64,000 nucleotides of DNA. Origin: an uncultured Gammaproteobacteria bacterium. Its GTDB lineage: Bacteria > Pseudomonadota > Gammaproteobacteria > DRLM01. Every line of letters starts with the position of its first letter. Positions within the stretch are counted from its first letter, which is position 1. The position numbers were made by a program, and so were the translations under genes. The stretch is from positions 352,001 through 416,000 of the forward strand of contig CAVSNY010000003.1 of assembly GCA_963729605.1 (NCBI GenBank). Direction: 5' to 3'. Positions 1-64,000 of this stretch are shown one piece after another. Below the pieces are notes generated by a model. That model worked only from the letters and a program-made list of their open reading frames with translations. It did not search any database and was not told the DNA's origin.

Positions 1-1
1 A

Positions 2-364
2 GCTACCGATGAAACTTTCGCCGGCCTCCTTGGTGCCTTTGACCAAGGGGTCCTGCCCGGCCTTTTCCTTGAGCTTTTTGCCGAGTTCGGTGGCGAGAAA
101 GGCCTCGCCCAGTTTTTCCGCCGCCTCCTTGTATTTTTCTTCCTCGGCCTTCGGTTTCTCGTCGCGCTGTACAGCCGATACCGGGACACGCGATAGCAAC
201 AAGTCGTCGCGCGGGACGGGCCGGCCGCTCGTCACCGCCTGGGCGGCGCGGTCGGCCTCGCGTTCGTACGCGTCATTCGGCGCGCCGATGCGCAAACTCG
301 TCTTGCGTTGCAGCCAAGCGGCGTTGCGGCTACTCACCTTGGTCCGCCGCGTGCGTTCAACCAT
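2..364 (-). CDS. eCIS-associated protein with DUF4157-type N-terminal motif (partial, runs off window)
   Basis: Not in ORF track. My translation from ATG 364 gives MVERTRRTKVSSRNAAWLQRKTSLRIGAPNDAYEREADRAAQAV; the LQRK..IG..ND.YE.EAD motif is typical of eCIS DUF4157 proteins. Overlaps the stop of the upstream gene. Confidence 0.65.
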   Translation of the reverse strand, partial: MVERTRRTKVSSRNAAWLQRKTSLRIGAPNDAYEREADRAAQAVTSGRPVPRDDLLLSRVPVSAVQRDEKPKAEEEKYKEAAEKLGEAFLATELGKKLKEKAGQDPLVKGTKEAGESFIGS

Positions 365-638
365 GGCCGTGCTCCGGCGCCGCGGCGATCGCATCGGTGA
401 CGATACACGCCAAGGCGGCACTCAATTGCGCGCCGCTGCAATCGGCGGGCAGATCGATGTTCGCGCGTACATGCGGCACGGCGGCCGTCCGCGAAGACGG
501 CGGCAGTGCGGGCAAACGGTCGCGCAGCGCCGCCTGCAACGCGGCTGTGATGGTCGCGGCGTCAATACGCGTGTAGCCGTGCAGTACCAGACGGTCGATA
601 TGCAGATGGACGGCGACGGCCGTCGCGGGCGTCTTCAT
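357..638 (-). CDS. small eCIS-associated hypothetical protein
   Basis: 93 aa with VHLHIDRLVLHG motif often seen just before DUF4157 genes; ATGA overlap with the protease gene. Confidence 0.7.
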   Translation of the reverse strand: MKTPATAVAVHLHIDRLVLHGYTRIDAATITAALQAALRDRLPALPPSSRTAAVPHVRANIDLPADCSGAQLSAALACIVTDAIAAAPEHGHG

Positions 639-1500
639 TTGAACAAGTCCGTATCCACGTATTTTTGCTTGACCATCGACCAGAAGTCGTCGGCCAAGCC
701 CGCTTCGACATACCTGTAGGGCAGCCAGCCGTAACCGTGGTCACCCCAGCCCTTGCCCCAGGAATTGCGAATCAGCAGGGCGCCTTTATGAGGACCGATT
801 TTTTTCTTGTCGTCGTAACCGACCGCGAGCACCGCGTGGCCGCCTTCGAGGGTGTCGCCTTTGGTGGGGTAGGGAATCTCGCCCTTGCCGTCGCCCAGCG
901 GCGGGATGGAGCTGTAGACCGAGAAGCCGAACATGGCCGGCAGTTCGGCGGCGAGATAACGTTTGATCTCGCCCAGCACCTTGCCCGGCACGGTGCCCGG
1001 CGGATCGAGACGGTAATACTGCACCGCCAGATAACTCTGGGCGAAGGAATAGCAGAAGGCGGTGGGTTCGTCGTTGAACTTGCTGGTGTAGTAGGGCCAA
1101 TATTTTTCCGGCGGCACGCCGAACAACACCATGGCCTTCATGGTGTCGCGCAGATAGGCGCCGTCGTCGCCCTTGACATCCCATCAGATTGCGCGTGACC
1201 TTGTAGAGAAACAGGCGCGAGGCGTCCATGTGTTTGCCGAAGGCGCGCCGCTCGTAATATTCCATCATGCCTACCGCCGCGTGGGCGGTGCAGGAATCCG
1301 AGGCTGCCTTGATCTTCGATCGGCGAACACCAAGGGCGCAAATCGACGGCGGTCGGCGCGGCCTTGCGGGCTTTTTTAAGCGGCGTGGATTGGCTCAGCA
1401 ATTTATCGACGGCTTCCGACTCCGGCGTGTAATCTCGCACGTCCGGCAGATCGTGCTGCCAACCCAGACCTAGGCCGTGTATCGTCTTCATCGTTGTCAC
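635..1500 (-). CDS. papain-like C1A cysteine protease, split by two 1-nt frameshifts (~1297, ~1180)
   Basis: Three ORF pieces join to VDLRPWCSPIEDQGSLG-SCTAHA (catalytic Cys), GGHAVLAVGY (His) and IRNSWG (Asn). No signal peptide. Confidence 0.88.
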
Positions 1501-1544
1501 TCCTTCGTATTTAAATTTTCACCCGCATGTTTGGAATCCGGTTC

Positions 1545-1577
1545 ACCCTGGGCCTCTCCCGCGAGGGAGAGAGGGTG
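1545..1577. repeat. CCTCTCCC-N4-GGGAGAG palindromic REP-like element
   Basis: caccctgggcctctcccgcgagggagagagggtg; same family as the copies at 5262-5630 and 7101-7460. Confidence 0.7.
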
Positions 1578-1666
1578 TCTTATCCGCGTCGTCGCGTTTG
1601 AGCGCGCGCGCCCATCCTGGAATTCCGAGCAAGAGAAGATTCGTAGCCGACTATTGAATTTCACGT

Positions 1667-3567
<1,901 letters not shown>

Positions 3568-3571
<4 letters not shown>

Positions 3572-4887
3572 GCGGGGATGTTCATCCTTTGCGTGATATC
3601 GAATTGCGGCGGCGTGAGTTCGCGGTTCACCAACACGCTGTCCGCGCCGTCGACGCGCAGCCGCAGCCATTGCTGACCGGCGCCGAGCGCGGGGAAGATA
3701 AAATCAAGGGTGCCGGTTTGTACGGTGATGTCACCCGGCGCTTCGTTGCCGCCGGCATTGAGGCTCACGGTTTGTCCCGGCCGCACCTGCGGAGTAAAGG
3801 TTAAGGAGATCGTCACCGCGCCGCTGCCGGCGTCGCGCACGGCGCTCGAACCGGGAATATCAAGGCGCGGCGCCAGCAGCAGGGGCAGGCTGTTGCTGCT
3901 GCGGTCGAAGGTCTCGCCGGGACGTTGCAATATCACCGTGACGTTCCAAACGCCGGGCGGCCAGGCGAGCCGGGCGGCGGCGTCATTGGGCAGGGTCACG
4001 GTGATGTTCTCGCCGTTGGCGTTGAGGCCGAGATTTATCTCGATGGGGTTGACGAGGCGCGGGTGTTCGAAACGCACGCGCACATTGCCGCCTTCGAGGT
4101 TGTGGCCTTGCAGGGTGACGACGTCGCCCTGCTGCGCGGCGATTTGCTGGTGAGGCAGGGCGATGGCGGTGAGCATGGGATAGGGCGGAATCAAACCTCC
4201 CACCGCCACCACGCCGCGTTCGCGGCCGGTCGCGAGGTCGCGTTCGCCGCGCGTCAGCACCGGCAGGGCGTTGCGCGTCGCGCGGCGCGATTCGATCAGC
4301 ACCACCGAGAGGTGGTAGGCGGCGGTGGGACGATAATGGCCCTGGATCGCCGACCAGAGTTTCGACATCTCTTCGGTGCTCAATGTCTCCGGCGTAATTT
4401 TGATTTGCTCGACCTGGTCGGCGAGATCGGCGGCGGCGAGGGCCTGAAAGGCGGGCGGCAGGATGGAGCTGTCTATCGTACCGCCGCTCAGCGCGGTGCG
4501 GATCGCCTGGCGGTCGAGCACCGGCGTCTCATGCAGCAGATGCATGGCGTAGCCCAATAAGATTTCGCTGTGCAGTTCCGCCGCGCCGTAGGCGGTGAGC
4601 AAATAGTGCAGGTCCAACGCCAGCGGTGGATTGGCGAGACGCGTGCCGCGCTCGTCGCGCGAGGGCAGGCCGACGTTGCGCCAGCCGGCATTGGGCGTGA
4701 CCTGGTACAGAAACAGATTGAGCTGGGTGCGGGCGTTGGTGCCGTCGATGGCGATGCTGTCCGGCGGCACGGCGGTGACCGTGACGTTATTGCCGAGCGC
4801 GCCGGTGATGTTGTGGTCGATGAGGCCGTTGTTGAGCAGATCGCGCAACACGGCGGTGACGGCGGCGAGGGCGAGCGGGCTGCTCAT
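3568..4887 (-). CDS. DUF4255 / Pvc16-like tail terminator (cap) protein with C-terminal Ig-like domains
   Basis: MSSPLALAAVTAVLRDLL...QLNLFLYQVTPNAGWRN...PPLALDLHYLLTAYG...EEMSKLWSA pattern; start at 4887. Confidence 0.88.
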
Positions 4888-5027
4888 GGCCGCGCTCCGT
4901 CCGATGTCGATCGCGGCGGGACGAGTTTCGCGCGGCATGCCATCGGCGGCGGATACGAATACGCCGTGGCGCGGACGGCGCGCGCTCGATACGCTGCGAC
5001 GGTAATGATGATCGGCGCGCCGTTCAT
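4884..5027 (-). CDS. possible 47-aa peptide coupled on both sides
   Basis: MNGAPIIITVAAYRARAVRATAYSYPPPMACRAKLVPPRSTSDGARP; ATGA overlaps with both neighbours. Confidence 0.4.
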   Translation of the reverse strand: MNGAPIIITVAAYRARAVRATAYSYPPPMACRAKLVPPRSTSDGARP

Positions 5028-5794
5028 GGTTTGCCTCCGCCGCGTTTGAGGTAGTCGGCGAGCGATTGCGTCGGTTTGGGTTCAGTCCGCGGACGTGACG
5101 CGGGCGGCGGCGCGGTGTTCGCCCGCACTTCGATACGGCCGATGCTGATGTGTATCGTCGGCGCGGCCGAGCCATGCCGATCCGCCATGTCGGCGGCGAA
5201 CGCGGAGGGCGCGGGTGTTTCGCTGGAATTCATTTTATTGGCGGGGACCAAGGGCGGCTGCTCCCTCTCCCCTACCCCCTCTCCCGCGAGGGGAGAGGGG
5301 AATGAAGAGGTCGGCGCGTATTTTGACGCATCCGCGGTAAATCCTGAGTTACTTGTCGGCACACTGTTTTGTGTATCGCCCGGCACAAGCCCCTCTCCCC
5401 GCGCGGGAGAGGGGTTGGGGAGAGGCTGAGCCGACATGTGAGCGACGGAGGTAAAAGCCGCATCGTCACTTTTCCTTTGCGGAACGTCCGGTTTGTTATA
5501 CGCAGCGGTTTTCTCCCCTTCTCCCGTAAAGGGGAGAGGGGACGCATATACCGCGTTCGGTGCTTTTGCGTTCCCTCCCTCCGCGCGGGGAACGCGCAGC
5601 GAGAGGGGCAGAGCCGGTTGAGGAGAGATAGAGAGAGCGTCATCGGTTCCAGACGCATTCTGTGAAATGAGACTCGAGATATCACGCGCCGCGCCCTCGT
5701 GTTCGAAGGGCGCGAACAGACTCGGCAGCCGCGGCGCGATCAAAGGCGCCGTTCCCAAACTGCGTTGCGCGAGACGGCTGAGGAAATCGCTCAT
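5024..5794 (-). CDS. eCIS hypothetical protein with low-complexity middle containing in-frame palindromic repeats
   Basis: N-terminus MSDFLSRLAQRSLG...PRLPSLF and C-terminus PTIHISIGRIEVRA...SLADYLKR are typical of this locus type; ATGA-coupled. Confidence 0.75.
   Translation of the reverse strand: MSDFLSRLAQRSLGTAPLIAPRLPSLFAPFEHEGAARDISSLISQNASGTDDALSISPQPALPLSLRVPRAEGGNAKAPNAVYASPLPFTGEGEKTAAYNKPDVPQRKSDDAAFTSVAHMSAQPLPNPSPARGEGLVPGDTQNSVPTSNSGFTADASKYAPTSSFPSPLAGEGVGEREQPPLVPANKMNSSETPAPSAFAADMADRHGSAAPTIHISIGRIEVRANTAPPPASRPRTEPKPTQSLADYLKRGGGKP
5262..5630. repeat. about four REP-like CCCTCTCCC/GGGAGAGGG hairpins inside a CDS
   Basis: Copies near 5262-5300, 5390-5425, 5511-5541 and a degenerate one at 5571-5630; translated as SPLAGEG, SPARGEG, SPLPFTGEG. 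Confidence 0.75.
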
Positions 5795-6519
5795 GACGCC
5801 ACTCTCTGTAAATAAGCGGCGCGGCGCGCGGGGCTCAGCGCGAGGATGTCGGCCTCGCGCCAGCCGTAGGCGCGCGCCAGCAGGTGGACCTCCAGCAACA
5901 GGCGTTGCGCGCGCGCGGCGACTTCGCTCCACAGGATGTGCACGATGTCCAATAACGATTGCCAGCGATGGGCGCAGGCGGGACAGTGGAGGTCCAGCAG
6001 CAGCTCGGCCCCTGGATCGGCGGCGAGCGCGGCCTCGGCGAGCGCGTCGCGCAGGGTCGGTGGCAAGGCTTCGGTATCGATCACCTCGTCATCGCGGCGG
6101 GCTTCGACCACGCAGCGCTGCATCAATAAACGCCGGGCCTCCGTGACATCAGCGGCGGTGGCCGCGGCGGCGAGATCGAAGCTGTCGAGCGGGCGTATGC
6201 GCAGCGCGTAATTGTTTATTTCGAATGTGCATGCATGCGTGTCGTCGGGCAGTGCTTGCAGCGAACCGCAAGAGAGATCGAACTCCACCGTTTCGTTGCA
6301 CTGCGGACACACGCCGCGGCCGCCCAGCCGGTCGCCGAAGTTCAGTCGGCGCAAAATGAGCAGGCGCTGATTGCGTACACCCAGAGGCAGCGCGGCCAAT
6401 TCGTCGCGTGAACACCCAGGCTCCGCCGCCGTCAGCAAGGCCAGCGCCTGATCGACGGGGTGCTGGTGCTGCGCGGTCTCCCAGAGTTGAAGGATGTCGT
6501 GGGCGGCGAGGGCGCGCAT
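5791..6519 (-). CDS. phage baseplate-like / tail assembly protein with two CxxC pairs
   Basis: 242 aa, CPQC and CPAC, C-terminal EVHLLARAYGWREADILALSPARR; follows the tube gene. Confidence 0.8.
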   Translation of the reverse strand: MRALAAHDILQLWETAQHQHPVDQALALLTAAEPGCSRDELAALPLGVRNQRLLILRRLNFGDRLGGRGVCPQCNETVEFDLSCGSLQALPDDTHACTFEINNYALRIRPLDSFDLAAAATAADVTEARRLLMQRCVVEARRDDEVIDTEALPPTLRDALAEAALAADPGAELLLDLHCPACAHRWQSLLDIVHILWSEVAARAQRLLLEVHLLARAYGWREADILALSPARRAAYLQRVAS

Positions 6520-6525
6520 ACAGAC

Positions 6526-7050
6526 TTACGCCGGCTCCGTGAAACTGGGTTCGCCGGGTTCGGTCACGTCGTAATCGCGTTCCCAGCCCTCGTTCTCCAG
6601 CTTGATGTGCTGGATGGCGACGGCGTTGGCGTTGGCATCGAGGTCGGGCAGGGCCTGGAATTCGGACACCCAGCAGCGATAGACCTTGTACGCCATGGCG
6701 AGCTGGCCGGCCTCGTTGTAGACCTCGACGATGAGGTCCTTGCGGAAATCCTTCAGCGAGACCTCGCTGCCGAGACCCGAGCCGTAGTTCCACACCTTGT
6801 TGGCCCACTTCTCGAACTCGGTGTCGTGGGTGACGCCGCGCTCGAGGGTGATGGCCTCGTATTTGGTGCGGCCCGGTGATTTACGCCCGCTGGACGGGTC
6901 GCCGCCTTCGCGGTGCTCGACGACTTCGGTACTGCGCTTCAAGGCGCTGACCTTGGAGACCCCCGCCACATAGCGGCCGTCCCATTTGACGCGGAATTTG
7001 AAGTTTTTGTACGGATCGAAACGTTGTGCGTTAACCGTGAATTGAGCCAT
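6526..7050 (-). CDS. contractile tail tube protein (T4 gp19-like)
   Basis: RFDPYKNFKFRVKWDG, EHREGGDPS..RKSPGRTKYEAITLERGVT, DLDANANAVAI. Confidence 0.95.
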   Translation of the reverse strand: MAQFTVNAQRFDPYKNFKFRVKWDGRYVAGVSKVSALKRSTEVVEHREGGDPSSGRKSPGRTKYEAITLERGVTHDTEFEKWANKVWNYGSGLGSEVSLKDFRKDLIVEVYNEAGQLAMAYKVYRCWVSEFQALPDLDANANAVAIQHIKLENEGWERDYDVTEPGEPSFTEPA

Positions 7051-7100
7051 GGACTTCTCCTTGTTTCAAAGGCGGCGCGGGCGGGGTGTGTCGATCGAGA

Positions 7101-7460
7101 CCCCTCTCCCTGTCCCTCTCCCGCGAGGGGAGAGGGGACGTAGTAAAGGAACGTGAACGAGACGTGTCTGTCCCTCTTCTCTCTTGATGAGAGGGAACGT
7201 GAGCAAGATGTGTCTGTTTCTCTCTCCCTTGATGAGAGGGGGCGTGAGCGAGAGGTGCCTTCTCTTTCCCCTCTCCCGCAAGGGGAGAGGAGACGTAGTA
7301 AAGGAGCGTGAAAAAACATGTCTCTGCCGCTGCTCTCGTGATGAGAGGGGACGTGAACGAGACTTGTCTGTTTTTCTTTCTCCTGATGAGAGGAAACGTG
7401 AACGAGAGGTGTCTTCTCTTTCCCCTCTCCCTCGATGGGAGAGGGGCAGGGGAGAGGGTG
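7101..7460. repeat. intergenic tandem array of hairpin repeats (two ~155-bp periods, seven hairpin subunits)
   Basis: ccctctccc cores at 7114, 7269 and 7423 (periods 155 and 154), each period with two further ctc..tgatgagagg..cgtga subunits. Confidence 0.85.
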
Positions 7461-7487
7461 AGTAATTAAACCGCACACGCATCGTTA

Positions 7488-9071
7488 TCACGTCTGGATC
7501 TGCCCGGCGATCTGTTGGATCTTGATCACCACGAACTCGGCGGGTTTGAGCGGCGCGAAGCCGACGACGATGTTGACGACCCCCGAGTTGATGTCGTTCT
7601 GCGTGGTGGTCTCCTTGTCACATTTGACGAAGTAGGCGTCGCGCGGACTGCTGCCTTGAAATGCGCCCTGGCGGAACAGGCCCTGCATGAAGGCGCCGAG
7701 GTTGAGACGGATCTGCGCCCACAGCGGTTCGTCGTTGGGTTCGAACACCACCCACTGCGTGCCGCGGAACAGGCTTTCTTCGAGAAACAGCGCGAGGCGC
7801 CGCACCGGCAGGTATTTCCACTCCGAGGCGAGCTGATCGGCGCCGCGCAGGGTGCGCGCGCCCCACACCACGCGGCCGATCACCGGAAAGCTGCGCAGGC
7901 AATTCACCGCGAGCGGATTGAGCTGGCCGTTTTCGCCGTCGGTGAGTTTGGTGGTGAGTTCGACCACGCCGTTGAGCACCGCGTCGTTGCCGGCCGGCGC
8001 CTTCCATACGCCGCGCTGGCCGTCGGTGCGCGCCATCACGCCGGCGACCGCGCCGCAGGGCGCGAAGTCGGCGAGGCGGTTTTCCTGCAAGGGGTCGGGC
8101 AGGCGCAGGCGCGGGAAATACAATGCGGCGTTTTCGCTGCGCGCCAGCCCCCAGGCCGCGCTGTCGAGACCCGCGGCGCCGGTGAGATCGGAGTGCAGAT
8201 TCCAGGTGCTGAGCGGATCGACCACGTACATCGCCCGGCGCTGTTTGCAGTATTGCGCGGCGGCGCTGCGGGTCTGCGCATTGACGTCGCCGCCGACCTC
8301 GCGGGTGAGCGGCGGAATGCAGAGCAGATTGAACAGGTCCGCCTTTTCCAGCGCCCAGATGCCCTGTTTCGCCGCTTCCAATGCGGCGAGCGAGATCTGG
8401 TTGTCGGTGATCGCCGCGCCTTCGTTGCCGGTGGCGGTGAAGGCGGTGGACGAGGCGTTGTCGAGCAGGGGATCGGCGCCGGCGGGCGGATTGCCGTGGG
8501 CGACGGGGCGCAGCGCCGGCACCGTGCCCGGCGGCGTGACGATGCGCACGAGCTGCGATTCCTGCTCCAATACCCGCGTGACGAAACGGGCGTTGTTGGG
8601 ATCGGTGGAGAGATTCACGTAGCGTTCGGTGACGCCGGTGGTGGTGTCGCGCACCGCGAGATTGAACAGGCTATTGGCCGGATCGGTGGCGAGCGACGGC
8701 CGCGTGTTGTGATCGACGCGCACTCGCAGTTTTTCGCCCCAACGCCCGGGACTCGCCGCGACCAGATTGAAACCCGCCGCGAGGGTGAGGGTGGCGGCGG
8801 CCGCGCCGTTGTGCACGCGCACGATCAGGGCGTCGGTGCCGCCGTTCTGAAAGAATTGCTGCACCGAGTAACTCATGCTGCTGTCGCGCCACAGGCCGCC
8901 GAAGACGCGCTCGAATTCGGCGTAGCTCTGCACGCGTACCGGCTCGTTGGCGGGCCCGCGCAGGGCGCGGCCGACGAAGGCGGTGATCGAGGTGGCGACG
9001 CCGGTGATGGTGCGGACCCCGCTCGGCACTTCTTCGATGTAGACACCGGGATAGGATAGGGTGACGGGCAT
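7488..9071 (-). CDS. contractile tail sheath protein
   Basis: MPVTLSYPGVYIEEVPSGVRTITGVATSITAFVG; RGVWKAPAG; WGARTL; WVVFEPNDEPLW; GFAPLKPAEFVV. Confidence 0.97.
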   Translation of the reverse strand: MPVTLSYPGVYIEEVPSGVRTITGVATSITAFVGRALRGPANEPVRVQSYAEFERVFGGLWRDSSMSYSVQQFFQNGGTDALIVRVHNGAAAATLTLAAGFNLVAASPGRWGEKLRVRVDHNTRPSLATDPANSLFNLAVRDTTTGVTERYVNLSTDPNNARFVTRVLEQESQLVRIVTPPGTVPALRPVAHGNPPAGADPLLDNASSTAFTATGNEGAAITDNQISLAALEAAKQGIWALEKADLFNLLCIPPLTREVGGDVNAQTRSAAAQYCKQRRAMYVVDPLSTWNLHSDLTGAAGLDSAAWGLARSENAALYFPRLRLPDPLQENRLADFAPCGAVAGVMARTDGQRGVWKAPAGNDAVLNGVVELTTKLTDGENGQLNPLAVNCLRSFPVIGRVVWGARTLRGADQLASEWKYLPVRRLALFLEESLFRGTQWVVFEPNDEPLWAQIRLNLGAFMQGLFRQGAFQGSSPRDAYFVKCDKETTTQNDINSGVVNIVVGFAPLKPAEFVVIKIQQIAGQIQT

Positions 9072-9098
9072 GTGTTCTCTCCTTTGGTGGACAGGTTT

Positions 9099-9464
9099 TT
9101 ACGGCGTGGCGTCGCGCCCGATCAGGATTTCGATGACCGCGTCGGCGCCCGTGTTATTGGTGAAGGTCAGACTGGTGGCGCCGCCGAGCAGGCCGACGGC
9201 GCCGGTGCCGATGAACACCTGCGGGCCGTCCAGGGGCACGTCGTTGCCGTTGACCTCGTAGCTCAGGTCGGCGCTGGGCGCTTGCGGATTGATAATGAGC
9301 AGCGCGACATCGGCGTTCGGTACCAGATCGACCTGTTGTGTCACGCCGTCTTCGATGCCGACTTCGAGTTTGTCGTAGGCGTCCACTTCCAGGTCACCCG
9401 CCGCCGAGAGGCTGGGCCCGTTGAGGGCCTGCGCCACGTAATTCCAGCTGATTTTTTCTGCCAT
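9099..9464 (-). CDS. acidic hypothetical protein upstream of sheath
   Basis: 121 aa, AAGGAG RBS, operon orientation. Confidence 0.75.
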   Translation of the reverse strand: MAEKISWNYVAQALNGPSLSAAGDLEVDAYDKLEVGIEDGVTQQVDLVPNADVALLIINPQAPSADLSYEVNGNDVPLDGPQVFIGTGAVGLLGGATSLTFTNNTGADAVIEILIGRDATP

Positions 9465-9546
9465 GCCTTATCTCCTTACAATATTTGGTGCGGATGATGG
9501 CGGCGTTCGGGGCGCGATGCGGGTCCATCCGCGATTTTTAAAAAGC

Positions 9547-9807
9547 CTACGGAATCGGTTTGGCCCGCGCCGAGGAATAAATCACACGGCTATCCGGCAA
9601 TATTTCCTTGCTAACCACACCGCGCTGGATCAGGCGCTCCAAGGCCCGCTCCACCTTGAACGACGTCGCGGCAAGCGGCATACAAGTCAACCACCAGCTC
9701 CGGATACCTTCCAGACTGTCTTTGCTGCGAGGGTGCTTTTCGAGGTATTGCTCAATCTCCAGCGCGATAGCATTTACCTCGGCGTCGTTGTCCGCGATTT
9801 CATTCAC
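9547..9807 (-). CDS. small winged-helix-like hypothetical protein, first gene of the operon
   Basis: YLEKHPRSKDSLEGIRSWWL...VERALERLIQRGVV. GTG start at 9807 with GAGG RBS is preferred because ATG 9867 lies inside the sigma54 promoter. Confidence 0.7.
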   Translation of the reverse strand: MNEIADNDAEVNAIALEIEQYLEKHPRSKDSLEGIRSWWLTCMPLAATSFKVERALERLIQRGVVSKEILPDSRVIYSSARAKPIP

Positions 9808-9856
9808 CGTGTGGCCTCGGCTGCGTGCGGCAACGCCGCGTCTGGCGATCACTATC

Positions 9857-9871
9857 GCAAGCGACATGCCA
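9857..9871 (-). promoter_or_regulatory. sigma54 (-24/-12) promoter of the eCIS operon
   Basis: Minus strand TGGCATGTCGCTTGC, exact GG-N10-GC spacing; a bEBP gene is adjacent. Confidence 0.85.
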
Positions 9872-9885
9872 TTAACTTTGGTTTT

Positions 9886-9898
9886 TAACTGATTGTTT
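9886..9898 (-). promoter_or_regulatory. IHF-like site
   Basis: AAACAATCAGTTA versus WATCAANNNNTTR (one mismatch), between the promoter and candidate enhancers. Confidence 0.5.
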
Positions 9899-9933
9899 TA
9901 TATGTTTCAGAATTGAGTAAGGGGAGGGTGATC

Positions 9934-10037
9934 GGGTGAAAAAACACCCATTTTTGCCTTTCGATATCTAGGCGATTGGATTTGATGCAAAAAATTAAGT
10001 GGGTCGATTTTATCCCGGTGACGGTAATTAAATACCC
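9934..10037. promoter_or_regulatory. three candidate upstream activator sites (GGGT-N8-ACCC)
   Basis: GGGTGAAAAAACACCC 9934, GGGTCGATTTTATCCC 10001, CGGTAATTAAATACCC 10022. Confidence 0.55.
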
Positions 10038-10168
10038 AATTGCGACAGGCAGTTCTTATCAATTTTTCGATGAATCCTTGAAGACGTATTTACGCGCTTT
10101 CAGTTTTAGCGCGCGCCTAGTCTACGTATCTTCAACGTCGACGACAATATTTATAAATCAGTTTTTTG

Positions 10169-11203
10169 CTAAGAAGACTTAGGTAAACGCTTGAACTCCG
10201 TCCTGGCGAGTCCGTATTTTTTGATGAGCTTGCCCAGGGCGCTGCGTTCCTTGCCGGAAAGGTCGGCGGCCAGGCTGACATTGCCATGAGTTTCACTCAG
10301 CAAAGAGGAGAGGTAGGATTTTTCGAATTGGGCGATGGCGCGGGCCTTGGCGGTCTGAAAATCGCCGAGTGTGATCCGGCTGAGACTGCGCTCGGCCTTG
10401 CGGCGATCGTACACCGGTTTAGTCTCATCGAGACTAAACCGGATCAACGGATCATCGGACACCAGGAATTGCCGGTGGATGAGGTTCTCGAGTTCGCGCA
10501 CATTGCCCGGCCAACTATAACGTAGAAAGGCGCTGATGTTATCGGGATGCAATGAGCGTGGTGCTTGTTGGTATTCCTGGGCGAAGCGCGCGATGAAGTT
10601 TTCCGCGAGATGCAGCACATCGTCGCCGCGTTCCCGCAACGGCGGCAAATCCAGACATACCAGATTCAATCTAAATAACAGATCTTCGCGGAAGAGGCCC
10701 TTGTTCACCATGCCTCGCAGGTCGCGGTTGCTCGCGGTGATGATCCGCACGTCGGCGTGGCGGATGCGCCCGCCCACCGGGCGATAGGCGCGATCTTCCA
10801 AAAAGCGCAGCAACACGACCTGCGCCTTGGGACTCATGACTTCCACCTCGTCGAGAAGCAGGGTGCCGCCCTCGGCCTGCGCGATGATGCCGGCCCGCGC
10901 GACCTTGGCATCAGTGAATGCGCCGCGTTCGCAACCGAACAGTTCGCTTTCGAGCAAACCATCGGCGATGGCGCCGCAATTGATGGGAATGAAGGGTTGA
11001 TCGCTGCGCGCGCTAGAATAATGAATGGCGCGCGCCACCAATTCTTTACCGGTCCCCGTCTCGCCTTGGATCAACAAGGTGGCGTCGCGGGTGGCCAGTT
11101 TTTTAATCAGAGACAACACGTGTAAAAACGCCGGGGAGCACCCCACCAGCTGAGTATGCGTGCACTTTTCCGCGGGATTATTGAAATGAGACCCGAGCGC
11201 CAT
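10169..11203 (-). CDS. sigma54-dependent enhancer-binding protein lacking a sensory domain
   Basis: GETGTGKE, ESELFG..GAFTDA, WPGNVRELEN, C-terminal Fis-type HTH; only ~18 aa precede the AAA+ domain. Confidence 0.93.
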   Translation of the reverse strand: MALGSHFNNPAEKCTHTQLVGCSPAFLHVLSLIKKLATRDATLLIQGETGTGKELVARAIHYSSARSDQPFIPINCGAIADGLLESELFGCERGAFTDAKVARAGIIAQAEGGTLLLDEVEVMSPKAQVVLLRFLEDRAYRPVGGRIRHADVRIITASNRDLRGMVNKGLFREDLLFRLNLVCLDLPPLRERGDDVLHLAENFIARFAQEYQQAPRSLHPDNISAFLRYSWPGNVRELENLIHRQFLVSDDPLIRFSLDETKPVYDRRKAERSLSRITLGDFQTAKARAIAQFEKSYLSSLLSETHGNVSLAADLSGKERSALGKLIKKYGLARTEFKRLPKSS

Positions 11204-11427
11204 CCGTGCGTTTTCCTTGTAATGGAAGAATCCGAACTCCTCTGTATCGCTAAGAGGGTTCTAAATCCAGCAGGAAATTCCATCCGGTCATGTCAATTCG
11301 TGACAACACCGACGATGACAGTGTAGGCGTCTTAGTGAAGCTCGATCAAGATCAATGTTGTAATGATGGGGGGCTTGAGCACCGGGAAAATATCCGATGA
11401 AAATACTCAGGACCTCCATCGCTGTGC

Positions 11428-11748
11428 TTATTTAACCGGTGCTTGGCGGCGATGACGATATTTGATGGTGACGTGGGGTTGAGGATCATTCCGCTGTCCA
11501 TCCAAAGGCGCATCGATCGGCTGTTCCGCGTCATGATTCGGGTTGGCATGGTATGCGGCGGATCCGGCGGGAGGGGTTTTATTGTTGCGGCGTAGACGCA
11601 AATAACCCCGGCGACCCGACTCCTGAGAGACTTGCGGTGAGCGTGCTTGAAGCACCTTCACTTGAACGGGAACCCCTTTATCGACCGCACTGAGAGTTTG
11701 TACGGCCCGCTGTATATCGGTGTGATGAAAATATTGTTCCAATTGCAT
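11428..11748 (-). CDS. hypothetical protein
   Basis: Open frame MQLEQYFHHTDIQ...PHVTIKYRHRR; no recognisable family. Confidence 0.35.
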   Translation of the reverse strand: MQLEQYFHHTDIQRAVQTLSAVDKGVPVQVKVLQARSPQVSQESGRRGYLRLRRNNKTPPAGSAAYHANPNHDAEQPIDAPLDGQRNDPQPHVTIKYRHRRQAPVK

Positions 11749-12139
11749 GGGGGAAGCTTGAGAAAGGTCAATGGTAATGATGATCATTGGTTGTTCGTGC
11801 TACTTAAATTAAGAGATTAAATGGGACGGCTATGTACTTCAAAACTTTTTAAGCATGAAAAACGATTGTAAGCGTCACGTTATTCATTATGAGCAGTGGG
11901 ATGCTAAATCACCTTTTAAATATTATCCATCACCAATTTCATTATTGCGCGATATTCCCGATTCCATTTCAAATGCGGAGGATATGGACTGAATAAACCC
12001 AAGCCATTTTTTGCCGCCTTTAATCGTAACGAACGATTGTTTGGCGCCATCTTGGTGCGCCGGGGTTGCATATCGGCTTTGTCCCGGTTGGGAACGTACA
12101 AAAATCCGCTCTTGTCTGGCCTTTGGGGGTCCATCCTAT

Positions 12140-12167
12140 TATGCGCATAATCATTACGGTGGTTGAA
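12140..12167 (+). other. dif-like attachment site (XerC arm and core intact, XerD arm degenerate)
   Basis: TATGCGCATAA-TCATTA-CGGTGGTTGAA shares TGCGCATAATCATTA (15 bp) with the site at 13954. Confidence 0.8.
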
Positions 12168-12520
12168 CTCGGCATGGTCATATTGCCCCCCTTGTGAGCA
12201 AAAAATAAAGGTTTTCGCAATGAAAAAAGCCTGTGCCTGCCCCAAAAGCGGTTTTGCAGGCGCGGGCTGACCTTGTAGAACACCCCTCGGCAGATGCCGC
12301 GCCGCCGCCGCTGCGGTAATTCGAGGCGTGGCAGGAAGAGTTAACAGCTTCGCTCCGCTACGCTCACCGGAGCGCCTTCGTCGCGATTGAATACCCACTG
12401 CCGTGGCAGGACACGAACGGCGCGGGTACGGTGGCTCGTGCCTCGCCATCCGGATCCGCGCCGCTGCGGCTACCCGTATCTCGGATCCTGATGCGACGGC
12501 TGTTTTTAACGATGCGGACC

Positions 12521-13108
12521 TCATACCACGTCATCCAGCGGTTGAGTGCATCGAAAGAAATCGTTGATCTCAAGGGACGGGTTATGCGTCATGTCATCCG
12601 GCCAGTCCTCGGGATACTCACCCAGGCGCTCGATGACCACCCGCCAGTCCCCCATGAACTCGATGCTAGCCACAATCGCCTGGGTGCCCACCGGCCAAAA
12701 GGCCCAAAAGGCCTCCTCCGGCGGTCCCCAGGGCGCGACCACCCGAAACTCGGCATGCAAAAGGCGCATGATGCGCCAGGGTTCCTTGGCGAGCAGATCC
12801 ACCAATTCGGAATGCGACGACACGCCAAACCACGCTTGAGACTGGGTGGGGACAGGCCCTTGCAACGGCACCGCAACCCCGGCGGCCTTGAGAATGGCGA
12901 GATGCTGAGGCCAGAGGGCAGGGGAGACCCGTTTACGGGCCTCCGCCCAACCCAGGGCGTTGGCAAGACACCACGTACCGTAAGCCCCACCCGCGAGCTC
13001 CGCCGGATCGGCCAACAGAGGGGCACCCACCGACGGCGAGAACACGGCGACCTGACACGCCTGGATCAGTCCAGCCGCAAAGACCCCTGAAATAAGATGG
13101 TCATTCAT
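12521..13108 (-). CDS. protein resembling the C-terminal (pX) part of filamentous phage II/X replication proteins
   Basis: 195 aa, GGGGAGG RBS. AYGTWCLANALGWAEARKRVSPALWPQHLAILKAAGV aligns without gaps, by eye, to the recalled Ff pX segment YFGFYRRLVNEGYDSVALTMPRNSFWRYVSALVECGI. Confidence 0.55.
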   Translation of the reverse strand: MNDHLISGVFAAGLIQACQVAVFSPSVGAPLLADPAELAGGAYGTWCLANALGWAEARKRVSPALWPQHLAILKAAGVAVPLQGPVPTQSQAWFGVSSHSELVDLLAKEPWRIMRLLHAEFRVVAPWGPPEEAFWAFWPVGTQAIVASIEFMGDWRVVIERLGEYPEDWPDDMTHNPSLEINDFFRCTQPLDDVV

Positions 13109-13528
13109 GGCTCAGACCTCCCCGATTGTGGTGGTGAGAATCAGGGCGAAAACCCGAAAGTGAGCCACCATGGCTCAAGAGTCCACTGGTTATAGTATGT
13201 GGACTCTCGTCATGCACCACGTCGGTGCAAGACGAAAAAGTGGGTACTTGCTCATGGCTCAGACCTCCCCGATTTGGGATGAAAAAGTCCCACCCGTGAG
13301 ACAAAGTGGGGGTTGTTACAGGGGACCCCCACTTAGCCGCGGCGATCACAAAGCGACCTTCATGCCAAGCTTCGGACTGGGTGCGTACTGACCCTTGAAA
13401 GGGGGAGGTGGCGGGATGCTTATTCATGGTTCAGCCCTCCCCGATGGTGGTGGTGAGTGCCACCCATGGCACTTAGTGCGGGTGTTACTGTTACCCGCAC
13501 ACCCCCGGCGATCACAAAGCGGCCTTCT
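13105..13528 (-). repeat. three tandem units, each a double hairpin (Ff-type plus-strand origin) followed by a shared RBS-ATG leader
   Basis: Hairpin pairs at 13160-13207, 13287-13334 and 13456-13500; 22-bp leader ATCGGGGAGGKCTGARCCATGA at 13105, 13252 and 13424. Confidence 0.85.
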
Positions 13529-13916
13529 TGCGTTGAAGCCTGTCCTGATTCCATTCGAGCTCCGCCTGGCCGAGCTGGTGGCGATAGTCGCGGATGAGCT
13601 GGTACAGGAAGGGCAACACCTGGATATCGCCCGGGGCGAGCCCACCCTTGGCGAAGCCCGGCGGGAACAAGTAGCCGTTGTGCACCTCCCAGCCGTCCCA
13701 GCCTGGCCAGGGCACATAGCCGGCCTGAATAGCCAGCAGTCGGAGCGCCGTGGGATTCACCGGCCGGTCGCGACCCCAGCGCCGGTAAGTCTGCTTGGCG
13801 ACCAGACAGAGGGCCGCCGCTTGCACGGTGCTGAGCCCGGCCAGCGTCTGCAAGGGCCGCGGGGTGGTCAAATTGCCCTGATAACCTGCTTGAAGCAACT
13901 CGGTTAACTCCCTCAT
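13512..13916 (-). CDS. filamentous phage DUF3653-like regulatory protein
   Basis: HTH-like LSTVQAAALCLVAKQTYRRW followed by WPGWDGWEVHNGYLFPPG (W.GW....G.L..P); lies next to dif as in inoviruses. Confidence 0.75.
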   Translation of the reverse strand: MRELTELLQAGYQGNLTTPRPLQTLAGLSTVQAAALCLVAKQTYRRWGRDRPVNPTALRLLAIQAGYVPWPGWDGWEVHNGYLFPPGFAKGGLAPGDIQVLPFLYQLIRDYRHQLGQAELEWNQDRLQRKKAAL

Positions 13917-13953
13917 GAGGTAGGCCCTTTATCGGATTTTGGCCCCCTCGCAT

Positions 13954-13981
13954 AGTGCGCATAATCATTATTATGTTAAAT
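13954..13981 (+). other. dif: dif site (XerC/XerD)
   Basis: AGTGCGCATAA-TCATTA-TTATGTTAAAT versus E. coli GGTGCGCATAA-TGTATA-TTATGTTAAAT; XerD arm identical. Confidence 0.93.
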
Positions 13982-14094
13982 TATGGAAGGGCCCAAGGTA
14001 ACAAAAGGTTTCTCCCACGAATTTTTCCTGCCCCACCACCATCGCGGAGCACCATGATTTCGCGGACAGCAATCGTCTGCTCGGACCTGGAATC

Positions 14095-14260
14095 ATTCGC
14101 CGAAGCCAGCCGTGATCATGGACCTAGTCCACTGGGTATTCCATACGCACATAGCGATGAAACGTCGAATGCGGCCATTCGCGCATTCGTTGTACCCATC
14201 CATGTTTCACGGGGGTGTAATGGATGTAGTTCACGCATCGCCCCAAGTCCGCTTCGGCGC
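14095..14260 (-). pseudogene. C-terminal remnant of a REP-associated tyrosine transposase (RAYT)
   Basis: DLGRCVNYIHYTPVKHGWVQRMREWPHSTFHRYV matches the RAYT YIHxNPVKHG...WPxSSFHRY pattern; N-terminus absent; decayed GTAG REP at ~14320-14349. Confidence 0.75.
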
Positions 14261-14490
14261 GGACCGGCGCGGTGTTCCCACAGGCCATATTCGCCTTTTC
14301 ACTACGGCGTTTACATTCGGCGGATCGCGTTGCACGCATCTGCCCTACGGCCCTTGGCCTCCCATGATCGCGTCATAAAGGAGTTTCCTTTTTAAGAACA
14401 TTGCCTTCTGTCAAATCAAAAAGCATCTCAAAAAGTTTTTCAGAATCCAATTCAGTAGAAAAAATTTCCAACCACAAGCCATCATGCCCC

Positions 14491-15808
14491 TGAACCGCCC
14501 CGTGTTTTGCGGAGGCTGTTTGGTTTAAGTCATGCTGCAATCGCAGCATGACGGCGGTATTGCCTGTAGTAGTTTGCCTCAGCTTCTGCTGGAGGGATAT
14601 ACCCCAGAGGCTCTAATAGCCGGTGGTGGTTAAACCACGAGACCCATTCCAGGGTCGCCAGCTCCACGGATTCCCGGGTTTTCCAGGGTCCCCGACGATG
14701 GATCAGCTCGGCCTTGTACAGCCCGTTGATCGTCTCGGCCAATGCGTTATCGTAGCTGTCGCCCTTGCTGCCGACCGAAGGCTCGATGCCGGCCTCGGCC
14801 AGTCGCTCGGTGTAGCGGATCGAGACGTATTGCGAGCCCCTGTCGCTGTGATGGATCAGGGCATCCTCTGGTTCGGGCTGCCGGGCGTACAGAGCTTGCT
14901 CCAGTGCGTCGAGCACGAAGTCCGTGGCCATGGTGCGGCTGACCCGCCAACCGACGATGCGCCGGGCGAAGACATCAATGACGAAGGCCACATACAGCCA
15001 GCCCTGCCAGGTCGACACATACGTGAAATCCGACACCCAGAGCTGGTTGGGCCTGTCCGCCTTGAACTGTCGATTGACCCGGTCCAGCGGGCGTGGCGCC
15101 GAGTGGTCAGGCACGGTGGTGCGAACCGCCTTGCCACGGCGCACACCCTGCAGGCCCAGGCGCTTCATCAGACGCTCGACCGTACAACGGGCCACCTCGA
15201 TGCCCTCGCGGTTCAGCTGCCGCCAGACTTTGTCGGCGCCGTACACCTGCAGGTGGGTGTGCCAGACACGCTGAATATGCGACATCAATACCTCATCGCG
15301 CTTGGCCCGGGCGCTGCGCAGATCCGGATCGCGCCGCCGGGCCGCATGGCGCCGGTAGGCCGATGGGGCAACCTGCAACACCTTGCAGATCGGCTCGACC
15401 CCATAAGCATCCCGGTGCTGGTCGATGTAGGTATTTACGACTTCAGTTTGCGGTCGAGCTCCGCCTGTGCGAAAAAAGCGCTGGCGGTACGCAGTATCTC
15501 ATTGGCGCGCCGCAACTCCTTGTTCTCGCGCTCCAGCTCCTTGATGCGCTGTGTCTCGGACGTGGTCGTGCCAGGACGCGCTCCGGCATCGGCCTCCGTA
15601 CGCTTAACCCACTCCAGCAGCGTCCCGGGTACACAGCCAATCTTCGGGGCGATCGACTCCACGGCCATCCACAACGACGGGTATTCCCCGCGATGCTCCT
15701 GCACCATTCGAACCGCACGTTCACGGACTTCAGGTGAAAACTTGTTCGACTTTTTCATGGCTCCATTCTCTCAAATGTTGGAGCCTCCTCAAAACCAGGG
15801 GCGGTTCA
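14491..15808 (-). mobile_element. IS3-family insertion sequence (1318 bp)
   Basis: Terminal IRs TGAACCGCCCCGTGTTTTGCGGAGGCT and AGCCTCCTCAAAACCAGGGGCGGTTCA, flanked by C runs (3-4 bp target duplication). Confidence 0.95.
14530..15758 (-). CDS. IS3 transposase OrfA (15435-15758) and OrfB (DDE), programmed -1 frameshift
   Basis: Orf[20 protein letters not shown]; Orf[26 protein letters not shown]; T6C run near 15471-15477. Confidence 0.93.
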
Positions 15809-16063
15809 CCCCTATTAATAACAAAGCGGCTATGTTTTACAAATTCTTTTGCATTTTCGGAGGAATCCCCAAAATCGTCTTTAAATGAATGTTTCAGAAA
15901 TTCCAATGAGCTTGGGTCAGCATATAGAACAAAGAGAGTCTCATTGCCGGAGATATTCCATGAGCCCGCGTAGGGCAATGAAATGGACTCCTCCCTCCTA
16001 ATCGGCATCGATGTGCCAGACTGTTGTTTGTAAGCAAACAGTCAATAGCAAGGAGGAGTCCAA

Positions 16064-16987
16064 ATGAAGCTTAAACGAATCGGTATTGATCTGGCAAAGA
16101 GCGTATTTCAGGCGCATGGCGTAGATAGTCATGAGCACGTCATGTTGAAGAAAAAGTTGAAACGTCATGAGGTGCTGAATTGTTTTCGCCAGATCGAACC
16201 CTGCGTGGTTGCGATGGAGGCTTGTGGCAGCGCCCACTACTGGGCTCGGGAGCTTGAGAAGCTCGGCCATCAGGCAAAACTGATTGCCCCACAATTTGTT
16301 AAGCCCTATGTGAAGAGTGGCAAAAACGACGCCAATGATGCCGAGGCTATCTGCGAGGCGGCCAGCCGTCCCGCCATGCGCTATGTTGCAGTGAAAACTG
16401 CCGAGCAACAGGCCGGACAGGCCTTGCATCGAGTCAGGAGCCGATTGGTCAAGGCACGCACCGCGCTGGAGGATGGCGAGAACGAGCTGCCGGGACCGAT
16501 GCGAGAACTGCTCGCTCAACTGTCAGAAGAGCTTGAGCAGAAAGATGTCCACATTGCCCTGCTGGATCGGCAGATCAAAAATCAGTGCGCTCAAGATGAG
16601 CGCATCAGACGCCTGATGGCGCTCGAAGGTGTCGGCCCCATCAGCGCCAGCGCGATAGTCTCAGCCATCGGTGATGCCCGCCAGTTCAAGAGTGGCCGGG
16701 ATCTGGCCGCCTGGTTGGGGCTGGTTCCCAGTCAACACTCCAGTGGTGGCAAGGAGCGATTGGGGGCGATCTCAAAGCGCGGCGACACATACCTGCGCAC
16801 CTTGTTGATTCATGGAGCACGCGCGGTGATCAGCCGCTGCGAAAAGAAAGAGGATCGTAAGAGCCAATGGCTCAAAGGAATCATGGCGAGGCGCAACAAG
16901 AATATCGCCACGGTAGCGCTTGCCAATAAAAACGCCCGTGTTATCTGGGCAGTTCTCAGTCGCGGTGAAAATTATCAGCCGGCCTGA
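16064..16987 (+). CDS. IS110 DEDD transposase, apparently with an in-frame internal deletion
   Basis: IGIDLAK, MEACGSAHYW, KNDANDAEAI, GLVPSQHSSGGK; 307 aa with KARTAL joined directly to EDGENELP. Confidence 0.92.
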   Translation: MKLKRIGIDLAKSVFQAHGVDSHEHVMLKKKLKRHEVLNCFRQIEPCVVAMEACGSAHYWARELEKLGHQAKLIAPQFVKPYVKSGKNDANDAEAICEAASRPAMRYVAVKTAEQQAGQALHRVRSRLVKARTALEDGENELPGPMRELLAQLSEELEQKDVHIALLDRQIKNQCAQDERIRRLMALEGVGPISASAIVSAIGDARQFKSGRDLAAWLGLVPSQHSSGGKERLGAISKRGDTYLRTLLIHGARAVISRCEKKEDRKSQWLKGIMARRNKNIATVALANKNARVIWAVLSRGENYQPA

Positions 16988-17257
16988 GAGGGTGAGCACG
17001 TTGTAAGAAATAGGTTTTGCAGGAGAAGGAGCGTTCCACCACGATTGCAAAGTGAATTGTATTGATGACAACCGGTCGAACCGGCACGTGTGAAACCTGA
17101 CTATTGCATGGGCCCTCTGGAAACAAGGCCGCTAGGGCGATCAGCTACACGTGAGCGGATATTCATCATGGCTCTGGGTATAAGCACCCTGTACAGAAGC
17201 CGGATATACGGAAGCAGTCGTACTTGGGTTGTCAGAAAAACAGTTTGCTTGCAAAAC
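16988..17257 (+). ncRNA. probable seekRNA/bridge-RNA region of the IS1111 element
   Basis: ~270-bp non-coding stretch between transposase stop and right IR, the known location in IS1111 elements; structure not verified. Confidence 0.6.
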
Positions 17258-17461
17258 GGGAGGAGTCCATATACGCAATAACCGCAGGGCATTGCGCCGG
17301 ATGTATCAAGATTTCATTCGGCGCAATACGGCTATCGCCTATTGCGCCCTACGAGTTCTATCCGTGCCTGAAATATAACCTCCTGGACCGTTGCCGCCCG
17401 TCATAGAGCCGAATAATCCAAACCCGATGAATTACCGCTTCGCGGTCATCTGCTACCCGCC

Positions 17462-17914
17462 TTACGAAAGTTCAATCCAGTTTGGATGATCGCGAAGAGG
17501 AAAATTCTTTTTTAAATGTTTTTTTACTGAAGATAAATCTATATTGTCACAATCTGACGGGGATAACCCTATAGAAAGATTTTCCTGAGCAAGTTTAGAC
17601 TTCGCTTTTCTTAATAAAGGATTTGCGTAACAAATAAGGTATCTTTTATCTTCTTCTTGATACCGATGAGATAATCCAATTAGTCGGATAGCCATTTCCA
17701 AATTTTCAATGGCAGCTTGGTCTGCGGAAGTCGCATAACATAAAAAACCTTTTAGCAAATGGTATTCAGCCTTTTTACCAGAAAAATGTTGATCAATTTT
17801 CTCTAACTGCTGTAGAGCGGACTGGTAGTCGCCTTTCGACGCAAAATCAAGACTTCTGACCCATCGTAAAGCTATGCCAGGCGCTATAAAAATCTTCTTG
17901 AAAAAATAAGTCAT
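17462..17914 (-). CDS. putative immunity protein (TPR-like helical)
   Basis: 150 aa, AT-rich, 8 bp downstream of the toxin gene; KGDYQSALQQLEK...AEYHLLKGFLCY. Confidence 0.7.
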   Translation of the reverse strand: MTYFFKKIFIAPGIALRWVRSLDFASKGDYQSALQQLEKIDQHFSGKKAEYHLLKGFLCYATSADQAAIENLEMAIRLIGLSHRYQEEDKRYLICYANPLLRKAKSKLAQENLSIGLSPSDCDNIDLSSVKKHLKKNFPLRDHPNWIELS

Positions 17915-17922
17915 ATTGAAAC

Positions 17923-20900
17923 CTAATCCTTAAATACCTCAAATATTATTCTAACAATCTCCACAGCTTTTTCACCAAAGGTCCTCGGCGCAGGCGTAGG
18001 TTTTTGAGCCTCAGCAGCCCGTTTCAGACCCTCAAATAGCTGCGATTCAGCATACTTTACATCCAGAGTTCCAGCCTTAATTTTAGAAGCATTTATTTCG
18101 CACTGTTTTCGTAATAAGAGCTTTTGGGCGGGACTAAGACTTTGTCCAGCGACTTCCTTCAACAAAAAATTCAATTCACTCGTATTGCCTCTTAGAACAG
18201 CTTGGTAGACTGCCCCCTCAATTGAGTTCTTGGGTATGATCAAACCAGAGGGGTCGGTTAAATTAATCGGATCATTGAGCACGTAGGCATAAAGATTAGT
18301 TCCATCGCCTGCAAATAAAATCGGATCCTTCGCCGTCCACCTCCCCGTCTCCGCATCATAATCCCGCGCGCCGAAGCGGGTGAGCTTGGTATGCTGATCA
18401 TAGATACCGCCCGCAAAGCCAAACGGCTGGAAGCCGGGGTTGGTGTCTTGGGTAATATAGCCGAACTCATCGTAATCCAGTCGTTGAGCGATGGCTCCGG
18501 TGGTCGTATTGACGACCAGTCTCGGACTGCCCAAGTGATCAGAGAGAATGCGGTAGGTCTCGCCGCCTTTGATCAGGTAGTCCGGCACGTTGAGCTTGCT
18601 GCCGTAGACGAAGCGGGCGACGACGGCGCCGCTGCCGTTGAGTTCGGCGACGGGGTTGAGTTGGTCTTGGTAGAGGAAACCTTGAACCAGCGTGCCGTTG
18701 AGCTTTTTACCGACGCGACGGTTGCGGCCGTCGATGAGGTAGTCGATGATCGTGCCGCCGGGTAACGCGACGTGGCGCAGATTACCGATCACATCGTAGC
18801 TGTAAGTGGTGGTTGTTCCGGAAACGGTTTTGCTTAGCAATTCGCCGTTGGCGGTGTAGCCGTAGGCGGCGCCGTTGTAGCCGGTTAAACGATCTTGGGC
18901 GTCGACAGTGGCGGTGATGGCGCCGCGGCGGTCAAAGCCGCCGAGGCGGTTGCCGTTGCTGTCGTAGCTGTAGCTGGCGACGGTGGCGCCGTTTTGTTTG
19001 ATTTGGTAGAGCCGGCCCGGCGTGTCGTAGATGTAGTCATAGGTGGTGGTGACACCGGCTTGGGTCTCGATCTTTTGGGTGATGCGGCCGAGTTTGTCGC
19101 GGGTGTAAGCGGCGTTGTAAAGCGCGCTGCCGCTGTACGCCGCCGAGTGGCCGGCCAGTTCGGCGAAGCCATTGTAGCTTTGCGCGGTGCTGAGGTTGCC
19201 CAAAGCGGTGGCGGTGAGCAGGCCGTTCTGCGCATCACGAGTGAGGGTTACCGCGCCGGCTAGTGTCAGCAGGCCGTCGTTGTCGTAAGCGTAGTTGATG
19301 GCGCTGCCGTTGACGGATAAGCCAGTCACTTGAAACATGTTGTTGTAGGCGCGGCTGACGCTGCCGGCCACCGCCCCGCTCCAGGTTTCATTCACGGGCA
19401 GGAAGCCGTCGTAGGTGTAATCGAGGGTATCGCCCGACGGCGCGGTGAGGCGGGTCACTTGCCCACGAGTGGGATCATAGCTCACGGCGATTTGCCCCTG
19501 CGGCAAGACGACCGCGCTCAAACGGCCGCCGGTGTCGTAGCTGAAATCGATGCGCTGATTATCCGGCCGGGTGATTTGGGTGAGCTGCTTGTCGAGGTTA
19601 TAGCTGTAATGCGTGACCGTCGCGCCGCCGGACAGCGCGGGCGGCGTGTAGTGGTCTTGCTGATCGACGGCGGTGTAACTGAAGGTATGGGCGCCGCGGC
19701 CCGGCGGGGTGATCGAGGTCACGTTGCCGTTGGCGTCATAGCCGTAGGCGATGTGACGGCCGTCGGGCAAAGTCTGTTGCGTCACCCTGCCCGCGAGGTC
19801 GTATTGGAAGTTCATCGCCCGGCCGAGGGCGTCGGTGAGCGACGCGACGTAGCCGCCGGGGTTGTAGGCCAGCGCGACGGAACGCGCCGCCGCGCCCGTT
19901 CCCTGATTGATGCCTTGCAAACGGCCGCGGGCGTCGTAACTCCAATTGATCGCTTCGATACCGCTTGCCTGGGCAGTAACCAGACGGCCTTTGACGTCGA
20001 GGACCGCGCTGCTCTGCCGCGACAGCGGCGTGGTATCGGTGAAGGTGCGGTCGGCGGCGTTATAGCTGCTGGTATAACTGCGGCCGTTGATGCTGAGGGT
20101 CGTGGTCTCACTGGTCAGGCTGAGCGGATCGTGCGCCGTGGCGAGCGTGGCCGTGCGGGTGATCGTGGACGTTGATGTCAAACCGCTTGGCGTGGTGATG
20201 GTGGTATTTTTAGGCAAGGGCGCCTGCATGCCGAAGCGCGGATCGGGACCATGCAGGACGCTGATCATGGTGCCATCCGGTTCCAGCCGCGTCTCCGTGC
20301 CGTCGGGCTTGACGGTGGTAATGGCAAGGGTGCCGTCGGGCGCGGTGTTGGTGCGGCGCACATCACCGATCGGCAGCCGTTCCACCGCGTAACTGGTGGT
20401 GCGGCCCAGGGCCGAACTCATGCTGACGTGGTAGCCGGTTTCGAGATCGGCGCGGGTCAGGTTCCAGAAACCGCCCGCGGCGTTTTCATCGCGGGTCAGG
20501 CGACCGCGGGCATCATAGGTCATGTGCGAGGTGTGATTGCGCGGGTCGGTGAAGCTGAGCAGCAAGCCGTCGGCGGTATAAGTCGCTTGATAGGATTCGC
20601 CGGCGGGATTGGTGATGTGAGTGAGGTAGCCATTGGCGTTTAAGCTCAACGTAGTGCGTTGGCCGTCGGGCGCGACGATGGCGGTGGGTTGGCCAAGGCT
20701 GTCGCGTTCCACGGTAGTAACGTTATTGGTGCCATCGGTGACGGTGGTGAGGTAGCCATTAGCGTCATAGCTGAACTGGTAAAGCACGGCGCCGGTGCGA
20801 GCGTCAAGGGTGCGGAGATGGCGGCCGGAGGCGCTGAAGTGATAAAGTTCGGTGCCGTCACGCGATGCAATTAGAAAGTCACTAAGTGATATGCCCGGGA

Positions 20901-23900
20901 GAGTAGATGCTACCTTGCGGATACGAATATTGAATAAGTCCGCAATGTACAAATTGCCTTGTGCATCCGTTACTACACTTCGGGGGTTAAAAAACCTCGC
21001 CTGGGTGGCCGGTCCACCGTCGCCGCTGTAGCCCGGCGTACCTGTGCCTGCCAAGGTGGTGATACGCCCGTTGGAATCCACCTTACGGATACGCTGGTTG
21101 CCAGTGTCCGCAATGTACAGACTACCCTGTGAGTCCAAAGTTATGTCGGTAGGATTTGCTAGCCCGGCTTCGGTAGCGGGTCCGCCATCGCCGAAATTGC
21201 CAAAGTTCCCCCCTGCGACGGTTGTGATGTCTCCATTAGGACTTACCTTGCGGATGCGCTGATTGTTTGTGTCCACGATGTATAAATTACCCTCGAGGTC
21301 CAGCGCTATACCATGAGGTTGATTTATTTTGGCCTGTAAAGCCGGTCCGCCATCACCACTGTAGCCATCCACGCCTGTGCCTGCGATGGTGGTAATGCGC
21401 CCGGCGGGGTCTACTTTGCGGATGCGGCTGTTGAATGAGTCCGCGATGTAAAGATTGTTCTGGCCATCTACCACTACACTCCGAGGGTTAGAAAGTCTGG
21501 CCTGGATGGCGGGTCCGCCATCGCCACTGTAGCCCTGCTCACCTGTACCAGCTACTGTGGTGATGTACCCGGTAGGGTCCATTTTTCGGATGCGCTGGTT
21601 GCCAGTGTCCACGATATACAGATTACCCTGGGTATCCACTGCCACATCGGAAGGAGCAGCAAGCATAGCCTGGATGGCGAGCCCGCCGTCCCCGGCGTAT
21701 CCTGATTCACCGACACCAACTACAGTGGTGATTATTCCGGTGGGATATACCTTGCGTATGCGCTGGTTATTTAAATCTGCGATGTAAAAACTGCCCTCTG
21801 CATCCACCGTCACTGCCCATGGGGAATAAAACATAGCCTCAGTGGCGAGTCCGCCGTCGCCGCTATTGCCGAAAGCTGTCTGACCTGTTCCCGCCACGGT
21901 AGTAATTACCGTATCAGCTCCATTTCCCTGGCTAATTCTAGTGGTGCCGTCGCCTATTTGGAGCACTAAGCCTGCGCTGTCATACTGATGGTGCACATTT
22001 AATGTCCATCCACTCATGCCGTGAGCTTTAACATCCTCGTTTTTTATCGACTTAGAATGGTTTTGCCATAACGTGATTTCCTGACGGGCGATATTTCCAG
22101 TCATAGGCGTACCATTTGAAAAAGCGGCAAATGCCGATCCCGATGATAATGATATTGGGGTTAGATAAACTCCGTTATAAACATAACCGATCTTAATCGT
22201 CCCTGTTTGTGTACCCTGCAACGAGTTACCGTAGTCATCGCTGCCATCCCAGATAAAAGTGTAGTGTTGATTCGGCAGTGCGGCGAAGCTTTGAAAAAAT
22301 CGCTGCCCTGCCACCTCGATGATGAGTTCGATACGCTTGAGGCTGGCGGGCACGGTGGTGTTGCTCAAAGGGATGTTCACCGTGTAGCCGGCTTTGTGGC
22401 CGGGCACGCGGTCGCTGCGATAATGCAATGAGAACGGGGTGCCGGTAATGGGCACGGTCTCACCGAGCACCTGGTTCTGGCACTCGATAATGGAGCCCTG
22501 CTCACACTCCGGCTCGTCTTCTTTGATTTCGACCTTGGGAGGCGACGGTGGATTGGGTGGCGTCGCGTCCGGCGGCGGGCCGAAAGGCCAGTTGCAATCC
22601 CAGGGTGTGAAGTGGATGACGGGCACGCGCCACAGGCTTTTGCCGGGCGAATACAGCGTGGCAAGTTGGGCGCGTTCGGCGTCGGTGATGGTGAGCGCCG
22701 CGAGGGCGGCGGCGTTGGCGGGGTTGCCGCTGCCGTCAAGGTCGAGATTGGCGAGGCCGTTGTTGATGCTCAGCACCTTGATGATGCGGCCGTTGTCGGA
22801 CGGGATCCACGCCGCTCGTTCGCGGTTGTAATACCCCGCCGGCACGATGCCGCCCACCGGAAAGTTCAGGAAATTATCGACGTAGAAATAAACCGGTTGA
22901 GTGAAGCGCACGTCTTTGGCGCCGGCGGCGATGGCTTCGTCGACGCTGAGCTCCACGGCGTAGGTGTAACCGCTATTGGGCGGCAATGCGCCGGGCATGG
23001 TGTTGGGACCGTTGGCGCCCACGGTGTATTCGGTGGCGCGCACGTGCAAGCTGGTCAAGGGCTGCGTCGAGCCGTCTGCCAGCACCATCTCCGCTTGCGT
23101 GCCTTGCGGGAAGAGGATGGTGGCCTGGCGGGTGCCGTCGCTGTCGGTGACCACGTTGCCCCGCGCCGCTTGCATGGGAATGGCGGCTTGCAGATTGATG
23201 GCCGTCACTTGGCTGTCGACCGGAATCATCACTACCTCGGGCAGCCAGGCGTAGTCCTGCCAGGGCGCGTTGACTTGGCGCTGTACCGGCAGGTAACCGT
23301 CTTTTTGATAGTTCACGGTGAGATAACCGCCGCCGTTGACGGCGAGATCGAACATGCCGTCGGCACGGCTCAAGGTCTGACCGAATTCGGGGTGTTGATG
23401 AATGGTGACGGTGACGCCGCCGAGTGCGGCATTGTTGCGATCCAGCACCTTGCCGCGCAATACCGCGGCGCGGCGGGCTTCGATGGTACCTTGCGTCACG
23501 CCGGTTTGAATGGGGTTGCTACCGGTATAAAGAAACTTAGTCGCGGCGAAAACCGTGGTGGCGACGGTGGGGTCCACCGGCGGTGCGACGGTCGCCGGAT
23601 CCGGCGGCAGCGATGAAGTTACCGAGGTGCTGGCGGGCGCGCTGGTATTGCCGGCGGTGTCATTGACGCGGATGGTCAAGGTATCGCCGCCCTGCGCGGC
23701 GATGTTGGCGTTGAAGGCGCCGAGGCTGTTGGCCGTCGCCATCACGATGTCGCCGGTGCGGGTGTTGGTGAGGGTGACCCGTGCGCCCGCCTCCACGCTG
23801 CCGGCGGCGCCGGTGACGTTGACGATGCCATTGCTCGGTTCACTCACCGATACCGATCCCATCTGCACGGCGGCGGGTGCCTGGGTGTCGAGCACCAGGG

Positions 23901-25602
23901 CGAATAACTTCTGCGCGGTTTCTCCACCGGTGGCGGTGGCGATGAAAGTGAAGTTGTTGTTGCCTTCGCTCAACGAAACGTTTTTGGTGAAGCTGTTATC
24001 GGCGGCCACGGTCAACGGTGCGTTGTTGACGATGAGGGTCGCCGGTTTGCTGAGATGGCCGCTGATGGTTTGCGCCGCGAGATTGGTGACGTAGCCAGTG
24101 GGCGGCGTGTCGATGGTGACGCTCAGTGGGATGATGCCGTATTTCGAAAGAAATATATCGGTAAGGCCGACCGCGCTCCGGGAATCAATGGCGGTGCCGG
24201 GATCAAAATCGATGGTCCCGCCAAAATCACCCGTGATGTAAGCGGCGGTTGCCGATGCCGCCACCGCATTGACGGCCGGGTTACCGGAACCGCCGATGCT
24301 GCGGGTCCATTGGTAGGTGCCGTCGGCCTGAAACAAAGTGAGAAAGGCGCCGGTTCCCGCGGGAAGGCTGCGTATATCCTGGCCCGTGCCGGGATCGAAA
24401 TCCACCGTTCCTGCGAACACGCCGCTCACCAGGACACCTTCGCTACTCAGGCTTACCACGCCCCGCCCCTCGTCTTGACCGGCGCCGCCGAGGGTGCGCG
24501 TCCAAAGGTAATTACCGTCAGCCGCCAATTTGGTGAAAAAGATATCGTTAACGCCGTTGCTGGCGCGGACATCAGTGCCGGTGCCGGAAAAATCGACACT
24601 GCCGGTGAATTTACCGGTCACGTAAACCCCACCACTGCCGTCTACCGCGACACCTTTACCCTCACCGCTGCCGGAGCCGATGAAGGTGCGGGTCCAGCCG
24701 TAGCTGCCGTCGCCAAGATATTTGCTGACGAACACGTCGCTGCCGCCGGAGGAGGTATGGATATCGGTGTCGGGACCGGGATCGAAGTCCGTGTTGTTCT
24801 GGTAATAACCGGTGATATACGCGGCGCCGCTGGCATCCACCGCGACACCCTGGCCCGCGTCCCAGTGCGTGCTGCCAACGGTGCGCGTCCAGCCATAATC
24901 ACCGTTAGGCAGCAGTTTGGTGAGAAAGATGTCGTAGCCGCCTACCGCGTTGCGAATGTCGGGCGGACCACCGGCATTAAAATCCACATTGCCATTGAAC
25001 CGCCCGGTGAAGAAGATGTTGCCGGCGGCATCCACGGCGACGGCGTAGACCGCGTCCGGACTTGCACCGCCGAAGGTGCGGACCCAGCCATAACTACCGT
25101 CGGCATTCAATTTGAGCAGAAAACCGTCGTAACTGCCGCTGGTCGTGCGATTGTCCACCCCCGGACCCGGATCGAAATCCACCGTGCTGCTCGAAAATTC
25201 ACCGGCGACGAACACATTCCCGGAAGCATCCACGGCAACGCCATAGGCGAAATCGCTGCTGACACCGCCTACGGTTTTGGTCCAGCCATAACTACCATCC
25301 GCGTTGGTCTTGGTAATGAAGATATCGTCGAGACTGCCCACCGCAGTACGCTGATCGATACCGGTGCCTGGATTGAAATCGACCGTACCCCGGAAGGAGC
25401 CCACATGATAAATATTACCTTGGCCGTCGACGGCGACACCTTTGCCGGAGTCTGACTTACTACCGCCGACAATAGTTGTCCACTGGTAGGTGGGGTCGGC
25501 TTGTGAAAACGCGGGGATTAATAAGAAACCAAGAAAGGTTATGAGGGTGAACAGCCCATGCGCCACTCTACGCACGGCCGCTCCATGCCGGATAGGGTTC
25601 AT
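17923..25602 (-). CDS. teneurin-like YD/RHS-repeat protein with beta-propeller, Ig-like and NHL domains and a C-terminal toxin domain
   Basis: Signal peptide; SBBP-type repeats (GVAVDxxGNxY.. VDFDPG); NHL repeats (GYSGDGGPA, LYIADxxNxRIRKV); YD repeats; RHS core RFGARDYD...[10 protein letters not shown]; RBS GGGAGGAG before ATG 25602. Confidence 0.93.
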
Positions 25603-25980
25603 CGTCTCCTCCCTGATCAACGATAAATTTTGTTATTCTGGCTCGTTCTTTTATAGCTCGATTACTTTTTTCGCTTCACGCCTTGTCCCTGGCGCGACCC
25701 CTGCAACGAACTTTTATTACAACCAGTAAATTAGCTTGTTCTTAATTTTTCATGAATAACGCGCGATAGTCATTTTTCGAAAAGCCTAGTACCAAATTTT
25801 ATAAAACGCAAATTTTTAAAGACACCAACGACCCTGCGTGCCATCCCTCCTTGCGACAAGCGGATAATAACATCACCAGCAACGGCGGCCACGCGGTTCG
25901 AAACGAGTCGAACGGTCAACACTTCAAATGCTGACGGGCCGCCGGCAGTGGAAGATTACGTCAATGATCTATATTGTTCC

Positions 25981-26334
25981 TTAGCGGTCACCGGGAAAAA
26001 TCAAACTTTTGTCGCCGGATCGCAACGTGGCAAGCGGCGCCGCCGGCGTCTCGCTCACGCAACGCTGACATTCAAGACAGACATCCGCTGCTGCGCGGTG
26101 GGTCAATAACTGTGGGTTACCGATACAGGATAATAAGAACAACTCGCGCATCAATGCATGCAGATTCGCACGGGCCGCACATTGATGATCTTCGCTACAG
26201 CACGGTAAATCGGGGTCGGGTTGAATGAGGCCTGAACGGTAGCGCCAGTGCAGCCGCATCGCACCCGAATCCGTATCGAAGACCCGCAAGCGAGGTTCCC
26301 CTTGGAGTAGATTGGCTTCGATCCTAAAAGGCAT
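25981..26334 (-). CDS. Cys-rich hypothetical protein, probably iron-regulated
   Basis: 117 aa MPFRIEANLL..., GGAGG RBS, 7 Cys including CC and CLECQRC. Confidence 0.65.
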   Translation of the reverse strand: MPFRIEANLLQGEPRLRVFDTDSGAMRLHWRYRSGLIQPDPDLPCCSEDHQCAARANLHALMRELFLLSCIGNPQLLTHRAAADVCLECQRCVSETPAAPLATLRSGDKSLIFPGDR

Positions 26335-26357
26335 GATACATCCTCCATCTTTTAGAT

Positions 26358-26393
26358 GAGAATGATTATCATTTATAATAAGCGCATTGTCAA
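26358..26393 (-). promoter_or_regulatory. sigma70 promoter overlapped by a Fur box
   Basis: TTGACA-N17-GATAAT; AATGATAATCATTCTC matches the Fur consensus core. Confidence 0.8.
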
Positions 26394-26431
26394 GAAGCGT
26401 ACGCACAGCGGGACGGCCATCGTTATTCCGC

Positions 26432-28480
26432 TTAAAACATGGCCTGTAATCCGACGATGAATGCGCGGGGCTGACCAATGAAATAACGGTAATCGCCGAA
26501 GGCGAAATCGGCACGGTCGGCGTATTTTTCATCGGTCAGATTGGTGAGCCTGGCGGAGACTTCCAACTTGGGCGTGGGCCGAGTGGCCAGGCGCAGATGC
26601 AATAAATCATGGCCGGCGTAGCGGCGCTGGTTGGCCTCGTCTAGATAATATGGCCCGACGTGCACCCATTCGAGTTCGGCGCGGTGCGCGTCGCGGATAG
26701 CCCAGGCCAAACGGGTGGCGGTGATGATCCTCGGCGCTTGAGGGATGTCTTTGCCCTCTTCCATGAGGTCGTTGTCCGCATCGAATGAATGCACGGCGTA
26801 GGTACCGTTAAAGCCAAGCTCCAGCGTCGACGTGAATCGGTAGGCCATCGCCGTTTCGATGCCGTAATGGCGGGTGCGGCCGCCGTCGATCATGAAAAAA
26901 TTGGAATCGGGGAAGATGAAATTTTTCTTGCGCATGAAGAACAGCGCGGTATCGTATTGAAAAGCGCCGGTCTCGCCGCGGCCGCCGATTTCGAGACTGT
27001 CCAAACGCTCGCTATCGATGTCGGCGGTTTGCTGGCCGCGTTGTAAACGGTAAAGCTCGCTGGTCTGCGGCGCGCGAAAGCCGCGCGCGAGTTTGGCGTA
27101 GACCGATTGCGTCGGCGTCAAACGATAGCTGGCGCCCAGCTGCGGGCTGAGATTGCGAAAAACATCCTCGCGATCGGCCGGACGATTGTACAAACAGGGG
27201 TTGGGCGAGCAGGCTTGGCCTCGATCATCCACATTGCCCGGCGGCAACCGACTGGTGTAATCGTAACGAATGTAGTCGTAGCGCACTCCGCCGCTGGCAC
27301 GCAACTTAGGTGTGAACTGCCATTCGCCATGCACGAATGGCCCCACGCTAAGCGCATCCACGTCGTAATCATAATGTTTGCCTTGATAACGGTGAAAGCC
27401 GCTCACGGAATTGTCCGGGCCAGCTTGAATTTCCTCGAGCTCGCCGTGAGTAAATTCAAGGTCGGCGCCGGCCAGCAGGCGGTGTCCGCCGGCCCACTCG
27501 CGCTCCCACATCGCCTGCGTGCCGCCGCCGCCATGGGAATTTTTTTCGATGACATTGCCCGGCAACCAATGCATGGAAAATTCCATATCGTTGCGGCGCA
27601 CGTAAGGCGTGAGCCGCAGAACGCTTTGCTCGTCGAGATAATGTTGCCACTCGACGGCGCCGCGCAGACTCACCGCATCACGATAAGCCGAGGGATTGCC
27701 GTTTTGCCGGCTGAGCGCGCGGTCCCGGTAATTCTCGAAACCCTCCACGAACGCCCCAGGACTGTCTCTCAGATTCATGAGCGAGACGAGAGTCTTAATC
27801 CGACCGTCATCACGCGCGAGGTCGTGACGAAAAGTCAATTTCTGCTGCCGCAAGCCCGCATCGTTTTGAAATGCGCCACTGTCGGTGGCGAGGGCGTTGA
27901 GCCGCCAGCCCTGATCACCCTCGCTGTCGGAACCCGTCACTTTAAGCCGTTTGAAATCGAAATTTCCCGCTTCCAAAGCAACGCCGTATTCCGCCGTGCG
28001 CGAGGGCGGTTTGCTGAAGACGTTGACCAGACCGTGCAGTGCGTTGGAACCGTAATAGGCGCTGCCTGGCCCGCGCATGATTTCGATGGCGCCGGCTTGC
28101 TCGGTATTGATGCTGAACAGCTCGTTGACATTGCAGAAGCCGCGGCCGCTGACCGGGATGCCCTCTTCCATGAATAGAAATGCACCGCAGGCGCCCGGGC
28201 CGTTCAAGGACGGCGAGCGCAGCGCAGTGAGATGGCCGGCGGTGCCGGCGCTGCGAGTCAGCCACGCCCCCGGAACGCGCGCGGCGACTTCATCGATGTG
28301 CGGTGAACCGATCAACTCGAGTTCTGCGGATTCTACGCGCGTGGTATTGCCCGCCAGGTCGAGTAGCGTGCCCGCGCCGCGCGCCGGCGTCACCACCACG
28401 GGATCCATGAGGAAGGCGTCGTCCGCCACGGCGATCTGCGCGGTGAAAAAGATCAACAGAACCGCGCTTTCCATTCGCAT
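26432..28480 (-). CDS. TonB-dependent receptor
   Basis: Signal peptide, TonB box DPVVVT, plug IEIMRGPGSAYYG, NLTDEKY, terminal Phe. Confidence 0.92.
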   Translation of the reverse strand: MRMESAVLLIFFTAQIAVADDAFLMDPVVVTPARGAGTLLDLAGNTTRVESAELELIGSPHIDEVAARVPGAWLTRSAGTAGHLTALRSPSLNGPGACGAFLFMEEGIPVSGRGFCNVNELFSINTEQAGAIEIMRGPGSAYYGSNALHGLVNVFSKPPSRTAEYGVALEAGNFDFKRLKVTGSDSEGDQGWRLNALATDSGAFQNDAGLRQQKLTFRHDLARDDGRIKTLVSLMNLRDSPGAFVEGFENYRDRALSRQNGNPSAYRDAVSLRGAVEWQHYLDEQSVLRLTPYVRRNDMEFSMHWLPGNVIEKNSHGGGGTQAMWEREWAGGHRLLAGADLEFTHGELEEIQAGPDNSVSGFHRYQGKHYDYDVDALSVGPFVHGEWQFTPKLRASGGVRYDYIRYDYTSRLPPGNVDDRGQACSPNPCLYNRPADREDVFRNLSPQLGASYRLTPTQSVYAKLARGFRAPQTSELYRLQRGQQTADIDSERLDSLEIGGRGETGAFQYDTALFFMRKKNFIFPDSNFFMIDGGRTRHYGIETAMAYRFTSTLELGFNGTYAVHSFDADNDLMEEGKDIPQAPRIITATRLAWAIRDAHRAELEWVHVGPYYLDEANQRRYAGHDLLHLRLATRPTPKLEVSARLTNLTDEKYADRADFAFGDYRYFIGQPRAFIVGLQAMF

Positions 28481-28649
28481 AAATTGACTCGTTCTAGGAC
28501 TGATTCCGCGGATGCGGGGCTGGCTTCCGACCGTCAACTCACAGACCGCGTTTGCGCCGCCCGTGAGGATTGGGCGCACACGCGATAACATCGCATGCCA
28601 TTAGCGCCGGATAGACACCGCACTGGCGCGCCATCTCGCCCGCACTTTT

Positions 28650-28943
28650 CTATGCCCGGTATTTACGTGCCAGCTTGAAGGCACGCCACACGGTAAACAC
28701 GCCGCTGCTCCAGGATAGCAGCTTACGGCGGCGCGGCCACCATCGCGGCCACCATAATGCCGCGCTCGCCGTCAGCAACAGACGATGGGAGCGAATCGCC
28801 TTGACCAACGCCAGTCCCATATCCACGATCCGCAACCGTTCCTGTATCCGCAAGGCGAGGTAGGACACTTCACTGCGCTGGGCTTCTGCTTGCGAGATCA
28901 AAAATTCGCGCCGCCGCCGTAGATATTCCTTTTTGGCGTTCAT
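28650..28943 (-). CDS. YqjK-like protein
   Basis: LRRRREFLISQAEAQR; third gene of a yqjD-yqjE-yqjK type operon. Confidence 0.7.
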   Translation of the reverse strand: MNAKKEYLRRRREFLISQAEAQRSEVSYLALRIQERLRIVDMGLALVKAIRSHRLLLTASAALWWPRWWPRRRKLLSWSSGVFTVWRAFKLARKYRA

Positions 28944-29329
28944 CAGCGCGTCAGATGTTCACGGTCCTTGTCGAGTTCCGCCAGGGTGGCGGCGAACAAG
29001 GGTGGTCGAGTCTTAAGTTTGTGGCGGATTATCAAGACCGCGATAATGCCCCCGGCCAGATAAAAAAACGCGAAGATCCCCAATACAGAAGGACCGGCGG
29101 TTTCCCAGAAGAGCGCGATGATGAACAGCGTCAGCAACAACAGGCCGAATCCGAGGAAAAATAACGACGCTACGCCATAGAGAATTAACTCCCGAAACCT
29201 GACTACTTCCTCTTCGATTTCCGTGGAAAGGAGTTCGCCTCGAGTATGCAGTATCTCGACGAAGGTCGCGACCAGCCGCCGCAATGACGCCAGCAGGCCG
29301 GACGCCGAACCGCTATCACCGTCGCTCAT
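28943..29329 (-). CDS. YqjE-like membrane protein (holin-X family)
   Basis: TRGELLSTEIEEE, two TM helices, FAATLAELDKDRE. Confidence 0.85.
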   Translation of the reverse strand: MSDGDSGSASGLLASLRRLVATFVEILHTRGELLSTEIEEEVVRFRELILYGVASLFFLGFGLLLLTLFIIALFWETAGPSVLGIFAFFYLAGGIIAVLIIRHKLKTRPPLFAATLAELDKDREHLTR

Positions 29330-29333
29330 GCAT

Positions 29334-29645
29334 TTAACGTCGCGAACTTAACATGCCGAGCAGGAACCCAACCGCGGTGCCTACGGCAACCGATTTCCAA
29401 GGATTCTCATGCACGAGTTCATCGGTGGCCTTGGCGGCCGCCCTGGTTCGCTCGACCAGCGTGCCTTCCACTTCGCTCAGCCTGCGGCGTGCCTCGCGCA
29501 GATTCTCCTCGGCGCGCGCCCGCACCGCGGTGATTTTATCGCCGGTCTGGCTGGCGGTGGCCTTGAGCAGCTCTTCCGCGTCTTGTATGACGACTTTGAA
29601 ATCTTCGACCAATTTATCTCGTGCGGCTTGAGTTTCTGTAGCCAT
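29334..29645 (-). CDS. DUF883 ElaB/YqjD family protein
   Basis: DAEELLKATA...VHENPWKSVAVGTAVGFLLG. Confidence 0.92.
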   Translation of the reverse strand: MATETQAARDKLVEDFKVVIQDAEELLKATASQTGDKITAVRARAEENLREARRRLSEVEGTLVERTRAAAKATDELVHENPWKSVAVGTAVGFLLGMLSSRR

Positions 29646-30025
29646 TGGGTATTCCTTTCTTTACGGGTGGGTTTGAAATTTTTACGTGGATTTGAAAATT
29701 AGGCACGTCGAAAATAGCGCGATCCGTCTGTCCTGCCGACCTATCAGTCGAGTTCGATGAAATGTCGGCACATGATTAAAGCTTAGTGCAGTGTAAACGG
29801 ATTTGCATCCCGGCGGGGATTCCATGCGGAATGAAGAAACGCGGGTCGCTGAATCACCGCGGACCGAATCCTTGGGCTAATTCCTCAATAACGTCCTATG
29901 GGATAGGGTGGCATAGCTGGCGTTCGATGACAAGTCATCCGATAAAATCGCGGGCGATTCGATAAGCGTCCCGCAGATACGGATCGTTTATGACCAGAAA
30001 AATATCGGGTAAACATCGCGTCGAT

Positions 30026-30847
30026 TTATCCATTGATTACCCGCGCCGGCCCGCTTTCAGCGGCCAGCCGGTCACGCATATGCAGCCCACTGCCGGCATG
30101 GCGGACCATGACGATTTCACCGATGATGCTGAGCGCGATCTCCTCCGGCGTGCGCGCGCCGAGATCGAGACCGGCCGGCGCCATGACGCGTGCCAGCGCG
30201 GTTTTATCGTAGCTTTCTTCGCGCAGATAATCCAATACCAGCCGCGAGCGTTTGCGGCTGGCGATCAAAGCGATGTAGCCGGCCTGCGAATCCAGCGCCC
30301 GTTTCATCGACTCATGATCGCCCTTGTGCTGAGTGGCGATCACCACGAAGTCATTGGCCGACGGCGTGAGCTGCGAGTAATTGATGTCGTTGGTGATTAG
30401 ACGCGCCGCGGCGGGATAACGCTCACGATCGGCCAGGGTATCGTTGACCACCACGCTCAACTGCATCATGTCCCCCAGCGCGCACAGGCACTCGGCGACG
30501 CGGCCGTGGCCCATGATCCACAAGGTGGGTTTGGGCAACACCGGCTCGACGTAGACCCGCATACTGCCGCCGCAGGGCATGCCCGCGCCCAGCACCTCGT
30601 CGTTCAAATCGATGTCGATCACCGTGGTCCGGCCGCTCTTCATGCATTCCAAGGCGGTGTGACAGGCGGTGGATTCGGCGCAACCGCCGCCCACCCAGCC
30701 GGCCACCACCCGCCCGTCTTGATCGATCACCGCCTTGGCCCCGGTCTTGGCCGAGGCCGAACCCGCGGTCTCGATCACCGTGGCCACGGCGAACGGTTCA
30801 TGTTTGGCCCGCATCTCCACCAATACATCGAATATCTCTTTTGCCAT
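30026..30847 (-). CDS. XdhC/CoxI-family molybdoenzyme maturation protein
   Basis: GWVGGGCAE, GMPCGG, PAGLDLGARTPEEIALS. Confidence 0.9.
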   Translation of the reverse strand: MAKEIFDVLVEMRAKHEPFAVATVIETAGSASAKTGAKAVIDQDGRVVAGWVGGGCAESTACHTALECMKSGRTTVIDIDLNDEVLGAGMPCGGSMRVYVEPVLPKPTLWIMGHGRVAECLCALGDMMQLSVVVNDTLADRERYPAAARLITNDINYSQLTPSANDFVVIATQHKGDHESMKRALDSQAGYIALIASRKRSRLVLDYLREESYDKTALARVMAPAGLDLGARTPEEIALSIIGEIVMVRHAGSGLHMRDRLAAESGPARVING

Positions 30848-30868
30848 GACACATCACCTCGTTAGGCA

Positions 30869-31492
30869 TTACGACGCGGCGGTCCGCGCGGGGACTTCCG
30901 CCAAGCGCCGTTGCAGCTGCCGGTAATCTTCAGGCGTATCCAGATCGACAACGAAATGATCGTTGTCCATCGCCACCGTGGTGACCAACTCCGGGTTGTT
31001 CTCGATGAGTTTTTTGCAGCCCAGATTGCGTCCGCCGCCGAGTATTTGTTCGCGCTGGGCGGCGGCCAATACGATGGGATTGCCGCGCCGGCCCTGATAA
31101 GTCGGCACCAGAATGGCGCCGCCGCTTCGCGTGTAAGCGTCGATCAGCGCGTCGATGTCCCGGGAGGTGAGCAAAGGCTGATCCGTGAGGCAGATCATCA
31201 CGCCGTCGCACGGGCGCGACAACGCCTCCAAACCGCGATGCACCGAACTCATCTGACCTTCGCGGTACTCGGCGTTGTATATCGTTCGCACTTCCAACCC
31301 TTGCAATACACTCCTCGCCTCCTCCATCTCATGACCGAGCACCACCACCAGTTCGGTCAAGCGCGAGGCCTGTAAGGTGAGCACGGTGCGGCGTAGCAGC
31401 GGCTGGCCGTCTACCGGCAGCACCATCTTGTTAACCCCTCCCATGCGCCGGGACTCACCCGCTGCCAACAAAATACCCGACACCGCGCTCAT
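30869..31492 (-). CDS. mocA: molybdenum cofactor cytidylyltransferase (MocA-like)
   Basis: ILLAAGESRRMGGVNK, DQP, RGNP, DLDTPEDY; within the cox cluster. Confidence 0.8.
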   Translation of the reverse strand: MSAVSGILLAAGESRRMGGVNKMVLPVDGQPLLRRTVLTLQASRLTELVVVLGHEMEEARSVLQGLEVRTIYNAEYREGQMSSVHRGLEALSRPCDGVMICLTDQPLLTSRDIDALIDAYTRSGGAILVPTYQGRRGNPIVLAAAQREQILGGGRNLGCKKLIENNPELVTTVAMDNDHFVVDLDTPEDYRQLQRRLAEVPARTAAS

Positions 31493-32514
31493 TGACCCGC
31501 CTTCAAAAATCGTTCCGGTTCTTTTTCAAAACTGTGTTTGCAACCGGCGCAGCAAAAGTAATAAGTGTCGCCGGCATAGACGCTGCGATGTTCGGCGCTC
31601 GCCGTCGCCACGCTCATGCCGCACACCGGATCGATGACCTCCACCGCTTGCGTCTTGGCGCCGCCGCAACAACCGGCCGCCGCGGCGGCCTGCACCGGCG
31701 CCGCTGTTTTCACCGGCTGCGGCGGCACCGCGGCCACACCGGCGCGGCGCGCCTGCACCACGCCCGCCAATACCGACAGCGCGATCTCCTCCGGCGTGAC
31801 GGCGCCGATCTCGACACCCGCCGGCGACATAATCGCGGCGATCCGCGCGGCGTCGTGGCCGCGTTCATTGAGGTATTGTTTGAGTTTTCCGGCCTTGCGC
31901 TCGCTGGCGACGAAGGCGATGTAGTTCGCGCCGGTGGCCAGCGCGGCCTCCAGTCCTTCCTCGTCGCGTTTGCCCTGGGTGGCGACCACCACGAAATTCG
32001 GCGTGCCCGCCGCGGCGAGGGCGTCGAAGTTGTCGATCACCTTCGCGGCCTCCGGAAACAGCTCACGGTCGGCGCCGGGAAACGCGGCGGTGACCGCGAA
32101 GCCGACCTGCCGCGCAAGTCCGCACAAGGCCTGCGCCGCGGGCGAGGCGCCGATGATGAACAAGGCCGGACGCGCCACCACCGGATCGACGAAGATATCC
32201 AGGGTGCCGCCGCTGTGGCAGCTCATATTGAAATCCATGATGCCTTCCTCGATGACCTCGCCGCGGTCCGGGCTGATGCGGATCAGCCGCGCCTGACCGT
32301 CCTGCAAGACTTGTTTGACGACCTTGATCACCACCGGCTGCGCGCAGCCGCCGCCGATCCAGCCCGCGATCTCGCCGTCGGCGCTGACCACCGCCTTTGC
32401 GCCGGGCTTGGCCGAGGTCGGTGATTCGGCGCGCACCACCGTCACCAGCGCGAAGGGCGTGCCGGCCGCCTTCAATCGCGCCGCCTTGTCTAATACCGCG
32501 TCGCTTTCAATCAT
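31489..32514 (-). CDS. XdhC/CoxF-family protein with C-terminal YHS domain
   Basis: GWIGGGCAQ, SCHSGG, then DPVCGMSV...YYFCCAGCK. Confidence 0.88.
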   Translation of the reverse strand: MIESDAVLDKAARLKAAGTPFALVTVVRAESPTSAKPGAKAVVSADGEIAGWIGGGCAQPVVIKVVKQVLQDGQARLIRISPDRGEVIEEGIMDFNMSCHSGGTLDIFVDPVVARPALFIIGASPAAQALCGLARQVGFAVTAAFPGADRELFPEAAKVIDNFDALAAAGTPNFVVVATQGKRDEEGLEAALATGANYIAFVASERKAGKLKQYLNERGHDAARIAAIMSPAGVEIGAVTPEEIALSVLAGVVQARRAGVAAVPPQPVKTAAPVQAAAAAGCCGGAKTQAVEVIDPVCGMSVATASAEHRSVYAGDTYYFCCAGCKHSFEKEPERFLKAGQ

Positions 32515-32530
32515 AGATTCACCCTTCTTC

Positions 32531-32645
32531 GCAGGGCGCGTCGTGCGCACCCTTCATCGTCGGTGCGCGTAGCGCACCCTACAAACCGCATCTTTCTCGG
32601 TCATAGGTCGACCATGTTTCATAGGGTGCGCACGGCGCACCCTAC
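32531..32645. repeat. GTAG-type REP cluster (GTAGGGTGCGC..GCGCACC)
   Basis: Copies at 32531-32582 and 32621-32645; same family at 46313-46333. Confidence 0.75.
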
Positions 32646-33823
32646 AAATTCACCAAACGCGGCTCCAACGCCGCCAGACTTTCCAGGTTATGCGCCGGCG
32701 CGAACACGTCGATCAGCGGCAAGGCGGCGACCATGCCGCCGGCCAGCGGCTGATAACCTTCGCGGCCCAGCAGCGGATTCAGCCAAATGAGTTTGCGCGC
32801 GCGCCGCTTGATGCGCGCGAGTTGTTCCGCCAGCAGCGCCGGCGAACCGGTATCGAGGCCGTCGCTGATGATGATCACCACCGTGCGCCCGTTGAGCAGC
32901 GTGCGCCCGAACTGTTGATTGAAAGACTGCAAACTTTCACCGATGCGCGTGCCGCCCGCCCAACCCAGGGAGATCACCGCCAGCTTGGCCTTGAGCTTGG
33001 CGACGTCGCGCTCGCACAGCGCGTCGCTGACCGGCACCAGATGGGTGTGATAGACGAAGGCGTGGGCGTCGCGAAAGGCGCCGAGCAGGCCGCGCGCGAA
33101 TCGCAGAAAGAGATAACTGTACAAACTCATCGAGCGGCTGACGTCGAGGAGCAGGATGAGACGCGGCAGTTGACGGCGCCGTTGCATGAACACCGGATCG
33201 AGCGGTGTGCCGCCGTAGCGTAAGCTGCGGCGCAGCGTGCGACGGAGATGGAGACGCCGGCCCCGCTGCGCCAGCCGCCAGCGGCGCCGCAGTTGGCGGC
33301 GCATGCGGCGCGCCAAGCGCTGCACCCATTGTTCCATCGCCTCCATCTCGCCGGGCGTAGCGAGAAAGCGAAAATCGTTACGCGCGTTGGATATCTCCGC
33401 GCTGGCGCCGCCGCGGGTCCCGCCCGCGCCGGCGTCGCCGTCGTCTCCCGGCTGGGCGAGATCGGTCTCGGCGGGCAGGCCCGGCGGCCCGGCGCGGCGC
33501 TGACCCTCGCGGCCGCCCAACGGCGCACCCGCCGCGGCCCGCACCCGCGAACTGTGTCTGCCGGAACGCTGCCAATAGGCATCGAAGAGTTCATCGAAAC
33601 GCCGCCACTCTTCGGCGTTGCCGCACAACAAGGCGCGCAATCCCCAGCGCAGACGCCGCGCCTCCACGACGCCGCAGCGCTCGGCGATGCGCAGCGCGTC
33701 GAGGGTCTCGGCGAGGCCGGCCTCGAATCCCTGCTCGCGCGCCAAGCGCACGAACCCGACCACGCGCGCGATCAAGGTCTCACCCGCGTCATGGTGAATT
33801 TTAATGTCGCGGGCCGTATTCAT
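32642..33823 (-). CDS. coxE: CoxE VWA-domain protein
   Basis: DVSRSM, WAGGTRIG, ISDGLDTG, WLNPL; ATGA overlap with coxD. Confidence 0.9.
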   Translation of the reverse strand: MNTARDIKIHHDAGETLIARVVGFVRLAREQGFEAGLAETLDALRIAERCGVVEARRLRWGLRALLCGNAEEWRRFDELFDAYWQRSGRHSSRVRAAAGAPLGGREGQRRAGPPGLPAETDLAQPGDDGDAGAGGTRGGASAEISNARNDFRFLATPGEMEAMEQWVQRLARRMRRQLRRRWRLAQRGRRLHLRRTLRRSLRYGGTPLDPVFMQRRRQLPRLILLLDVSRSMSLYSYLFLRFARGLLGAFRDAHAFVYHTHLVPVSDALCERDVAKLKAKLAVISLGWAGGTRIGESLQSFNQQFGRTLLNGRTVVIIISDGLDTGSPALLAEQLARIKRRARKLIWLNPLLGREGYQPLAGGMVAALPLIDVFAPAHNLESLAALEPRLVNL

Positions 33824-34698
33824 CCGCTGTTCGCCACCATACGTCCCACCACCTCGGCGGTGACGGCGCCGCGGTCCTCTTTGGTTTTGAGCAGACACAC
33901 CAGCGACTGGAGGATCAGCGCCGGGTCGCCGTCGAGCCTATCCACCTTGAGCTGAAGCAGCGCCGCCACCCAATCCAGCGTCTCGGCGATGCCCGGCCGT
34001 TTGCGCAGATCCAAACCCCGCAGCGCCTGCACGAAGGCCACCACTTGCCCCGCCAGACGTTCACTGAGTTGCGGCGCGTGGCGTTGCACGATGCGCAGTT
34101 CCTTGGCCAGGCTGGGGTAGTCGATGTAGTGATACAAACAGCGCCGCCGCAGGGCGTCGCTCAGTTCGCGGGTGCCGTTGGAGGTGAGGATCACGTAGGG
34201 GATACTGGTGGCCTTGATGGTGCCCAGCTCGGGGATGCTGATCTGAAAATCCGAGAGCAACTCCAGGAGATAGGCCTCGAACTCTTCGTCGGCGCGGTCG
34301 ATCTCGTCCACCAGCAGCACCGGCGGCACGGCTTGGGTGATCGCCTGCAATAAAGGGCGTTGGAGCAGAAAATCTTCGCTGAAGATGTGCCGCTCTTTCT
34401 CGGCGGCCGGCGTGTCCTCGGTTTCTTGAATCTTGATGGCCAGCAATTGCCGCTGATAATTCCATTCATACACCGCCGTGCCCGCGTCCAATCCTTCGTA
34501 ACATTGCAGACGGATCAACGGGCAATCGAACATGGCGACGAGGGCCTTGGCGATCTCGGTCTTGCCCACCCCGGCGTCGCCTTCCACCAGCAGCGGACGG
34601 CGCAGTTCGGTGAACAACAGCAAGGTCGCGGCGAGATCGGGCTCCGCGATGTAAGCGGCTTGTTCGAGCCGCGCTTGAAAATCGGCAAGGAGGGTCAT
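33820..34698 (-). CDS. coxD: CoxD MoxR-type AAA+ ATPase
   Basis: EGDAGVGKTE, RLQCYEGLD, DEIDRADEEFEA, LSDALRRRC. Confidence 0.92.
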   Translation of the reverse strand: MTLLADFQARLEQAAYIAEPDLAATLLLFTELRRPLLVEGDAGVGKTEIAKALVAMFDCPLIRLQCYEGLDAGTAVYEWNYQRQLLAIKIQETEDTPAAEKERHIFSEDFLLQRPLLQAITQAVPPVLLVDEIDRADEEFEAYLLELLSDFQISIPELGTIKATSIPYVILTSNGTRELSDALRRRCLYHYIDYPSLAKELRIVQRHAPQLSERLAGQVVAFVQALRGLDLRKRPGIAETLDWVAALLQLKVDRLDGDPALILQSLVCLLKTKEDRGAVTAEVVGRMVANSG

Positions 34699-34843
34699 GG
34701 CCGCACCGCTCGTCGCGAACGCCGGCGGCTCGAAGCGGATAAACCCGTGGCGGTGATGCGCGGCCGTGGCGCCGCGGTCGGGAAAATGGCTGGTGGATAA
34801 CGGTTCAACGACATAACCATCAGCTCCGTTCTATCATCCCGAC

Positions 34844-35440
34844 TCATCCGCTCTTCGGCTTGGCGCCGCCGAACAAGCGCTTAAAGAACTCCAACACGAC
34901 GTTCCAGATCAGGGTAAGCCCGTTCAACTCTTTAGGCGGCGGCGCGGCCGCCGTCTGCGCCGCGTCCGCGCTTGCGCCGCTTGCCGAAGCCAGCACCCGC
35001 GCCGCGAAGTTGTCGCCGAATTGTTTGAGTATTTGTTCCGATATCTGAGTCATCATGCGGCCGCCGAAGCTGGCCAGTTTGCCGCTGACGGTGATGTCGG
35101 AGACGCCGATCACCTCGCAGCCGCCGCCGGCGGCGTCCCGCACCTGAGCGGTGAGATTCATGGCGGCGGCGGAGCCGCCGCCGCTGTCGTTGCCCTTGCC
35201 GGACAATTCGATTTTTCTTGCACCCTCGTCGATAGACTTGATTTCCAGTTCGCCATTGAAGCTCGCGGTGGCCGGCCCGAGGCGCATCTTCACCTGGCCT
35301 TTGAAGTGGGTGGCGTCGATCTGTTCGGTGATCTGCGCGCCGGGCATGCATTCCGCGACGCCTTTAATGTCCTGCAATACCCGCCAGCCCGCGTCGGCCG
35401 GCGCGGCGATCGGAAAGGTTTTTTCGAGTTTGACCTGCAT
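34844..35440 (-). CDS. coxG: CoxG SRPBCC-family protein
   Basis: VAECMPGA, GKLASFGGRMM, C-terminal amphipathic anchor. Confidence 0.9.
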   Translation of the reverse strand: MQVKLEKTFPIAAPADAGWRVLQDIKGVAECMPGAQITEQIDATHFKGQVKMRLGPATASFNGELEIKSIDEGARKIELSGKGNDSGGGSAAAMNLTAQVRDAAGGGCEVIGVSDITVSGKLASFGGRMMTQISEQILKQFGDNFAARVLASASGASADAAQTAAAPPPKELNGLTLIWNVVLEFFKRLFGGAKPKSG

Positions 35441-35513
35441 GGTTTAACCTCGGACCTCGCAGCGGATAAAAATCCGGACGGACGCATTTCGCGCCGCCCG
35501 GTCAAGTGCAGCG

Positions 35514-37919
35514 CTACGCTCGTTTATCAAGGCCCAACTCATGGATGGTCTTCCAGACGTTGAAGGCCGTGTGCGGCATGTCGATCTGCGTCACGCCGAG
35601 ATGGGAGAAGGCGTCATTGACCGCATTGGTGAAACAGGGGATGCCGCCCACGTGCGGCGACTCGGCCACGCCCTTGGCGCCGAGCGGATGATGCGGCGAG
35701 GGCGTGACGGTGTAATCCGTTTCCCACTTCGGTGTCTCCACCGCGGTGGGCAGGAAATAATCCATCAAACTGTTGCTGAGCAGATTGCCGCCCTCGTCGA
35801 AGGCGATCAACTGGCCCATCGCCACGGCGTAGGCTTCAGTGAGGCCGCCGTGAATCTGGCCTTCGATGATCATGGGGTTGATGCGGGTGCCGCAGTCGTC
35901 GAGGGCATAGAAACGCCGCACCTTGGTTTCACCGGTGTAGCGGTCGATGTCGAGCACGCAGAGATAGGCGCCGAAAGGATACGTGAAGTTGGGCGGGTCG
36001 TAATACTCCACCGCCTCTAGGCCCATCTCCATGCCGGGCGGCACGTTGTTGTACGCCGCCCAGGCGATTTCCTTCATGGTCTTCTCCTGGCCGGGCACGC
36101 CTTTCACCTTGAAGCGGTCGATCTCCCAGTCGAGATCGTCGACGCCGACTTCCAGCAAGTGCGCGGCGATCTTGCGCGCCTTGTCGCGCAATTTGCGCGC
36201 GGCGTTGGCGGTGGCGGCGCCGCCCACCGGCGTGCTGCGCGAACCGTAGGTGCCGAGGCCGTAGGGCGCGGTGTTGGTGTCGCCCTCCTCCACTTGGATC
36301 ACCTCCGAGGGCAGGCCCAGTTCGGTGGCGATGATTTGCGCATACGTGGTTTGATGGCCCTGACCCTGAGTGATGGTGCCGATGCGGGCGATGGCGCTGC
36401 CGGTGGGGTGGACGCGGATCTCGCAACTGTCGAACATGCCGACACCGAGGATGTCGCAATTCTTGCTCGGCCCGGCGCCGACGATTTCGGTGAAGGTGCA
36501 AATGCCGATGCCCATCAGCTCGCCGCGCGCGCGTTTCTCGGCCTGTTCCTTACGCAAAGCCGGGTAATCCACCGCGTCCAAGACTTTCTTGAGTGCGGTG
36601 GGATAATCACCGCTGTCGTAGTCCCAGCCCAGCGCGCTGTGATATGGAAACTGTGCGGGTTTGATGAAATTGCGGAAACGGATTTCGGCCTTATCGATGC
36701 CGAGTTTCTGCGCCAGGATGTCGATCATGCGCTCGATGAGATGCACGGCCTCGGTGACGCGGAACGAACAGCGGTACGCGACGCCGCCCGGCGCCTTATT
36801 GGTGTAGACGCCGTCCACGCGGGCGTAGGCGACGGGAATGTCGTAGGAACCGGTGCAGATGCTGAAGAAACCCGCCGGCCATTTGGTGGGTTGGGCGTGG
36901 GCGTTGAAGGCGCCGTGATCCGCCAGCACATTGACGCGCAGCGCCTTGATGCGGCCGTTTTTGTCGGCCGCGAGTTCGCCAACCATGTGATAGTCGCGGG
37001 CGAAAGCGGTAGTCGATAAATTCTCGATGCGGCTCTCGATCCACTTCACCGGCCGGCCGAACACGATCGACGCGACGATGGCGCCGACGTAGCCGGGATA
37101 AATACCGACCTTGTTGCCGAAGCCGCCGCCGATGTCCGGCGAGATGATGCGAATCTTGCTTTCCGGCAGACCCGACAGCAGCGAGACCACGGTGCGCACC
37201 ACGTGCGGCGCCTGCGAGGTGATGTAGACGGTGAGTTCGCCGCGCGCCTTGTCGAAAGAGGCGACGCAACCGCAGGTCTCCAACGGACAGGGATGCACCC
37301 GCGGGTTGAGCATGGCCTGCTTTACGGTGACCTCGGCGCCGTCGAAGACCCGGTCGGTCGCCGCCTTGTCGCCCACCTCCCAGCGGAAGATGTGATTATT
37401 GTGCACACGTTTGCCTTGGCCCGCCTCGTCCTTGCCGACCAGATCCTCGCGGATGACGGGCGCATCGGCATCCATGGCATGGTGCGGATCGACCAGCGCC
37501 GGCAAAGGCTCGTATTCGACTTCCACGAGCTCGACGCCGTCGGCGGCGAGGTAACGGTCGTCGGCGATGACCATCGCGACTTCCTGGTACTGGAAGCAGA
37601 CTTTTTCGTCCGCCAGCACTGCTTGCACGTCGCCCGCCAGGGTCGGCATCCAATGCAGCTTGAGCGGTTTGAGATCCTCGGCGGTGAGGACGGCGCGCAC
37701 ACCCGGCAAGGCCAGGGCCTTTTCTTTGTTGATCGATTTGATGCGGGCGTGGGCATGCGGGCTGCGTACCACAGCCCCGAACAACATGCCGGGAAGATGA
37801 ACGTCATCGACATAGTGACCCTTACCTTGGATGAAACGGGGATCTTCTTTACGCTTGCGTGAGCAGCCTATGCCTTCCAGCTTCTGTTCGCGCTCGAGAT
37901 GTTCCGCGGTACTGGCCAT
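35514..37919 (-). CDS. coxL: aerobic CO dehydrogenase large subunit, form I
   Basis: Active-site motif VAYRCSFR; gene order M-S-L. Confidence 0.97.
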   Translation of the reverse strand: MASTAEHLEREQKLEGIGCSRKRKEDPRFIQGKGHYVDDVHLPGMLFGAVVRSPHAHARIKSINKEKALALPGVRAVLTAEDLKPLKLHWMPTLAGDVQAVLADEKVCFQYQEVAMVIADDRYLAADGVELVEVEYEPLPALVDPHHAMDADAPVIREDLVGKDEAGQGKRVHNNHIFRWEVGDKAATDRVFDGAEVTVKQAMLNPRVHPCPLETCGCVASFDKARGELTVYITSQAPHVVRTVVSLLSGLPESKIRIISPDIGGGFGNKVGIYPGYVGAIVASIVFGRPVKWIESRIENLSTTAFARDYHMVGELAADKNGRIKALRVNVLADHGAFNAHAQPTKWPAGFFSICTGSYDIPVAYARVDGVYTNKAPGGVAYRCSFRVTEAVHLIERMIDILAQKLGIDKAEIRFRNFIKPAQFPYHSALGWDYDSGDYPTALKKVLDAVDYPALRKEQAEKRARGELMGIGICTFTEIVGAGPSKNCDILGVGMFDSCEIRVHPTGSAIARIGTITQGQGHQTTYAQIIATELGLPSEVIQVEEGDTNTAPYGLGTYGSRSTPVGGAATANAARKLRDKARKIAAHLLEVGVDDLDWEIDRFKVKGVPGQEKTMKEIAWAAYNNVPPGMEMGLEAVEYYDPPNFTYPFGAYLCVLDIDRYTGETKVRRFYALDDCGTRINPMIIEGQIHGGLTEAYAVAMGQLIAFDEGGNLLSNSLMDYFLPTAVETPKWETDYTVTPSPHHPLGAKGVAESPHVGGIPCFTNAVNDAFSHLGVTQIDMPHTAFNVWKTIHELGLDKRA

Positions 37920-37922
37920 GGC

Positions 37923-38408
37923 TTATGCTCCTTGCGCGGTATGGATTTTTTTCGCCGCGTATTGAATGGCTTTGACAATATTCTGATAACCCGTGCAACG
38001 GCATAGATTGCCCGACATGCCCCAGCGGATATCCTCCTCCGACGGGTTGGGATTTTCCTGCAGGAAGCGGTAGGCGCGCATCAACATGCCCGGCGTGCAA
38101 AAACCGCATTGCAGACCGTGTTCCTGCATGAAGCCTTCCTGCACCGGATGCAAAGTGCCGTTGTGGACCAGTCCTTCGACGGTGAGCACCTCGCCGCCGT
38201 CCGCCTGTACCGCGAGCACCGTACAGGACTTGACCGATTTGCCGTTGAGATCGACGGTGCAGGCCCCGCAGTGGCTGGTCTCGCAGCCGATGTGGCTGCC
38301 GGTCTCGCCGAGCGACTCGCGCAAGGCGTGGATCAGCAGCGTGCGCGGTTCCACCAAAATCTCCACGGTCCGCCCGTTCACACTGAAAACAATGTGTTTT
38401 TTTGCCAT
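37923..38408 (-). CDS. coxS: CO dehydrogenase small [2Fe-2S] subunit
   Basis: [28 protein letters not shown]. Confidence 0.96.
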
Positions 38409-38409
38409 G

Positions 38410-39279
38410 TCAGTTCCCCTTGGTCCGCGTCAGCGCCTGGCGGATCGCACGGCGGGTCATTTCCCCCGCCATGTGGGTTTTGTATTCGCGGTTGCCGCGC
38501 TGGTCTTCGGCGGGATCGCAAATCGCCATGGCCTTTCGCGCCGCCTGTTCGATGAGCGTCTCGTCGATCACCTTGCCGAGCAGCACCGCCTCCGCCTCCT
38601 TGGCCTTGAGCGCGGTCGGCGCGACATTGGTCAAGGCGATGTTGATCTTTTTGCATACGCCGCCGTCGAGCCGCAGTTGCACCGCGGCGGCGGCGGTGGC
38701 GAAGTCGCCGGTCTTGCGTTTGAGTTTGCAGTAGGCGTAACCCGTGCCTTTGGCCACGGCGGGAATACGAATTTCGGTAAGGATTTCGTCAGAGGCGAGT
38801 TCGGTGTAATACAGGCCGTGAAAGAAACCCTCCGCCGCCACCAAGCGCTGGCCGCGCGGGCCTTGCAGCACGAATACCGCATCGGCGGCCATCATCACCG
38901 CGGGGTGATCGTTGCCGGGATCGCCGTGGGCGATGTCGCCGCCGATGGTGCCGCAGTTGCGCACCTGGGGATCGGATATCCATTTGGCGGCCTCCGGCAG
39001 CAACGGGCATTTTTCGCGCAGCAAGGCGGAGGCGATCAGCTCATTCTCGGTGGTCATCGCGCCGATGCGGACCATGCCATCCTGTTCGCGGATGCCTTTC
39101 AGCGCGCCGATGCGGTTGAGGTCGATCAGATGTTTAGGCGAAGCGAAACGCAATTTCATCATGGGCAGCAGACTGTGGCCGCCCGCCAGCAGCTTGGCCT
39201 CGTCGCCCAGTTCGCCCAGCAGGCGGATGGCTTCGTCCACGGTAGCAGGTGCGTGATAATCGAACGTGCCCGGTATCAT
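38410..39279 (-). CDS. coxM: CO dehydrogenase medium FAD subunit
   Basis: [34 protein letters not shown]. Confidence 0.96.
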
Positions 39280-39389
39280 CGTAGCGTCCTTTACTGTTGT
39301 ACTACGGGATCACGAAACGTATTGCCGGCCCATGTGCCATGACCGGTTTTCGCGTTCTAATTGGATTGTTAAAAGCATAGTTTAAATCG

Positions 39390-39460
39390 GCCGCAACGAC
39401 ACTCGCCCTTGCACCAATGGGCGAATATGCCGTGCCAACGGCGAGTCCATTGCATGAATG
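39390..39460 (-). promoter_or_regulatory. candidate RcoM operator: four phased direct repeats
   Basis: Minus strand CATTCATGC, CGTTGGCAC, CATTGGTGC, CGTTGCGGC at 20, 21 and 21 bp spacing (TTnnnG core in three of four). Confidence 0.7.
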
Positions 39461-39619
39461 GAAACCCGGGGTCTTCAGAGGGACAATACGGCTGATTAAC
39501 GCCGGCCGCGGGTCAATTAAGGGCGGCGCAACCTGATGAGGCGGCGCCGGAAATAAGCTTCGTGGGATTCATCAAGCGAAGAAGGAAAAGGGCCGGCTCA
39601 TACCGGCCGTAAATCTCAA

Positions 39620-40351
39620 TCAATTCAAACCGAACATGAGTTTGAGTTTTTGCACGTTGCTGCGGCTGACCGGGACGCGGGCCTCGTCGTGGCTGCGCAT
39701 CACCAGGGTACATTGCTCGTCCACCTTCTCGAAGGCGGCGGCGAAGCGGATATTGACCATATGGCTGCGATGGACACGCACGAACTTGCCGGGGTCGAGG
39801 CGCAATTCCAGGTCGGATAAAGCCAGATTGCACAAATAGGCCTGAGTGTCGGTGAAGACGCTGGTGTAATGCCCCTCCGCCTTGAAGTGCACGACTTCGT
39901 TGAGGTCCAGCAGCACCACCCGACTGTTCTTGTAGACCGGCAGTTTGAACAACTGCCGCGGCCGGTCGCGATTGTCCTCCTCTTCGCGCGGGCTGGTGGT
40001 GATGTCGGTGAGGTCGTAAAAGATCATGCAGGTGCCCTGTTCCTCGCCCTTGCCCCACATCTTGGCGACCTTGATCAACAACACCCGGTCGGGGACGTTG
40101 ATCATCATGGTCATGGGCGGCGGCGACTCCGCCGGGCAACTGGAGGATTCCAATAAAAACGCCACCTTCCGGCGGCTTTTTTCCGGATGGAGCTGGGTGA
40201 CTTCGGTGCCCACCACCTGGCCGACGCTGACACCCAGTATCCGGCTGGCGATGATGTTCAGCGCAGTCACCCGGTTGCTCCGGTCCAGCCAAACCATGCC
40301 GGGATCGAATTTTTCCAGCTTGTGTTGGAAGGATTCCAGGTGCATCTGCAT
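39620..40351 (-). CDS. rcoM: CO-sensing heme-PAS/LytTR regulator
   Basis: PAS with QLHPEKSR and PPPMTMMINVPDRVL (His/Met ligand regions); LytTR FVRVHRSHMVN, VPVSRS; upstream of coxM. Confidence 0.9.
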   Translation of the reverse strand: MQMHLESFQHKLEKFDPGMVWLDRSNRVTALNIIASRILGVSVGQVVGTEVTQLHPEKSRRKVAFLLESSSCPAESPPPMTMMINVPDRVLLIKVAKMWGKGEEQGTCMIFYDLTDITTSPREEEDNRDRPRQLFKLPVYKNSRVVLLDLNEVVHFKAEGHYTSVFTDTQAYLCNLALSDLELRLDPGKFVRVHRSHMVNIRFAAAFEKVDEQCTLVMRSHDEARVPVSRSNVQKLKLMFGLN

Positions 40352-40549
40352 AACGAATCACCGCTGTTTTAGGGGTTACGTACAATGTCCGCCGCCGGGG
40401 AAAGCGTTATCAGAATACGTAATTTGCCAGGCAGCCACAACAGCGCGATGAGCGCCGCGGCCATGGACTGTAAGCTTATAAGCCGGCCGCGCTAACGGGC
40501 GCGATCGAAGGCGGGGTCGATCACGCCGCGACGGCGTACAAGCGCCCGT

Positions 40550-41944
40550 CTACCGTTCGCTATCCTTGCCGAACCACGCCAAGCGCTCATGCAGACGCAC
40601 TACGTCGCCGATGATCAGCAAGGTCGGCGCGTGCACCGTGGTCTGCTTCACTTGCTCCGGCAAGGTGGCCAGGGTGCCGATCAACACTCGCTGTTCGCGC
40701 GTGGTGCCCTGCTCCACCAGGGCCACGGGGGTGGCGGCGGGCTTGCCGTGTTCGATCAATTCGCGGCAGAGGATGTCGAGACCGGTGAGGCCCATGTACA
40801 CCACCACGGTCTGCGCCGGCTGGATCAGCGCCGGCCAATTCAAATCCATGGTGCCGTCTTTAAGGTGACCGGTGACGAACAACACCGACTGCGCGTAATC
40901 GCGATGCGTCAGCGGAATACCAGCGTAAGCCGCGCAACCGTTGGCGGCGGAGACGCCGGGGACGATTTGAAACGGGATGCCTTCATCGGCCAGCGAGGCG
41001 ATCTCCTCGCCGCCCCGGCCGAAGATGAAGGGGTCGCCGCCCTTGAGACGCAACACCCGCTTGCCCTCTTTCGCCAGCTTCACCAAGGATTCGTTGATCT
41101 CTTCCTGACGCAGGGCGTGATAGCTGCGGCGCTTGCCGACGTAAATCCGTTCCGCCTCGCGGCGCACCAGATCGAGTATCGCGGGACTCACCAAACGATC
41201 GTATAAGACCACGTCACTCTGCTGCATCAAACGCAGGGCGCGAAAGGTCAGCAGATCGGGATCGCCGGGGCCGGCGCCGACCAGATAGACCTCGCCGCGC
41301 GGCGCCGAGGCCGGCGCCTGTCGCAGCAATTGGATCAAGGCCTGTTCCGCCGCCTGCTCGCGGCCGGCGTAGACCTGTTCGGCGATGGGGCCTTGCAGGA
41401 CGTCTTCCCAAAACCGCCGCCGCTCGGTGGTGCCGGCGAAACGCTGCTTCACCTGCTCGCGGTAACGCGCCGCCAGCGCGGCGAGCCGGCCGTAACCGGC
41501 GGGAATCAAAGTCTCCAGCCGCGCGCGCACCAGGCGCGCCAGCACCGGCGCCGCGCCGCCGCTGGACACCGCCGCCACCAGCGGCGAGCGGTCGATGATG
41601 GACGGAAAGATGAACGTGCAGAGCGCGGGTTGATCCACCACGTTCACGGGAATATTGCGCGCGCGCGCCGCCGCCGCGACCCGGCGGTTCACGCCGTCGT
41701 CGTTGGTGGCCGCCACCACCAGACGGCAATCCTGCAACCGCCCGTCGTCAAATTCGGTTCCGCCGTGGATCACCTCGCCGGCGTGTACCCGTTCCTGCAA
41801 ACGCGCGTTCAACGCGGGCGCCACCACGGTGACGCGGGCGCCGGCGCGCAACAATAAATCCGCCTTGCGCGCGGCGACGTCGCCGCCGCCGACGATCAGA
41901 CTGGGCGCGGCCTTGAGATCGAGAAATATCGGAAACCAATTCAC
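40550..41944 (-). CDS. cysG: siroheme synthase
   Basis: [45 protein letters not shown]; GTG start 41944. Confidence 0.95.
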
Positions 41945-41949
41945 GAGAT

Positions 41950-43572
<1,623 letters not shown>

Positions 43573-43576
<4 letters not shown>

Positions 43577-43947
43577 AAACGCCTCCCCGCCAGCACGCCC
43601 AGCCACACCGCCGCCAGGCACAGGCTCACGCTCAGCATTACATTCATCAAGGCCTTCACCCACTCGCCTTCCTCGAAGAGCGTGAAGGTCTCCATGGAAA
43701 ACGAGGAGAAGGTGGTGAAGGCGCCCAATACCCCGATCAACAAGGCCGCGCGCCACTCGGGGCTCAGCGCCAAACGTTCGACCAGCAAGACATACAACAC
43801 GCCCATCGCCAGACAGCCTGATACATTCACTACCAAGGTGCCGTAAGGGAAGCCGCGCCCCAGCACGGCGTGCACGCCGTTGGCGACGCCGTAGCGCAAC
43901 AAGGCGCCGAGGGAGCCGCCGACGGCGATCGCTAGAATTTGTTTCAC
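43573..43947 (-). CDS. crcB: fluoride efflux channel
   Basis: GGSLGALLRY, FPYGTLVVN, GAFTTFSSFSMET; GTG start. Confidence 0.93.
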
Positions 43948-43991
43948 TCTCGACACCTCGCACGCTAGTGTAATGCTTCGTATAGTCAGGA

Positions 43992-44134
43992 ATCCCCTCC
44001 TTGTACAAGGAGGGGTGCCCCGCAGGGGCGGGGTGGTTGCATGCATTGTGCCCTGAGCTAAGCATGTTCACCGCGCCTTTGCACCCACCACCCCGGCGCT
44101 ATCGCGCCACCCCTCCTCGTTTGAGGAGGGGAGT
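43992..44134. repeat. inverted pair of CCCCTCC..GGAGGGG palindromic elements
   Basis: cccctccttgtacaaggagggg...ggggtggt and accaccccggcg...cccctcctcgtttgaggagggg. Confidence 0.6.
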
Positions 44135-44285
44135 AATGAAACAATTTGCCCTTTCATCGCAGAGCGAATATTTCATCCGTCGCGAAGCGCTACTAGCCAC
44201 ACAGGGCGCGTAAACACCGATTGAAGAGGGGAATTGCGCTACACAAACTCACCCTGCTTATTTTTTATCTCCGTGTCCTCCGTGG

Positions 44286-45620
44286 TTAAGATTTGCCCTT
44301 GTTTTCATCCAACTCGCGCAACCGCGCCAGCTTCTCGGCGATCTTGATTTCCAGGCCGCGCGGCACGGGATGATAATACACCCGCTCGCCCAGTTCCTCG
44401 GGAAAATAGTGTTCACCGGCGGCGTAGCCCTGCTCTTCGCCGTGCGCGTAGCGATAGCCTTTGCCGTAATCGAGTTGCTTCATCAGCCGGGTCGGCGCAT
44501 TGCGCAGATGCAGCGGCACGTCGAGCGAACCGCTGTTGCGCGCGTCTTCTTTGGCGGCGTTGAAGGCGGCGTACACCGCGTTGCTCTTGGCGGCGCAGGC
44601 GAGATAGACCACGGCCTGGGCAATCGCGAGTTCGCCTTCGGGGCTGCCGAGCCGTTCTTGCACGTCCCAGGCCTCCAGCGCCAGGGTCAGGCCGCGCGGA
44701 TCGGCGTTGCCGATGTCTTCGTTGGCCATGCGCACCACCCGGCGGGCGATGTAGAGCGGATCGCAACCGCCGTCCAGCATGCGCGCCAGCCAGTACAGCG
44801 CGGCGTCGGGCGCCGAGCCGCGCACCGATTTATGCAGGGCCGAGATATGGTCGTAAAAGGCCTCGCCGCCTTTATCGAAACGCCGCAAGGTGCCGCCGGC
44901 CAGCACCTCGTTGAGCAGTTCTTCGCCGATGCCGTGTTCGTCTTTGGCGGCGGCGAGGCCGGCGGCGATTTCGAGATAATTCAGCGCGCGGCGCGCATCG
45001 CCGTCGGCGGCCGCGGCGAGGCGCCGGCGCAAGGCCGCATCCATGGCGATGCCCTGCCCGCCCAAGCCGCGTTCTTCATCCGCCAGCGCGCGGTCGATCA
45101 CGCCGAGCAATTCATCGGCGCTGAGCGAGCGCAGTACATACACCCTCGCGCGCGACAGCAAGGCGTTGTTCAATTCGAACGAGGGATTCTCGGTGGTGGC
45201 GCCGATCAGGGTGAGCGTGCCGTCCTCCACATAAGGAAGAAACGCATCCTGCTGGGATTTATTGAAGCGATGCACCTCATCGACGAACAGGACGGTGGCC
45301 CGGCCCTGTTGCGCGCGCGCCTGCTTGGCCTGCTCCACCGCGGCGCGCACTTCCTTCACGCCGGAGAGCACGGCGGAGAGGCTCAGGAATTGCGCGGCCA
45401 CCCGCCGCGCGATCAAGCGCGCCAGGGTGGTCTTGCCGGTGCCGGGCGGACCCCACAGTATCATCGAATGGATGCGGCCCTGTTCGATGGCGAGCCGCAG
45501 CGGTTTGCCGGGGCCGAGCAGATGGGTCTGGCCGGCGTATTCGTCGAGATCGCGCGGCCGCATGCGGTCGGCCAGGGGCTGGCCGCTGAGATCGGATACC
45601 GCGAAGAGGTCGTCGTTCAA
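44286..45620 (-). CDS. rarA: replication-associated recombination protein A
   Basis: [41 protein letters not shown]. Confidence 0.96.
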
Positions 45621-45628
45621 GGCGCGGC

Positions 45629-46255
45629 CTATTCCCCCACCACGTCCACGCCCGGCGGGGGTTTGAAATCGAACAAGGACGGTACCAGTTTGGGATTGCG
45701 TTCCAAGCGCGAGAATTGCAGACGGGTGGTCTGGCCGAAGGTGTCCACCAGTTCCATCACCCGCAGATTGGTTTGGTCGAAAGCGAGGCGGATCCGCTCG
45801 AAGTTGGTGTCTTGCTGTTTAGGGATGAGCTCCACCCACTCGAACCCACCTTGCGCGCCCCGTTCGGTAATGGCGAAACTCTTTTCCAGATTTTCACCCG
45901 AACTCAATAACTGGGCGGGCGTGTTGCCTACCGTCTCGGTGAACGGCTTCACGGTGACCTGTTCCAGTTCGATGTCGTAGATCCAGACTTTTTTCCCGTC
46001 GGCGATGATCAGCTGGTGGTACGGCTCTTTATAATCCCAGCGGAATTTGCCGGGCCGCTGCAAGGCCAGCGTGCCTTGCGCCTGCTCGGTGATATTCATG
46101 CGCTGATCGAGCACGGTTTGCGAAAACTCGCCGCGCAGCGATTGAACATCTTTGAAAAAGGCGTCCAGCCGCTCGCGGCCGCCGGCCTGGGCGACGGAGG
46201 CGGTGAGACACCACAGCGTCAACGCGCCGCATAAATATTTTTGGTATCGCTTCAT
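45629..46255 (-). CDS. lolA: outer membrane lipoprotein chaperone
   Basis: Signal peptide, [29 protein letters not shown]; ftsK-lolA-rarA synteny. Confidence 0.93.
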
Positions 46256-46353
46256 GGTTTGATGTCGGGTCCTGATCACGCCGTTTCCTTGAGGTTGTAT
46301 GCGGACGGTTCTGGTGCGCACGGCGCACCCTACATGGTTGCGTCGTGCGGGGA

Positions 46354-48664
46354 TCAATCCTCCACCGGCCGCGGCGCCAGCACTTCACGCATGCCGTTGG
46401 ATTGCAGAGGCCCGACCACGCCGGCGGATTCCATTTGCTCGATCATGCGCGCCGCGCGGTTGTAGCCGATTTTCAAACGGCGCTGCACGCCGGAGATGGA
46501 GGCGCGCCGCGATTCGGTGACCAGATTCACGGCCTGATCGTAGAGCGGATCGCTTTCCGCATCGCCGCCGCCGTCTTCCCCGGTGTAACTGCCCGGCGTA
46601 TTGCCGGTCTCGTCGCCGCCGGTGAGAATTTCCTCGAGGTAATTCGGTTCGCCTTGCTTCTTCAAGTGATCGACCACCTTGTGCACCTCGTGGTCGGCGA
46701 CGAAGGCGCCATGCACCCGCACCGGCACGCCGGTGCCGGGGGCGAGGTACAGCATATCGCCGTGACCCAGCAGTTGCTCGGCGCCGGATTGATCGAGGAT
46801 CGTGCGCGAGTCGATGCGCGATGATACTTGAAATCCGATGCGGGTCGGGATGTTGGCCTTGATCAAACCGGTGATGACGTCCACCGACGGCCGCTGGGTG
46901 GCGAGCACCAAATGGATACCGGAGGCGCGCGCCTTCTGCGCCAGGCGCGCGATGAGCTCCTCGACCTTTTTGCCGACCACCATCATCATGTCGGCCAGCT
47001 CGTCGATCACCACCACGATGAACGGCAGATGTTCCAGCAGCGGCGCCTCCTGCCCCTCCGGCACTTTGAGCAGTGGATTTTTCAAGGGCTGCTTGGCCTC
47101 GACCGCGTCGGCCAGTTTACGGTTGTAACCGCCGATGTTGCGCACGCCGAGCGCCGCCATCAGGCGGTAACGGCGGTCCATTTCCGCCACGCACCAGCGC
47201 AAGGCGTTGGCGGCGTCCTTCATGTCGGTGACCACCGGCGCCAGCAGATGCGGGATGTTTTGATACACCGACAGCTCCAGCATCTTGGGATCGATGAGGA
47301 TCATCCGCACGTCCCGCGCCGAGGCCTTGTACAGGATGCTGAGGATCATGGCGTTGATGCCCACCGATTTGCCCGAGCCGGTGGTGCCCGCCACCAGCAG
47401 ATGGGGCATGCGGCCCAGGTCCACCGCCACCGGCTGGCCGCCGATGTCCTTGCCCAGCACCAGGGTGATCGGCGAGGCGGCCTCGTCATATTCCTTGGAC
47501 GACAACAGCTCGCTGAGCCGGACGATTTCGCGGTGTTCGTTGGGCACTTCCAAACCGATCACCGATTTGCCGGGGATCACCTCCACCACCCGCACGCTGA
47601 TGGCGGACAAGGCCCGCGCCAGGTCTTTCGCGAGGTTGGTGATCTGGCTCACTTTGACGCCCGCCGCCGGCTGCAATTCAAAACGGGTGATGACCGGGCC
47701 GGGATGGACCGCCACCACCTGCACCTCGACGCCGAAGTCGGCGAGCTTCAATTCGAGCAGCCGCGACATGGCTTCGAGGGATTCGCGCGAGACACTGACA
47801 CTGGACGGCGCCGGCGGATCGAGCAAGGCCACCGGCGGCAGCGAACCGTCGGCGGATGGCTTGAACAGCGGCATCTGCCGCTCTTTTTCGACCCGCACGC
47901 TGGGCTCGACGGGTTTGATCACCGGCTCGATGCGCACCGGCGGGTGTTCCAGAATTTTCTTTTTCTTCTGTTCGAGGACCACGCTGTGCTCGCGTTCCTG
48001 CCGCGCGCGGCGCCCCGCCCGGTTGTCACGGAATTCCTGCCACTTGTCCTTCAGCCACGCGGCGCCGTTCAAGGTGTGACGGCCGGTGCCGTCCATCACC
48101 GCCACCCACGACAGGCCGGTGAACAAGGTGACGCCGGTGAGAAACAGCGCCAGCAAAAACAGGGCGGCGCCGACGGCGTTGAAGGGCTTGACCAGACCGT
48201 TGGCCACCACGTCGCCCAATATGCCGCCGCCGTTGAGCGGCAGGGACAAGGGATTCATCGCGTACAAAGTAGCTAGCCCCGCACCGGCGGCGATGGTCAG
48301 CGCGAAACCGATGCCGCGCAAACCCACCTCGCGGCCGTTGGAACGGCCTTCTTCACGGCGGCCGCGATAAATCAGCCAGGCCGTGTAGGCCACCATCAGC
48401 GGCACCAGATCAGGCGAGATAACCGAACAGGAACAGGAAGACATCGGCGAACCAGGCCCCCGCCACCCCGCCGATATTGGTGACTTCCTTGCCGCTGCCG
48501 CTGCGCGACCAGCCGGGATCGCCGGGGTTGTAACTCGCGAGGGAGATCAACAGATAAATGGCGATGGCGCCCAGCACGAACAGACCGCCTTCGCGCAGGC
48601 CCCGATTCATGTGATTGGCGATGGCCATCCCCCGTGCGTCCTTCTTCGATATCGTGGATGCCAA
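46354..48664 (-). CDS. ftsK: DNA translocase FtsK with a 1-nt frameshift near 48411
   Basis: N-terminal TM piece 48410-48664 plus motor ([14 protein letters not shown]) and gamma domain ([14 protein letters not shown]); removing one base gives FGYLAYLVP. Confidence 0.95.
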
Positions 48665-48894
48665 AAACTTATCCTACTGTCTAAATTCCATTGCCAACTA
48701 TTTTTTCGGCAAGCCATTTTAATGAATCCGGCCAGCGGATTGGAAGCCCGCGGCAAAACCACCGGAAATCCGGCCGCTCTCTTTACCCGACCTGCCGGTT
48801 TGCGTAACATGGCCGGCCACTCGTTGCACTCGGTCGTCGTCGATGGCCGCGGCTCGGCTTGAAAGCCATCCGCCCCGGACCCATCCTCAATTAA

Positions 48895-49866
<972 letters not shown>

Positions 49867-49876
49867 ATAAAAATTT

Positions 49877-49936
49877 AACCGCCAAGGCGCCGAGATTTTT
49901 AATCATAAAAAAGATTTTTTGGCGTACTTGGCGGTT
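49877..49936. terminator. inverted repeat between convergent trxB and tatD
   Basis: aaccgccaaggcgcc ... ggcgtacttggcggtt. Confidence 0.5.
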
Positions 49937-49973
49937 CGTCTGAGTTTGGATTGCTAAATCCCGTCCCGACCTT

Positions 49974-50762
49974 TCAACGCGCCGCGTCTTTAAATAAGCG
50001 GAAAAAATTAGCGCTGGTGATGTCGGCGATGGTCTCCAGCGACTCTCCCCGCAGTTCGGCGATGAATTCCGCGACGTGATGCACGTAGGCCGGTTGATTG
50101 GTTTTACCGCGATGCGGCACCGGCGCGAGATAAGGTGAATCGGTTTCCACCAGCATGCGCTCAAGGGGAACCCGGCGGGCGACCTCGCGCAGCGCGTCGG
50201 CGGTGCGGAAGGTGACGATGCCGGAAAAAGAAATATAAAAATTCAATTCGAGGGCGCGTTCGGCCATCGGCCAGTCTTCGGTAAAACAATGCATCACGCC
50301 GCCGGGTTGTGCGGCGCCCTCTTCTTCCATGATGCGCAGGGTGTCGGCCTTGGCGTCGCGGGTGTGGATGATGAGGGGCTTGCCGCATTGGCACGCGGCG
50401 CGAATGTGGCGGCGGAAGCGGTCGCGCTGCCACTCCAGTTCGCCTTTGGCGTAAAAATAATCGAGACCGGTCTCGCCGATGGCGACGATCCGCGGGTCGT
50501 CGGCCAAGGCCAGCAGTTCTTCCACCGTGGGTTCGCGACCGTCTTTGGCGGTGGGATGGACGCCGACCGAGGCATAGATATTGGAATACCGGTGGGCCAA
50601 CGCTTTGACCGCGGTGACATTGCCCATATCGATGCATACGCACAACATATGCGTGATGCCCTGTTCCGCCGCGCCGGCGAGCACGCTGTCGAGATCGCCG
50701 CCGAGCTTCTCCAGGTCGAGCCGGTCCAAATGGCAATGGGAATCCACCAGTGCAATGCTCAT
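49974..50762 (-). CDS. TatD-family DNase
   Basis: DSHCHL, GVHP, GETGLDY, HCFT, ETDSPYLAP. Confidence 0.95.
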   Translation of the reverse strand: MSIALVDSHCHLDRLDLEKLGGDLDSVLAGAAEQGITHMLCVCIDMGNVTAVKALAHRYSNIYASVGVHPTAKDGREPTVEELLALADDPRIVAIGETGLDYFYAKGELEWQRDRFRRHIRAACQCGKPLIIHTRDAKADTLRIMEEEGAAQPGGVMHCFTEDWPMAERALELNFYISFSGIVTFRTADALREVARRVPLERMLVETDSPYLAPVPHRGKTNQPAYVHHVAEFIAELRGESLETIADITSANFFRLFKDAAR

Positions 50763-50805
50763 GGGTCTCGCTTCGTGATGTGAAGGCCGCGGTCGGCGGC
50801 GGGGC

Positions 50806-51180
50806 TTACATTGTATGCGTCGGCCGGTCGGATTTTAAGGCGCCCGCCAGATAGGTTTCGATTTTATTGCGAAGATCCTTGCCGCTCTGGTCGTCGCCGA
50901 GTTGCACGCCGATGCCGGTCGAGCGGTTGCCCTGCGCCCCTTTCGGCGTGATCCATACCACCTTGCCTGAAAAAGGGATCTTCTCCTTTTCTTCCATGAG
51001 CGTGAGCAGGACGAAGACCTCGTTGCCGAGGGCGTAGGTCTTTTTGGTGGGGATGAACAGGCCGCCGTTTTTCACGAACGGCATATAGGCGTCATAGAGG
51101 GCTTGTTTGTCGGTGATGCTGAGCGAGAGGATGCTTTGCCGGCTGCCCGCTTTAGGTCCTTTGGCTGCGTTGTCTTCCAT
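50806..51180 (-). CDS. pilZ: type IV pilus protein PilZ
   Basis: LYDAYMPFVKNGGLFIPT...RPTHTM; holB-pilZ-tatD synteny. Confidence 0.93.
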   Translation of the reverse strand: MEDNAAKGPKAGSRQSILSLSITDKQALYDAYMPFVKNGGLFIPTKKTYALGNEVFVLLTLMEEKEKIPFSGKVVWITPKGAQGNRSTGIGVQLGDDQSGKDLRNKIETYLAGALKSDRPTHTM

Positions 51181-51215
51181 TTTATCCTTGATCCGCAGTA
51201 TGCCTGGTGGGTCGA

Positions 51216-52843
<1,628 letters not shown>

Positions 52844-53899
52844 TTAATTATTTTTTTCTTTATCCGGAGTGGTCGCGCGCGGCGTCAATTGATAACGCCT
52901 GACCGCCGCGTTATGTTCGTCGAGCGTCACCGAAAAACTATGGCTGCCGTCGCCCTTCGACACGAAAAACAAGGTATCGCCCGCCGCGGGGTGCAAGGCC
53001 GCGCGGATCGACGCCAGGCCCGGCAGGGCGATCGGGGTGGGCGGCAGTCCGCTGTAAAGATAGGTGTTGTAAGGCGAGTCACTGCTTAAATCAGCGCGGC
53101 GCAGATTGCCGTCGAAGGCAGCGCCCAGGCCGTAAATCACGGTGGGGTCGGTCTGCAAGCGCATGCCGGCCAATAAACGGCGCACAAATACCCCGGCGAT
53201 CTGGGTCCGCTCCTCGGGCACGCCGGTCTCTTTTTCTATGATAGACGCCAAAATCAAGGCTTGATAGGGCGAACGCAGCGGAAGCGCCGGGTCGCGCTTG
53301 GGCCACTCCTCGTTGAGACGGTCGCGCATGGTTTTATAGGCGCGCCGCAAAAAGGCCACATCGCTGATCCCGCGCGGAAAGTGATAGGTCTCGGGCATGA
53401 ACATGCCCTCGGGGTGTTGGTCCGGGTATCCCAAGCGGGTCATGATTTCCTCGTTGGACGCCCCATCCAAAGTCTGGAGTATCGCCTCGTGCCGCCGCAC
53501 GGCGTCCAGTAACTGGGCGAAGGTCCAGCCTTCGACGATGGTCAGGGTATGCTGGATCACGGAGCCGCTCACCACCATGTCCAACACCTGGGACGGTGTG
53601 ATCCCCGCCGGCAATACGTATTCACCGGCCTTGATCAAACCGGCCTTGCCCTGCCAGCGGGCCATCCAACGCAAATAGAAAGGATGATCCATGATCCCGG
53701 CCTGCTGGAGACCTTCGGCCAGGCCTTTCATGCTGGTCCCCGGCGTGATGATGAGATGGTGCCCTTCCAGGGGAATCGGCAGGGGATTGTTGGCAAACGC
53801 CTTGTAATCCATGATCAACCAACCGCCAAGCAAACTTCCAATTAATACAAAGAATCCTAATAGCTTAAAGAAGGTATTGGCTAATTTACTTGATCTCAT
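52844..53899 (-). CDS. mltG: endolytic transglycosylase
   Basis: LASIIEKET, LQTDPTVIYG, SPYNTY, GLPPTPI. Confidence 0.96.
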   Translation of the reverse strand: MRSSKLANTFFKLLGFFVLIGSLLGGWLIMDYKAFANNPLPIPLEGHHLIITPGTSMKGLAEGLQQAGIMDHPFYLRWMARWQGKAGLIKAGEYVLPAGITPSQVLDMVVSGSVIQHTLTIVEGWTFAQLLDAVRRHEAILQTLDGASNEEIMTRLGYPDQHPEGMFMPETYHFPRGISDVAFLRRAYKTMRDRLNEEWPKRDPALPLRSPYQALILASIIEKETGVPEERTQIAGVFVRRLLAGMRLQTDPTVIYGLGAAFDGNLRRADLSSDSPYNTYLYSGLPPTPIALPGLASIRAALHPAAGDTLFFVSKGDGSHSFSVTLDEHNAAVRRYQLTPRATTPDKEKNN

Positions 53900-54768
53900 G
53901 CGCCCGTTGCTTTCGGTTGATCCTCATCCGCGAATGGTAAAACCAGGGCCACCGCCCGGGCCACTTGACGGGTGACGGGACCGTGGGGAAACGACCAGTG
54001 CCCGAGACGGCGCAGCGGCCAGACGCCGATCACCGCGTTACAGACGAAGACCTCTTCCGATCGCGCCAATTCCGCCCAAGGCAAAACCCGTTCCTCCGCC
54101 GTCAAACCCCACGCCGCCGCCTCATCGAGGATGAGGCCCCGCATCACCCCGGCCACGCCGCATTGATCCACCGGCGGGGTGAGCAAACGTCCCTCGCGCA
54201 CCACGAAGACATTACTCTGAGTGCCTTCCACCACATTGCCCATTTGATCACACATCAAACCTTCGGCGATGTCGGGATCATACCATTCACGCCGGGCCAT
54301 GACCTGCTCCAAGCGATTGAGATGTTTGATCCCCGCCAAGACCGGATTGGCCGCGAGGCGGATGTCGCACAGCCGGGCGGTGATGCCTTCCCGCCAAGCG
54401 TGGTCGGGATAAGCGGGCCACGGTGAACACATCAATATCCGAGTGGCCGGCCCGGCCTCGGCATCGCGCGGCGGCCGGTAACCGCGCCCGCCTTCGCCGC
54501 GGGTGACGATGAGTTTGAGTATCCCCCGCTCGCGGCCCCGGCTGAACGCAGTTATTTCTTCTTCCAATTGCCGGCCGTCGAGTCCCGCGATACCCAATCG
54601 TTCGCAACCCGCCAGCAATCGCCGCCGGTGGCGGGTCCACAACGGCACCTGGCCCGCGTGGATCGCCATGGTCTCGAACACGCCGTCGCCGTAGTGCAGC
54701 CCGCGGTCGGCCACGGCGAGATGAGTTTGGGGACGGCCGTTGACCCAGATCGCGGTCTCGTCCGCCAT
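53896..54768 (-). CDS. pabC: aminodeoxychorismate lyase
   Basis: DRGLHYGDGVFET, GIKHLNRLEQV, GVAGVMR; start MADET at 54768. Confidence 0.92.
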   Translation of the reverse strand: MADETAIWVNGRPQTHLAVADRGLHYGDGVFETMAIHAGQVPLWTRHRRRLLAGCERLGIAGLDGRQLEEEITAFSRGRERGILKLIVTRGEGGRGYRPPRDAEAGPATRILMCSPWPAYPDHAWREGITARLCDIRLAANPVLAGIKHLNRLEQVMARREWYDPDIAEGLMCDQMGNVVEGTQSNVFVVREGRLLTPPVDQCGVAGVMRGLILDEAAAWGLTAEERVLPWAELARSEEVFVCNAVIGVWPLRRLGHWSFPHGPVTRQVARAVALVLPFADEDQPKATGA

Positions 54769-56102
54769 CAGTCCGCCGCCCCCAGGGCCAAGAGTAAACC
54801 ACGCGCCTTGGCGCGGGTCTCCGCCAATTCGGCCTCGGGTTCGGAGTCGGCGACGATGCCCGCCCCGGCGCGGAAGCCGACCCGCGAGCCTTCCATGACC
54901 AGGGTCCGGATCAGGATATTGAAATCGAGGCTGCCGTCGCGGTTGAGATACCCCATGGCGCCGGTGTAAGGCCCGCGCGGCCCGCCCTCCAGTTCGGCGA
55001 TGATTTCCATGCAGCGCACCTTGGGGCAGCCGGTGATGGTGCCGCCGGGGAACACCGCGCGGATCACCTCGCCCGGCGTCACCTCGGGCCGTTTGACGCC
55101 CCGCACGTTGGACACAATGTGATGGACGTGGGCGTAGGATTCGAGCCCCATCAACTCGTCCACCCGCACGCTGCCCGGCACGCAGACCCGGCCCAGGTCG
55201 TTGCGTTCGAGGTCGATGAGCATGACGTGTTCGGCCCGTTCCTTGGGATGGGCCAGCAACTCGCGCGAATAATCCAGGTCGCGCGCCAGTTCGCCGCTGC
55301 GCGGGCGCGTGCCGGCGATGGGGCGGGTCTCCACCACGTCGCCCGCCACGCGCACCAGCCGTTCCGGCGAGGAACTGACGATGGCGGATCGCCCCCACGT
55401 GGCCAGGCCGGCGAAAGGCGCGGGGTTTCGCCGGCGCAAGGCGGCGTATACCTCGTCGGCGCGCGCCGCGGCGTCGAGTTCCGCCCGCCAGGCCCGCGAC
55501 AGATTCACTTGAAACACGTCGCCGTCGAGCACGTAGTGTTTGATGCGGGCCACCGCGTCGAGAAATTGGTGCGGCGGGTCTTCGCTGAGGCTGAGCAAAC
55601 GCGGCGGCTCCGCTTCGGCATGTTCTTTCAGCCCGGCCATATCCCGCGCCATCAGCTCCAGCAATTCCGCCTCGCCCGCCTCCGCCACCAGATAGATTTC
55701 GCGGCTGGTGTGGTCGCGGATCACCGCTGCGGGAATCCGCGTGAAAAAGGCGGTGGGCAGGGCGCCGCGCGTAGCCGGCAAATGCAGGCGCGGTTCGATT
55801 TGGGCGGCGAGTTCATAACCGAGATAAACGAACCAGCCGCCCCGAAACGGCAAGGCGCCCTCACCCGCCGCCGGCAGACGGGCCGCGCGCCATTGATTGT
55901 CGAGCGCCGTGCAGAAATCCCCCGCGCCGCTCAAGGCCGCCGCTTCCAGGCTCAGCGTTTCGCCGGGAAACGCGAACAAAATATCGTAACGGGAATGCGG
56001 CGTACCGTGGGCCACGCTCTCCAGCAAATGGGGATACCGCCGCGGTGAGGCGCGGTGCAACGCCAGCAGGTCGTCGTAACGGGAAAGGCGTTTGACCAGC
56101 AC
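54768..56102 (-). CDS. pabB: aminodeoxychorismate synthase component I (chorismate-binding)
   Basis: GDVFQVNLS, SSPE, RPIAGT, KERAEHVMLIDLERND, FPGGTITGCPK; start may extend to 56159. Confidence 0.85.
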   Translation of the reverse strand: MLVKRLSRYDDLLALHRASPRRYPHLLESVAHGTPHSRYDILFAFPGETLSLEAAALSGAGDFCTALDNQWRAARLPAAGEGALPFRGGWFVYLGYELAAQIEPRLHLPATRGALPTAFFTRIPAAVIRDHTSREIYLVAEAGEAELLELMARDMAGLKEHAEAEPPRLLSLSEDPPHQFLDAVARIKHYVLDGDVFQVNLSRAWRAELDAAARADEVYAALRRRNPAPFAGLATWGRSAIVSSSPERLVRVAGDVVETRPIAGTRPRSGELARDLDYSRELLAHPKERAEHVMLIDLERNDLGRVCVPGSVRVDELMGLESYAHVHHIVSNVRGVKRPEVTPGEVIRAVFPGGTITGCPKVRCMEIIAELEGGPRGPYTGAMGYLNRDGSLDFNILIRTLVMEGSRVGFRAGAGIVADSEPEAELAETRAKARGLLLALGAAD

Positions 56103-56192
56103 GCCGCCGTTGCGGCGCGCTGCATGCAGTTGAAAAGAGATTATGGCCGAGTCCGACACATCAGGCGCCGCCGCGACGTCGGTCTAAGGCGC

Positions 56193-57437
56193 TCACTTGA
56201 GCCTGCGGAACACCAGCGTGCCGTTGGTGCCGCCGAAACCGAAGGAGTTGGAGATGGCCACGTCGATCTTCATCGAACGCGCCTCGTTGGGCACATAGTC
56301 GAGGTCGCAATCGGGATCGGCCGTGAACTGGTTGATGGTGGGCGGCGCCACCTGGTCGCGGATGGCGAGCACGCTGTAAATCGCCTCGATGCCGCCGGCC
56401 GCGCCGAGCAGATGGCCGGTCATGGATTTGGTGGAGCTCATCGCCAAACGCCGGGCGTGATCGCCGAACGCGGTCTTCACCGCCGCGGTTTCCGCCTTGT
56501 CGCCGACCGGCGTGGAGGTGCCGTGGGCGTTGATGTAATCCACTTCATCGGCGTTGACGCCGCCGTTGCGCAGGGCGTTGACCATGCAGCGGCGCGCGCC
56601 GTCGCCGCCTTCCGAGGGCTGGGTCATGTGATAGGCGTCGCCGCTCATGCCGAAACCGCTCAGCTCGGCGTAAATTTTCGCGCCGCGGCGTTTGGCGTGT
56701 TCGTATTCTTCCACCACCACCACCCCGGCGCCGTCGCTCATCACGAAGCCGTCGCGGTCGAGATCGAAGGGGCGGCTGGCGGTCGCGGGGTCGTCGTTGC
56801 GGGTGGAGAGCGCCCGCGCCGCGGCGAAGCCCGCCAGCCCGCTGGGCGAGGTGGCCATCTCGGCGCCGCCGGCGATCATCACGTCGGCGTCGCCGTATTC
56901 GATGATGCGCCCCGCCTCGCCGATGCTATGGGTACCGGTGGTGCAGGCGGTGACGTAGGCGATGTTGGGACCCTTCAAACCATACAGGATCGACAGATTG
57001 CCCGAGATCATATTGATGATGTTGCTGGGAATGAAGAACGGCGAGACCTTGCGCGGACCGCCGTCCAGCACGGCCTTGTAGCCCTTTTCGATGCCGGGCA
57101 GGCCGCCGATGCCGGAACCGATGGCGACGCCGATGCGCTCGGCGTTGGCCTCGGTCACTTCCAGGCCCGAATCCTTGATGGCCTCCATGCCGGCCGCGAT
57201 GCCGTAGTGGATGAAGGGGTCCATCCGCCGCGATTCCTTGGGCGGCAGGTAATCATCGACATTGAAACCCCACACCGAACCGCCGATGCGCGAGGCATAG
57301 TCGGACACGTCAAAATGGGCAATGGCGCGTATGCCGCTTTTGCCGGCGAGGATGTTCGCCCAATTTTCCTGGACGCTGAGACCCAAAGGACTGACCATTC
57401 CAAGTCCGGTGATGACGACGCGTCTTTTATTACCCAC
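56193..57437 (-). CDS. fabF: beta-ketoacyl-ACP synthase II
   Basis: [31 protein letters not shown]. Confidence 0.97.
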
Positions 57438-57569
57438 CTTGCTGCTTAGCTCCCCTTAGCGTGCTTATTTCACAGGCCGCGGCTACACACTCACCGGGCG
57501 CGGCACACCCACTTACAGAAGGCCACTGGAAGCGCGCGCGCCCGCCGCGGCCTTCTTTAAGTCGGTGAG

Positions 57570-57806
57570 TTATCCCAAACGAGAATTGACGTAATTGATG
57601 GCTTGTTGAACCGTTGTAATCTTCTCGGCTTCCTCATCGGGAATTTCGCACTCGAACTCTTCCTCGAGCGCCATCACCAGCTCGACGGTATCGAGCGAGT
57701 CAGCGCCAAGATCGTCGACAAAGGAGGATTCATTGCTCACTTCTTCCTCTTTTACCCCCAGTTGTTCGATAACGATTTTTTTGACGCGTTCTTCCACGGT
57801 GCTCAT
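57570..57806 (-). CDS. acpP: acyl carrier protein
   Basis: [20 protein letters not shown]. Confidence 0.98.
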
Positions 57807-57979
57807 GATAAACAGTTCCTCCAAAGAATAATGCGCAGGTTAAAACTGCGGACGGTATTGTATTGGAATCCTTCCGGCGATGCCAGACAAAACTCCCCAT
57901 GTCGACGGCACGGTTTTCCCCACACCGCCGTCTCGAAAAATGTCGTTATTTCAAAGCACAGGCCCGACACTTGATCTTT

Positions 57980-58723
57980 TTAGTTCATGTACATGCCACC
58001 ATTGACGTGCAGGGTTTGCCCGGTAATGTAGCCCGCCTGCGGCGAGGCGAGAAAGACCACCGCCGCGGCGATTTCATCGGCCAGTCCCAACCTTTGCAAA
58101 GGAATCTGCCGCAACAACTCTTGCTTCTGTTCCTCGGGCAGACCGCGGGTCATGTCGGTGTCGATGAAGCCGGGCGCCACCGCGTTCACCGTCACGCCGC
58201 GCGAGGCCACTTCCCGCGCCAGCGCCTTGGTGAAGCCGAGTATACCGGCCTTGGCCGCCGCGTAATTGGTTTGTCCCGCGTTGCCGATCGCACCCACCAC
58301 CGAGGCGATGCTGATGATGCGGCCCTTGCGCGCCTTCATCATCGGCCGCATGCAGGCCTTGCTCAGGCGAAACACCGAGCTGAGGTTGGTGGCGATGATC
58401 TCGTCCCACTCCTCGTCCTTCATGCGCATGAGCAAATTGTCGAGGGTAATGCCGGCGTTGTTCACCAGGATACTCGGCGCACCGTACTCTTTTTGGATCG
58501 CCGCCATCACCGCGTCGATCGAGGCGGGCGCGGTGACGTCCAGCAACATGCCCGCGCCCCGCACGCCGCCCTCCCGCAAATAGGCGCTGATGTTTTCCGC
58601 GCCGGCGGCCGAGGTCGCGGTGCCGATCACCGTCGCGCCGGCGCGGCCCAACTCCAGGGCGATGGCGCGGCCGATGCCGCGGCTGGCGCCGGTGACCAAG
58701 GCGATTTCGTTTTCCAGTGACAT
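57980..58723 (-). CDS. fabG: 3-oxoacyl-ACP reductase
   Basis: TGASRGIG, NNAGIT, NYAAAKAG, LHVNGGMYM. Confidence 0.97.
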   Translation of the reverse strand: MSLENEIALVTGASRGIGRAIALELGRAGATVIGTATSAAGAENISAYLREGGVRGAGMLLDVTAPASIDAVMAAIQKEYGAPSILVNNAGITLDNLLMRMKDEEWDEIIATNLSSVFRLSKACMRPMMKARKGRIISIASVVGAIGNAGQTNYAAAKAGILGFTKALAREVASRGVTVNAVAPGFIDTDMTRGLPEEQKQELLRQIPLQRLGLADEIAAAVVFLASPQAGYITGQTLHVNGGMYMN

Positions 58724-58879
58724 GCCCCCCTCCTTATGATTAAAACCTAGCTCAAAATCGGAATAGAGACCCAATCGGCTGCGCTCTCCCCGCCCGGGAA
58801 CGACGGTCCGTCGGCGAATAATCCATCGTCATGGGCGATCACTCGCACCCCATTCTCAACGTCGATTTTGAGATGGTTT

Positions 58880-59815
58880 CTATTCAGCCGTCGCGTTCAA
58901 GGCCTCGTCCAGACTCGCCGGATCGAATACCGGCAGCGCGGTCATCTCCCGGTCGATGCGCTTATTCAAACCCGCCAGCACCTTGCCGGGACCGCATTCG
59001 ATCACCGTCCGCGCACCGCGCTCACTCAGCGATTGGATGGTTTCCACCCATCGCACCGGGCTCACCAGTTGTCGGACCAGCGCGTCGCGGATGGCCTGCG
59101 GATCTTGGGTGGTGATGACGTTGACGTTATTGATCACGGGAATGAGCGGCGGTGCGACGTCGACTTTTTCCAGATAGGCGGCCAGCCGCTCCGCCGCCGG
59201 CGCCATCAGCTCGCAATGAGACGGCACGCTCACCGGCAACAGCACCGCGCGCTTGGCGCCGGCCTGTTTGGCGTGTTCCACCGCGCGCGCCACCGCCGTG
59301 GCGTGACCGGCGATCACCACCTGGCCGGGCGAATTGAAATTCACCGCCGAGACCACCTCGCCCTGCGCCGCGTTTTCACAGGCGGCGATCACCGCCGCGT
59401 CGTCCAGTCCCAGGATCGCCGCCATCGCCCCCTGTCCGGAGGGCACCGCCTCTTGCATATAACGCCCGCGTTCCGCGACCGCCGCCACCGCCTGCGGCAG
59501 CGACAAGGCACCGGCGCACACCAGCGCGGTGTATTCGCCCAGGCTGTGTCCGGCCAGAAACGCGGGTTGCGCGCCGCCGCGGGTCTGCCAGACCCGCCAC
59601 ACCGCGACGCCCGCGGTCAACATCGCCGGCTGGGTTTTATCGGTGCGATTGAGGTCCTCCTCCGGCCCGCGTTGCGCCAAGGCCCACAGATCGTACCCCA
59701 GCACCGCGGAGGCTTCGCCGAACGTGGCGGTGACGATGGGGTAGGTCTCCGCCAGCGCCGCCAACATGCCCACGGATTGTGAACCTTGACCGGGAAAAAT
59801 GCAGGCGAACGACAT
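58880..59815 (-). CDS. fabD: malonyl-CoA:ACP transacylase
   Basis: FPGQGSQ, GHSLGEY, VSVPSH. Confidence 0.97.
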   Translation of the reverse strand: MSFACIFPGQGSQSVGMLAALAETYPIVTATFGEASAVLGYDLWALAQRGPEEDLNRTDKTQPAMLTAGVAVWRVWQTRGGAQPAFLAGHSLGEYTALVCAGALSLPQAVAAVAERGRYMQEAVPSGQGAMAAILGLDDAAVIAACENAAQGEVVSAVNFNSPGQVVIAGHATAVARAVEHAKQAGAKRAVLLPVSVPSHCELMAPAAERLAAYLEKVDVAPPLIPVINNVNVITTQDPQAIRDALVRQLVSPVRWVETIQSLSERGARTVIECGPGKVLAGLNKRIDREMTALPVFDPASLDEALNATAE

Positions 59816-59891
59816 AAGGGGTCCTCGATTGAACGTGACGGATTTTTTTAGAAGGCGGAGGTAACGAAGCTCAATCCATGAGTACCGAAAA

Positions 59892-60848
59892 TTAATACTT
59901 CAACAACACCGAGCCCCAGGTGAAGCCCGCGCCGAAGGCCTCCAGCATCACCGTGTCGCCGCGTTGAATGCGGCCGTCGCGCACCGCGGTGTCGAGGGCC
60001 AGGGGAATCGACGCCGCCGAAGTATTGCCGTGGCCGGCCACCGTGACCACCACCCGGTCCATGGGCAGGCTCATTTTCTTGGCGGTGGCTTCGATGATGC
60101 GGTAATTGGCCTGATGCGGCACCAGCCAATCGATCGCGGAGCGCGGCAAATCGTTGGCCTGCAAGGTCTCATCGACCAGGGAGCCCAAGGTATTCACCGC
60201 CACCTTGAACACTTCGCGGCCCTGCATGTGAATGAAGGCTTCTTGTTCGTAACCGCGCGAAATACCGGCGGGCACGGTCAGCAAGGGTTCGTAACGGCCG
60301 TCGGCGTGCAGATGGGTTGAAAGAATACCGGGCTCGTCGCTGGCGCTGAGCACCACCGCGCCGGCGCCGTCGCCGAACAACACGCAGGTGCCGCGGTCGC
60401 TCCAGTCGATGATGCGCGACAAAGTCTCCGCACCCAAGACCAGGGCGTGGCGCGCGCTGCCGGTGCGGATGAATTTATTCGCCATGTCCAGCGCGTAGAT
60501 GAAGCCGGTGCACACCGCCTGCAAATCGAAGGCGGCGCAACCCTGGATGCCCAAACGTTGCTGCAACAAACAAGCGGTGCTGGGAAACACCTGGTCGGGC
60601 GTAGTGGTGGCGACGATGATTAGATCAATGTCCTGCGCGGCGATGCCCGCCGCCTCGATGGCGCGGCGCGCGGCGGCCTCCGCCAGATCGCAGGTGGTTT
60701 CATCGGGCGCGGCGATGTGACGCTCGCGTATGCCGGTGCGCTCGAAGATCCACGCATCGGTGGTGTCGACCATGGTTTCGAGTTCGGCGTTGGTCAACAC
60801 CTTCTCGGGCAGATAACCGCCGGTGCCTGTCAGCCGCGAATAGCTCAA
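59892..60848 (-). CDS. fabH: beta-ketoacyl-ACP synthase III
   Basis: TTG start; [20 protein letters not shown]. Confidence 0.95.
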
Positions 60849-61871
60849 ACCGCACGCCTCTCTACTAATTGCTCTTCCAGATATTTGTTGATGCGCTGCG
60901 GCACCGACTTGCGCACTTCCAAGCCCGCTTCTTTGATGGCGTTGGCGTAGGCCACGATGTCCGCGCCGCCGTGACTTTTGATCACGATGCCCTGCAAGCC
61001 GAGCAGGCTGGCGCCATTGTACTGCCTGCGGATCGATCTTGGCGCGGAAGGATTTCAGCACCGGCATGGCCAGGGCCGCCACAAACGGTTGGTCAAGGGC
61101 GAGCGGCGGAATTCCTGTTCCATGTAATGGCGTGATCATCCGCGCCACGCCCTCGCTGGTCTTCAAGGCCACGTTGCCGACGAAGCCGTCGCAGACCACC
61201 ACGTCGACCGCCCCGCTGTAAATGTCGTCGCCTTCGATGAATCCGACGTAATTCAACTGGCTGGCCGACAGCAGGCGCCCGGCTTCCTTGACCCGCTCGT
61301 TGCCCTTCATCTCTTCCTCGCCGATATTCAACAGGCCCACCTTCGGCGAGGCGATGTTTTCCACGGCGCTGGTGAGGGCCACGCCCATCACCGCGAATTG
61401 GAACAGGGTCTCCGCGTCGGAATCCACATTGGCGCCCAAATCGAGCATGTGGGTGTGGCCTTTGATGGTGGGCAAGGCGGAGCAGATCGCGGGACGGTCG
61501 ATGCCGGGCAGGGTCTTCAGCACGAAACGGGCGGTGGCCATCAGGGCACCGGTGTTGCCGGCGCTGACGCAGGCGTCCGCCGTGCCTTGCTTCACCAGGT
61601 CGATGGCCACCCGCATCGACGAGTCCTTTTTGCCGCGCAAGGCCGCCGACGGCAATTCGTCCATGGTCACCACTTGCGAGGCATGGTGCACGCTGAGCCG
61701 CTCGGCGGGACCGCCGCCGAATTTGCGCACGGCGGCCTCGAGCACCTCGCGGTCGCCCACTAATATCAGCTTTAAATCTTCCTGTTCCGTCAGGGCATGC
61801 AACGCTGCGGGGACAACCACCGGCGGTCCGTGGTCGCCCCCCATGCCGTCCAGGGCGATGGTGAGGCTCAA
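60845..61871 (-). CDS. plsX: phosphate acyltransferase PlsX with frameshifts at ~61130-61030
   Basis: [23 protein letters not shown]; the conserved tail [18 protein letters not shown] is in another frame and ends at TGA 60845. Confidence 0.93.
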
Positions 61872-61874
61872 GCC

Positions 61875-62054
61875 TTATTCACCCTTGGTGTTGAGCACCT
61901 TGCGGCCGCGATAATAGCCATTGGGGGTGATGTGATGACGCAGATGGGTTTCGCCGGAGGTGCTATCCACCGACAAGGCCTTCTCGCTCAAGGCGTCGTG
62001 GGCGCGGCGCATGCCACGCTTGGAAGGGGTTTTACGATTTTGTTGAACAGCCAT
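61875..62054 (-). CDS. rpmF: 50S ribosomal protein L32
   Basis: Not in ORF track: [22 protein letters not shown]...[17 protein letters not shown] (59 aa). Confidence 0.97.
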
Positions 62055-62102
62055 GGTAACGCTCCTAATTAAATTAAATTCTCTGGCCGGCCGCGCCGGG
62101 TC

Positions 62103-62615
62103 TCAGTTCGACTTCAAACGGGCCAACACCGCGAAGGGATTGGGCTTGTCCGCCGGACTCGCCTCGTCCTCCCGCGTATCGCCGACCGCCGCCTCGCACG
62201 CCCCCGGCTCGTGACGGGGAAACACCGGCAGCGCCAGCAATATTTCATCTTCGACCAACTCGGCCAGCGACACCGGGTCATCGCCGACCAGCAGCGGATC
62301 GTAGACCTCGGGCAATTGCTCCGCACCCTGCTCCGAGGCGACGACACCCAAATTCACTTGCGCGTCCACCGTCCATACCATCGGTTGCAGACAACGCTGG
62401 CATATCAACGTCACATCGGTGCGGACCCGGCCTTGCACGACGCGCGTACCCTGCGCGTCCACATCGAATTGCAGCCCGACTTCCGCGGCCCCGTTCGGAT
62501 CGGCGACGGCATCCGCCAAACGCCGCATACGGCTGAAAGAAACCGTGCCCGCGAGTGCATTGCCCATGTCGGCGAAGCGCACCGGGTCGATATAGTCGGG
62601 TAGGCGGTTTGACAT
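62103..62615 (-). CDS. yceD: YceD/DUF177 family protein
   Basis: CQRCL, VEDEILLALP, NPFAVL; upstream of rpmF. Confidence 0.92.
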   Translation of the reverse strand: MSNRLPDYIDPVRFADMGNALAGTVSFSRMRRLADAVADPNGAAEVGLQFDVDAQGTRVVQGRVRTDVTLICQRCLQPMVWTVDAQVNLGVVASEQGAEQLPEVYDPLLVGDDPVSLAELVEDEILLALPVFPRHEPGACEAAVGDTREDEASPADKPNPFAVLARLKSN

Positions 62616-62852
62616 AAGCGCGCAATCATATATTTTGCGCGTGCCCCTGTCAAAGGGATCACCCCCAAAAATGCAGAGATTCCAGACAATTGCGCTTGAC
62701 TTCCGCCGGGGAATTCCGTAGAAACGGGGGCTGGCCGTCGGGGATGCGCGAGAGGAACCAAGGGATGCTTTTTGCAAGACGGGCTCTGTTAAAACAAGTG
62801 GATAGCGCGATTACGGTCGCCCTCCCCGTTCTATTACCCGGAGAAAAATCCC

Positions 62853-64000
62853 TTGATTGAGAAGATACTGATCGCCAACCGCGGCGAGATCGCGGTGCGT
62901 ATCGTGCGGGCCTGCGCCGAAATGGGCATCACCTCGGTGGCCATTTACACCGACGCCGACCGCCACAGTCTCCATCTCAAAAAGGCCGATGAATCTTACA
63001 ACATCGGCCCCGACTCGGTGGCCGGTTATCTCAACGCCAACCGCATCGTCAACCTGGCTGTGGCCACCGGCTGCGATGCCCTCCATCCCGGTTATGGTTT
63101 CCTTTCCGAGAATCCGATGCTGGCCGACATTTGCGCCCGGCGCGGCATTCAGTTCATCGGCCCCAACGCCTCGGTGATCCGCAAGATGGGCGACAAGGTC
63201 GAGGCGCGCAAGGCCATGATCAAGGCCGGCATCCCGGTGACGCCGGGCAGCGAGGGGAGTGTCGCCGGCGTGGAGGAAGCGGCGAGTATTTCCCGCGAGA
63301 TCGGTTACCCCGTGATGTTAAAGGCGACTTCCGGCGGCGGCGGCCGCGGCATCCGCCGCTGCGAAAACGAGGCGGAACTGCGCCGCAACTACGACCGGGT
63401 AGTCTCCGAGGCCACCAAGGCCTTCGGCAGCGCCGACGTGTTCGTGGAAAAATGCATCGTCAATCCGCGCCACATCGAGTTCCAAATTCTTGCCGACCAT
63501 CACGGCCACGTGGTGCATTTGTTCGAACGCGACTGTTCGATACAACGCCGCCATCAAAAACTGCTGGAGATCGCGCCTTCGCCGCAACTCAGCGAGGAGC
63601 AGCGCAAGACCCTCGGCAAACTGGCGGTGCGCGCGGCCAAGGCGGTCAAATATCAAAACGCCGGCACCGTGGAGTTTCTCATGGACCAGGACGGCCGGTT
63701 TTATTTCATGGAGATGAACACCCGCCTGCAAGTGGAGCATCCGGTCACCGAACAGATCACCGGCATCGACATCGTGCAGGAACAGATCCGCATCGCCGCC
63801 GGCCTGCCGCTGCGTTACAAACAGAGCGAGATCAAACGCCGCGGTTACGCCCTGGAATTCCGCATCAACGCCGAAGATCCCGAAGAACGATTTCCTGCCG
63901 AGCTTCGGCCGCATCACCCGTTATTTCGCGCCGGGCGGACCGGGCGTGCGCACCGACGCGGCGATTTACACCGGTTATGAATTGCCGCCCCATTACGATT
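62853..64000 (+). CDS. biotin carboxylase subunit (probably pyruvate carboxylase subunit A), partial, 1-nt frameshift near 63880
   Basis: [42 protein letters not shown]; after INAEDP the expected [23 protein letters not shown] continues in another frame. Confidence 0.9.

What the first reader, a model, noticed from the sequence alone, without database searches (positions are those of the whole stretch)
12140..13981. Replicase-less 1.8-kb dif-integrated element: candidate filamentous-phage satellite or interference module
Seen: two directly repeated dif-like sites 1814 bp apart enclosing only a DUF3653-like gene, three origin-like double hairpins, a 195-aa ORF and a structured ~350-bp stretch; no full Rep, coat or Zot gene. 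Known: inoviruses and satellites such as CTX, VGJ and TLC integrate at dif via host XerCD, and the known satellites encode their own replication protein. Inference: this is a minimal non-autonomous element that borrows Rep from several different helper phages, or one that blocks them with decoy origins plus a pX-like inhibitor. Intact ORFs, strong RBSs and near-perfect stems argue against random decay, but a collapsed relic of tandem prophages is not excluded.
Basis: partly seen in the sequence, partly recalled or inferred. Interest (0 to 1): 0.9.

Follow-up and report, generated by a model that had tools for sequence, protein, structure and literature searches.

The report
Minimal two-gene Xer-exploiting element at dif
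A 1.8-kb mobile element sits in the chromosome's dimer-resolution site carrying only a Xer-recombinase activator gene, one small DNA-binding-like gene and conserved hairpins; near-identical two-gene layouts in several other bacteria show that such replicase-less mini-elements are a recurring type rather than debris.

Summary
Window 12140-12167 and 13954-13981 are the only two copies of the dif core in the 3.48-Mb genome. The right one is a perfect dif near the GC-skew maximum; the left one keeps the XerC arm and spacer but has a degenerate XerD arm, as in TLC-type IMEXs. A same-genus genome and two metagenome contigs show the empty site.

Inside are an XafT-like gene (HTH plus DUF3653-type, below curated cut-offs) and a 195-aa gene. 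No nuclease Rep, Zot or coat gene was found. The 195-aa protein belongs to a small family. Its N-domain is homologous to the C-terminal domain of Phage_CRI Reps of related elements, followed by an SH3-like barrel.

The "double hairpins" are three copies of a conserved xafT-to-next-gene module, single-copy in relatives. Gene fragments lie between two of the three copies, so the array arose by recombination between related units.

The same xafT + ORF195 unit (1.2-2.3 kb, dif to pseudo-dif) recurs in five other genomes, twice in tandem in one.

Best reading: a natural mini-TLC-type IMEX, integrated and excised by XerCD plus its own activator, and dependent on other elements for replication and transfer. 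Satellite versus interference roles remain untested.

The parts
12140..12167 (+). attL: pseudo-dif (host XerC arm TATGCGCATAA, spacer TCATTA, degenerate element-derived XerD arm CGGTGGTTGAA)
   Evidence: 7 of 11 XerD-arm mismatches. Metagenome contigs join the left flank directly to the right-hand dif.
12176..12188 (-). Conserved box GGGCAATATGACC after a T-run, next to the degenerate XerD arm. It resembles the 5' coding region of xafT (near-copy at 13866-13878).
   Evidence: Exact box next to attL in the window, G400, L021 and both G174 units. The near-copy has 1 mismatch; 0.21 matches are expected in 64 kb. Sequence context.
12168..12520 (-). 353-nt non-coding tail between ORF195 and attL, with local hairpins (e.g. 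12351-12374) and two 10-nt direct repeats CGTGGCAGGA
   Evidence: (z -1.56, not significant overall). About 88% conserved in a sediment-metagenome contig (record 10).
12521..13108 (-). ORF195: N-terminal helical/winged-helix-like domain homologous to the C-terminal domain of Phage_CRI Reps, plus a C-terminal SH3-like barrel. GGGGAGG ribosome site 8 nt upstream.
   Evidence: (pLDDT 88.1).
13109..13215 (-). Module 3: hairpin 3a (13178-13207, loop atactataacca), hairpin 3b (13161-13177), ATCGGGGAGG ribosome site, ATG of ORF195
   Evidence: (19.9 bits, E 0.03).
13190..13255 (-). 21-codon ORF behind the module-2 ribosome site, an orphan start of unknown origin
   Evidence: Read; repeat family D1.
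13254..13345 (-). Module 2: hairpin 2a (13304-13334, loop cccctgtaaca), weak hairpin 2b, ATCGGGGAGG, ATG
   Evidence: I14; 41 bits, E 6.7e-8.
13328..13427 (-). Remnants: start of a second ORF195 copy (ATG 13427), an internal ORF195 fragment (13365-13403; PFQGSVRTQSEAW vs PLQGPVPTQSQAW), and a second copy of the xafT 3' end (13328-13365)
   Evidence: D1 88%, D2 82%, D3 77%; 9 of 13 identical, E 9e-4.
13428..13511 (-). Module 1: hairpin 1a (13476-13500, loop aacagtaac), hairpin 1b (13456-13473), ATCGGGGAGG, ATG
   Evidence: (40.7 bits, E 8.2e-8).
13512..13916 (-). XafT-like Xer activation factor gene (HTH plus DUF3653-type domain), 134 aa, start 38 nt from dif
13954..13981 (+). Functional chromosomal dif (XerC arm AGTGCGCATAA from the element, spacer TCATTA, host XerD arm TTATGTTAAAT) = attR

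Best explanation
This is a natural minimal IMEX (integrative mobile element exploiting Xer) of the TLC type.

Shown: a 1.8-kb insert lies between the chromosome's own dif and a pseudo-dif with a degenerate XerD arm. Close relatives have the site empty. The insert encodes a homologue of XafT, the factor by which TLC-phi activates XerD independently of FtsK. The same two-gene unit, bounded in the same way, recurs in other genomes.

Inferred from the TLC-phi literature: the XafT-like protein lets host XerCD recombine the element's attP (AGTGCGCATAA-TCATTA-CGGTGGTTGAA) with dif. This integrates a circular form and can excise it again. Laboratory 'mini-TLC' suicide plasmids carrying only attP and xafT do exactly this.

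The element has no nuclease Rep and no morphogenesis gene, so it cannot replicate or package itself. Its second gene encodes a protein built from the C-terminal domain of the rolling-circle Reps of related, larger IMEXs plus an SH3-like barrel.

Between the two genes sits a conserved double hairpin whose first loop ends in (C/T)(A/T)GTAAC. In Rep-bearing relatives the same hairpin lies directly upstream of rep. My most likely reading (about 0.35-0.4) is that the hairpin module is the cis site recognised by such Reps and/or by packaging proteins. ORF195 would be the Rep-domain adaptor or regulator, so the unit would be amplified and carried by a Rep-bearing relative or phage when one enters the cell. 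Xer-mediated cointegration with a helper genome is a second possible route.

The window's copy is a composite. Recombination between two or three related units left three hairpin modules and gene stubs between intact xafT and ORF195.
For: Site and insertion:
- The dif core is unique to these two places and lies at the terminus.
- The XerD arm is degenerate at 7 of 11 positions; TLC attP deviates at 8 of 11 (PMC9226527, passages).
- The dif is empty and the left flank syntenic in same-genus G001.
- An X4 contig joins 12128 to 13956 with 12 letters between, and an X1 contig joins 12151 to 14178 with 91 letters between.
- The element is absent from 3 of 3 same-genus genomes with these protein queries.

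XafT-like gene:
- NF040522 at E 5.4e-10.
- 7 of 23 relatives hit DUF3653.
- The only phage tblastn hits are a TLC-Kn1 record, on its VC1465-like gene, and a CTX-phi-named record, on a 'DNA binding protein'.
- In 16 of 25 genome-contig loci the gene sits within 200 nt of a dif in the same orientation.

Recurrence of the xafT + ORF195-family unit:
- Bounded by dif and pseudo-dif in G174 (1582 and 1605 bp in tandem), G400 (1213 bp), L035 (1379 bp) and L021 (2286 bp).
- G021 and L020 have the gene pair next to dif, with the far end not found.
- In every genomic context with DNA in hand, the family member lies directly downstream of xafT.
- It was found in 3 of 399 other sampled class genomes.
- The tandem units are nearly identical.

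ORF195:
- 27 clusters at E<=1e-3 among 1.84 billion representatives.
- AF2 pLDDT 88.1.
- The N-domain matches the Rep C-terminal domain.
- Rep-bearing relatives were identified by Pfam and phmmer.

Hairpin:
- 86.4% of cells paired against 65.2% in shuffles (0 of 500 reach it), and 8 of 10 pairs show changes on both sides.
- The covariance model finds it only at this position in 405 kb, including a new hit in G400, and only here in the own genome.
- In L029 it lies directly upstream of rep, and in L030 and L040 at the xafT-rep junction.

Precedents:
- Mini-TLC (attP + xafT) suicide plasmids integrate at about 1e-1 (10.64898/2026.06.12.731946, Discussion read).
- In phiLf-UK a 120-nt ori+PS segment lies at the 5' end of gII, and a DUF3653 domain binds the PS hairpin (10.1101/2024.03.19.585677, passages).
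Against: - No Phage_CRI or Zot in any of the 5 host genomes with mini-units (G000, G174, G400, G021, G007), and no REP_ORF2-G2P in G000, the only genome searched with it. A helper would have to arrive from outside.
- No relative of either protein in IMG/VR. ORF195 has no match in 50,697 phage or 72,556 plasmid records. No free or packaged form is on record.
- The XafT-like protein scores below the curated NCBIfam cut-off and misses Pfam DUF3653 on its own.
- ORF195 misses Pfam G2P_X_C, and its fold has no strong match: best Z 5.4, Foldseek E >= 0.0095.
- The hairpin sequences used for the covariation count were picked by a hairpin scan, which inflates pairing. 1 of the 14 (L038) does not align.
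- The hairpin could equally be an RNA element controlling translation of the downstream gene.
- One G174 copy of the ORF195 gene is frameshifted, so decay does occur.
- Tandem copies can arise by unequal Xer exchange between sister chromosomes, without a free circle.
Confidence: 0.6

Rival explanations
1. Inert relic. Several TLC-like IMEXs integrated in tandem and collapsed by deletion. What remains is fixed debris that happens to keep two open frames.
For: - Stubs of a second ORF195 copy and a second xafT 3' end lie between modules 1 and 2.
- An orphan 21-codon start follows module 2.
- There is no helper, and no Rep nuclease in this element.
- One G174 copy is frameshifted.
- G007 carries a 450-bp remnant beside a 744-bp unit.
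Against: - The same two-gene unit with intact frames and both att sites recurs in hosts of several different families.
- ORF195 is not a truncated Rep. It is a distinct two-domain family of 27 clusters.
- Presence and absence vary between near-identical flanks in metagenomes, and one run holds 100%-identical pieces of the element beside an empty-site contig.
- Tandem units differ by 8 of 1107 positions (L034), or by one frameshift plus one variable patch (G174). That argues for recent activity.
- The hairpin is better conserved than the flanking genes: identical 9-bp stems in the window and L040, against 42% XafT identity.
Confidence: 0.2
2. Interference module. The element protects its host, and its own place at dif, against incoming Rep-bearing IMEXs or filamentous phages. 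ORF195, a free copy of the Rep C-terminal domain, would act as a dominant-negative, as pX restrains pII in Ff phages (recalled). The hairpins would titrate Rep or packaging proteins.
For: - The ORF195 N-domain is homologous to the Rep C-terminal domain.
- Hairpins of three stem types sit in one element, and the types are shared with Rep-bearing relatives (L040 and L029 types).
- The element persists in 5 of 5 hosts without any helper.
- A variant with two modules occurs in another metagenome (X2 record 11).
Against: - No functional data of any kind.
- No PADLOC or defence-family test was run.
- Relatives carry only one module, so the array is not a family trait.
- Gene stubs explain the array as a recombination product.
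Confidence: 0.15
3. Autonomous replicon. ORF195 is itself a new kind of initiator (a winged-helix DNA binder) that replicates the excised circle with host factors.
For: Winged-helix-like N-domain (Z about 5). Two 10-nt direct repeats in the non-coding tail.
Against: - No repeats in the corresponding tails of G174, G400 and L035: 0 families in 3 of 3.
- No match in 72,556 plasmid records.
- No HUH or other catalytic domain detected.
Confidence: 0.05

Closest known systems
TLC-phi of Vibrio cholerae (TLC-type IMEX with XafT)
   Same: Integrates at dif through an attP whose XerD arm is degenerate. Encodes an HTH + DUF3653 Xer activation factor. The prophage is flanked by a degenerate site and a functional dif, and there is no integrase. 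The only phage tblastn hits are a TLC-Kn1 record, on its VC1465-like gene, and a CTX-phi-named record.
   Different: TLC-phi carries the HUH replicase Cri (PMC6744903, passages); this element has none. Here the 5' end of xafT faces dif, whereas in the TLC-Kn1 record the 3' end abuts the junction. The hairpin model finds nothing in that record (best 5.1 bits). Identity is only 36.8% over 45% of the protein.
Laboratory non-replicative mini-TLC suicide plasmids (attP + xafT)
   Same: The minimal content is sufficient for XafT-driven integration and excision (PMC9226527 passages; 10.64898/2026.06.12.731946 Discussion).
   Different: Those are constructs delivered by conjugation on an R6K/RP4 backbone. 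This is a natural unit with a second conserved gene and conserved hairpins.
Rep-bearing XafT IMEXs of Chromatiales (L023, L025, L029, L030, L032, L037, L040, L041)
   Same: Same dif-xafT arrangement. In L029, L030 and L040 the same hairpin follows xafT (also upstream of a second Rep at L023-left, and weakly in L025), and it was not found in L032, L037 or L041. In the Phage_CRI-type Reps the C-terminal domain is homologous to the ORF195 N-domain.
   Different: They are 2.1-5.7 kb. They carry a Phage_CRI or REP_ORF2-G2P replicase, and in six of the eight (L023, L025, L029, L030, L032, L037) an XRE repressor at the far end. They lack the SH3-like domain protein and the GGGCAAWATGACC box.
Protein X (pX) of Ff phages / Pfam G2P_X_C
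   Same: A free-standing copy of the replicase's C-terminal domain, encoded without the nuclease domain.
   Different: No Pfam G2P_X_C hit for ORF195; the only hit is one weak match in a relative (E 0.096-0.12). ORF195 is a separate gene rather than an internal start in rep, and it has an added SH3-like domain. The role of pX is recalled, not tested.
PSB15 and the ori+PS segment of Xanthomonas phage phiLf-UK
   Same: A DUF3653 domain protein and a short hairpin-containing cis segment beside the start of the next gene. Stem plus specific loop bases are required (10.1101/2024.03.19.585677, passages).
   Different: PSB15 is not needed for integration, and its phage has full morphogenesis genes. 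No sequence similarity of the hairpins was tested or seen.
RS1 satellite and pdif modules
   Same: Small elements that rely on host XerCD sites.
   Different: RS1 encodes its own Rep, RstA (recalled). pdif modules sit on plasmids between inverted XerC/D sites and have no Xaf gene (PMC7399989, search listing only).

Membership tests
IMEX, TLC type | Inserted at the chromosomal dif, flanked by dif and a dif-like site in direct orientation | tested here: met
   Empty sites.
IMEX, TLC type | [quoted passage not shown] | tested here: met
   7 of 11 positions differ from the host arm.
IMEX, TLC type | Encodes a XafT-type activator (HTH + DUF3653) | tested here: inconclusive
   NF040522 at E 5.4e-10 but 39.3 bits, under the 70-bit cut-off. 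Pfam finds nothing for this protein. 7 of 23 relatives hit PF12375 and 14 of 23 hit HTH_3.
IMEX, TLC type | No integrase of its own | tested here: met
   0 Pfam families in the 5 ORFs of the element. XerD and a XerC-like gene are encoded elsewhere in the genome.
IMEX, TLC type | XerD-first, FtsK-independent recombination driven by the activator | not testable with these tools
   Needs in vivo or in vitro recombination assays.
TLC-phi-like satellite phage | Own rolling-circle replicase (Cri / Phage_CRI) | tested here: not met
Inovirus prophage | Zot/pI-type assembly ATPase, coat genes and Rep | tested here: not met
   The element is only 1.8 kb.
Ff protein X (Pfam G2P_X_C, PF05155) | Match to the G2P C-terminal profile | tested here: not met
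   No hit at E<=1 or E<=10 for the N-domain alone. The homology is to the C-terminal domain of Phage_CRI Reps of related IMEXs instead.
Phage satellite (helper-dependent) | Replication and packaging supplied by a helper | not testable with these tools
   No helper in the 5 hosts. No viral-contig relatives.
pdif module | Plasmid-borne cargo between inverted XerC/D-XerD/C sites | tested here: not met
   The sites are direct repeats on the chromosome. No plasmid match.

The most novel reading that the evidence does not exclude
A widespread family of 1.2-1.8-kb, two-gene 'mini-IMEXs' lives at dif as parasites or antagonists of larger Rep-bearing IMEXs. Each carries its own Xer activator for entry and exit, a free Rep C-terminal domain fused to an SH3-like barrel, and the cognate origin/packaging hairpin. 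The window's copy has stacked three hairpin specificities, letting it hijack or block several different helper replicases.
Probability: 0.25. Interest if true: 0.8.

Novelty: new variant of a known kind. Interest (0 to 1): 0.6.

Why it matters
IMEXs are known mainly from Vibrio, Xanthomonas and Neisseria, as phages, satellites with their own Rep, or large islands. This finding shows that the smallest construct that works in the laboratory (attP plus xafT) has natural counterparts. Units of 1.2-2.3 kb with a conserved second gene and a conserved hairpin occur in several environmental bacterial families, in two cases as near-identical tandem units (one of these, the 1079-bp L034 unit, lacks the second gene).

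This makes three questions testable. How do elements with no replication or transfer genes spread? What does the free Rep-domain protein do? Do dif-resident mini-elements shape which larger IMEXs can settle in a genome?

For annotation, it gives a simple signature for recognising such units and for locating dif: dif, an XafT-like gene, a hairpin whose loop ends in GTAAC, and ORF195.

Tried and rejected
- Pfam, PHROGs and NCBIfam on ORF195 gave nothing. PHROGs on the XafT-like protein gave only weak, uninformative families.
- ESM Atlas for ORF195 gave a best score of 0.86. One cluster had G2P_X_C on 13% of its members at 0.84. This is a lead only.
- Foldseek PDB on both models and BFVD gave no match at E<=1e-3. 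Weak WYL-activator (DriD) and SH3 rows are not used as evidence. VIA wide gave a best Z of 5.4.
- ORF195 family scans found nothing in genome contigs or JGI metagenome contigs. Neither family was found in IMG/VR.
- Complex prediction of the genome's XerD with the XafT-like family returned 'no answer'. It is not used either way.
- Sequencing runs: no RNA holder was listed, and no run held half of the words. Only Logan contigs could be laid, so a circular junction could not be sought; no go-back joint was listed. Parts without cover in those runs are not interpreted.
- Codon positions of the listed variants in the X2 contigs were 6 of 10 at third positions (my count, table 3; 87 more variants were not shown). 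This is too few for a selection test.
- The sigma-70 promoter scan found 0 sites and Rfam 0 matches.
- Iteron search in the tails of relatives found none.
- I considered and dropped the idea that the box near attL is the XerD arm itself, because its distance to the spacer varies between elements.
- Supplementary files of PMC6744903 (interactive tree, Figs S3-S5) could not be seen. They may already list DUF3653 hits in some of these taxa.
- Literature searches for 'mini-IMEX', 'minimal IMEX', 'smallest IMEX', 'defective IMEX' and 'IMEX remnant' found no paper. 'XafT-like' found only PMC6744903.
Full report
WHAT IS THERE

Window 12140-13981 is bounded by two direct dif-like sites whose starts are 1814 bp apart. 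The shared 15-nt core occurs only at these two places in the 3.48-Mb assembly.

The right site (13954-13981, AGTGCGCATAA-TCATTA-TTATGTTAAAT) has a perfect XerD arm. The left site (12140-12167, TATGCGCATAA-TCATTA-CGGTGGTTGAA) keeps the XerC arm and spacer but differs at 7 of 11 XerD-arm positions. On contig C3 the cumulative GC skew peaks near 380 kb while dif lies at 364 kb. GGGNAGGG words switch polarity there, from 37 forward/8 reverse on the left to 4/9 on the right. This is therefore the chromosome's dimer-resolution site.

IT IS AN INSERTION

- A same-genus genome (G001) has the syntenic left flank (sigma-54 activator gene, 76% identity) followed by an empty dif, TATACGCATAA-TGTTTA-TTATGTTAAAT.
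- A contig of run X4 joins window 12128 to 13956 with 12 other letters between.
- A contig of run X1 joins 12151 to 14178 with 91 letters between.
- The same X1 run also holds 100%-identical pieces of the element at low depth.
- Neither protein of the element is found in the 3 other genomes of the genus.

THE TWO GENES

The 134-aa ORF next to dif (13512-13916, minus strand) has no Pfam hit of its own. It matches NCBIfam 'VC1465 family Xer recombination activation factor' at E 5.4e-10 and 39.3 bits, against a cut-off of 70. Of 23 aligned relatives, 7 hit PF12375 DUF3653 and 14 hit HTH_3. Its only matches among 50,697 phage records are a TLC-Kn1 record, where the match lies on the VC1465-like gene, and a CTX-phi-named record, where it lies on a 'DNA binding protein'.

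XafT is the protein by which TLC-phi activates XerD without FtsK, and DUF3653 genes cluster next to dif in many proteobacteria (PMC6744903, passages read).

The 195-aa ORF (12521-13108, minus strand; GGGGAGG site upstream) matches no library family. It has 5 close homologues among 5.8 billion clusters and 27 clusters at E<=1e-3 among 1.84 billion representatives.

With a 27-sequence alignment, AlphaFold gives pLDDT 88.1: a helical, winged-helix-like N-domain and an SH3-like C-terminal barrel. No solved or viral structure matches convincingly.

The N-domain (residues 11-80) is homologous to residues 313-371 of a 410-aa Phage_CRI replicase in a related element. The support is hhalign probability 95.9% with E 6e-9, plus hmmsearch hits in L023, L025, L030 and L040 and Pfam assignments of those Reps. 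This is the position pX occupies in Ff pII. However, Pfam G2P_X_C is not matched by ORF195, and the SH3-like domain is extra. ORF195 is therefore a family of its own, not a truncated Rep.

THE HAIRPINS

Between the two genes lie three copies of one module. Each has:
- a first hairpin whose loop ends in (C/T)(A/T)GTAAC;
- a second short hairpin;
- ATCGGGGAGG followed by ATG.

The same module occurs once, at the same place, in G400, G021 and G174. The first hairpin also lies at the xafT 3' end, directly upstream of rep in L029 and at the xafT-rep junction in L030 and L040, in the Rep-bearing relatives.

On 14 sequences, 86.4% of cells pair against 65.2% in shuffles, and 8 of 10 pairs change on both sides. 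Two caveats apply: the sequences were chosen by a hairpin scan, and one (L038) does not align.

A covariance model finds the hairpin nowhere else in 405 kb of loci. It adds a new hit in G400, exactly between xafT and ORF195, and finds only the window's copies in the whole genome.

Stem types are shared between Rep-less and Rep-bearing elements. The window's hairpin 1a and L040 have identical 9-bp stems, although their XafT proteins are 42% identical.

THE ARRAY IS A RECOMBINATION PRODUCT

Between modules 1 and 2 lie three remnants:
- the start of a second ORF195 copy;
- a 39-nt internal ORF195 fragment (77% identical in DNA; 9 of 13 residues);
- a second copy of the xafT 3' end (82%).

A sediment-metagenome variant (X2) has a shorter intergenic region, about 156 nt by my count against 403 nt here. 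It contains parts of modules 2 and 3 only.

RECURRENCE

The ORF195-family profile was searched in 400 sampled genomes of the class. It hit 3 besides the own genome. Each hit is the same unit:
- G174: dif, xafT, ORF195, pseudo-dif, twice in tandem (1582 and 1605 bp);
- G400: 1213 bp, in the window's orientation;
- G021: the same up to a contig end.

Among named assemblies, L035 (1379 bp), L021 (2286 bp, two ORF195-like genes) and L020 also carry the pair.

Smaller still are L034 (1079-bp units in tandem, xafT plus hairpin) and G007 (a 744-bp xafT-only unit beside a 450-bp remnant). Tandem units are nearly identical.

Larger relatives (2.1-5.7 kb) add a Phage_CRI or REP_ORF2-G2P replicase, and six of the eight an XRE repressor.

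In 16 of 25 genome-contig loci the xafT-like gene lies within 200 nt of a dif, in the window's orientation.

No Phage_CRI or Zot gene is present in any of the 5 hosts of mini-units, and the one genome searched for REP_ORF2-G2P (G000) has none.

HOW IT MOST LIKELY WORKS

Integration and excision by host XerCD, activated by the element's XafT-like protein, is inferred from homology and from the exact TLC-type anatomy. It is backed by the published finding that suicide plasmids carrying only attP and xafT integrate at about 1e-1 (PMC9226527 passages).

Replication and transfer must come from elsewhere. I favour the reading that the hairpin module is the cis site for the replicases and/or packaging proteins of Rep-bearing relatives, with ORF195 as a Rep-domain adaptor or regulator. 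The reasons are its position in front of rep in those relatives, loop conservation with varying stems, and the phiLf-UK precedent. In phiLf-UK a 120-nt ori+PS segment lies at the 5' end of gII, and a DUF3653 domain binds the PS hairpin. This is inference only.

Alternatives are an inert relic, an interference module, or an RNA-level control element.

WHAT IS NEW

XafT-type IMEXs are known. I found no description of natural Rep-less two-gene units, of the ORF195 family, or of the conserved hairpin. The supplements of PMC6744903 could not be read.

Noticed in passing
L017 (G007:C2) 8973-10190: A genome of the same family carries, at its dif, a 744-bp unit with only an xafT-like gene, plus a 450-bp remnant bounded by a further pseudo-dif. 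Both contain the same short peptide-coding stretch.
   Followed up: partly
L034 5937-8122: Two near-identical 1079-bp units in tandem (8 differences in 1107 positions). Each has an xafT-like gene and the hairpin, but no ORF195-family gene.
   Followed up: partly
window 12176-12188 and 13866-13878: The box next to attL (GGGCAATATGACC) and some 30 nt around it resemble the 5' coding region of xafT (GNLTT motif). In the circular form, two similar boxes would flank attP. They could be a binding site or a gene remnant.
   Followed up: partly
L052 (G400) 7150-7195 and 8340-8380: The 16 nt beyond the XerC arm (ACAGCACCGGCCAGAA) are repeated at both ends of the 1213-bp unit. The repeat therefore extends past the 28-bp site into what should be host flank.
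   Followed up: no
L051 7700-7810 and L052 7230-7310: A long hairpin with a shared base (CCCCGTAGTCCAC ... CCCACGGGGG) follows ORF195 in G174 and G400, with ssDNA fold z-scores of -5.5 and -4.4. No clear counterpart in the window. It could be a minus-strand-origin-like element.
   Followed up: partly
window 11945-12139: About 190 bp between the flank shared with G001 and attL is absent from G001 but present in the metagenome contigs with an empty site. One contig has an 8-nt ATTGCGCG insertion at 11943.
   Followed up: no
window 14124-16987: Right of dif lie what look (by recalled motifs only) like a fragment of a REP-associated tyrosine transposase, a two-ORF IS3-family transposase and an IS110-like transposase. 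The right flank is not syntenic with G001, which has different DNA right of its dif (its genes were not examined).
   Followed up: no
window 17462-25620: A 2565-aa Rhs/YD-repeat-like protein, followed by a 150-aa ORF that may be its immunity partner (judged from the translation only).
   Followed up: no
L023 3943-5032: On the other side of the Thiocystis violacea dif lies a second hairpin plus a Phage_CRI-type Rep. An IMEX array may therefore extend beyond the site scored as dif.
   Followed up: no

What the first reader, a model, noticed from the sequence alone, without database searches (positions are those of the whole stretch)
13105..13528. Array of three sequence-divergent Ff/M13-like plus-strand origins
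Seen on the minus strand: unit 1 AGAGTCCAC-ATACTATAACCA-GTGGACTCT then TGAGCCA-TGG-TGGCTCA; unit 2 AAGTGGGGGT-CCCCTGTAACA-ACCCCCACTT then GTCTCAC-GG-GTGGGAC; unit 3 GTGCGGGT-AACAGTAAC-ACCCGCAC then AGTGCCA-TGGG-TGGCACT. Stems differ completely but pairing is kept, and each large loop holds TAAC. Known (recalled from memory): the f1 origin is GAGTCCAC-GTTCTTTAATA-GTGGACTC-TTGTTCCAAACTGGAACAA, nicked by pII in the loop; unit 1 has the same stem and the same D-then-E hairpin layout. Inference: a collection of origins with different Rep specificities separated by a constant 22-bp repeat, like a cassette memory of helper or target phages.
Basis: partly seen in the sequence, partly recalled or inferred. 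Interest (0 to 1): 0.88.

Follow-up and report, generated by a model that had tools for sequence, protein, structure and literature searches.

The report
Three filamentous-phage replication origins at dif
The three hairpin pairs are replication-origin modules of the M13 type, stacked inside a tiny virus-derived element that sits at the chromosome's dimer-resolution site and has no replication gene of its own, so it probably depends on helper filamentous phages.

Summary
Three hairpin pairs lie on the minus strand at 13161-13207, 13287-13334 and 13456-13500. A loose pattern for such pairs finds 15 places in the 3.48 Mb genome, 3 of them here.

They are best read as plus-strand origin cores of the Ff/G2P type. 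The same module lies between a XafT-like gene and a G2P (PF05144) rep gene in related dif-integrated elements, including one complete inovirus, L044. Stems covary strongly. A model built without M13 picks the M13 core origin as its top hit.

- Unit 1 is 45/47 identical to the origin of an 8-kb viral contig.
- Unit 2 is 40/48 identical to another viral contig.
- Unit 3 shares its stem with a third element.
- 10 of 10 downstream ORFs in the viral contigs are G2P reps.

The array lies in a 1.8-kb Xer-integrated element at the unique chromosomal dif. That element carries a XafT-like gene and a gene-X-like protein but no rep. An empty site and a two-unit variant exist in metagenomes.

The "22-bp repeat" is the ribosome site plus ATG of the downstream gene. 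The spacers are gene fragments, so the array arose by recombination between tandem elements. "Cassette memory" is unsupported.

The parts
13954..13981 (+). Chromosomal dif site: XerC arm AGTGCGCATAA, central TCATTA, XerD arm TTATGTTAAAT. It forms the right end of the integrated element.
   Evidence: It is the only full match in the genome. It lies at the peak of cumulative GC skew of contig C3. One such site was found in 9 of 12 genomes of the family. 26 of 37 related loci have a canonical dif 38-473 nt upstream of the XafT-like gene, 25 of them in the same orientation.
13512..13916 (-). XafT-like gene (P0004, 134 aa; HTH plus DUF3653-like core). Probable Xer activation factor of the element.
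   Evidence: tblastn hits the TLC-Kn1 VC1465-like protein at E 2e-3. hhalign of the family alignment A1 against that protein gives probability 95.4%, E 1.7e-8. 7 of 24 family members hit PF12375 DUF3653 and 16-17 hit HTH models. VC1465 = XafT according to passages of PMC6744903.
13456..13500 (-). Origin-like unit 3: nick-loop hairpin GTGCGGGT/ACCCGCAC with loop AACAGTAAC, then AGTGCCA-TGGG-TGGCACT.
   Evidence: Sequence. Model R1 scores it 58.2 bits. The first stem is the same as in L032, where a rep-like ORF follows 87 nt on. This unit is absent from the two-unit variant in run X2.
13335..13455 (-). Mosaic spacer: a copy of the SD+ATG and first codons of the P2-type gene, a 39-nt internal piece of a P2-type gene, and a 38-nt copy of the 3' end of the XafT-like gene.
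   Evidence: Repeat families D1 (13415-13457, 88%), D3 (13365-13403 against 12830-12868, 77%) and D2 (13328-13365 against 13494-13531, 82%).
13287..13334 (-). Origin-like unit 2: AAGTGGGGGT/ACCCCCACTT with loop CCCCTGTAACA, then GTCTCA(C)-(G)GG-TGGGAC with one T.G.
   Evidence: Sequence. R1 scores it 52.5 bits. 40/48 identical to viral contig L365, which has a G2P rep downstream and also matches the dif/xafT start of the window.
13208..13286 (-). Spacer with a second SD+ATG copy, a short open frame unrelated to known genes, and an extra small hairpin.
   Evidence: D1 copy 13243-13285. Extra hairpin in the DNA fold. In runs X2 and X3 this spacer is replaced by about 30 other letters.
13161..13207 (-). 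Origin-like unit 1: AGAGTCCAC/GTGGACTCT with loop ATACTATAACCA, then TGAGCCA-TGG-TGGCTCA. This is the M13-like one.
   Evidence: Sequence. 34/47 identical to the M13 core origin. 45/47 identical to L131 and 43/47 to L223 and L183, with homology confined to the unit. R1 scores it 25.2 bits.
12521..13108 (-). P2 gene (P0002, 195 aa). The N-domain is homologous to the gene-X / C-terminal part of G2P reps. The C-terminal alpha/beta domain has no known function.
   Evidence: No Pfam hit of its own. 32% identical to the L004 ORF. BLASTP to the L031 rep, residues 275-314, gives E 3e-6. The family profile finds 122 representatives, and 10 of 10 tested long ones are PF05144 reps. hhalign to the rep alignment gives probability 97.8%, E 6.8e-13, inside the PF05155 stretch of L131. 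AF2 mean pLDDT is 78.6.
12168..12520 (-). Non-coding tail of the element. The ORF 11916-12524 here looks spurious.
   Evidence: No Pfam or PHROG hit. The DNA fold is not exceptional, z = -1.76. The role is unknown. No packaging signal or minus-strand origin was identified.
12140..12167 (+). Left attachment site: the same XerC arm type and central region (TATGCGCATAA TCATTA) with a degenerate XerD arm (CGGTGGTTGAA).
   Evidence: It is the only other match to the XerC arm plus central region in the genome. In run X1 a contig joins the flank 12113-12137 directly to 13953 onward, which is an empty site.

Best explanation
The three units are plus-strand origin cores of the Ff/G2P kind. Each has a hairpin whose loop carries the nick motif, predicted by alignment to M13 to be cut at T|AAC(A). 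Directly after it comes a short inverted repeat, the probable Rep-binding site.

The units sit in a 1.8-kb inovirus-derived element integrated by XerCD at the chromosomal dif. The gene order is dif, XafT-like gene, unit 3, unit 2, unit 1, P2 gene, degenerate dif-like site.

The element has no rep gene and no virion genes. Inferred, not shown: after Xer-mediated excision it can be copied only by a G2P protein supplied in trans by a helper inovirus. P2, which carries a gene-X-like domain, probably modulates that Rep.

The array arose when related elements integrated in tandem at dif and then recombined or suffered deletions. These events kept the origin cores and shredded the genes between them.

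The three cores resemble the origins of three different inovirus lineages, so they may answer to different Reps. Whether all three are in use is open.
For: Shown by calls:
1. Anatomy and non-randomness.
2. The same module lies between a XafT-like gene and either a G2P rep or a P2 gene in related loci. The script pattern found 42 hits in 29 loci, of which I set 3 aside as unrelated by context. Reps next to it are PF05144. L044 is a complete inovirus: G2P, G5P (PF02303), DUF2523 and Zot/pI follow the module.
3. Covariation on 58 model matches (48 distinct rows): 86.2% of cells are paired against 60.8% in shuffles. 13 of 14 pairs show compensatory change. The score is 0.548 against 0.145, reached by 0 of 500 shuffles, and slid controls reach at most 0.143. 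By my sum of the per-pair counts, G.U pairs number about 16 of roughly 557 paired cells, which fits DNA pairing. 56 of the 58 matches lie on the XafT strand.
4. M13: unit 1 aligns at 34/47. R1, which has no M13 among its seeds, ranks the M13 core origin first in its intergenic region at 10.3 bits, E 0.01. The pII cut site TTCTTT|AATA is from passages of PMC4403547.
6. Integrated element: the dif is unique and lies at the skew switch. There is a degenerate second site. XafT homology is supported. The left flank is syntenic with a dif in sister genome G001. An empty-site contig exists in run X1.
7. No PF05144 and no Zot in the genome, which is 94.5% complete.
8. P2's N-domain corresponds to the gene-X part of G2P.
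9. XafT-then-P2 without a rep recurs in 10 loci, plus the left element of L044.
10. The spacers are gene fragments. Unit number varies: a contig in run X2 lacks exactly 13340-13505. L004 has two units with a rep 5' fragment between them.
Against: - No nicking, replication or packaging was observed. Trans-replication is inference only.
- No helper phage is present in this genome.
- No packaging signal or minus-strand origin was found.
- No P2 or XafT relative was found in the viral-contig collection by the pattern-based scans, so there is no sign the element is ever packaged.
- In L044 the P2 gene next to the complete inovirus is preceded by a rep 5' fragment with no origin module of its own. 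In the related element L004, the module in front of P2 differs from the rep-proximal type in one first-stem pair and in the second hairpin. Cognate pairing with a neighbouring phage is therefore unproven.
- The same second hairpin (GTCTCA..TGAGAC) occurs with reps that are only about 20-25% identical. Which part of the module sets specificity is unknown.
- Unit 1 is the weakest match to the family model at 25.2 bits. M13 was not found when 594 kb was searched.
- Covariation of both arms would also be expected for a palindromic protein-binding site. The covariation alignment was fitted to the model.
- Most P2-type elements carry one unit, so extra units may be passengers.
Confidence: 0.7

Rival explanations
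1. Relics only. The units are origin cores by descent, left over from three collapsed prophage-like elements, and none is used today. The element would be a dead remnant at dif.
For: The spacers are shredded gene pieces. No rep or helper is present in the genome. Most P2-type elements need only one unit. Insertion sequences and rearrangements surround the locus.
Against: All six stems are intact apart from one T.G, while the coding sequence between them is destroyed. The XafT-like and P2 genes are open and belong to conserved families. Units 2 and 1 are kept together in run X2, with 4 and 2 changed letters, although the spacer between them is replaced. Run X3 keeps unit 1 and the start of the same replacement spacer. 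The element is polymorphic (present or absent), which suggests recent mobility.
Confidence: 0.15
2. Operators. The inverted repeats are double-stranded binding sites for dimeric HTH proteins (the XafT-like protein or a phage repressor) that control the downstream rep or P2 gene. Their divergence would then reflect hetero-immunity rather than origin specificity.
For: The module lies directly in front of the rep or P2 start codon. Both arms change together and G.U pairs are rare, which a palindromic protein site would also show. HTH proteins are encoded on both sides in the L031-type elements.
Against: The loop is asymmetric and is the most conserved part (TAAC-A is invariant across 28 units). 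That fits a nick site, not an operator spacer. The layout and 34/47 positions match the M13 origin, whose cut site is reported in PMC4403547. Units with the same first hairpin occur in viral contigs that share nothing else with the window element.
Confidence: 0.08
3. RNA elements. The hairpins act in the transcript as terminators, attenuators or stabilisers between the XafT-like gene and the next gene.
For: They lie between co-oriented genes. The second hairpin of unit 2 is followed by TTTTT and is called terminator-like.
Against: Only 1 of 3 units has a T-run (3 terminator-like sites in 12100-14050, two of them overlapping calls on unit 2 and the third elsewhere, against 1.7 expected). No Rfam family matches at E <= 1. 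G.U pairs are rare. The loop sequence is conserved and the module resembles M13.
Confidence: 0.04
4. One reading: an ordered, adaptive record of helper or target phages, with origins stored between constant repeats.
For: Three different origin types lie in a row. Unit number varies between populations. The unit 1 core matches foreign phages only over the 42-47 nt of the unit itself.
Against: The 'constant repeat' is a ribosome site plus start codon. The spacers are pieces of neighbouring genes, as expected from unequal recombination between tandem elements. The 166-nt difference from the two-unit variant is bounded by the 38-nt repeat at the XafT gene's end. No acquisition machinery is present.
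Confidence: 0.03

Closest known systems
Core plus-strand origin of Ff phages (M13/f1/fd), nicked by pII (G2P)
   Same: Same layout: a hairpin with the cut site in its loop, followed at once by a short inverted repeat, on the coding strand upstream of the rep gene. Unit 1 shares the 8-bp stem and 34/47 positions with M13. The family model finds the M13 origin as its top hit in the M13 intergenic region.
   Different: Here there are three in a row, 127 and 166 nt apart, in an element without a rep gene. The loop motif is ..GTAAC(A) or ..ATAACCA rather than the M13 loop. Units 2 and 3 have G+C-rich stems unrelated to M13. No A+T-rich enhancer region was identified. Nicking is untested.
TLC-phi of Vibrio cholerae (a XafT-dependent satellite integrated by Xer at dif)
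   Same: A small element integrated at dif, with one canonical dif and one site with a degenerate XerD arm. It has a XafT-type gene next to the XerC arm and no virion genes, and it occurs in arrays with other such elements.
   Different: TLC-phi encodes its own rolling-circle initiator, Cri (passages of PMC6744903). This element has none and instead carries a protein with only the gene-X-like part of a rep. It is also much smaller (1.8 kb) and lives in a different host group.
Miniphages (defective interfering genomes) of M13 and Pf4, and engineered two-origin microphage replicons
   Same: Rep-less derivatives that keep origins and depend on a full phage (passages of PMC7064744). With two plus-strand origins, the segment between the two cut sites is copied as a circle (passages of PMC4403547).
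   Different: Those arise in laboratory passage, are not integrated, and carry copies of one origin. Here the origins are of different types, the element is chromosomal at dif, and it keeps two genes.
Rep-less DNA satellites of begomoviruses (functional analogy only)
   Same: Satellites that share only the origin with their helper virus (start of the abstract of PMC12193555, search listing; I did not read the paper). That they are copied by the helper's Rep is recalled.
   Different: Eukaryotic viruses with an unrelated Rep family. No homology is implied.

Membership tests
Ff/G2P-type plus-strand origin core | Hairpin with a conserved asymmetric loop carrying the cut motif, immediately followed by a short inverted repeat | tested here: met
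   All three units. TAAC-A is invariant across the 28 aligned units. Covariation of both helices.
Ff/G2P-type plus-strand origin core | Lies on the coding strand just upstream of a G2P (PF05144) rep gene in phage genomes | tested here: met
   Met in relatives, not in the window itself. L031, L044 and L017. 10 of 10 viral contigs with unit-1-like or unit-2-like modules have a G2P rep starting 3-460 nt downstream. In the window the following gene is P2, not a rep.
Ff/G2P-type plus-strand origin core | Sequence likeness to an experimentally defined origin | tested here: met
   Unit 1 against M13: 34/47. Model R1 top hit on the M13 origin, 10.3 bits, E 0.01 in 1 kb. Weak for units 2 and 3 (13-16 identities).
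Ff/G2P-type plus-strand origin core | Nicked by, and supports rolling-circle synthesis with, the cognate G2P | not testable with these tools
   Needs purified Rep proteins or in vivo trans-replication assays.
Xer-integrated mobile element (IMEX) of the TLC-phi/XafT type | Inserted at the chromosomal dif, flanked by a canonical dif and a dif-like site with a degenerate XerD arm | tested here: met
   Empty site in run X1. Syntenic flank with dif in G001.
Xer-integrated mobile element (IMEX) of the TLC-phi/XafT type | Encodes a XafT-type factor (HTH + DUF3653) next to the attachment site | tested here: met
   hhalign to the TLC VC1465-like protein, probability 95.4%. DUF3653 hit in 7 of 24 family members, but none for P0004 itself. 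Next to dif in 26 of 37 loci.
Xer-integrated mobile element (IMEX) of the TLC-phi/XafT type | FtsK-independent, XafT-activated XerD-first recombination | not testable with these tools
   Biochemical or genetic assay needed.
Known inovirus satellites (TLC-phi, RS1) | Carries its own rolling-circle initiator | tested here: not met
   No PF05144 match in the genome. The only match to a relative's rep is the X-like stretch of P2. It therefore works like a satellite but is not a member of these families.
Intrinsic terminator | G+C-rich hairpin followed by a T-run | tested here: not met
   Only the second hairpin of unit 2 qualifies.
Curated RNA families (Rfam 15) | Match to any covariance model | tested here: not met
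   No match at E <= 1 in 12100-14050. The only gathering-level hit in the window is the ALIL pseudoknot of the IS3 element.

The most novel reading that the evidence does not exclude
The array is a working 'set of keys'. A rep-less, Xer-integrated inovirus satellite has collected origin cores of three unrelated G2P lineages, so any of three kinds of helper phage can replicate it in trans. Its X-like protein would bias the helper's Rep in its favour. Origin cores would then behave as transferable modules of about 47 nt: unit 1 matches phages of much lower G+C content over the unit only. A mirror-image reading, that the host benefits because chromosomal origin copies at dif misdirect the Rep of invading inoviruses, is also not excluded.
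Probability: 0.25. Interest if true: 0.8.

Novelty: new variant of a known kind. Interest (0 to 1): 0.62.

Why it matters
Filamentous-phage origins are defined experimentally for very few phages. This locus and its relatives give a recognisable, covarying origin module for a wide set of uncultured inoviruses, with a predicted cut site.

The work also uncovers a recurrent family of minimal elements at dif: a XafT-like gene, one origin module and a gene-X-like protein, with no rep (10 loci plus the left element of L044). I did not find such elements described in five literature searches, though supplements were closed.

If the stacked origins are used, this would be a natural satellite that depends on its helper's initiator. 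It would offer a simple system for asking how Rep-origin specificity evolves and how parasites of filamentous phages spread.

If the origins are only relics, the locus still records how tandem elements at dif recombine.

Tried and rejected
- **Rfam.** Gathering scan of the whole window and E-value scan of 12100-14050: nothing at the units.
- **Terminator scan.** Only unit 2 qualifies.
- **blastn of the 445-nt array against 50,697 phage records.** Only chance-level short hits. M13 is too short a match to appear there.
- **Foldseek of the P2 model against PDB and BFVD.** No match at E <= 0.001. The weak rows (WYL-type activators, SH3-like barrels) are leads only.
- **Pattern-based scans of viral contigs.** None found for the XafT family or the P2 family.
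- **Unit 3 stem pattern in viral contigs.** 89 stretches, none with the rest of the unit. The best is 34 of 45, and the hits are mostly on large contigs.
- **Shuffle control of unit 1 against M13.** Uninformative: the gapped aligner gave up to 33 identities on shuffles, so I do not use it.
- **P2 in the window's own taxonomic order.** Present only in the window's genome, 1 of 12.
- **Tail of the element, 12160-12530.** No exceptional fold.
- **RNA evidence.** No RNA holder was listed among the sequencing runs.
- **Integron attC sites.** Considered from the sequence only and set aside. I ran no integrase or attC search.
- **Closed resources.** Supplements of papers were closed. The supplementary lists and tree of DUF3653 proteins in PMC6744903 may already include relatives of this family.
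Full report
**The observation.**
- Unit 1 lies at 13161-13207, unit 2 at 13287-13334 and unit 3 at 13456-13500.
- A loose script pattern for such pairs finds 15 places on both strands of the 3,475,565-base genome, three of them here within 340 nt.
- As single-stranded DNA the region folds far better than shuffles: z = -5.48, and 0 of 100 shuffles fold as well.

Two details need correcting.
- The first stems of units 2 and 3 differ by a single compensated base pair, so only unit 1 is wholly different.
- The '22-bp constant repeat' is the Shine-Dalgarno sequence plus ATG of the downstream gene type. It is identical in two copies and has two mismatches in the third.

**The surroundings.**
- The gene just upstream (13512-13916, minus strand, 134 aa) is a relative of XafT, the Xer activation factor of the Vibrio satellite phage TLC-phi.
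  - tblastn hits the VC1465-like gene of TLC-Kn1.
  - A profile of 24 family members aligns to that protein with 95.4% probability.
  - 7 of 24 members hit DUF3653 and 16-17 hit HTH models.
  - Passages of PMC6744903 say that VC1465 encodes XafT, made of an HTH and DUF3653, and that homologues cluster next to dif.
- Directly upstream of this gene lies a canonical dif site (13954-13981). It is the only one in the genome and sits where the cumulative GC skew of the contig peaks.
- A second site at 12140-12167 has the same XerC arm type and central region but a degenerate XerD arm.
- In 26 of 37 related loci from other genomes, a canonical dif lies 38-473 nt upstream of the XafT-like gene, in 25 of them in the same orientation.
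- In a same-genus genome, the flank on the sigma-54 activator side is syntenic and runs into that genome's dif.
- In sequencing run X1, a contig joins the window's left flank (12113-12137) directly to the dif.

The 1.8 kb between the two sites is therefore an element inserted by Xer recombination, and it is present in some populations and absent in others.

**What the units are.**
- The same hairpin pair lies just after the XafT-like gene in many related loci. It has different stems but a conserved loop ending in GTAAC or GTAGC.
- It is followed either by a rep gene of the G2P family (PF05144) or by a homologue of the window's 195-aa gene, here called P2.
- Locus L044 is a complete inovirus. 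After the module come G2P, the single-strand-binding protein G5P, a 441-aa protein, DUF2523 and the Zot/pI assembly ATPase.
- A covariance model built from 28 units finds 58 matches in 594 kb of related loci. 56 of them are on the strand of the XafT gene.
- On these matches 86.2% of cells pair, against 60.8% in shuffles. 13 of 14 pairs show compensatory change. The covariation score is 0.548 against 0.145, reached by 0 of 500 shuffles, and slid controls reach at most 0.143.
- G.U pairs are rare.
- This alignment was fitted to the model, so it leans towards the structure.

**Likeness to M13.**
- I read the M13 origin from its record rather than from memory.
- Unit 1 aligns to it at 34 of 47 positions, with the same 8-bp stem and the same hairpin-then-inverted-repeat layout.
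- The family model has no M13 among its seeds. It ranks the M13 core origin first in the M13 intergenic region at 10.3 bits, E 0.01 over 1 kb. M13 did not appear when 594 kb was searched.
- Passages of PMC4403547 give the pII cut site as TTCTTT|AATA. In the alignment this corresponds to T|AAC(A) in the loops here. This is a prediction, not a result.

**Each unit matches a different phage.** I scanned the viral-contig collection for the three stems and compared the hits with the units.

| Unit | Best matches | What follows the match |
|---|---|---|
| 1 | L131 (8,067 nt) 45/47; L223 and L183 43/47; several more contigs of 4-14 kb | G2P + G2P_X_C reps of about 400 aa |
| 2 | L365 (7,336 nt) 40/48 | G2P rep 270 nt downstream |
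| 3 | No good viral-contig match; first stem shared with L032 | Rep-like ORF 87 nt downstream |

- Within the unit-1-like group the first hairpin and loop stay the same, while the second hairpin changes with compensation.
- All 10 ORFs tested downstream of unit-1-like or unit-2-like modules are G2P reps, 9 of them with the G2P_X_C domain. They start 3-460 nt after the module.
- Homology between the window and the unit-1-like phages (G+C 0.38-0.52) is confined to the 42-47 nt of the unit.
- L365 also matches the dif/xafT start of the window.
- The rep of L365 and the Chromatiaceae-type reps are about 20-26% identical to the L131 rep.

**The element lacks a rep.**
- The genome (94.5% complete) has no PF05144 and no Zot match.
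- The only match to a relative's rep is a 41-residue stretch inside P2.
- P2 has no Pfam hit of its own, but its N-domain is homologous to the C-terminal, gene-X part of G2P reps:
  - BLASTP gives E 3e-6 and 3e-8.
  - A family profile finds many proteins of 330-420 aa through their C-terminal regions, and 10 of 10 tested are PF05144.
  - hhalign gives 97.8% probability, E 6.8e-13, aligning P0002 residues 26-79 to L131 rep residues 309-351. That lies inside the rep's PF05155 match at 303-389.
- The AlphaFold model of P2 (mean pLDDT 78.6) shows a helical N-domain and an alpha/beta C-domain. Fold searches gave nothing at E <= 0.001.
- The order XafT-like gene, module, P2, with no rep, recurs in 10 loci plus the left element of L044. 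Most of these have one module.

**How the array arose.**
- The stretch between units 3 and 2 is fully accounted for by three pieces: a copy of the P2 start region, a 39-nt internal piece of a P2-type gene, and a 38-nt copy of the end of the XafT-like gene. These pieces are 77-88% identical to the intact genes.
- In run X2, a contig reads XafT gene end, unit 2, about 30 other letters, unit 1, P2. It lacks exactly 13340-13505, a 166-nt step bounded by the 38-nt repeat.
- Unit number therefore varies between populations: two or three.
- In L004 two modules are separated by the first ~20 nt of a rep gene. Its two halves are 96.5% and 94.6% identical to two neighbouring elements of L044.
- Passages of PMC9226527 describe arrays of such elements formed by successive integrations at dif.
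- The simplest reading is that related elements integrated in tandem and then recombined or suffered deletions, keeping the modules.

**Mechanism: what is inferred.**
- The element would be excised by XerCD with its XafT-like factor.
- It would then be replicated from whichever module a co-infecting inovirus's G2P recognises.
- P2 would act on that Rep as gene X protein is thought to act on pII.

None of these steps was observed. The points that weigh against the reading are these:
- No helper is in this genome.
- No packaging signal or minus-strand origin was found.
- No relative was found in viral contigs.
- The module in front of P2 in L004 differs from the module of the L044 inovirus.
- The same second hairpin occurs with very different reps.

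**Rivals.**
- The units may be relics only.
- The inverted repeats may be operators for HTH proteins. Concerted change of both arms and the rarity of G.U pairs would fit this too. The conserved asymmetric loop and the M13 likeness speak against it.
- They may be RNA hairpins. Only unit 2 has a T-run, and no Rfam family matches.

**Novelty and limits.**
- Xer-integrated phages, XafT and the Ff origin are known. The rep-less XafT-module-P2 family and a stack of unlike origins in one such element did not turn up in five literature searches.
- I rate this a new variant of a known kind.

Noticed in passing
window 17923-25620 (-), 17462-17914 (-): A 2565-aa protein with teneurin-like NHL, TTR, FN-plug and YD-shell/RHS repeats: a polymorphic-toxin-type shell protein. 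It is followed by a 150-aa ORF with no family, possibly an immunity gene.
   Followed up: no
window 14530-15758 (-) and 16064-16987 (+): An IS3-family element (transposase orfA and orfB, with the ALIL frameshift pseudoknot RF01497 at 15364-15480) and an IS110-family transposase lie between the dif locus and the toxin gene.
   Followed up: no
window 7488-9071 (-) and 10169-11203 (-): A phage-tail-sheath-like protein and a sigma-54-dependent activator. This is probably part of a contractile injection system cluster next to the terminus.
   Followed up: no
window 13965-13970 and 12151-12156: The central region of this genome's dif is TCATTA. Six of the eight relatives with a site have TGTATA, or TATATA in one, and two (the same-genus genome among them) have TGTTTA. 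The element may have changed the host's dif, as is described for TLC-phi.
   Followed up: partly
genome contigs C2:162037-162098, C5:122807-122885, C6:119229-119291, C7:727573-727635, C7:495390-495451: Another, unrelated family of paired hairpins (long stem around GTTAAC, then a ..GCGAAAA..TTTTCGC.. hairpin) recurs at at least five places in the genome. Its nature is unknown.
   Followed up: no
L010 3377-3427 and 5889-5939; L031 7715-7765 and 10229-10279; L131 298-349: Rep-carrying relatives often hold a second origin-like module: about 300 nt after the rep gene in the 2.5-kb tandem elements, and 2.1 kb before the rep-proximal one in L131. Its role (terminator, second origin or other) is open.
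   Followed up: partly
window 13210-13236 (-): An extra small hairpin lies just upstream of unit 1 in the single-strand DNA fold. It is not part of the family model.
   Followed up: no
window 14140-14380 (-): By eye, the translated sequence right of dif resembles the C-terminal part of an IS200-like or REP-associated tyrosine transposase. This is from reading only; no tool test was run.
   Followed up: no

Follow-up and report, generated by a model that had tools for sequence, protein, structure and literature searches.

A gene-X-like protein behind a filamentous-phage-type origin in a small, putative Xer-dependent satellite at a gammaproteobacterial dif site

Introduction

Satellites of filamentous phages and IMEXs shape bacterial evolution, and the cholera toxin phage system is the best-known case. 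Translation of the phage protein pX begins within gene II, and its sequence is that of the last 111 gene II residues. Fulford and Model reportedly found that pX restrains pII-driven synthesis.

The satellites TLCphi and RS1 both come from Vibrio, and TLCphi is described in PMC6744903 as encoding its own HUH initiator, Cri, together with the repressor TlcR. The role of XafT in Xer integration is treated in PMC6744903 and PMC9226527. Another arrangement is reported in PMC12715192, where attP lies between two regulatory genes that end up as the terminal genes after integration. For the M13 (+) origin, PMC5405960 places the nick after 5780T and gives a gIIp footprint of 5774-5813.

Here, we analyze P0001, a protein encoded in a 64,000-nt stretch of DNA from an uncultured gammaproteobacterium (the whole stretch is called the window, and positions refer to it unless M13 or protein residues are named). 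An earlier note on this DNA had read P0001 as a stand-alone, gene-X-like protein that lacks the nicking domain. Our analysis points, with a probability that we put at roughly 0.55, to P0001 as the origin-recognition protein of a Rep-less filamentous-phage satellite that lives as a ~1.85-kb Xer-dependent IMEX at dif.

Results

An element of two genes at dif

The dif 27-mer (13955-13981) was unique in the 3.48-Mb genome when up to three mismatches were allowed. The GC skew of the contig (C3) switches from positive to negative ~10-15 kb from dif, and GGGNAGGG is polarized around it (26:5 on the left and 3:8 on the right). Between dif and a dif-like hybrid site lies an element of ~1.85 kb, in which gene A comes first and P0001 second (Table 1). 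Rep, coat, and assembly genes were not found in the element. A blastn search of the whole element against phages returned only chance matches of 24-37 nt, and a search of positions 9000-18000 against Rfam returned only the ALIL element of the neighboring IS3. The setting at dif, which is read below as that of an XafT-type IMEX, had been overlooked in the earlier note.

Table 1. Features of the element and its borders in the window
Feature	Position	Strand	Description
Dif-like hybrid site (left border)	12140..12167	plus	XerC arm 12140-12150; TCATTA 12151-12156; degenerate XerD arm CGGTGGTTGAA 12157-12167; repeat family D5
Element 3' non-coding end	12175..12262	minus	stem-loop with T run ~12223-12262, then TTTTTTGCT-N-GGGCAATATGACCA by the degenerate arm; seen by eye
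ORF C	12364..12534	minus	56 aa, MTWYEVRIVKNSRR...; overlaps the P0001 end; coding status uncertain
P0001 ORF	12521..13108	minus	ATG start, 195 aa; from ORF list and translation
P0001 domains	residues ~1-85, ~86-102, ~103-194		HTH, linker, and SH3-like beta-barrel, respectively; from profile alignments and predicted structure
RBS-ATG repeat before P0001	13105..13126	minus	ATCGGGGAGGTCTGAGCCATGA; further copies 13252-13273 and 13424-13445
Origin unit 3, Ff type	13161..13206	minus	nick hairpin GAGTCCAC-ATACTATAACCA-GTGGACTC, TTG, inverted repeat (T)GAGCCATGGTGGCTC(A)
Origin-like unit 2	13287..13334	minus	hairpin AAGTGGGGGT-CCCCTGTAACA-ACCCCCACTT, T, then inverted repeat GTCTCACGGGTGGGAC
Relic region	13339..13427	minus	frame opened by RBS and ATG at 13424-13445; 'PFQGSVRTQSEAW' copies P0001 residues 81-93
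Origin-like unit 1	13457..13504	minus	hairpin GTGCGGGT-AACAGTAAC-ACCCGCAC, TAA, then inverted repeat GTGCCATGGGTGGCAC
Gene A (P0031)	13512..13916	minus	134 aa, XafT-like (HTH and DUF3653-like), beside the XerC arm
Chromosomal dif (right border)	13954..13981	plus	XerC arm 13954-13964; center TCATTA 13965-13970; XerD arm 13971-13981

Gene A matched the VC1465 homologue of TLC-Kn1 in a tblastn search. BLASTP aligned the two over 68 aa at 37% identity (E = 3e-10), and comparison of the gene A family profile with this homologue gave an hhalign value of 95.5% (E = 1.4e-8). Gene A itself had no Pfam match; among the 27 members of its family, 9 matched DUF3653 and 19-20 matched HTH_3/HTH_23. Since the first gene is XafT-like, the element is, on sequence grounds, a TLCphi-type (XafT) IMEX at dif.

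The window copy also carries a relic frame, which is fused to a copy of the gene A 3' end (repeat families D3 and D4). This relic lies within a 166-nt duplication that is missing from the related locus L006 and from a contig of sequencing run X2, which skips 13340-13505. The T run and GGGCAAWATGACCA at the non-coding end also occur in G554 and G771, two other genomes that carry such an element, and the stem-loop at 12223-12262 was not listed in the terminator scan.

Occurrence of the element in other genomes

The same order at dif, i.e., an XafT-like gene, origin-like hairpins, and a P0001-like gene, recurs in three further genomes and on one contig from a metagenome. Of the 399 other genomes of the class that were scored, 3 had genes of the P0001 family, each adjoined by a gene A homologue, and the 400 other genomes of the phylum sample had none. 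These elements are bounded by dif and, in G554 and G771, by degenerate sites as well, which reproduces the two-site layout of the window. The G771 element measures ~1.2 kb and has two genes, and G554 hosts two tandem copies. Intact P0001-like genes, encoding 186-216 aa with two conserved domains, were found in four genomes of different families; a frameshifted gene is present in the second copy of G554 and in L006. Profile searches with alignment A3 yielded one metagenome contig and no match in either genome or viral contigs, and a search of the viral contigs with alignment A5 yielded none.

One metagenome contig from run X1 joins 12151 to 14178 and skips 12152-14177, with 91 other letters in between, and other contigs of this run match the element exactly. 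We assume that the empty-site contig carries a restored dif. In the nearest genomes, G506 and G677, the dif pattern was absent at up to three mismatches, and therefore they offered no empty-site comparison. None of the sequencing runs listed as carrying the element was an RNA run.

Regarding a helper, Phage_CRI, G2P_X_C, and Zot had no match anywhere in the element's own genome, a six-frame search of this genome with PF05155 was likewise negative, and no ORF of the element matched the Phage_CRI (Cri-like) initiator. Because the genome is 94.5% complete, a helper may have been missed. We found no account of such an element in the literature, and the DUF3653 tree and tables in the supplement of PMC6744903 may list such loci.

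P0001 is a stand-alone gene with a family of its own

P0001 is a real, stand-alone gene. Its ATG is directly preceded by GGGGAGG, and the strong ribosome-binding site that the earlier note had assigned to this 195-aa ORF is thus borne out. The GGGGAGG sits within a 22-nt repeat that has three copies in the window, none in shuffles, and no copy elsewhere in the genome. The 41 nt bearing the P0001 copy of the repeat are missing in L006 and related contigs (runs X2 and X3). The gene is single-copy in its own genome.

A search of 1.84 billion representatives uncovered 27 relatives of P0001 (clusters at 50% identity) at E <= 1e-3, with lengths of 94-294 aa. None of the 27 has a nuclease domain, in agreement with the earlier description of a protein without a nicking domain. 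Their alignment displays two conserved domains and no conserved Tyr, His, His-x-His, or acidic cluster. P0001 itself had no match in Pfam or PHROGs, nor did a tblastn search against the phage and plasmid collections return one.

The reading frame of ORF C is preserved in L006, with an indel. This ORF had no Pfam match at E <= 10, and no Pfam match was found for the relic ORFs either. A likeness of ORF C to the gene V protein, seen by eye, found no support.

Origin-like units upstream of P0001

The core of unit 3 (13179-13206) lies ~50 nt upstream of P0001 and consists of GAGTCCAC, 12 nt, and GTGGACTC; TTG and an inverted repeat come next. Both stems and the next TTG are identical in the M13 (+) origin (5766-5792), and the window pattern appeared in 0 of 100 shuffles. 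Alignment with M13 would put the minus-strand nick of unit 3 between 13192 and 13191. The same core was present in 47 stretches of viral contigs, with rep genes downstream. More specifically, behind the identical loop class, viral contigs have covarying NNNNCATGGTGNNNN repeats and a G2P rep gene. The AGCC-CATGGTG-GGCT class of repeat accounted for 9 of the 53 rows in our origin comparison, the window and L006 included.

Every copy has an origin-like unit of the unit 1/2 type in the interval from gene A to the P0001-like gene. Unit 2 is kept in L006, and its counterparts in G554, G771, and G409 have different yet complementary stems. In a Chromatiales prophage (L098), the unit 1 stem is followed by TTT, an inverted repeat, and, directly after, a G2P rep gene. 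The unit 1 stem pattern (HP1) was found in 18 stretches of viral contigs and in at least 120 of genome contigs; it is mostly unspecific in GC-rich genomes, and only L098, L118, and L127 looked related. The AGTCCAC...GTGGAC hairpin lies 3' of the P0001-like gene in G554, G771, and G409, not 5' of it, and the placement of origin 3 is therefore lineage-specific.

With an M13-like core upstream of P0001, and with the rep genes of viral contigs and L098 likewise placed, the view that P0001 sits where a rep gene would, downstream of a G2P-type (+) origin, holds. A sigma-54 promoter was considered for a TTGCT...GGGCAA motif and rejected by eye for its wrong spacing.

The N-terminal domain resembles gene X and the C-terminus of G2P

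Residues 11-85 of P0001 aligned with pX 6-77 in a comparison with a 9-row pX/G2P alignment (hhalign, 73.8%; score, 35.3), and none of 200 column-shuffled controls reached this score (maximum, 16.0). The earlier note had suggested a profile comparison with the C-termini of II/X, and similarity was indeed found: residues 35-85 aligned over 51 columns with a 27-row alignment of G2P C-termini (hhalign, 96.2%; E = 2.7e-9).

The family profile A1 matched 11 of the 901 ORFs from viral loci that share the core of unit 3. Each of these is a rep ORF of ~370-430 aa that was matched at residues ~290-400, i.e., in the C-terminal third; each of the five such Reps tested has the Phage_CRI + G2P_X_C architecture. 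In the reciprocal HMMER search, the profile of 27 G2P C-termini was run against the 30 proteins of the family search (P0001-P0030) and 29,493 decoy ORFs from the element's own genome, and it returned 12 matches, all of them family members, and 0 of the 29,493 decoys. P0001 itself was not matched by this profile and is a weak family member for the motif (VSPALWPQHL versus SRSTWYRHL in the family).

Pairwise and Pfam searches were negative, as BLASTP of P0001 against M13 pX returned nothing and PF05155 had no match at E <= 1 for P0001 or any of the 27 family members. A language-model neighbor cluster with PF05155 (score, 0.89) serves as a lead only. The likeness to pX over ~40 residues that had been noticed by eye is therefore upheld by profiles, over residues ~11-85, and not by BLASTP or PF05155. 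Judged by the profile alignments, residues ~35-85 share homology with the initial segment of the G2P_X_C domain, and the N-terminal domain is an HTH of the gene-X/G2P C-terminal type.

The alignment with G2P_X_C covers only ~51 columns, the last of them at pX residue 77 (position 59 of 105). P0001 lacks a counterpart of the G2P_X_C beta part with its P-D-W end, and nothing in pX corresponds to P0001 residues ~90-195. The PEDW of P0001 (residues 166-169) falls in a variable, gapped loop of the family alignment, and it is not aligned with the PDW of pX because the alignment ends at pX residue 77. The resemblance between the two, to which the earlier note had drawn attention, is due to chance.

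A predicted SH3-like barrel in the C-terminal half

The model of the C-terminal domain (pLDDT, 88) is an SH3-like barrel, and residues ~103-194 are thus predicted to form a fold that is absent from pX. None of the G2P proteins examined contains this domain. A separate SH3-like half of the protein had gone unnoticed in the earlier note.

The N-domain model had a pLDDT of 79, with a best E of 1.1 in BFVD and a best Z of 5.2 in PDB, neither list holding a solved G2P structure. Fold searches with the whole model and the N-domain gave no G2P or pX match among the matches listed, and no nuclease-like fold match was found for P0001. The best fold matches were generic winged-helix and SH3-like folds with a Z of about 5. 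Foldseek returned DriD, PafBC, and CapW at an E of about 1e-2 (DriD, E = 9.5e-3 and TM = 0.13-0.20), and VIA returned FeoA, DUF1653, and the C-terminal domains of MntR (Z = 5.2) and IdeR (Z = 4.9) at a Z of 4.9-5.3; all of these values are at background level.

Discussion

How the element might work

For an origin-recognition protein of a Rep-less satellite, we picture the following sequence of events. The attachment site of the element combines a good XerC arm with a degenerate XerD arm, and the XafT-like gene A would let the host XerCD integrate the element without FtsK. Each element carries one to three G2P-type (+) origin units, every one of them made of a nick hairpin and an inverted repeat. 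Encoded directly behind these units, P0001 appears to keep the HTH of the gene II C-terminus, with an SH3-like barrel instead of the HUH nuclease, and most likely binds the inverted repeat beside the nick hairpin. When a helper inovirus enters, bound P0001 would block or steer its G2P nickase at the satellite origin and would thereby set the replication of the satellite and possibly of the helper too.

The anatomy, the homologies, the conserved gene pair, and the contig that skips the interval are observed; we infer that P0001 binds DNA at the repeat, that the satellite needs a helper, and which way the effect runs, as well as the throttling or redirecting of the helper nickase as the function of P0001. 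The dominant-negative origin binder proposed earlier, which would throttle helper replication or set copy number, fits the anatomy of the locus. The opposite effect, in which P0001 recruits the helper nickase, may apply instead. Taken as a whole, that reading is largely upheld: it keeps its gene-X-like HTH, its stand-alone gene, and its rep position, and loses PEDW; the SH3-like half and the IMEX had been missed.

Other readings of P0001

An HTH by itself could serve any DNA-binding role, e.g., that of a repressor. P0001 might be a transcriptional regulator with an RstR/P16- or TlcR-like role, a reading that we consider unlikely and still the most plausible of the alternatives. The inverted repeats would then be operators and the kinship with gene X would reflect no more than shared HTH ancestry; such a regulator would repress its own gene, and perhaps gene A, and either keep the element quietly integrated or confer immunity to related elements. 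Consistent with this, P0001 and gene A are the two terminal genes of the element, as are the paired regulators presented in PMC12715192. In addition, DtxR/IdeR/MntR-type and wHTH-WYL regulators combine an HTH with an SH3-like barrel, the weak matches to MntR, IdeR, DriD, PafBC, and CapW lie in the same direction, and an inverted repeat occurs just ahead of the RBS of P0001. However, the HTH belongs specifically to the G2P C-terminal type, unlike the XRE-like one of RstR, the repeats are parts of origin units without recognizable promoters (the sigma-70 scan of 11900-14200 gave 0 sites), and the structural matches do not rise above background.

It is improbable, in our estimation, that P0001 is a new replication initiator or a recruiter bringing in a host helicase or nickase, which would make replication helper-free. 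Its rep-gene position, the conservation of no other gene than it and the XafT-like gene in the 1.2-kb element, and the lack of helper genes found in the genome would suit such a role, whereas the 27-member alignment without a conserved Tyr, His-x-His, or acidic cluster, the fold searches without a nuclease-like match, and an origin of the type nicked by HUH G2P proteins argue against it. We give hardly any credence to a decayed filamentous prophage with P0001 as a deletion-fused rep fragment of no present function, given that the scars of the window copy (a duplicated unit with P0001-like and gene A 3' relics, and three RBS repeats) and the frameshifts in G554 and L006 are set against intact two-domain genes in four genomes of different families and 27 clusters, a confidently folded C-terminal domain that is part of no G2P protein, and proper bounding sites with one metagenome contig that skips the whole interval.

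Significance

On our reading, the element would be a natural Rep-less satellite found across several proteobacterial families, reduced to an integration activator, an origin, and the DNA-recognition part of the initiator as a free-standing copy. It would provide a simple system for studying the role of the gene II C-terminus/gene X domain at the origin, the way in which a satellite borrows or blunts a helper nickase, and the lower size limit of Xer-exploiting elements. Its combination of an XafT-like gene, a hairpin pair, and a P0001-like gene is also a DNA signature by which dif sites can be searched for such elements.

As a bolder and rather doubtful proposition, the 1.2-1.9-kb elements might be the smallest self-contained phage satellites yet seen, with two genes and an origin. 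XafT would provide a home at dif, and a gene-X-like/SH3 adaptor would capture or shut down the nuclease of an infecting inovirus, making the element both a hitch-hiker and a defence.

Comparison with known systems

As presented in PMC6744903, PMC9226527, and HM134800, TLCphi of V. cholerae shares several traits with the element described here: both integrate at dif, have a poor XerD arm in attP, carry an XafT-type gene (HTH and DUF3653) beside the XerC arm, and lack coat and assembly genes. In contrast, TLCphi is described with Cri and TlcR, neither of which is present in the 1.2-1.9-kb element, and gene A is only a distant relative of XafT. The system reported in PMC12715192 has the same layout of two terminal genes. 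There, the module is presented as belonging to a complete phage and the partner of the XafT-like gene as an XRE-type repressor, whereas here the module makes up nearly the whole element and the partner, which is preceded by an origin, is of the gene X type.

Core domain A of the Ff (+) origin and unit 3 have in common the 8-bp stems GAGTCCAC/GTGGACTC, the TTG, and an inverted repeat. They differ in the loop (ATACTATAACCA here and GTTCTTTAATA in Ff) and in the repeat itself (AGCC-CATGGTG-GGCT here and TTCC-AAACT-GGAA in Ff). As for pX, it shares with P0001 the helical HTH core, a beginning near the same point of the domain, the lack of a nuclease, and a gene directly behind a G2P-type (+) origin. 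Whereas pX is nested in gene II, P0001 has a gene to itself outside any gene II, and in P0001 a linker and a predicted SH3-like barrel of ~90 residues take the place of the last third of G2P_X_C.

An element at dif that carries P0001

The 195-aa protein under study, P0001, is set in an IMEX, a Xer-dependent element at dif, whose features are listed below together with related elements from other genomes. With up to 3 mismatches allowed, the dif 27-mer (13955-13981) occurs only once in the genome; the GC skew of the contig changes sign 10-15 kb from dif, and the polarity of GGGNAGGG around it is 26:5 on the left and 3:8 on the right. Everything between the two dif-type sites reads on the minus strand. 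The element contains no nuclease, coat, or assembly gene, and Phage_CRI, G2P_X_C (PF05155), and Zot have no match in the genome, which is 94.5% complete.

Features of the P0001 element and of related elements
Feature	Position in the window	Strand	Description
Second dif-like site	12140-12167		good XerC arm, same central TCATTA, degenerate XerD arm
ORF C	beyond P0001, inside the element	minus	possible 56-aa ORF, then stem-loop with T run
P0001 ORF	12521-13108	minus	ATG start, 195 aa
Spacer	between gene A and P0001	minus	404 nt, structured
Unit 3	13161-13206	minus	GAGTCCAC-ATACTATAACCA-GTGGACTC, TTG, then inverted repeat AGCC-CATGGTG-GGCT
Unit 2	13287-13334		second kind, distinct from unit 3
Unit 1	13457-13504		second kind, distinct from unit 3
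Gene A	13512-13916	minus	134 aa
dif site	13954-13981		perfect, 28 bp
G771 element			about 1.2 kb, two genes only
G554 element			two tandem copies, about 1.6 kb each, second frameshifted
G409 element			on a short contig

The gene A protein (P0031) alone has no Pfam match. It matches the VC1465 homologue of Vibrio phage TLC-Kn1 by tblastn (37% identity over 68 aa in pairwise BLASTP, E 3e-10), and its family profile matches the same homologue at 95.5%. DUF3653 is matched by 9 of the 27 family members and XRE-type HTH models by 19-20. On these sequence matches, we class the 134-aa protein as XafT-like. As PMC6744903 describes for TLCphi, VC1465 is XafT, an HTH plus DUF3653 protein whose activation of XerD lets the phage enter dif without FtsK, and its gene adjoins the XerC arm of attP.

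Two insertion sequences lie just right of dif, namely an IS3-type pair of frames at 14530-15758 (-) with an ALIL frameshift pseudoknot (Rfam RF01497, 109 bits, 15364-15480) and, at 16064-16987 (+), a 307-aa ORF that by eye looks like an IS110-type transposase; the right-hand region is thus a dumping ground for mobile DNA. Further on, NHL/YD (RHS-type) repeats mark a 2565-aa protein (17923-25620, -), which by eye forms a putative polymorphic-toxin-plus-immunity layout with the low-GC 150-aa ORF that follows it (17462-17914, -). Left of the element, a phage-tail-sheath-like protein (7488-9071, -; Pfam Phage_sheath_1C, 2.5e-9) and a sigma-54 activator that lacks a receiver domain (10169-11203, -; Sigma54_activat, 3e-59) may belong to a contractile injection system locus.

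Two kinds of origin-like unit precede P0001

Unit 3 shares its stems and TTG with M13 5766-5810 (GAGTCCAC-GTTCTTTAATA-GTGGACTC, TTG, TTCC-AAACT-GGAA), whereas the loop (ATACTATAACCA versus GTTCTTTAATA) and the inverted repeat differ. This M13 segment is the core (+) origin, with the gIIp footprint placed at 5774-5813 and the nick after 5780T in PMC5405960. The pattern GAGTCCAC-N10-13-GTGGACTCTTG was found in 47 stretches of IMG/VR contigs, most of these contigs being 4-18 kb long and one 181 kb. The exact loop ATACTATAACCA occurs in 9 of 53 origin rows, the window and metagenome contig L006 counted, and in this loop class CATGGTG is kept in the next repeat, whose arms covary. Behind such origins comes a rep gene (about 400 aa, MIDKLVLRC...), which starts 20-60 nt on in several contigs and ~360 nt on in others, and the Reps carry Phage_CRI and G2P_X_C in all five cases tested.

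Units 1 and 2 each consist of a hairpin with loop C[AT]GTAA[CT]A, 1-3 nt, and an inverted repeat such as GTCTCACGGGTGGGAC. One unit of this kind per element lies between gene A and the P0001-like gene in L006 and in genomes G554 (both copies), G771, and G409; the stem sequences differ across elements, but their complementarity is kept. Seven gene-A-only loci scanned had none, and the same scan returned two unrelated hairpins (window 21896 and position 8298 of locus L024), neither with such a repeat behind it. The second-kind stem GTGCGGGT...ACCCGCAC recurs in a Chromatiales prophage (L098). There, TTT and an inverted repeat come next, and 17 nt past the repeat is the ATG of a 374-aa Phage_CRI plus G2P_X_C protein. 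Since a gene II protein (G2P) rep gene stands directly behind the second-kind unit there, P0001-like genes occupy the G2P rep position; this prophage and the ATACTATAACCA-class contigs bear out the earlier note, which had placed P0001 where a rep gene would be expected behind an origin. The HP1 stem pattern of these units, with GTAA-type loops, TTT, and an inverted repeat, also occurs at 2001-2050 of both a Silvimonas terrae contig (L118) and a Nevskia MAG (L127), with no P0001-like, XafT-like, or G2P match within 2 kb.

P0001 is a stand-alone relative of G2P C-termini at the profile level

The strong RBS claimed for the 195-aa ORF was confirmed as GGGGAGG a few bases 5' of the ATG. It is part of a 22-nt RBS-ATG repeat with 3 copies in the window, none in shuffles, and none elsewhere in the 3.48-Mb genome, in which the P0001 gene is single copy. 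P0001 has no match in Pfam or PHROGs. Its family comprises 6 proteins, itself included, in a 90%-identity collection and 27 representatives (E ≤ 1e-3) in a search of 1.84 billion. All 27 are 94-294 aa long, so no nuclease-fused version exists at that search sensitivity, in agreement with the proposal of a stand-alone protein lacking the nicking domain. The family alignment has no conserved His or Tyr and two conserved parts, one N-terminal and helical (AC..A ... AF.TW...GW..AR..VSRSTWYRHL..LR.AGVPVP) and one C-terminal (GWFG ... RFRVV..W ... WPVGT.G.V..F..W.V..E ... FLRCT.P.E). With this alignment as input, AlphaFold (pLDDT 88.1) predicts a four-helix domain at residues 3-75 and a small barrel at about 103-194. 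The barrel's matches to SH3-like domains (VIA Z 5.1-5.3 to DUF1653 and FeoA) and to the MntR and IdeR C-domains (Z 4.9-5.2) are at background level, as is the best Foldseek match of P0001, the wHTH-WYL activator DriD (E 9.5e-3).

The proposed likeness to the helical core of gene X protein (pX) holds for profiles, but neither BLASTP against M13 pX nor Pfam PF05155 detects it in P0001. In hhalign, the P0001 family matched pX alone at 32%, nine pX/G2P C-termini at 73.8% (score 35.3, P0001 11-85 aligned with pX 6-77), and 27 G2P C-termini at 96.2% (E 2.7e-9); none of 200 column shuffles reached 35.3 (maximum 16.0), and the reversed alignment scored 10.8. The family HMM, searched against 901 ORFs of viral loci with the same origin core, gave 11 matches, all of them rep ORFs of about 370-430 aa hit at residues about 290-400. 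Reciprocally, an HMM built from the 27 G2P C-termini and searched against P0001-P0030 and 29,493 decoy ORFs of this genome gave 12 matches, all P0001-family members and none a decoy; P0001 itself, the most divergent member in this motif, was not among them. All 10 Reps examined have a Met 25-40 residues ahead of the shared motif, which would fit an internal gene-X-like start. PF05155 also appears in 12% of the members of a language-model neighbour cluster (score 0.89), a lead only. P0001 has no alignment to the last third of G2P_X_C, and fold searches with the N-domain alone returned no G2P match. The parallel drawn between PEDW and the terminal PDW of pX fails: within the family alignment, PEDW falls in a variable loop with gaps.

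The gene pair recurs at dif and varies between copies

Gene A homologues were found in 10 of the 400 other genomes sampled from the class, and P0001-family genes in 3 of the 399 that were scored; 400 genomes of a phylum-wide sample had no P0001-family gene. In all three genomes (G771, G554, and G409), the element is at dif and a gene A homologue immediately precedes the P0001-family gene. The arrangement is shared by L006 (86% identity, with a frameshift), and in a 294-aa database protein gene A and a P0001-like gene are read through as one. At locus L027 (G027:C1:2352000-2366000), a pair of weak gene A-like matches (E about 3e-4) is spaced 1.4 kb apart, with no dif-like site recognised nearby; this may be a further small tandem element, though not of the same kind.

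Three loci, L023 (G554:C1:1468000-1482000; 7622-8040), L024 (5170-5335), and L012 (1-70), have in common TATCCCCGTAGTCCAC[AG]G 3' of the P0001-like gene, where it starts a long imperfect hairpin closed by GTGG(A/G)CCCACGGGG, as well as a T run plus GGGCAAWATGACCA beside the degenerate arm. These shared features could mark a packaging signal or a (-) origin; in the window copy their place is taken by ORF C and a stem-loop.

Compared with L006 and contigs of sequencing runs X2 and X3, the window copy is a rearranged variant with a 166-nt duplication, which holds unit 1 and relics of a short P0001-like gene and of the gene A 3' end, and two further insertions that hold the RBS repeat. A contig of run X1 (depth 16.8) joins 12151, one base beyond the XerC arm of the left site, to 14178 across 91 letters of other sequence, and looks like an allele without the element. 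Element-identical pieces have a depth of about 3 in X1 and the left flank 22, contig depths not being cell counts. Right of dif, a 71-aa ORF (14124-14339, -) has no Pfam match at E ≤ 1 and looks like a C-terminal fragment of a REP-associated tyrosine transposase (RAYT); metagenome contigs differ in the stretch from dif to this ORF (joints 14020 to 14269 and 12151 to 14178).

A Rep-less satellite as the favored reading

By sequence, the element combines a predicted integration activator with G2P-type origins and a free-standing copy of the initiator's HTH part, fused to an SH3-like barrel. The most economical mechanism, to which we give a probability of roughly 0.55, is a Rep-less satellite in which P0001 would bind the inverted repeat at the satellite's own origin and would then restrain, or else capture, the G2P nickase of a helper inovirus. 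Fulford and Model reportedly found that pX restrains pII-driven synthesis. That P0001 is instead a repressor of the lysogeny-module kind (PMC12715192) we regard as unlikely, that it recruits host factors self-sufficiently as distinctly doubtful, and that the region is a dead remnant as very improbable.

No such element was found in the literature on XafT, on IMEXs with DUF3653, or on initiator-less filamentous-phage satellites, although the supplementary DUF3653 tree of PMC6744903 may include such loci. Inovirus satellites and IMEXs are already known; what we rate as new is that one of them carries a gene-X-type protein.
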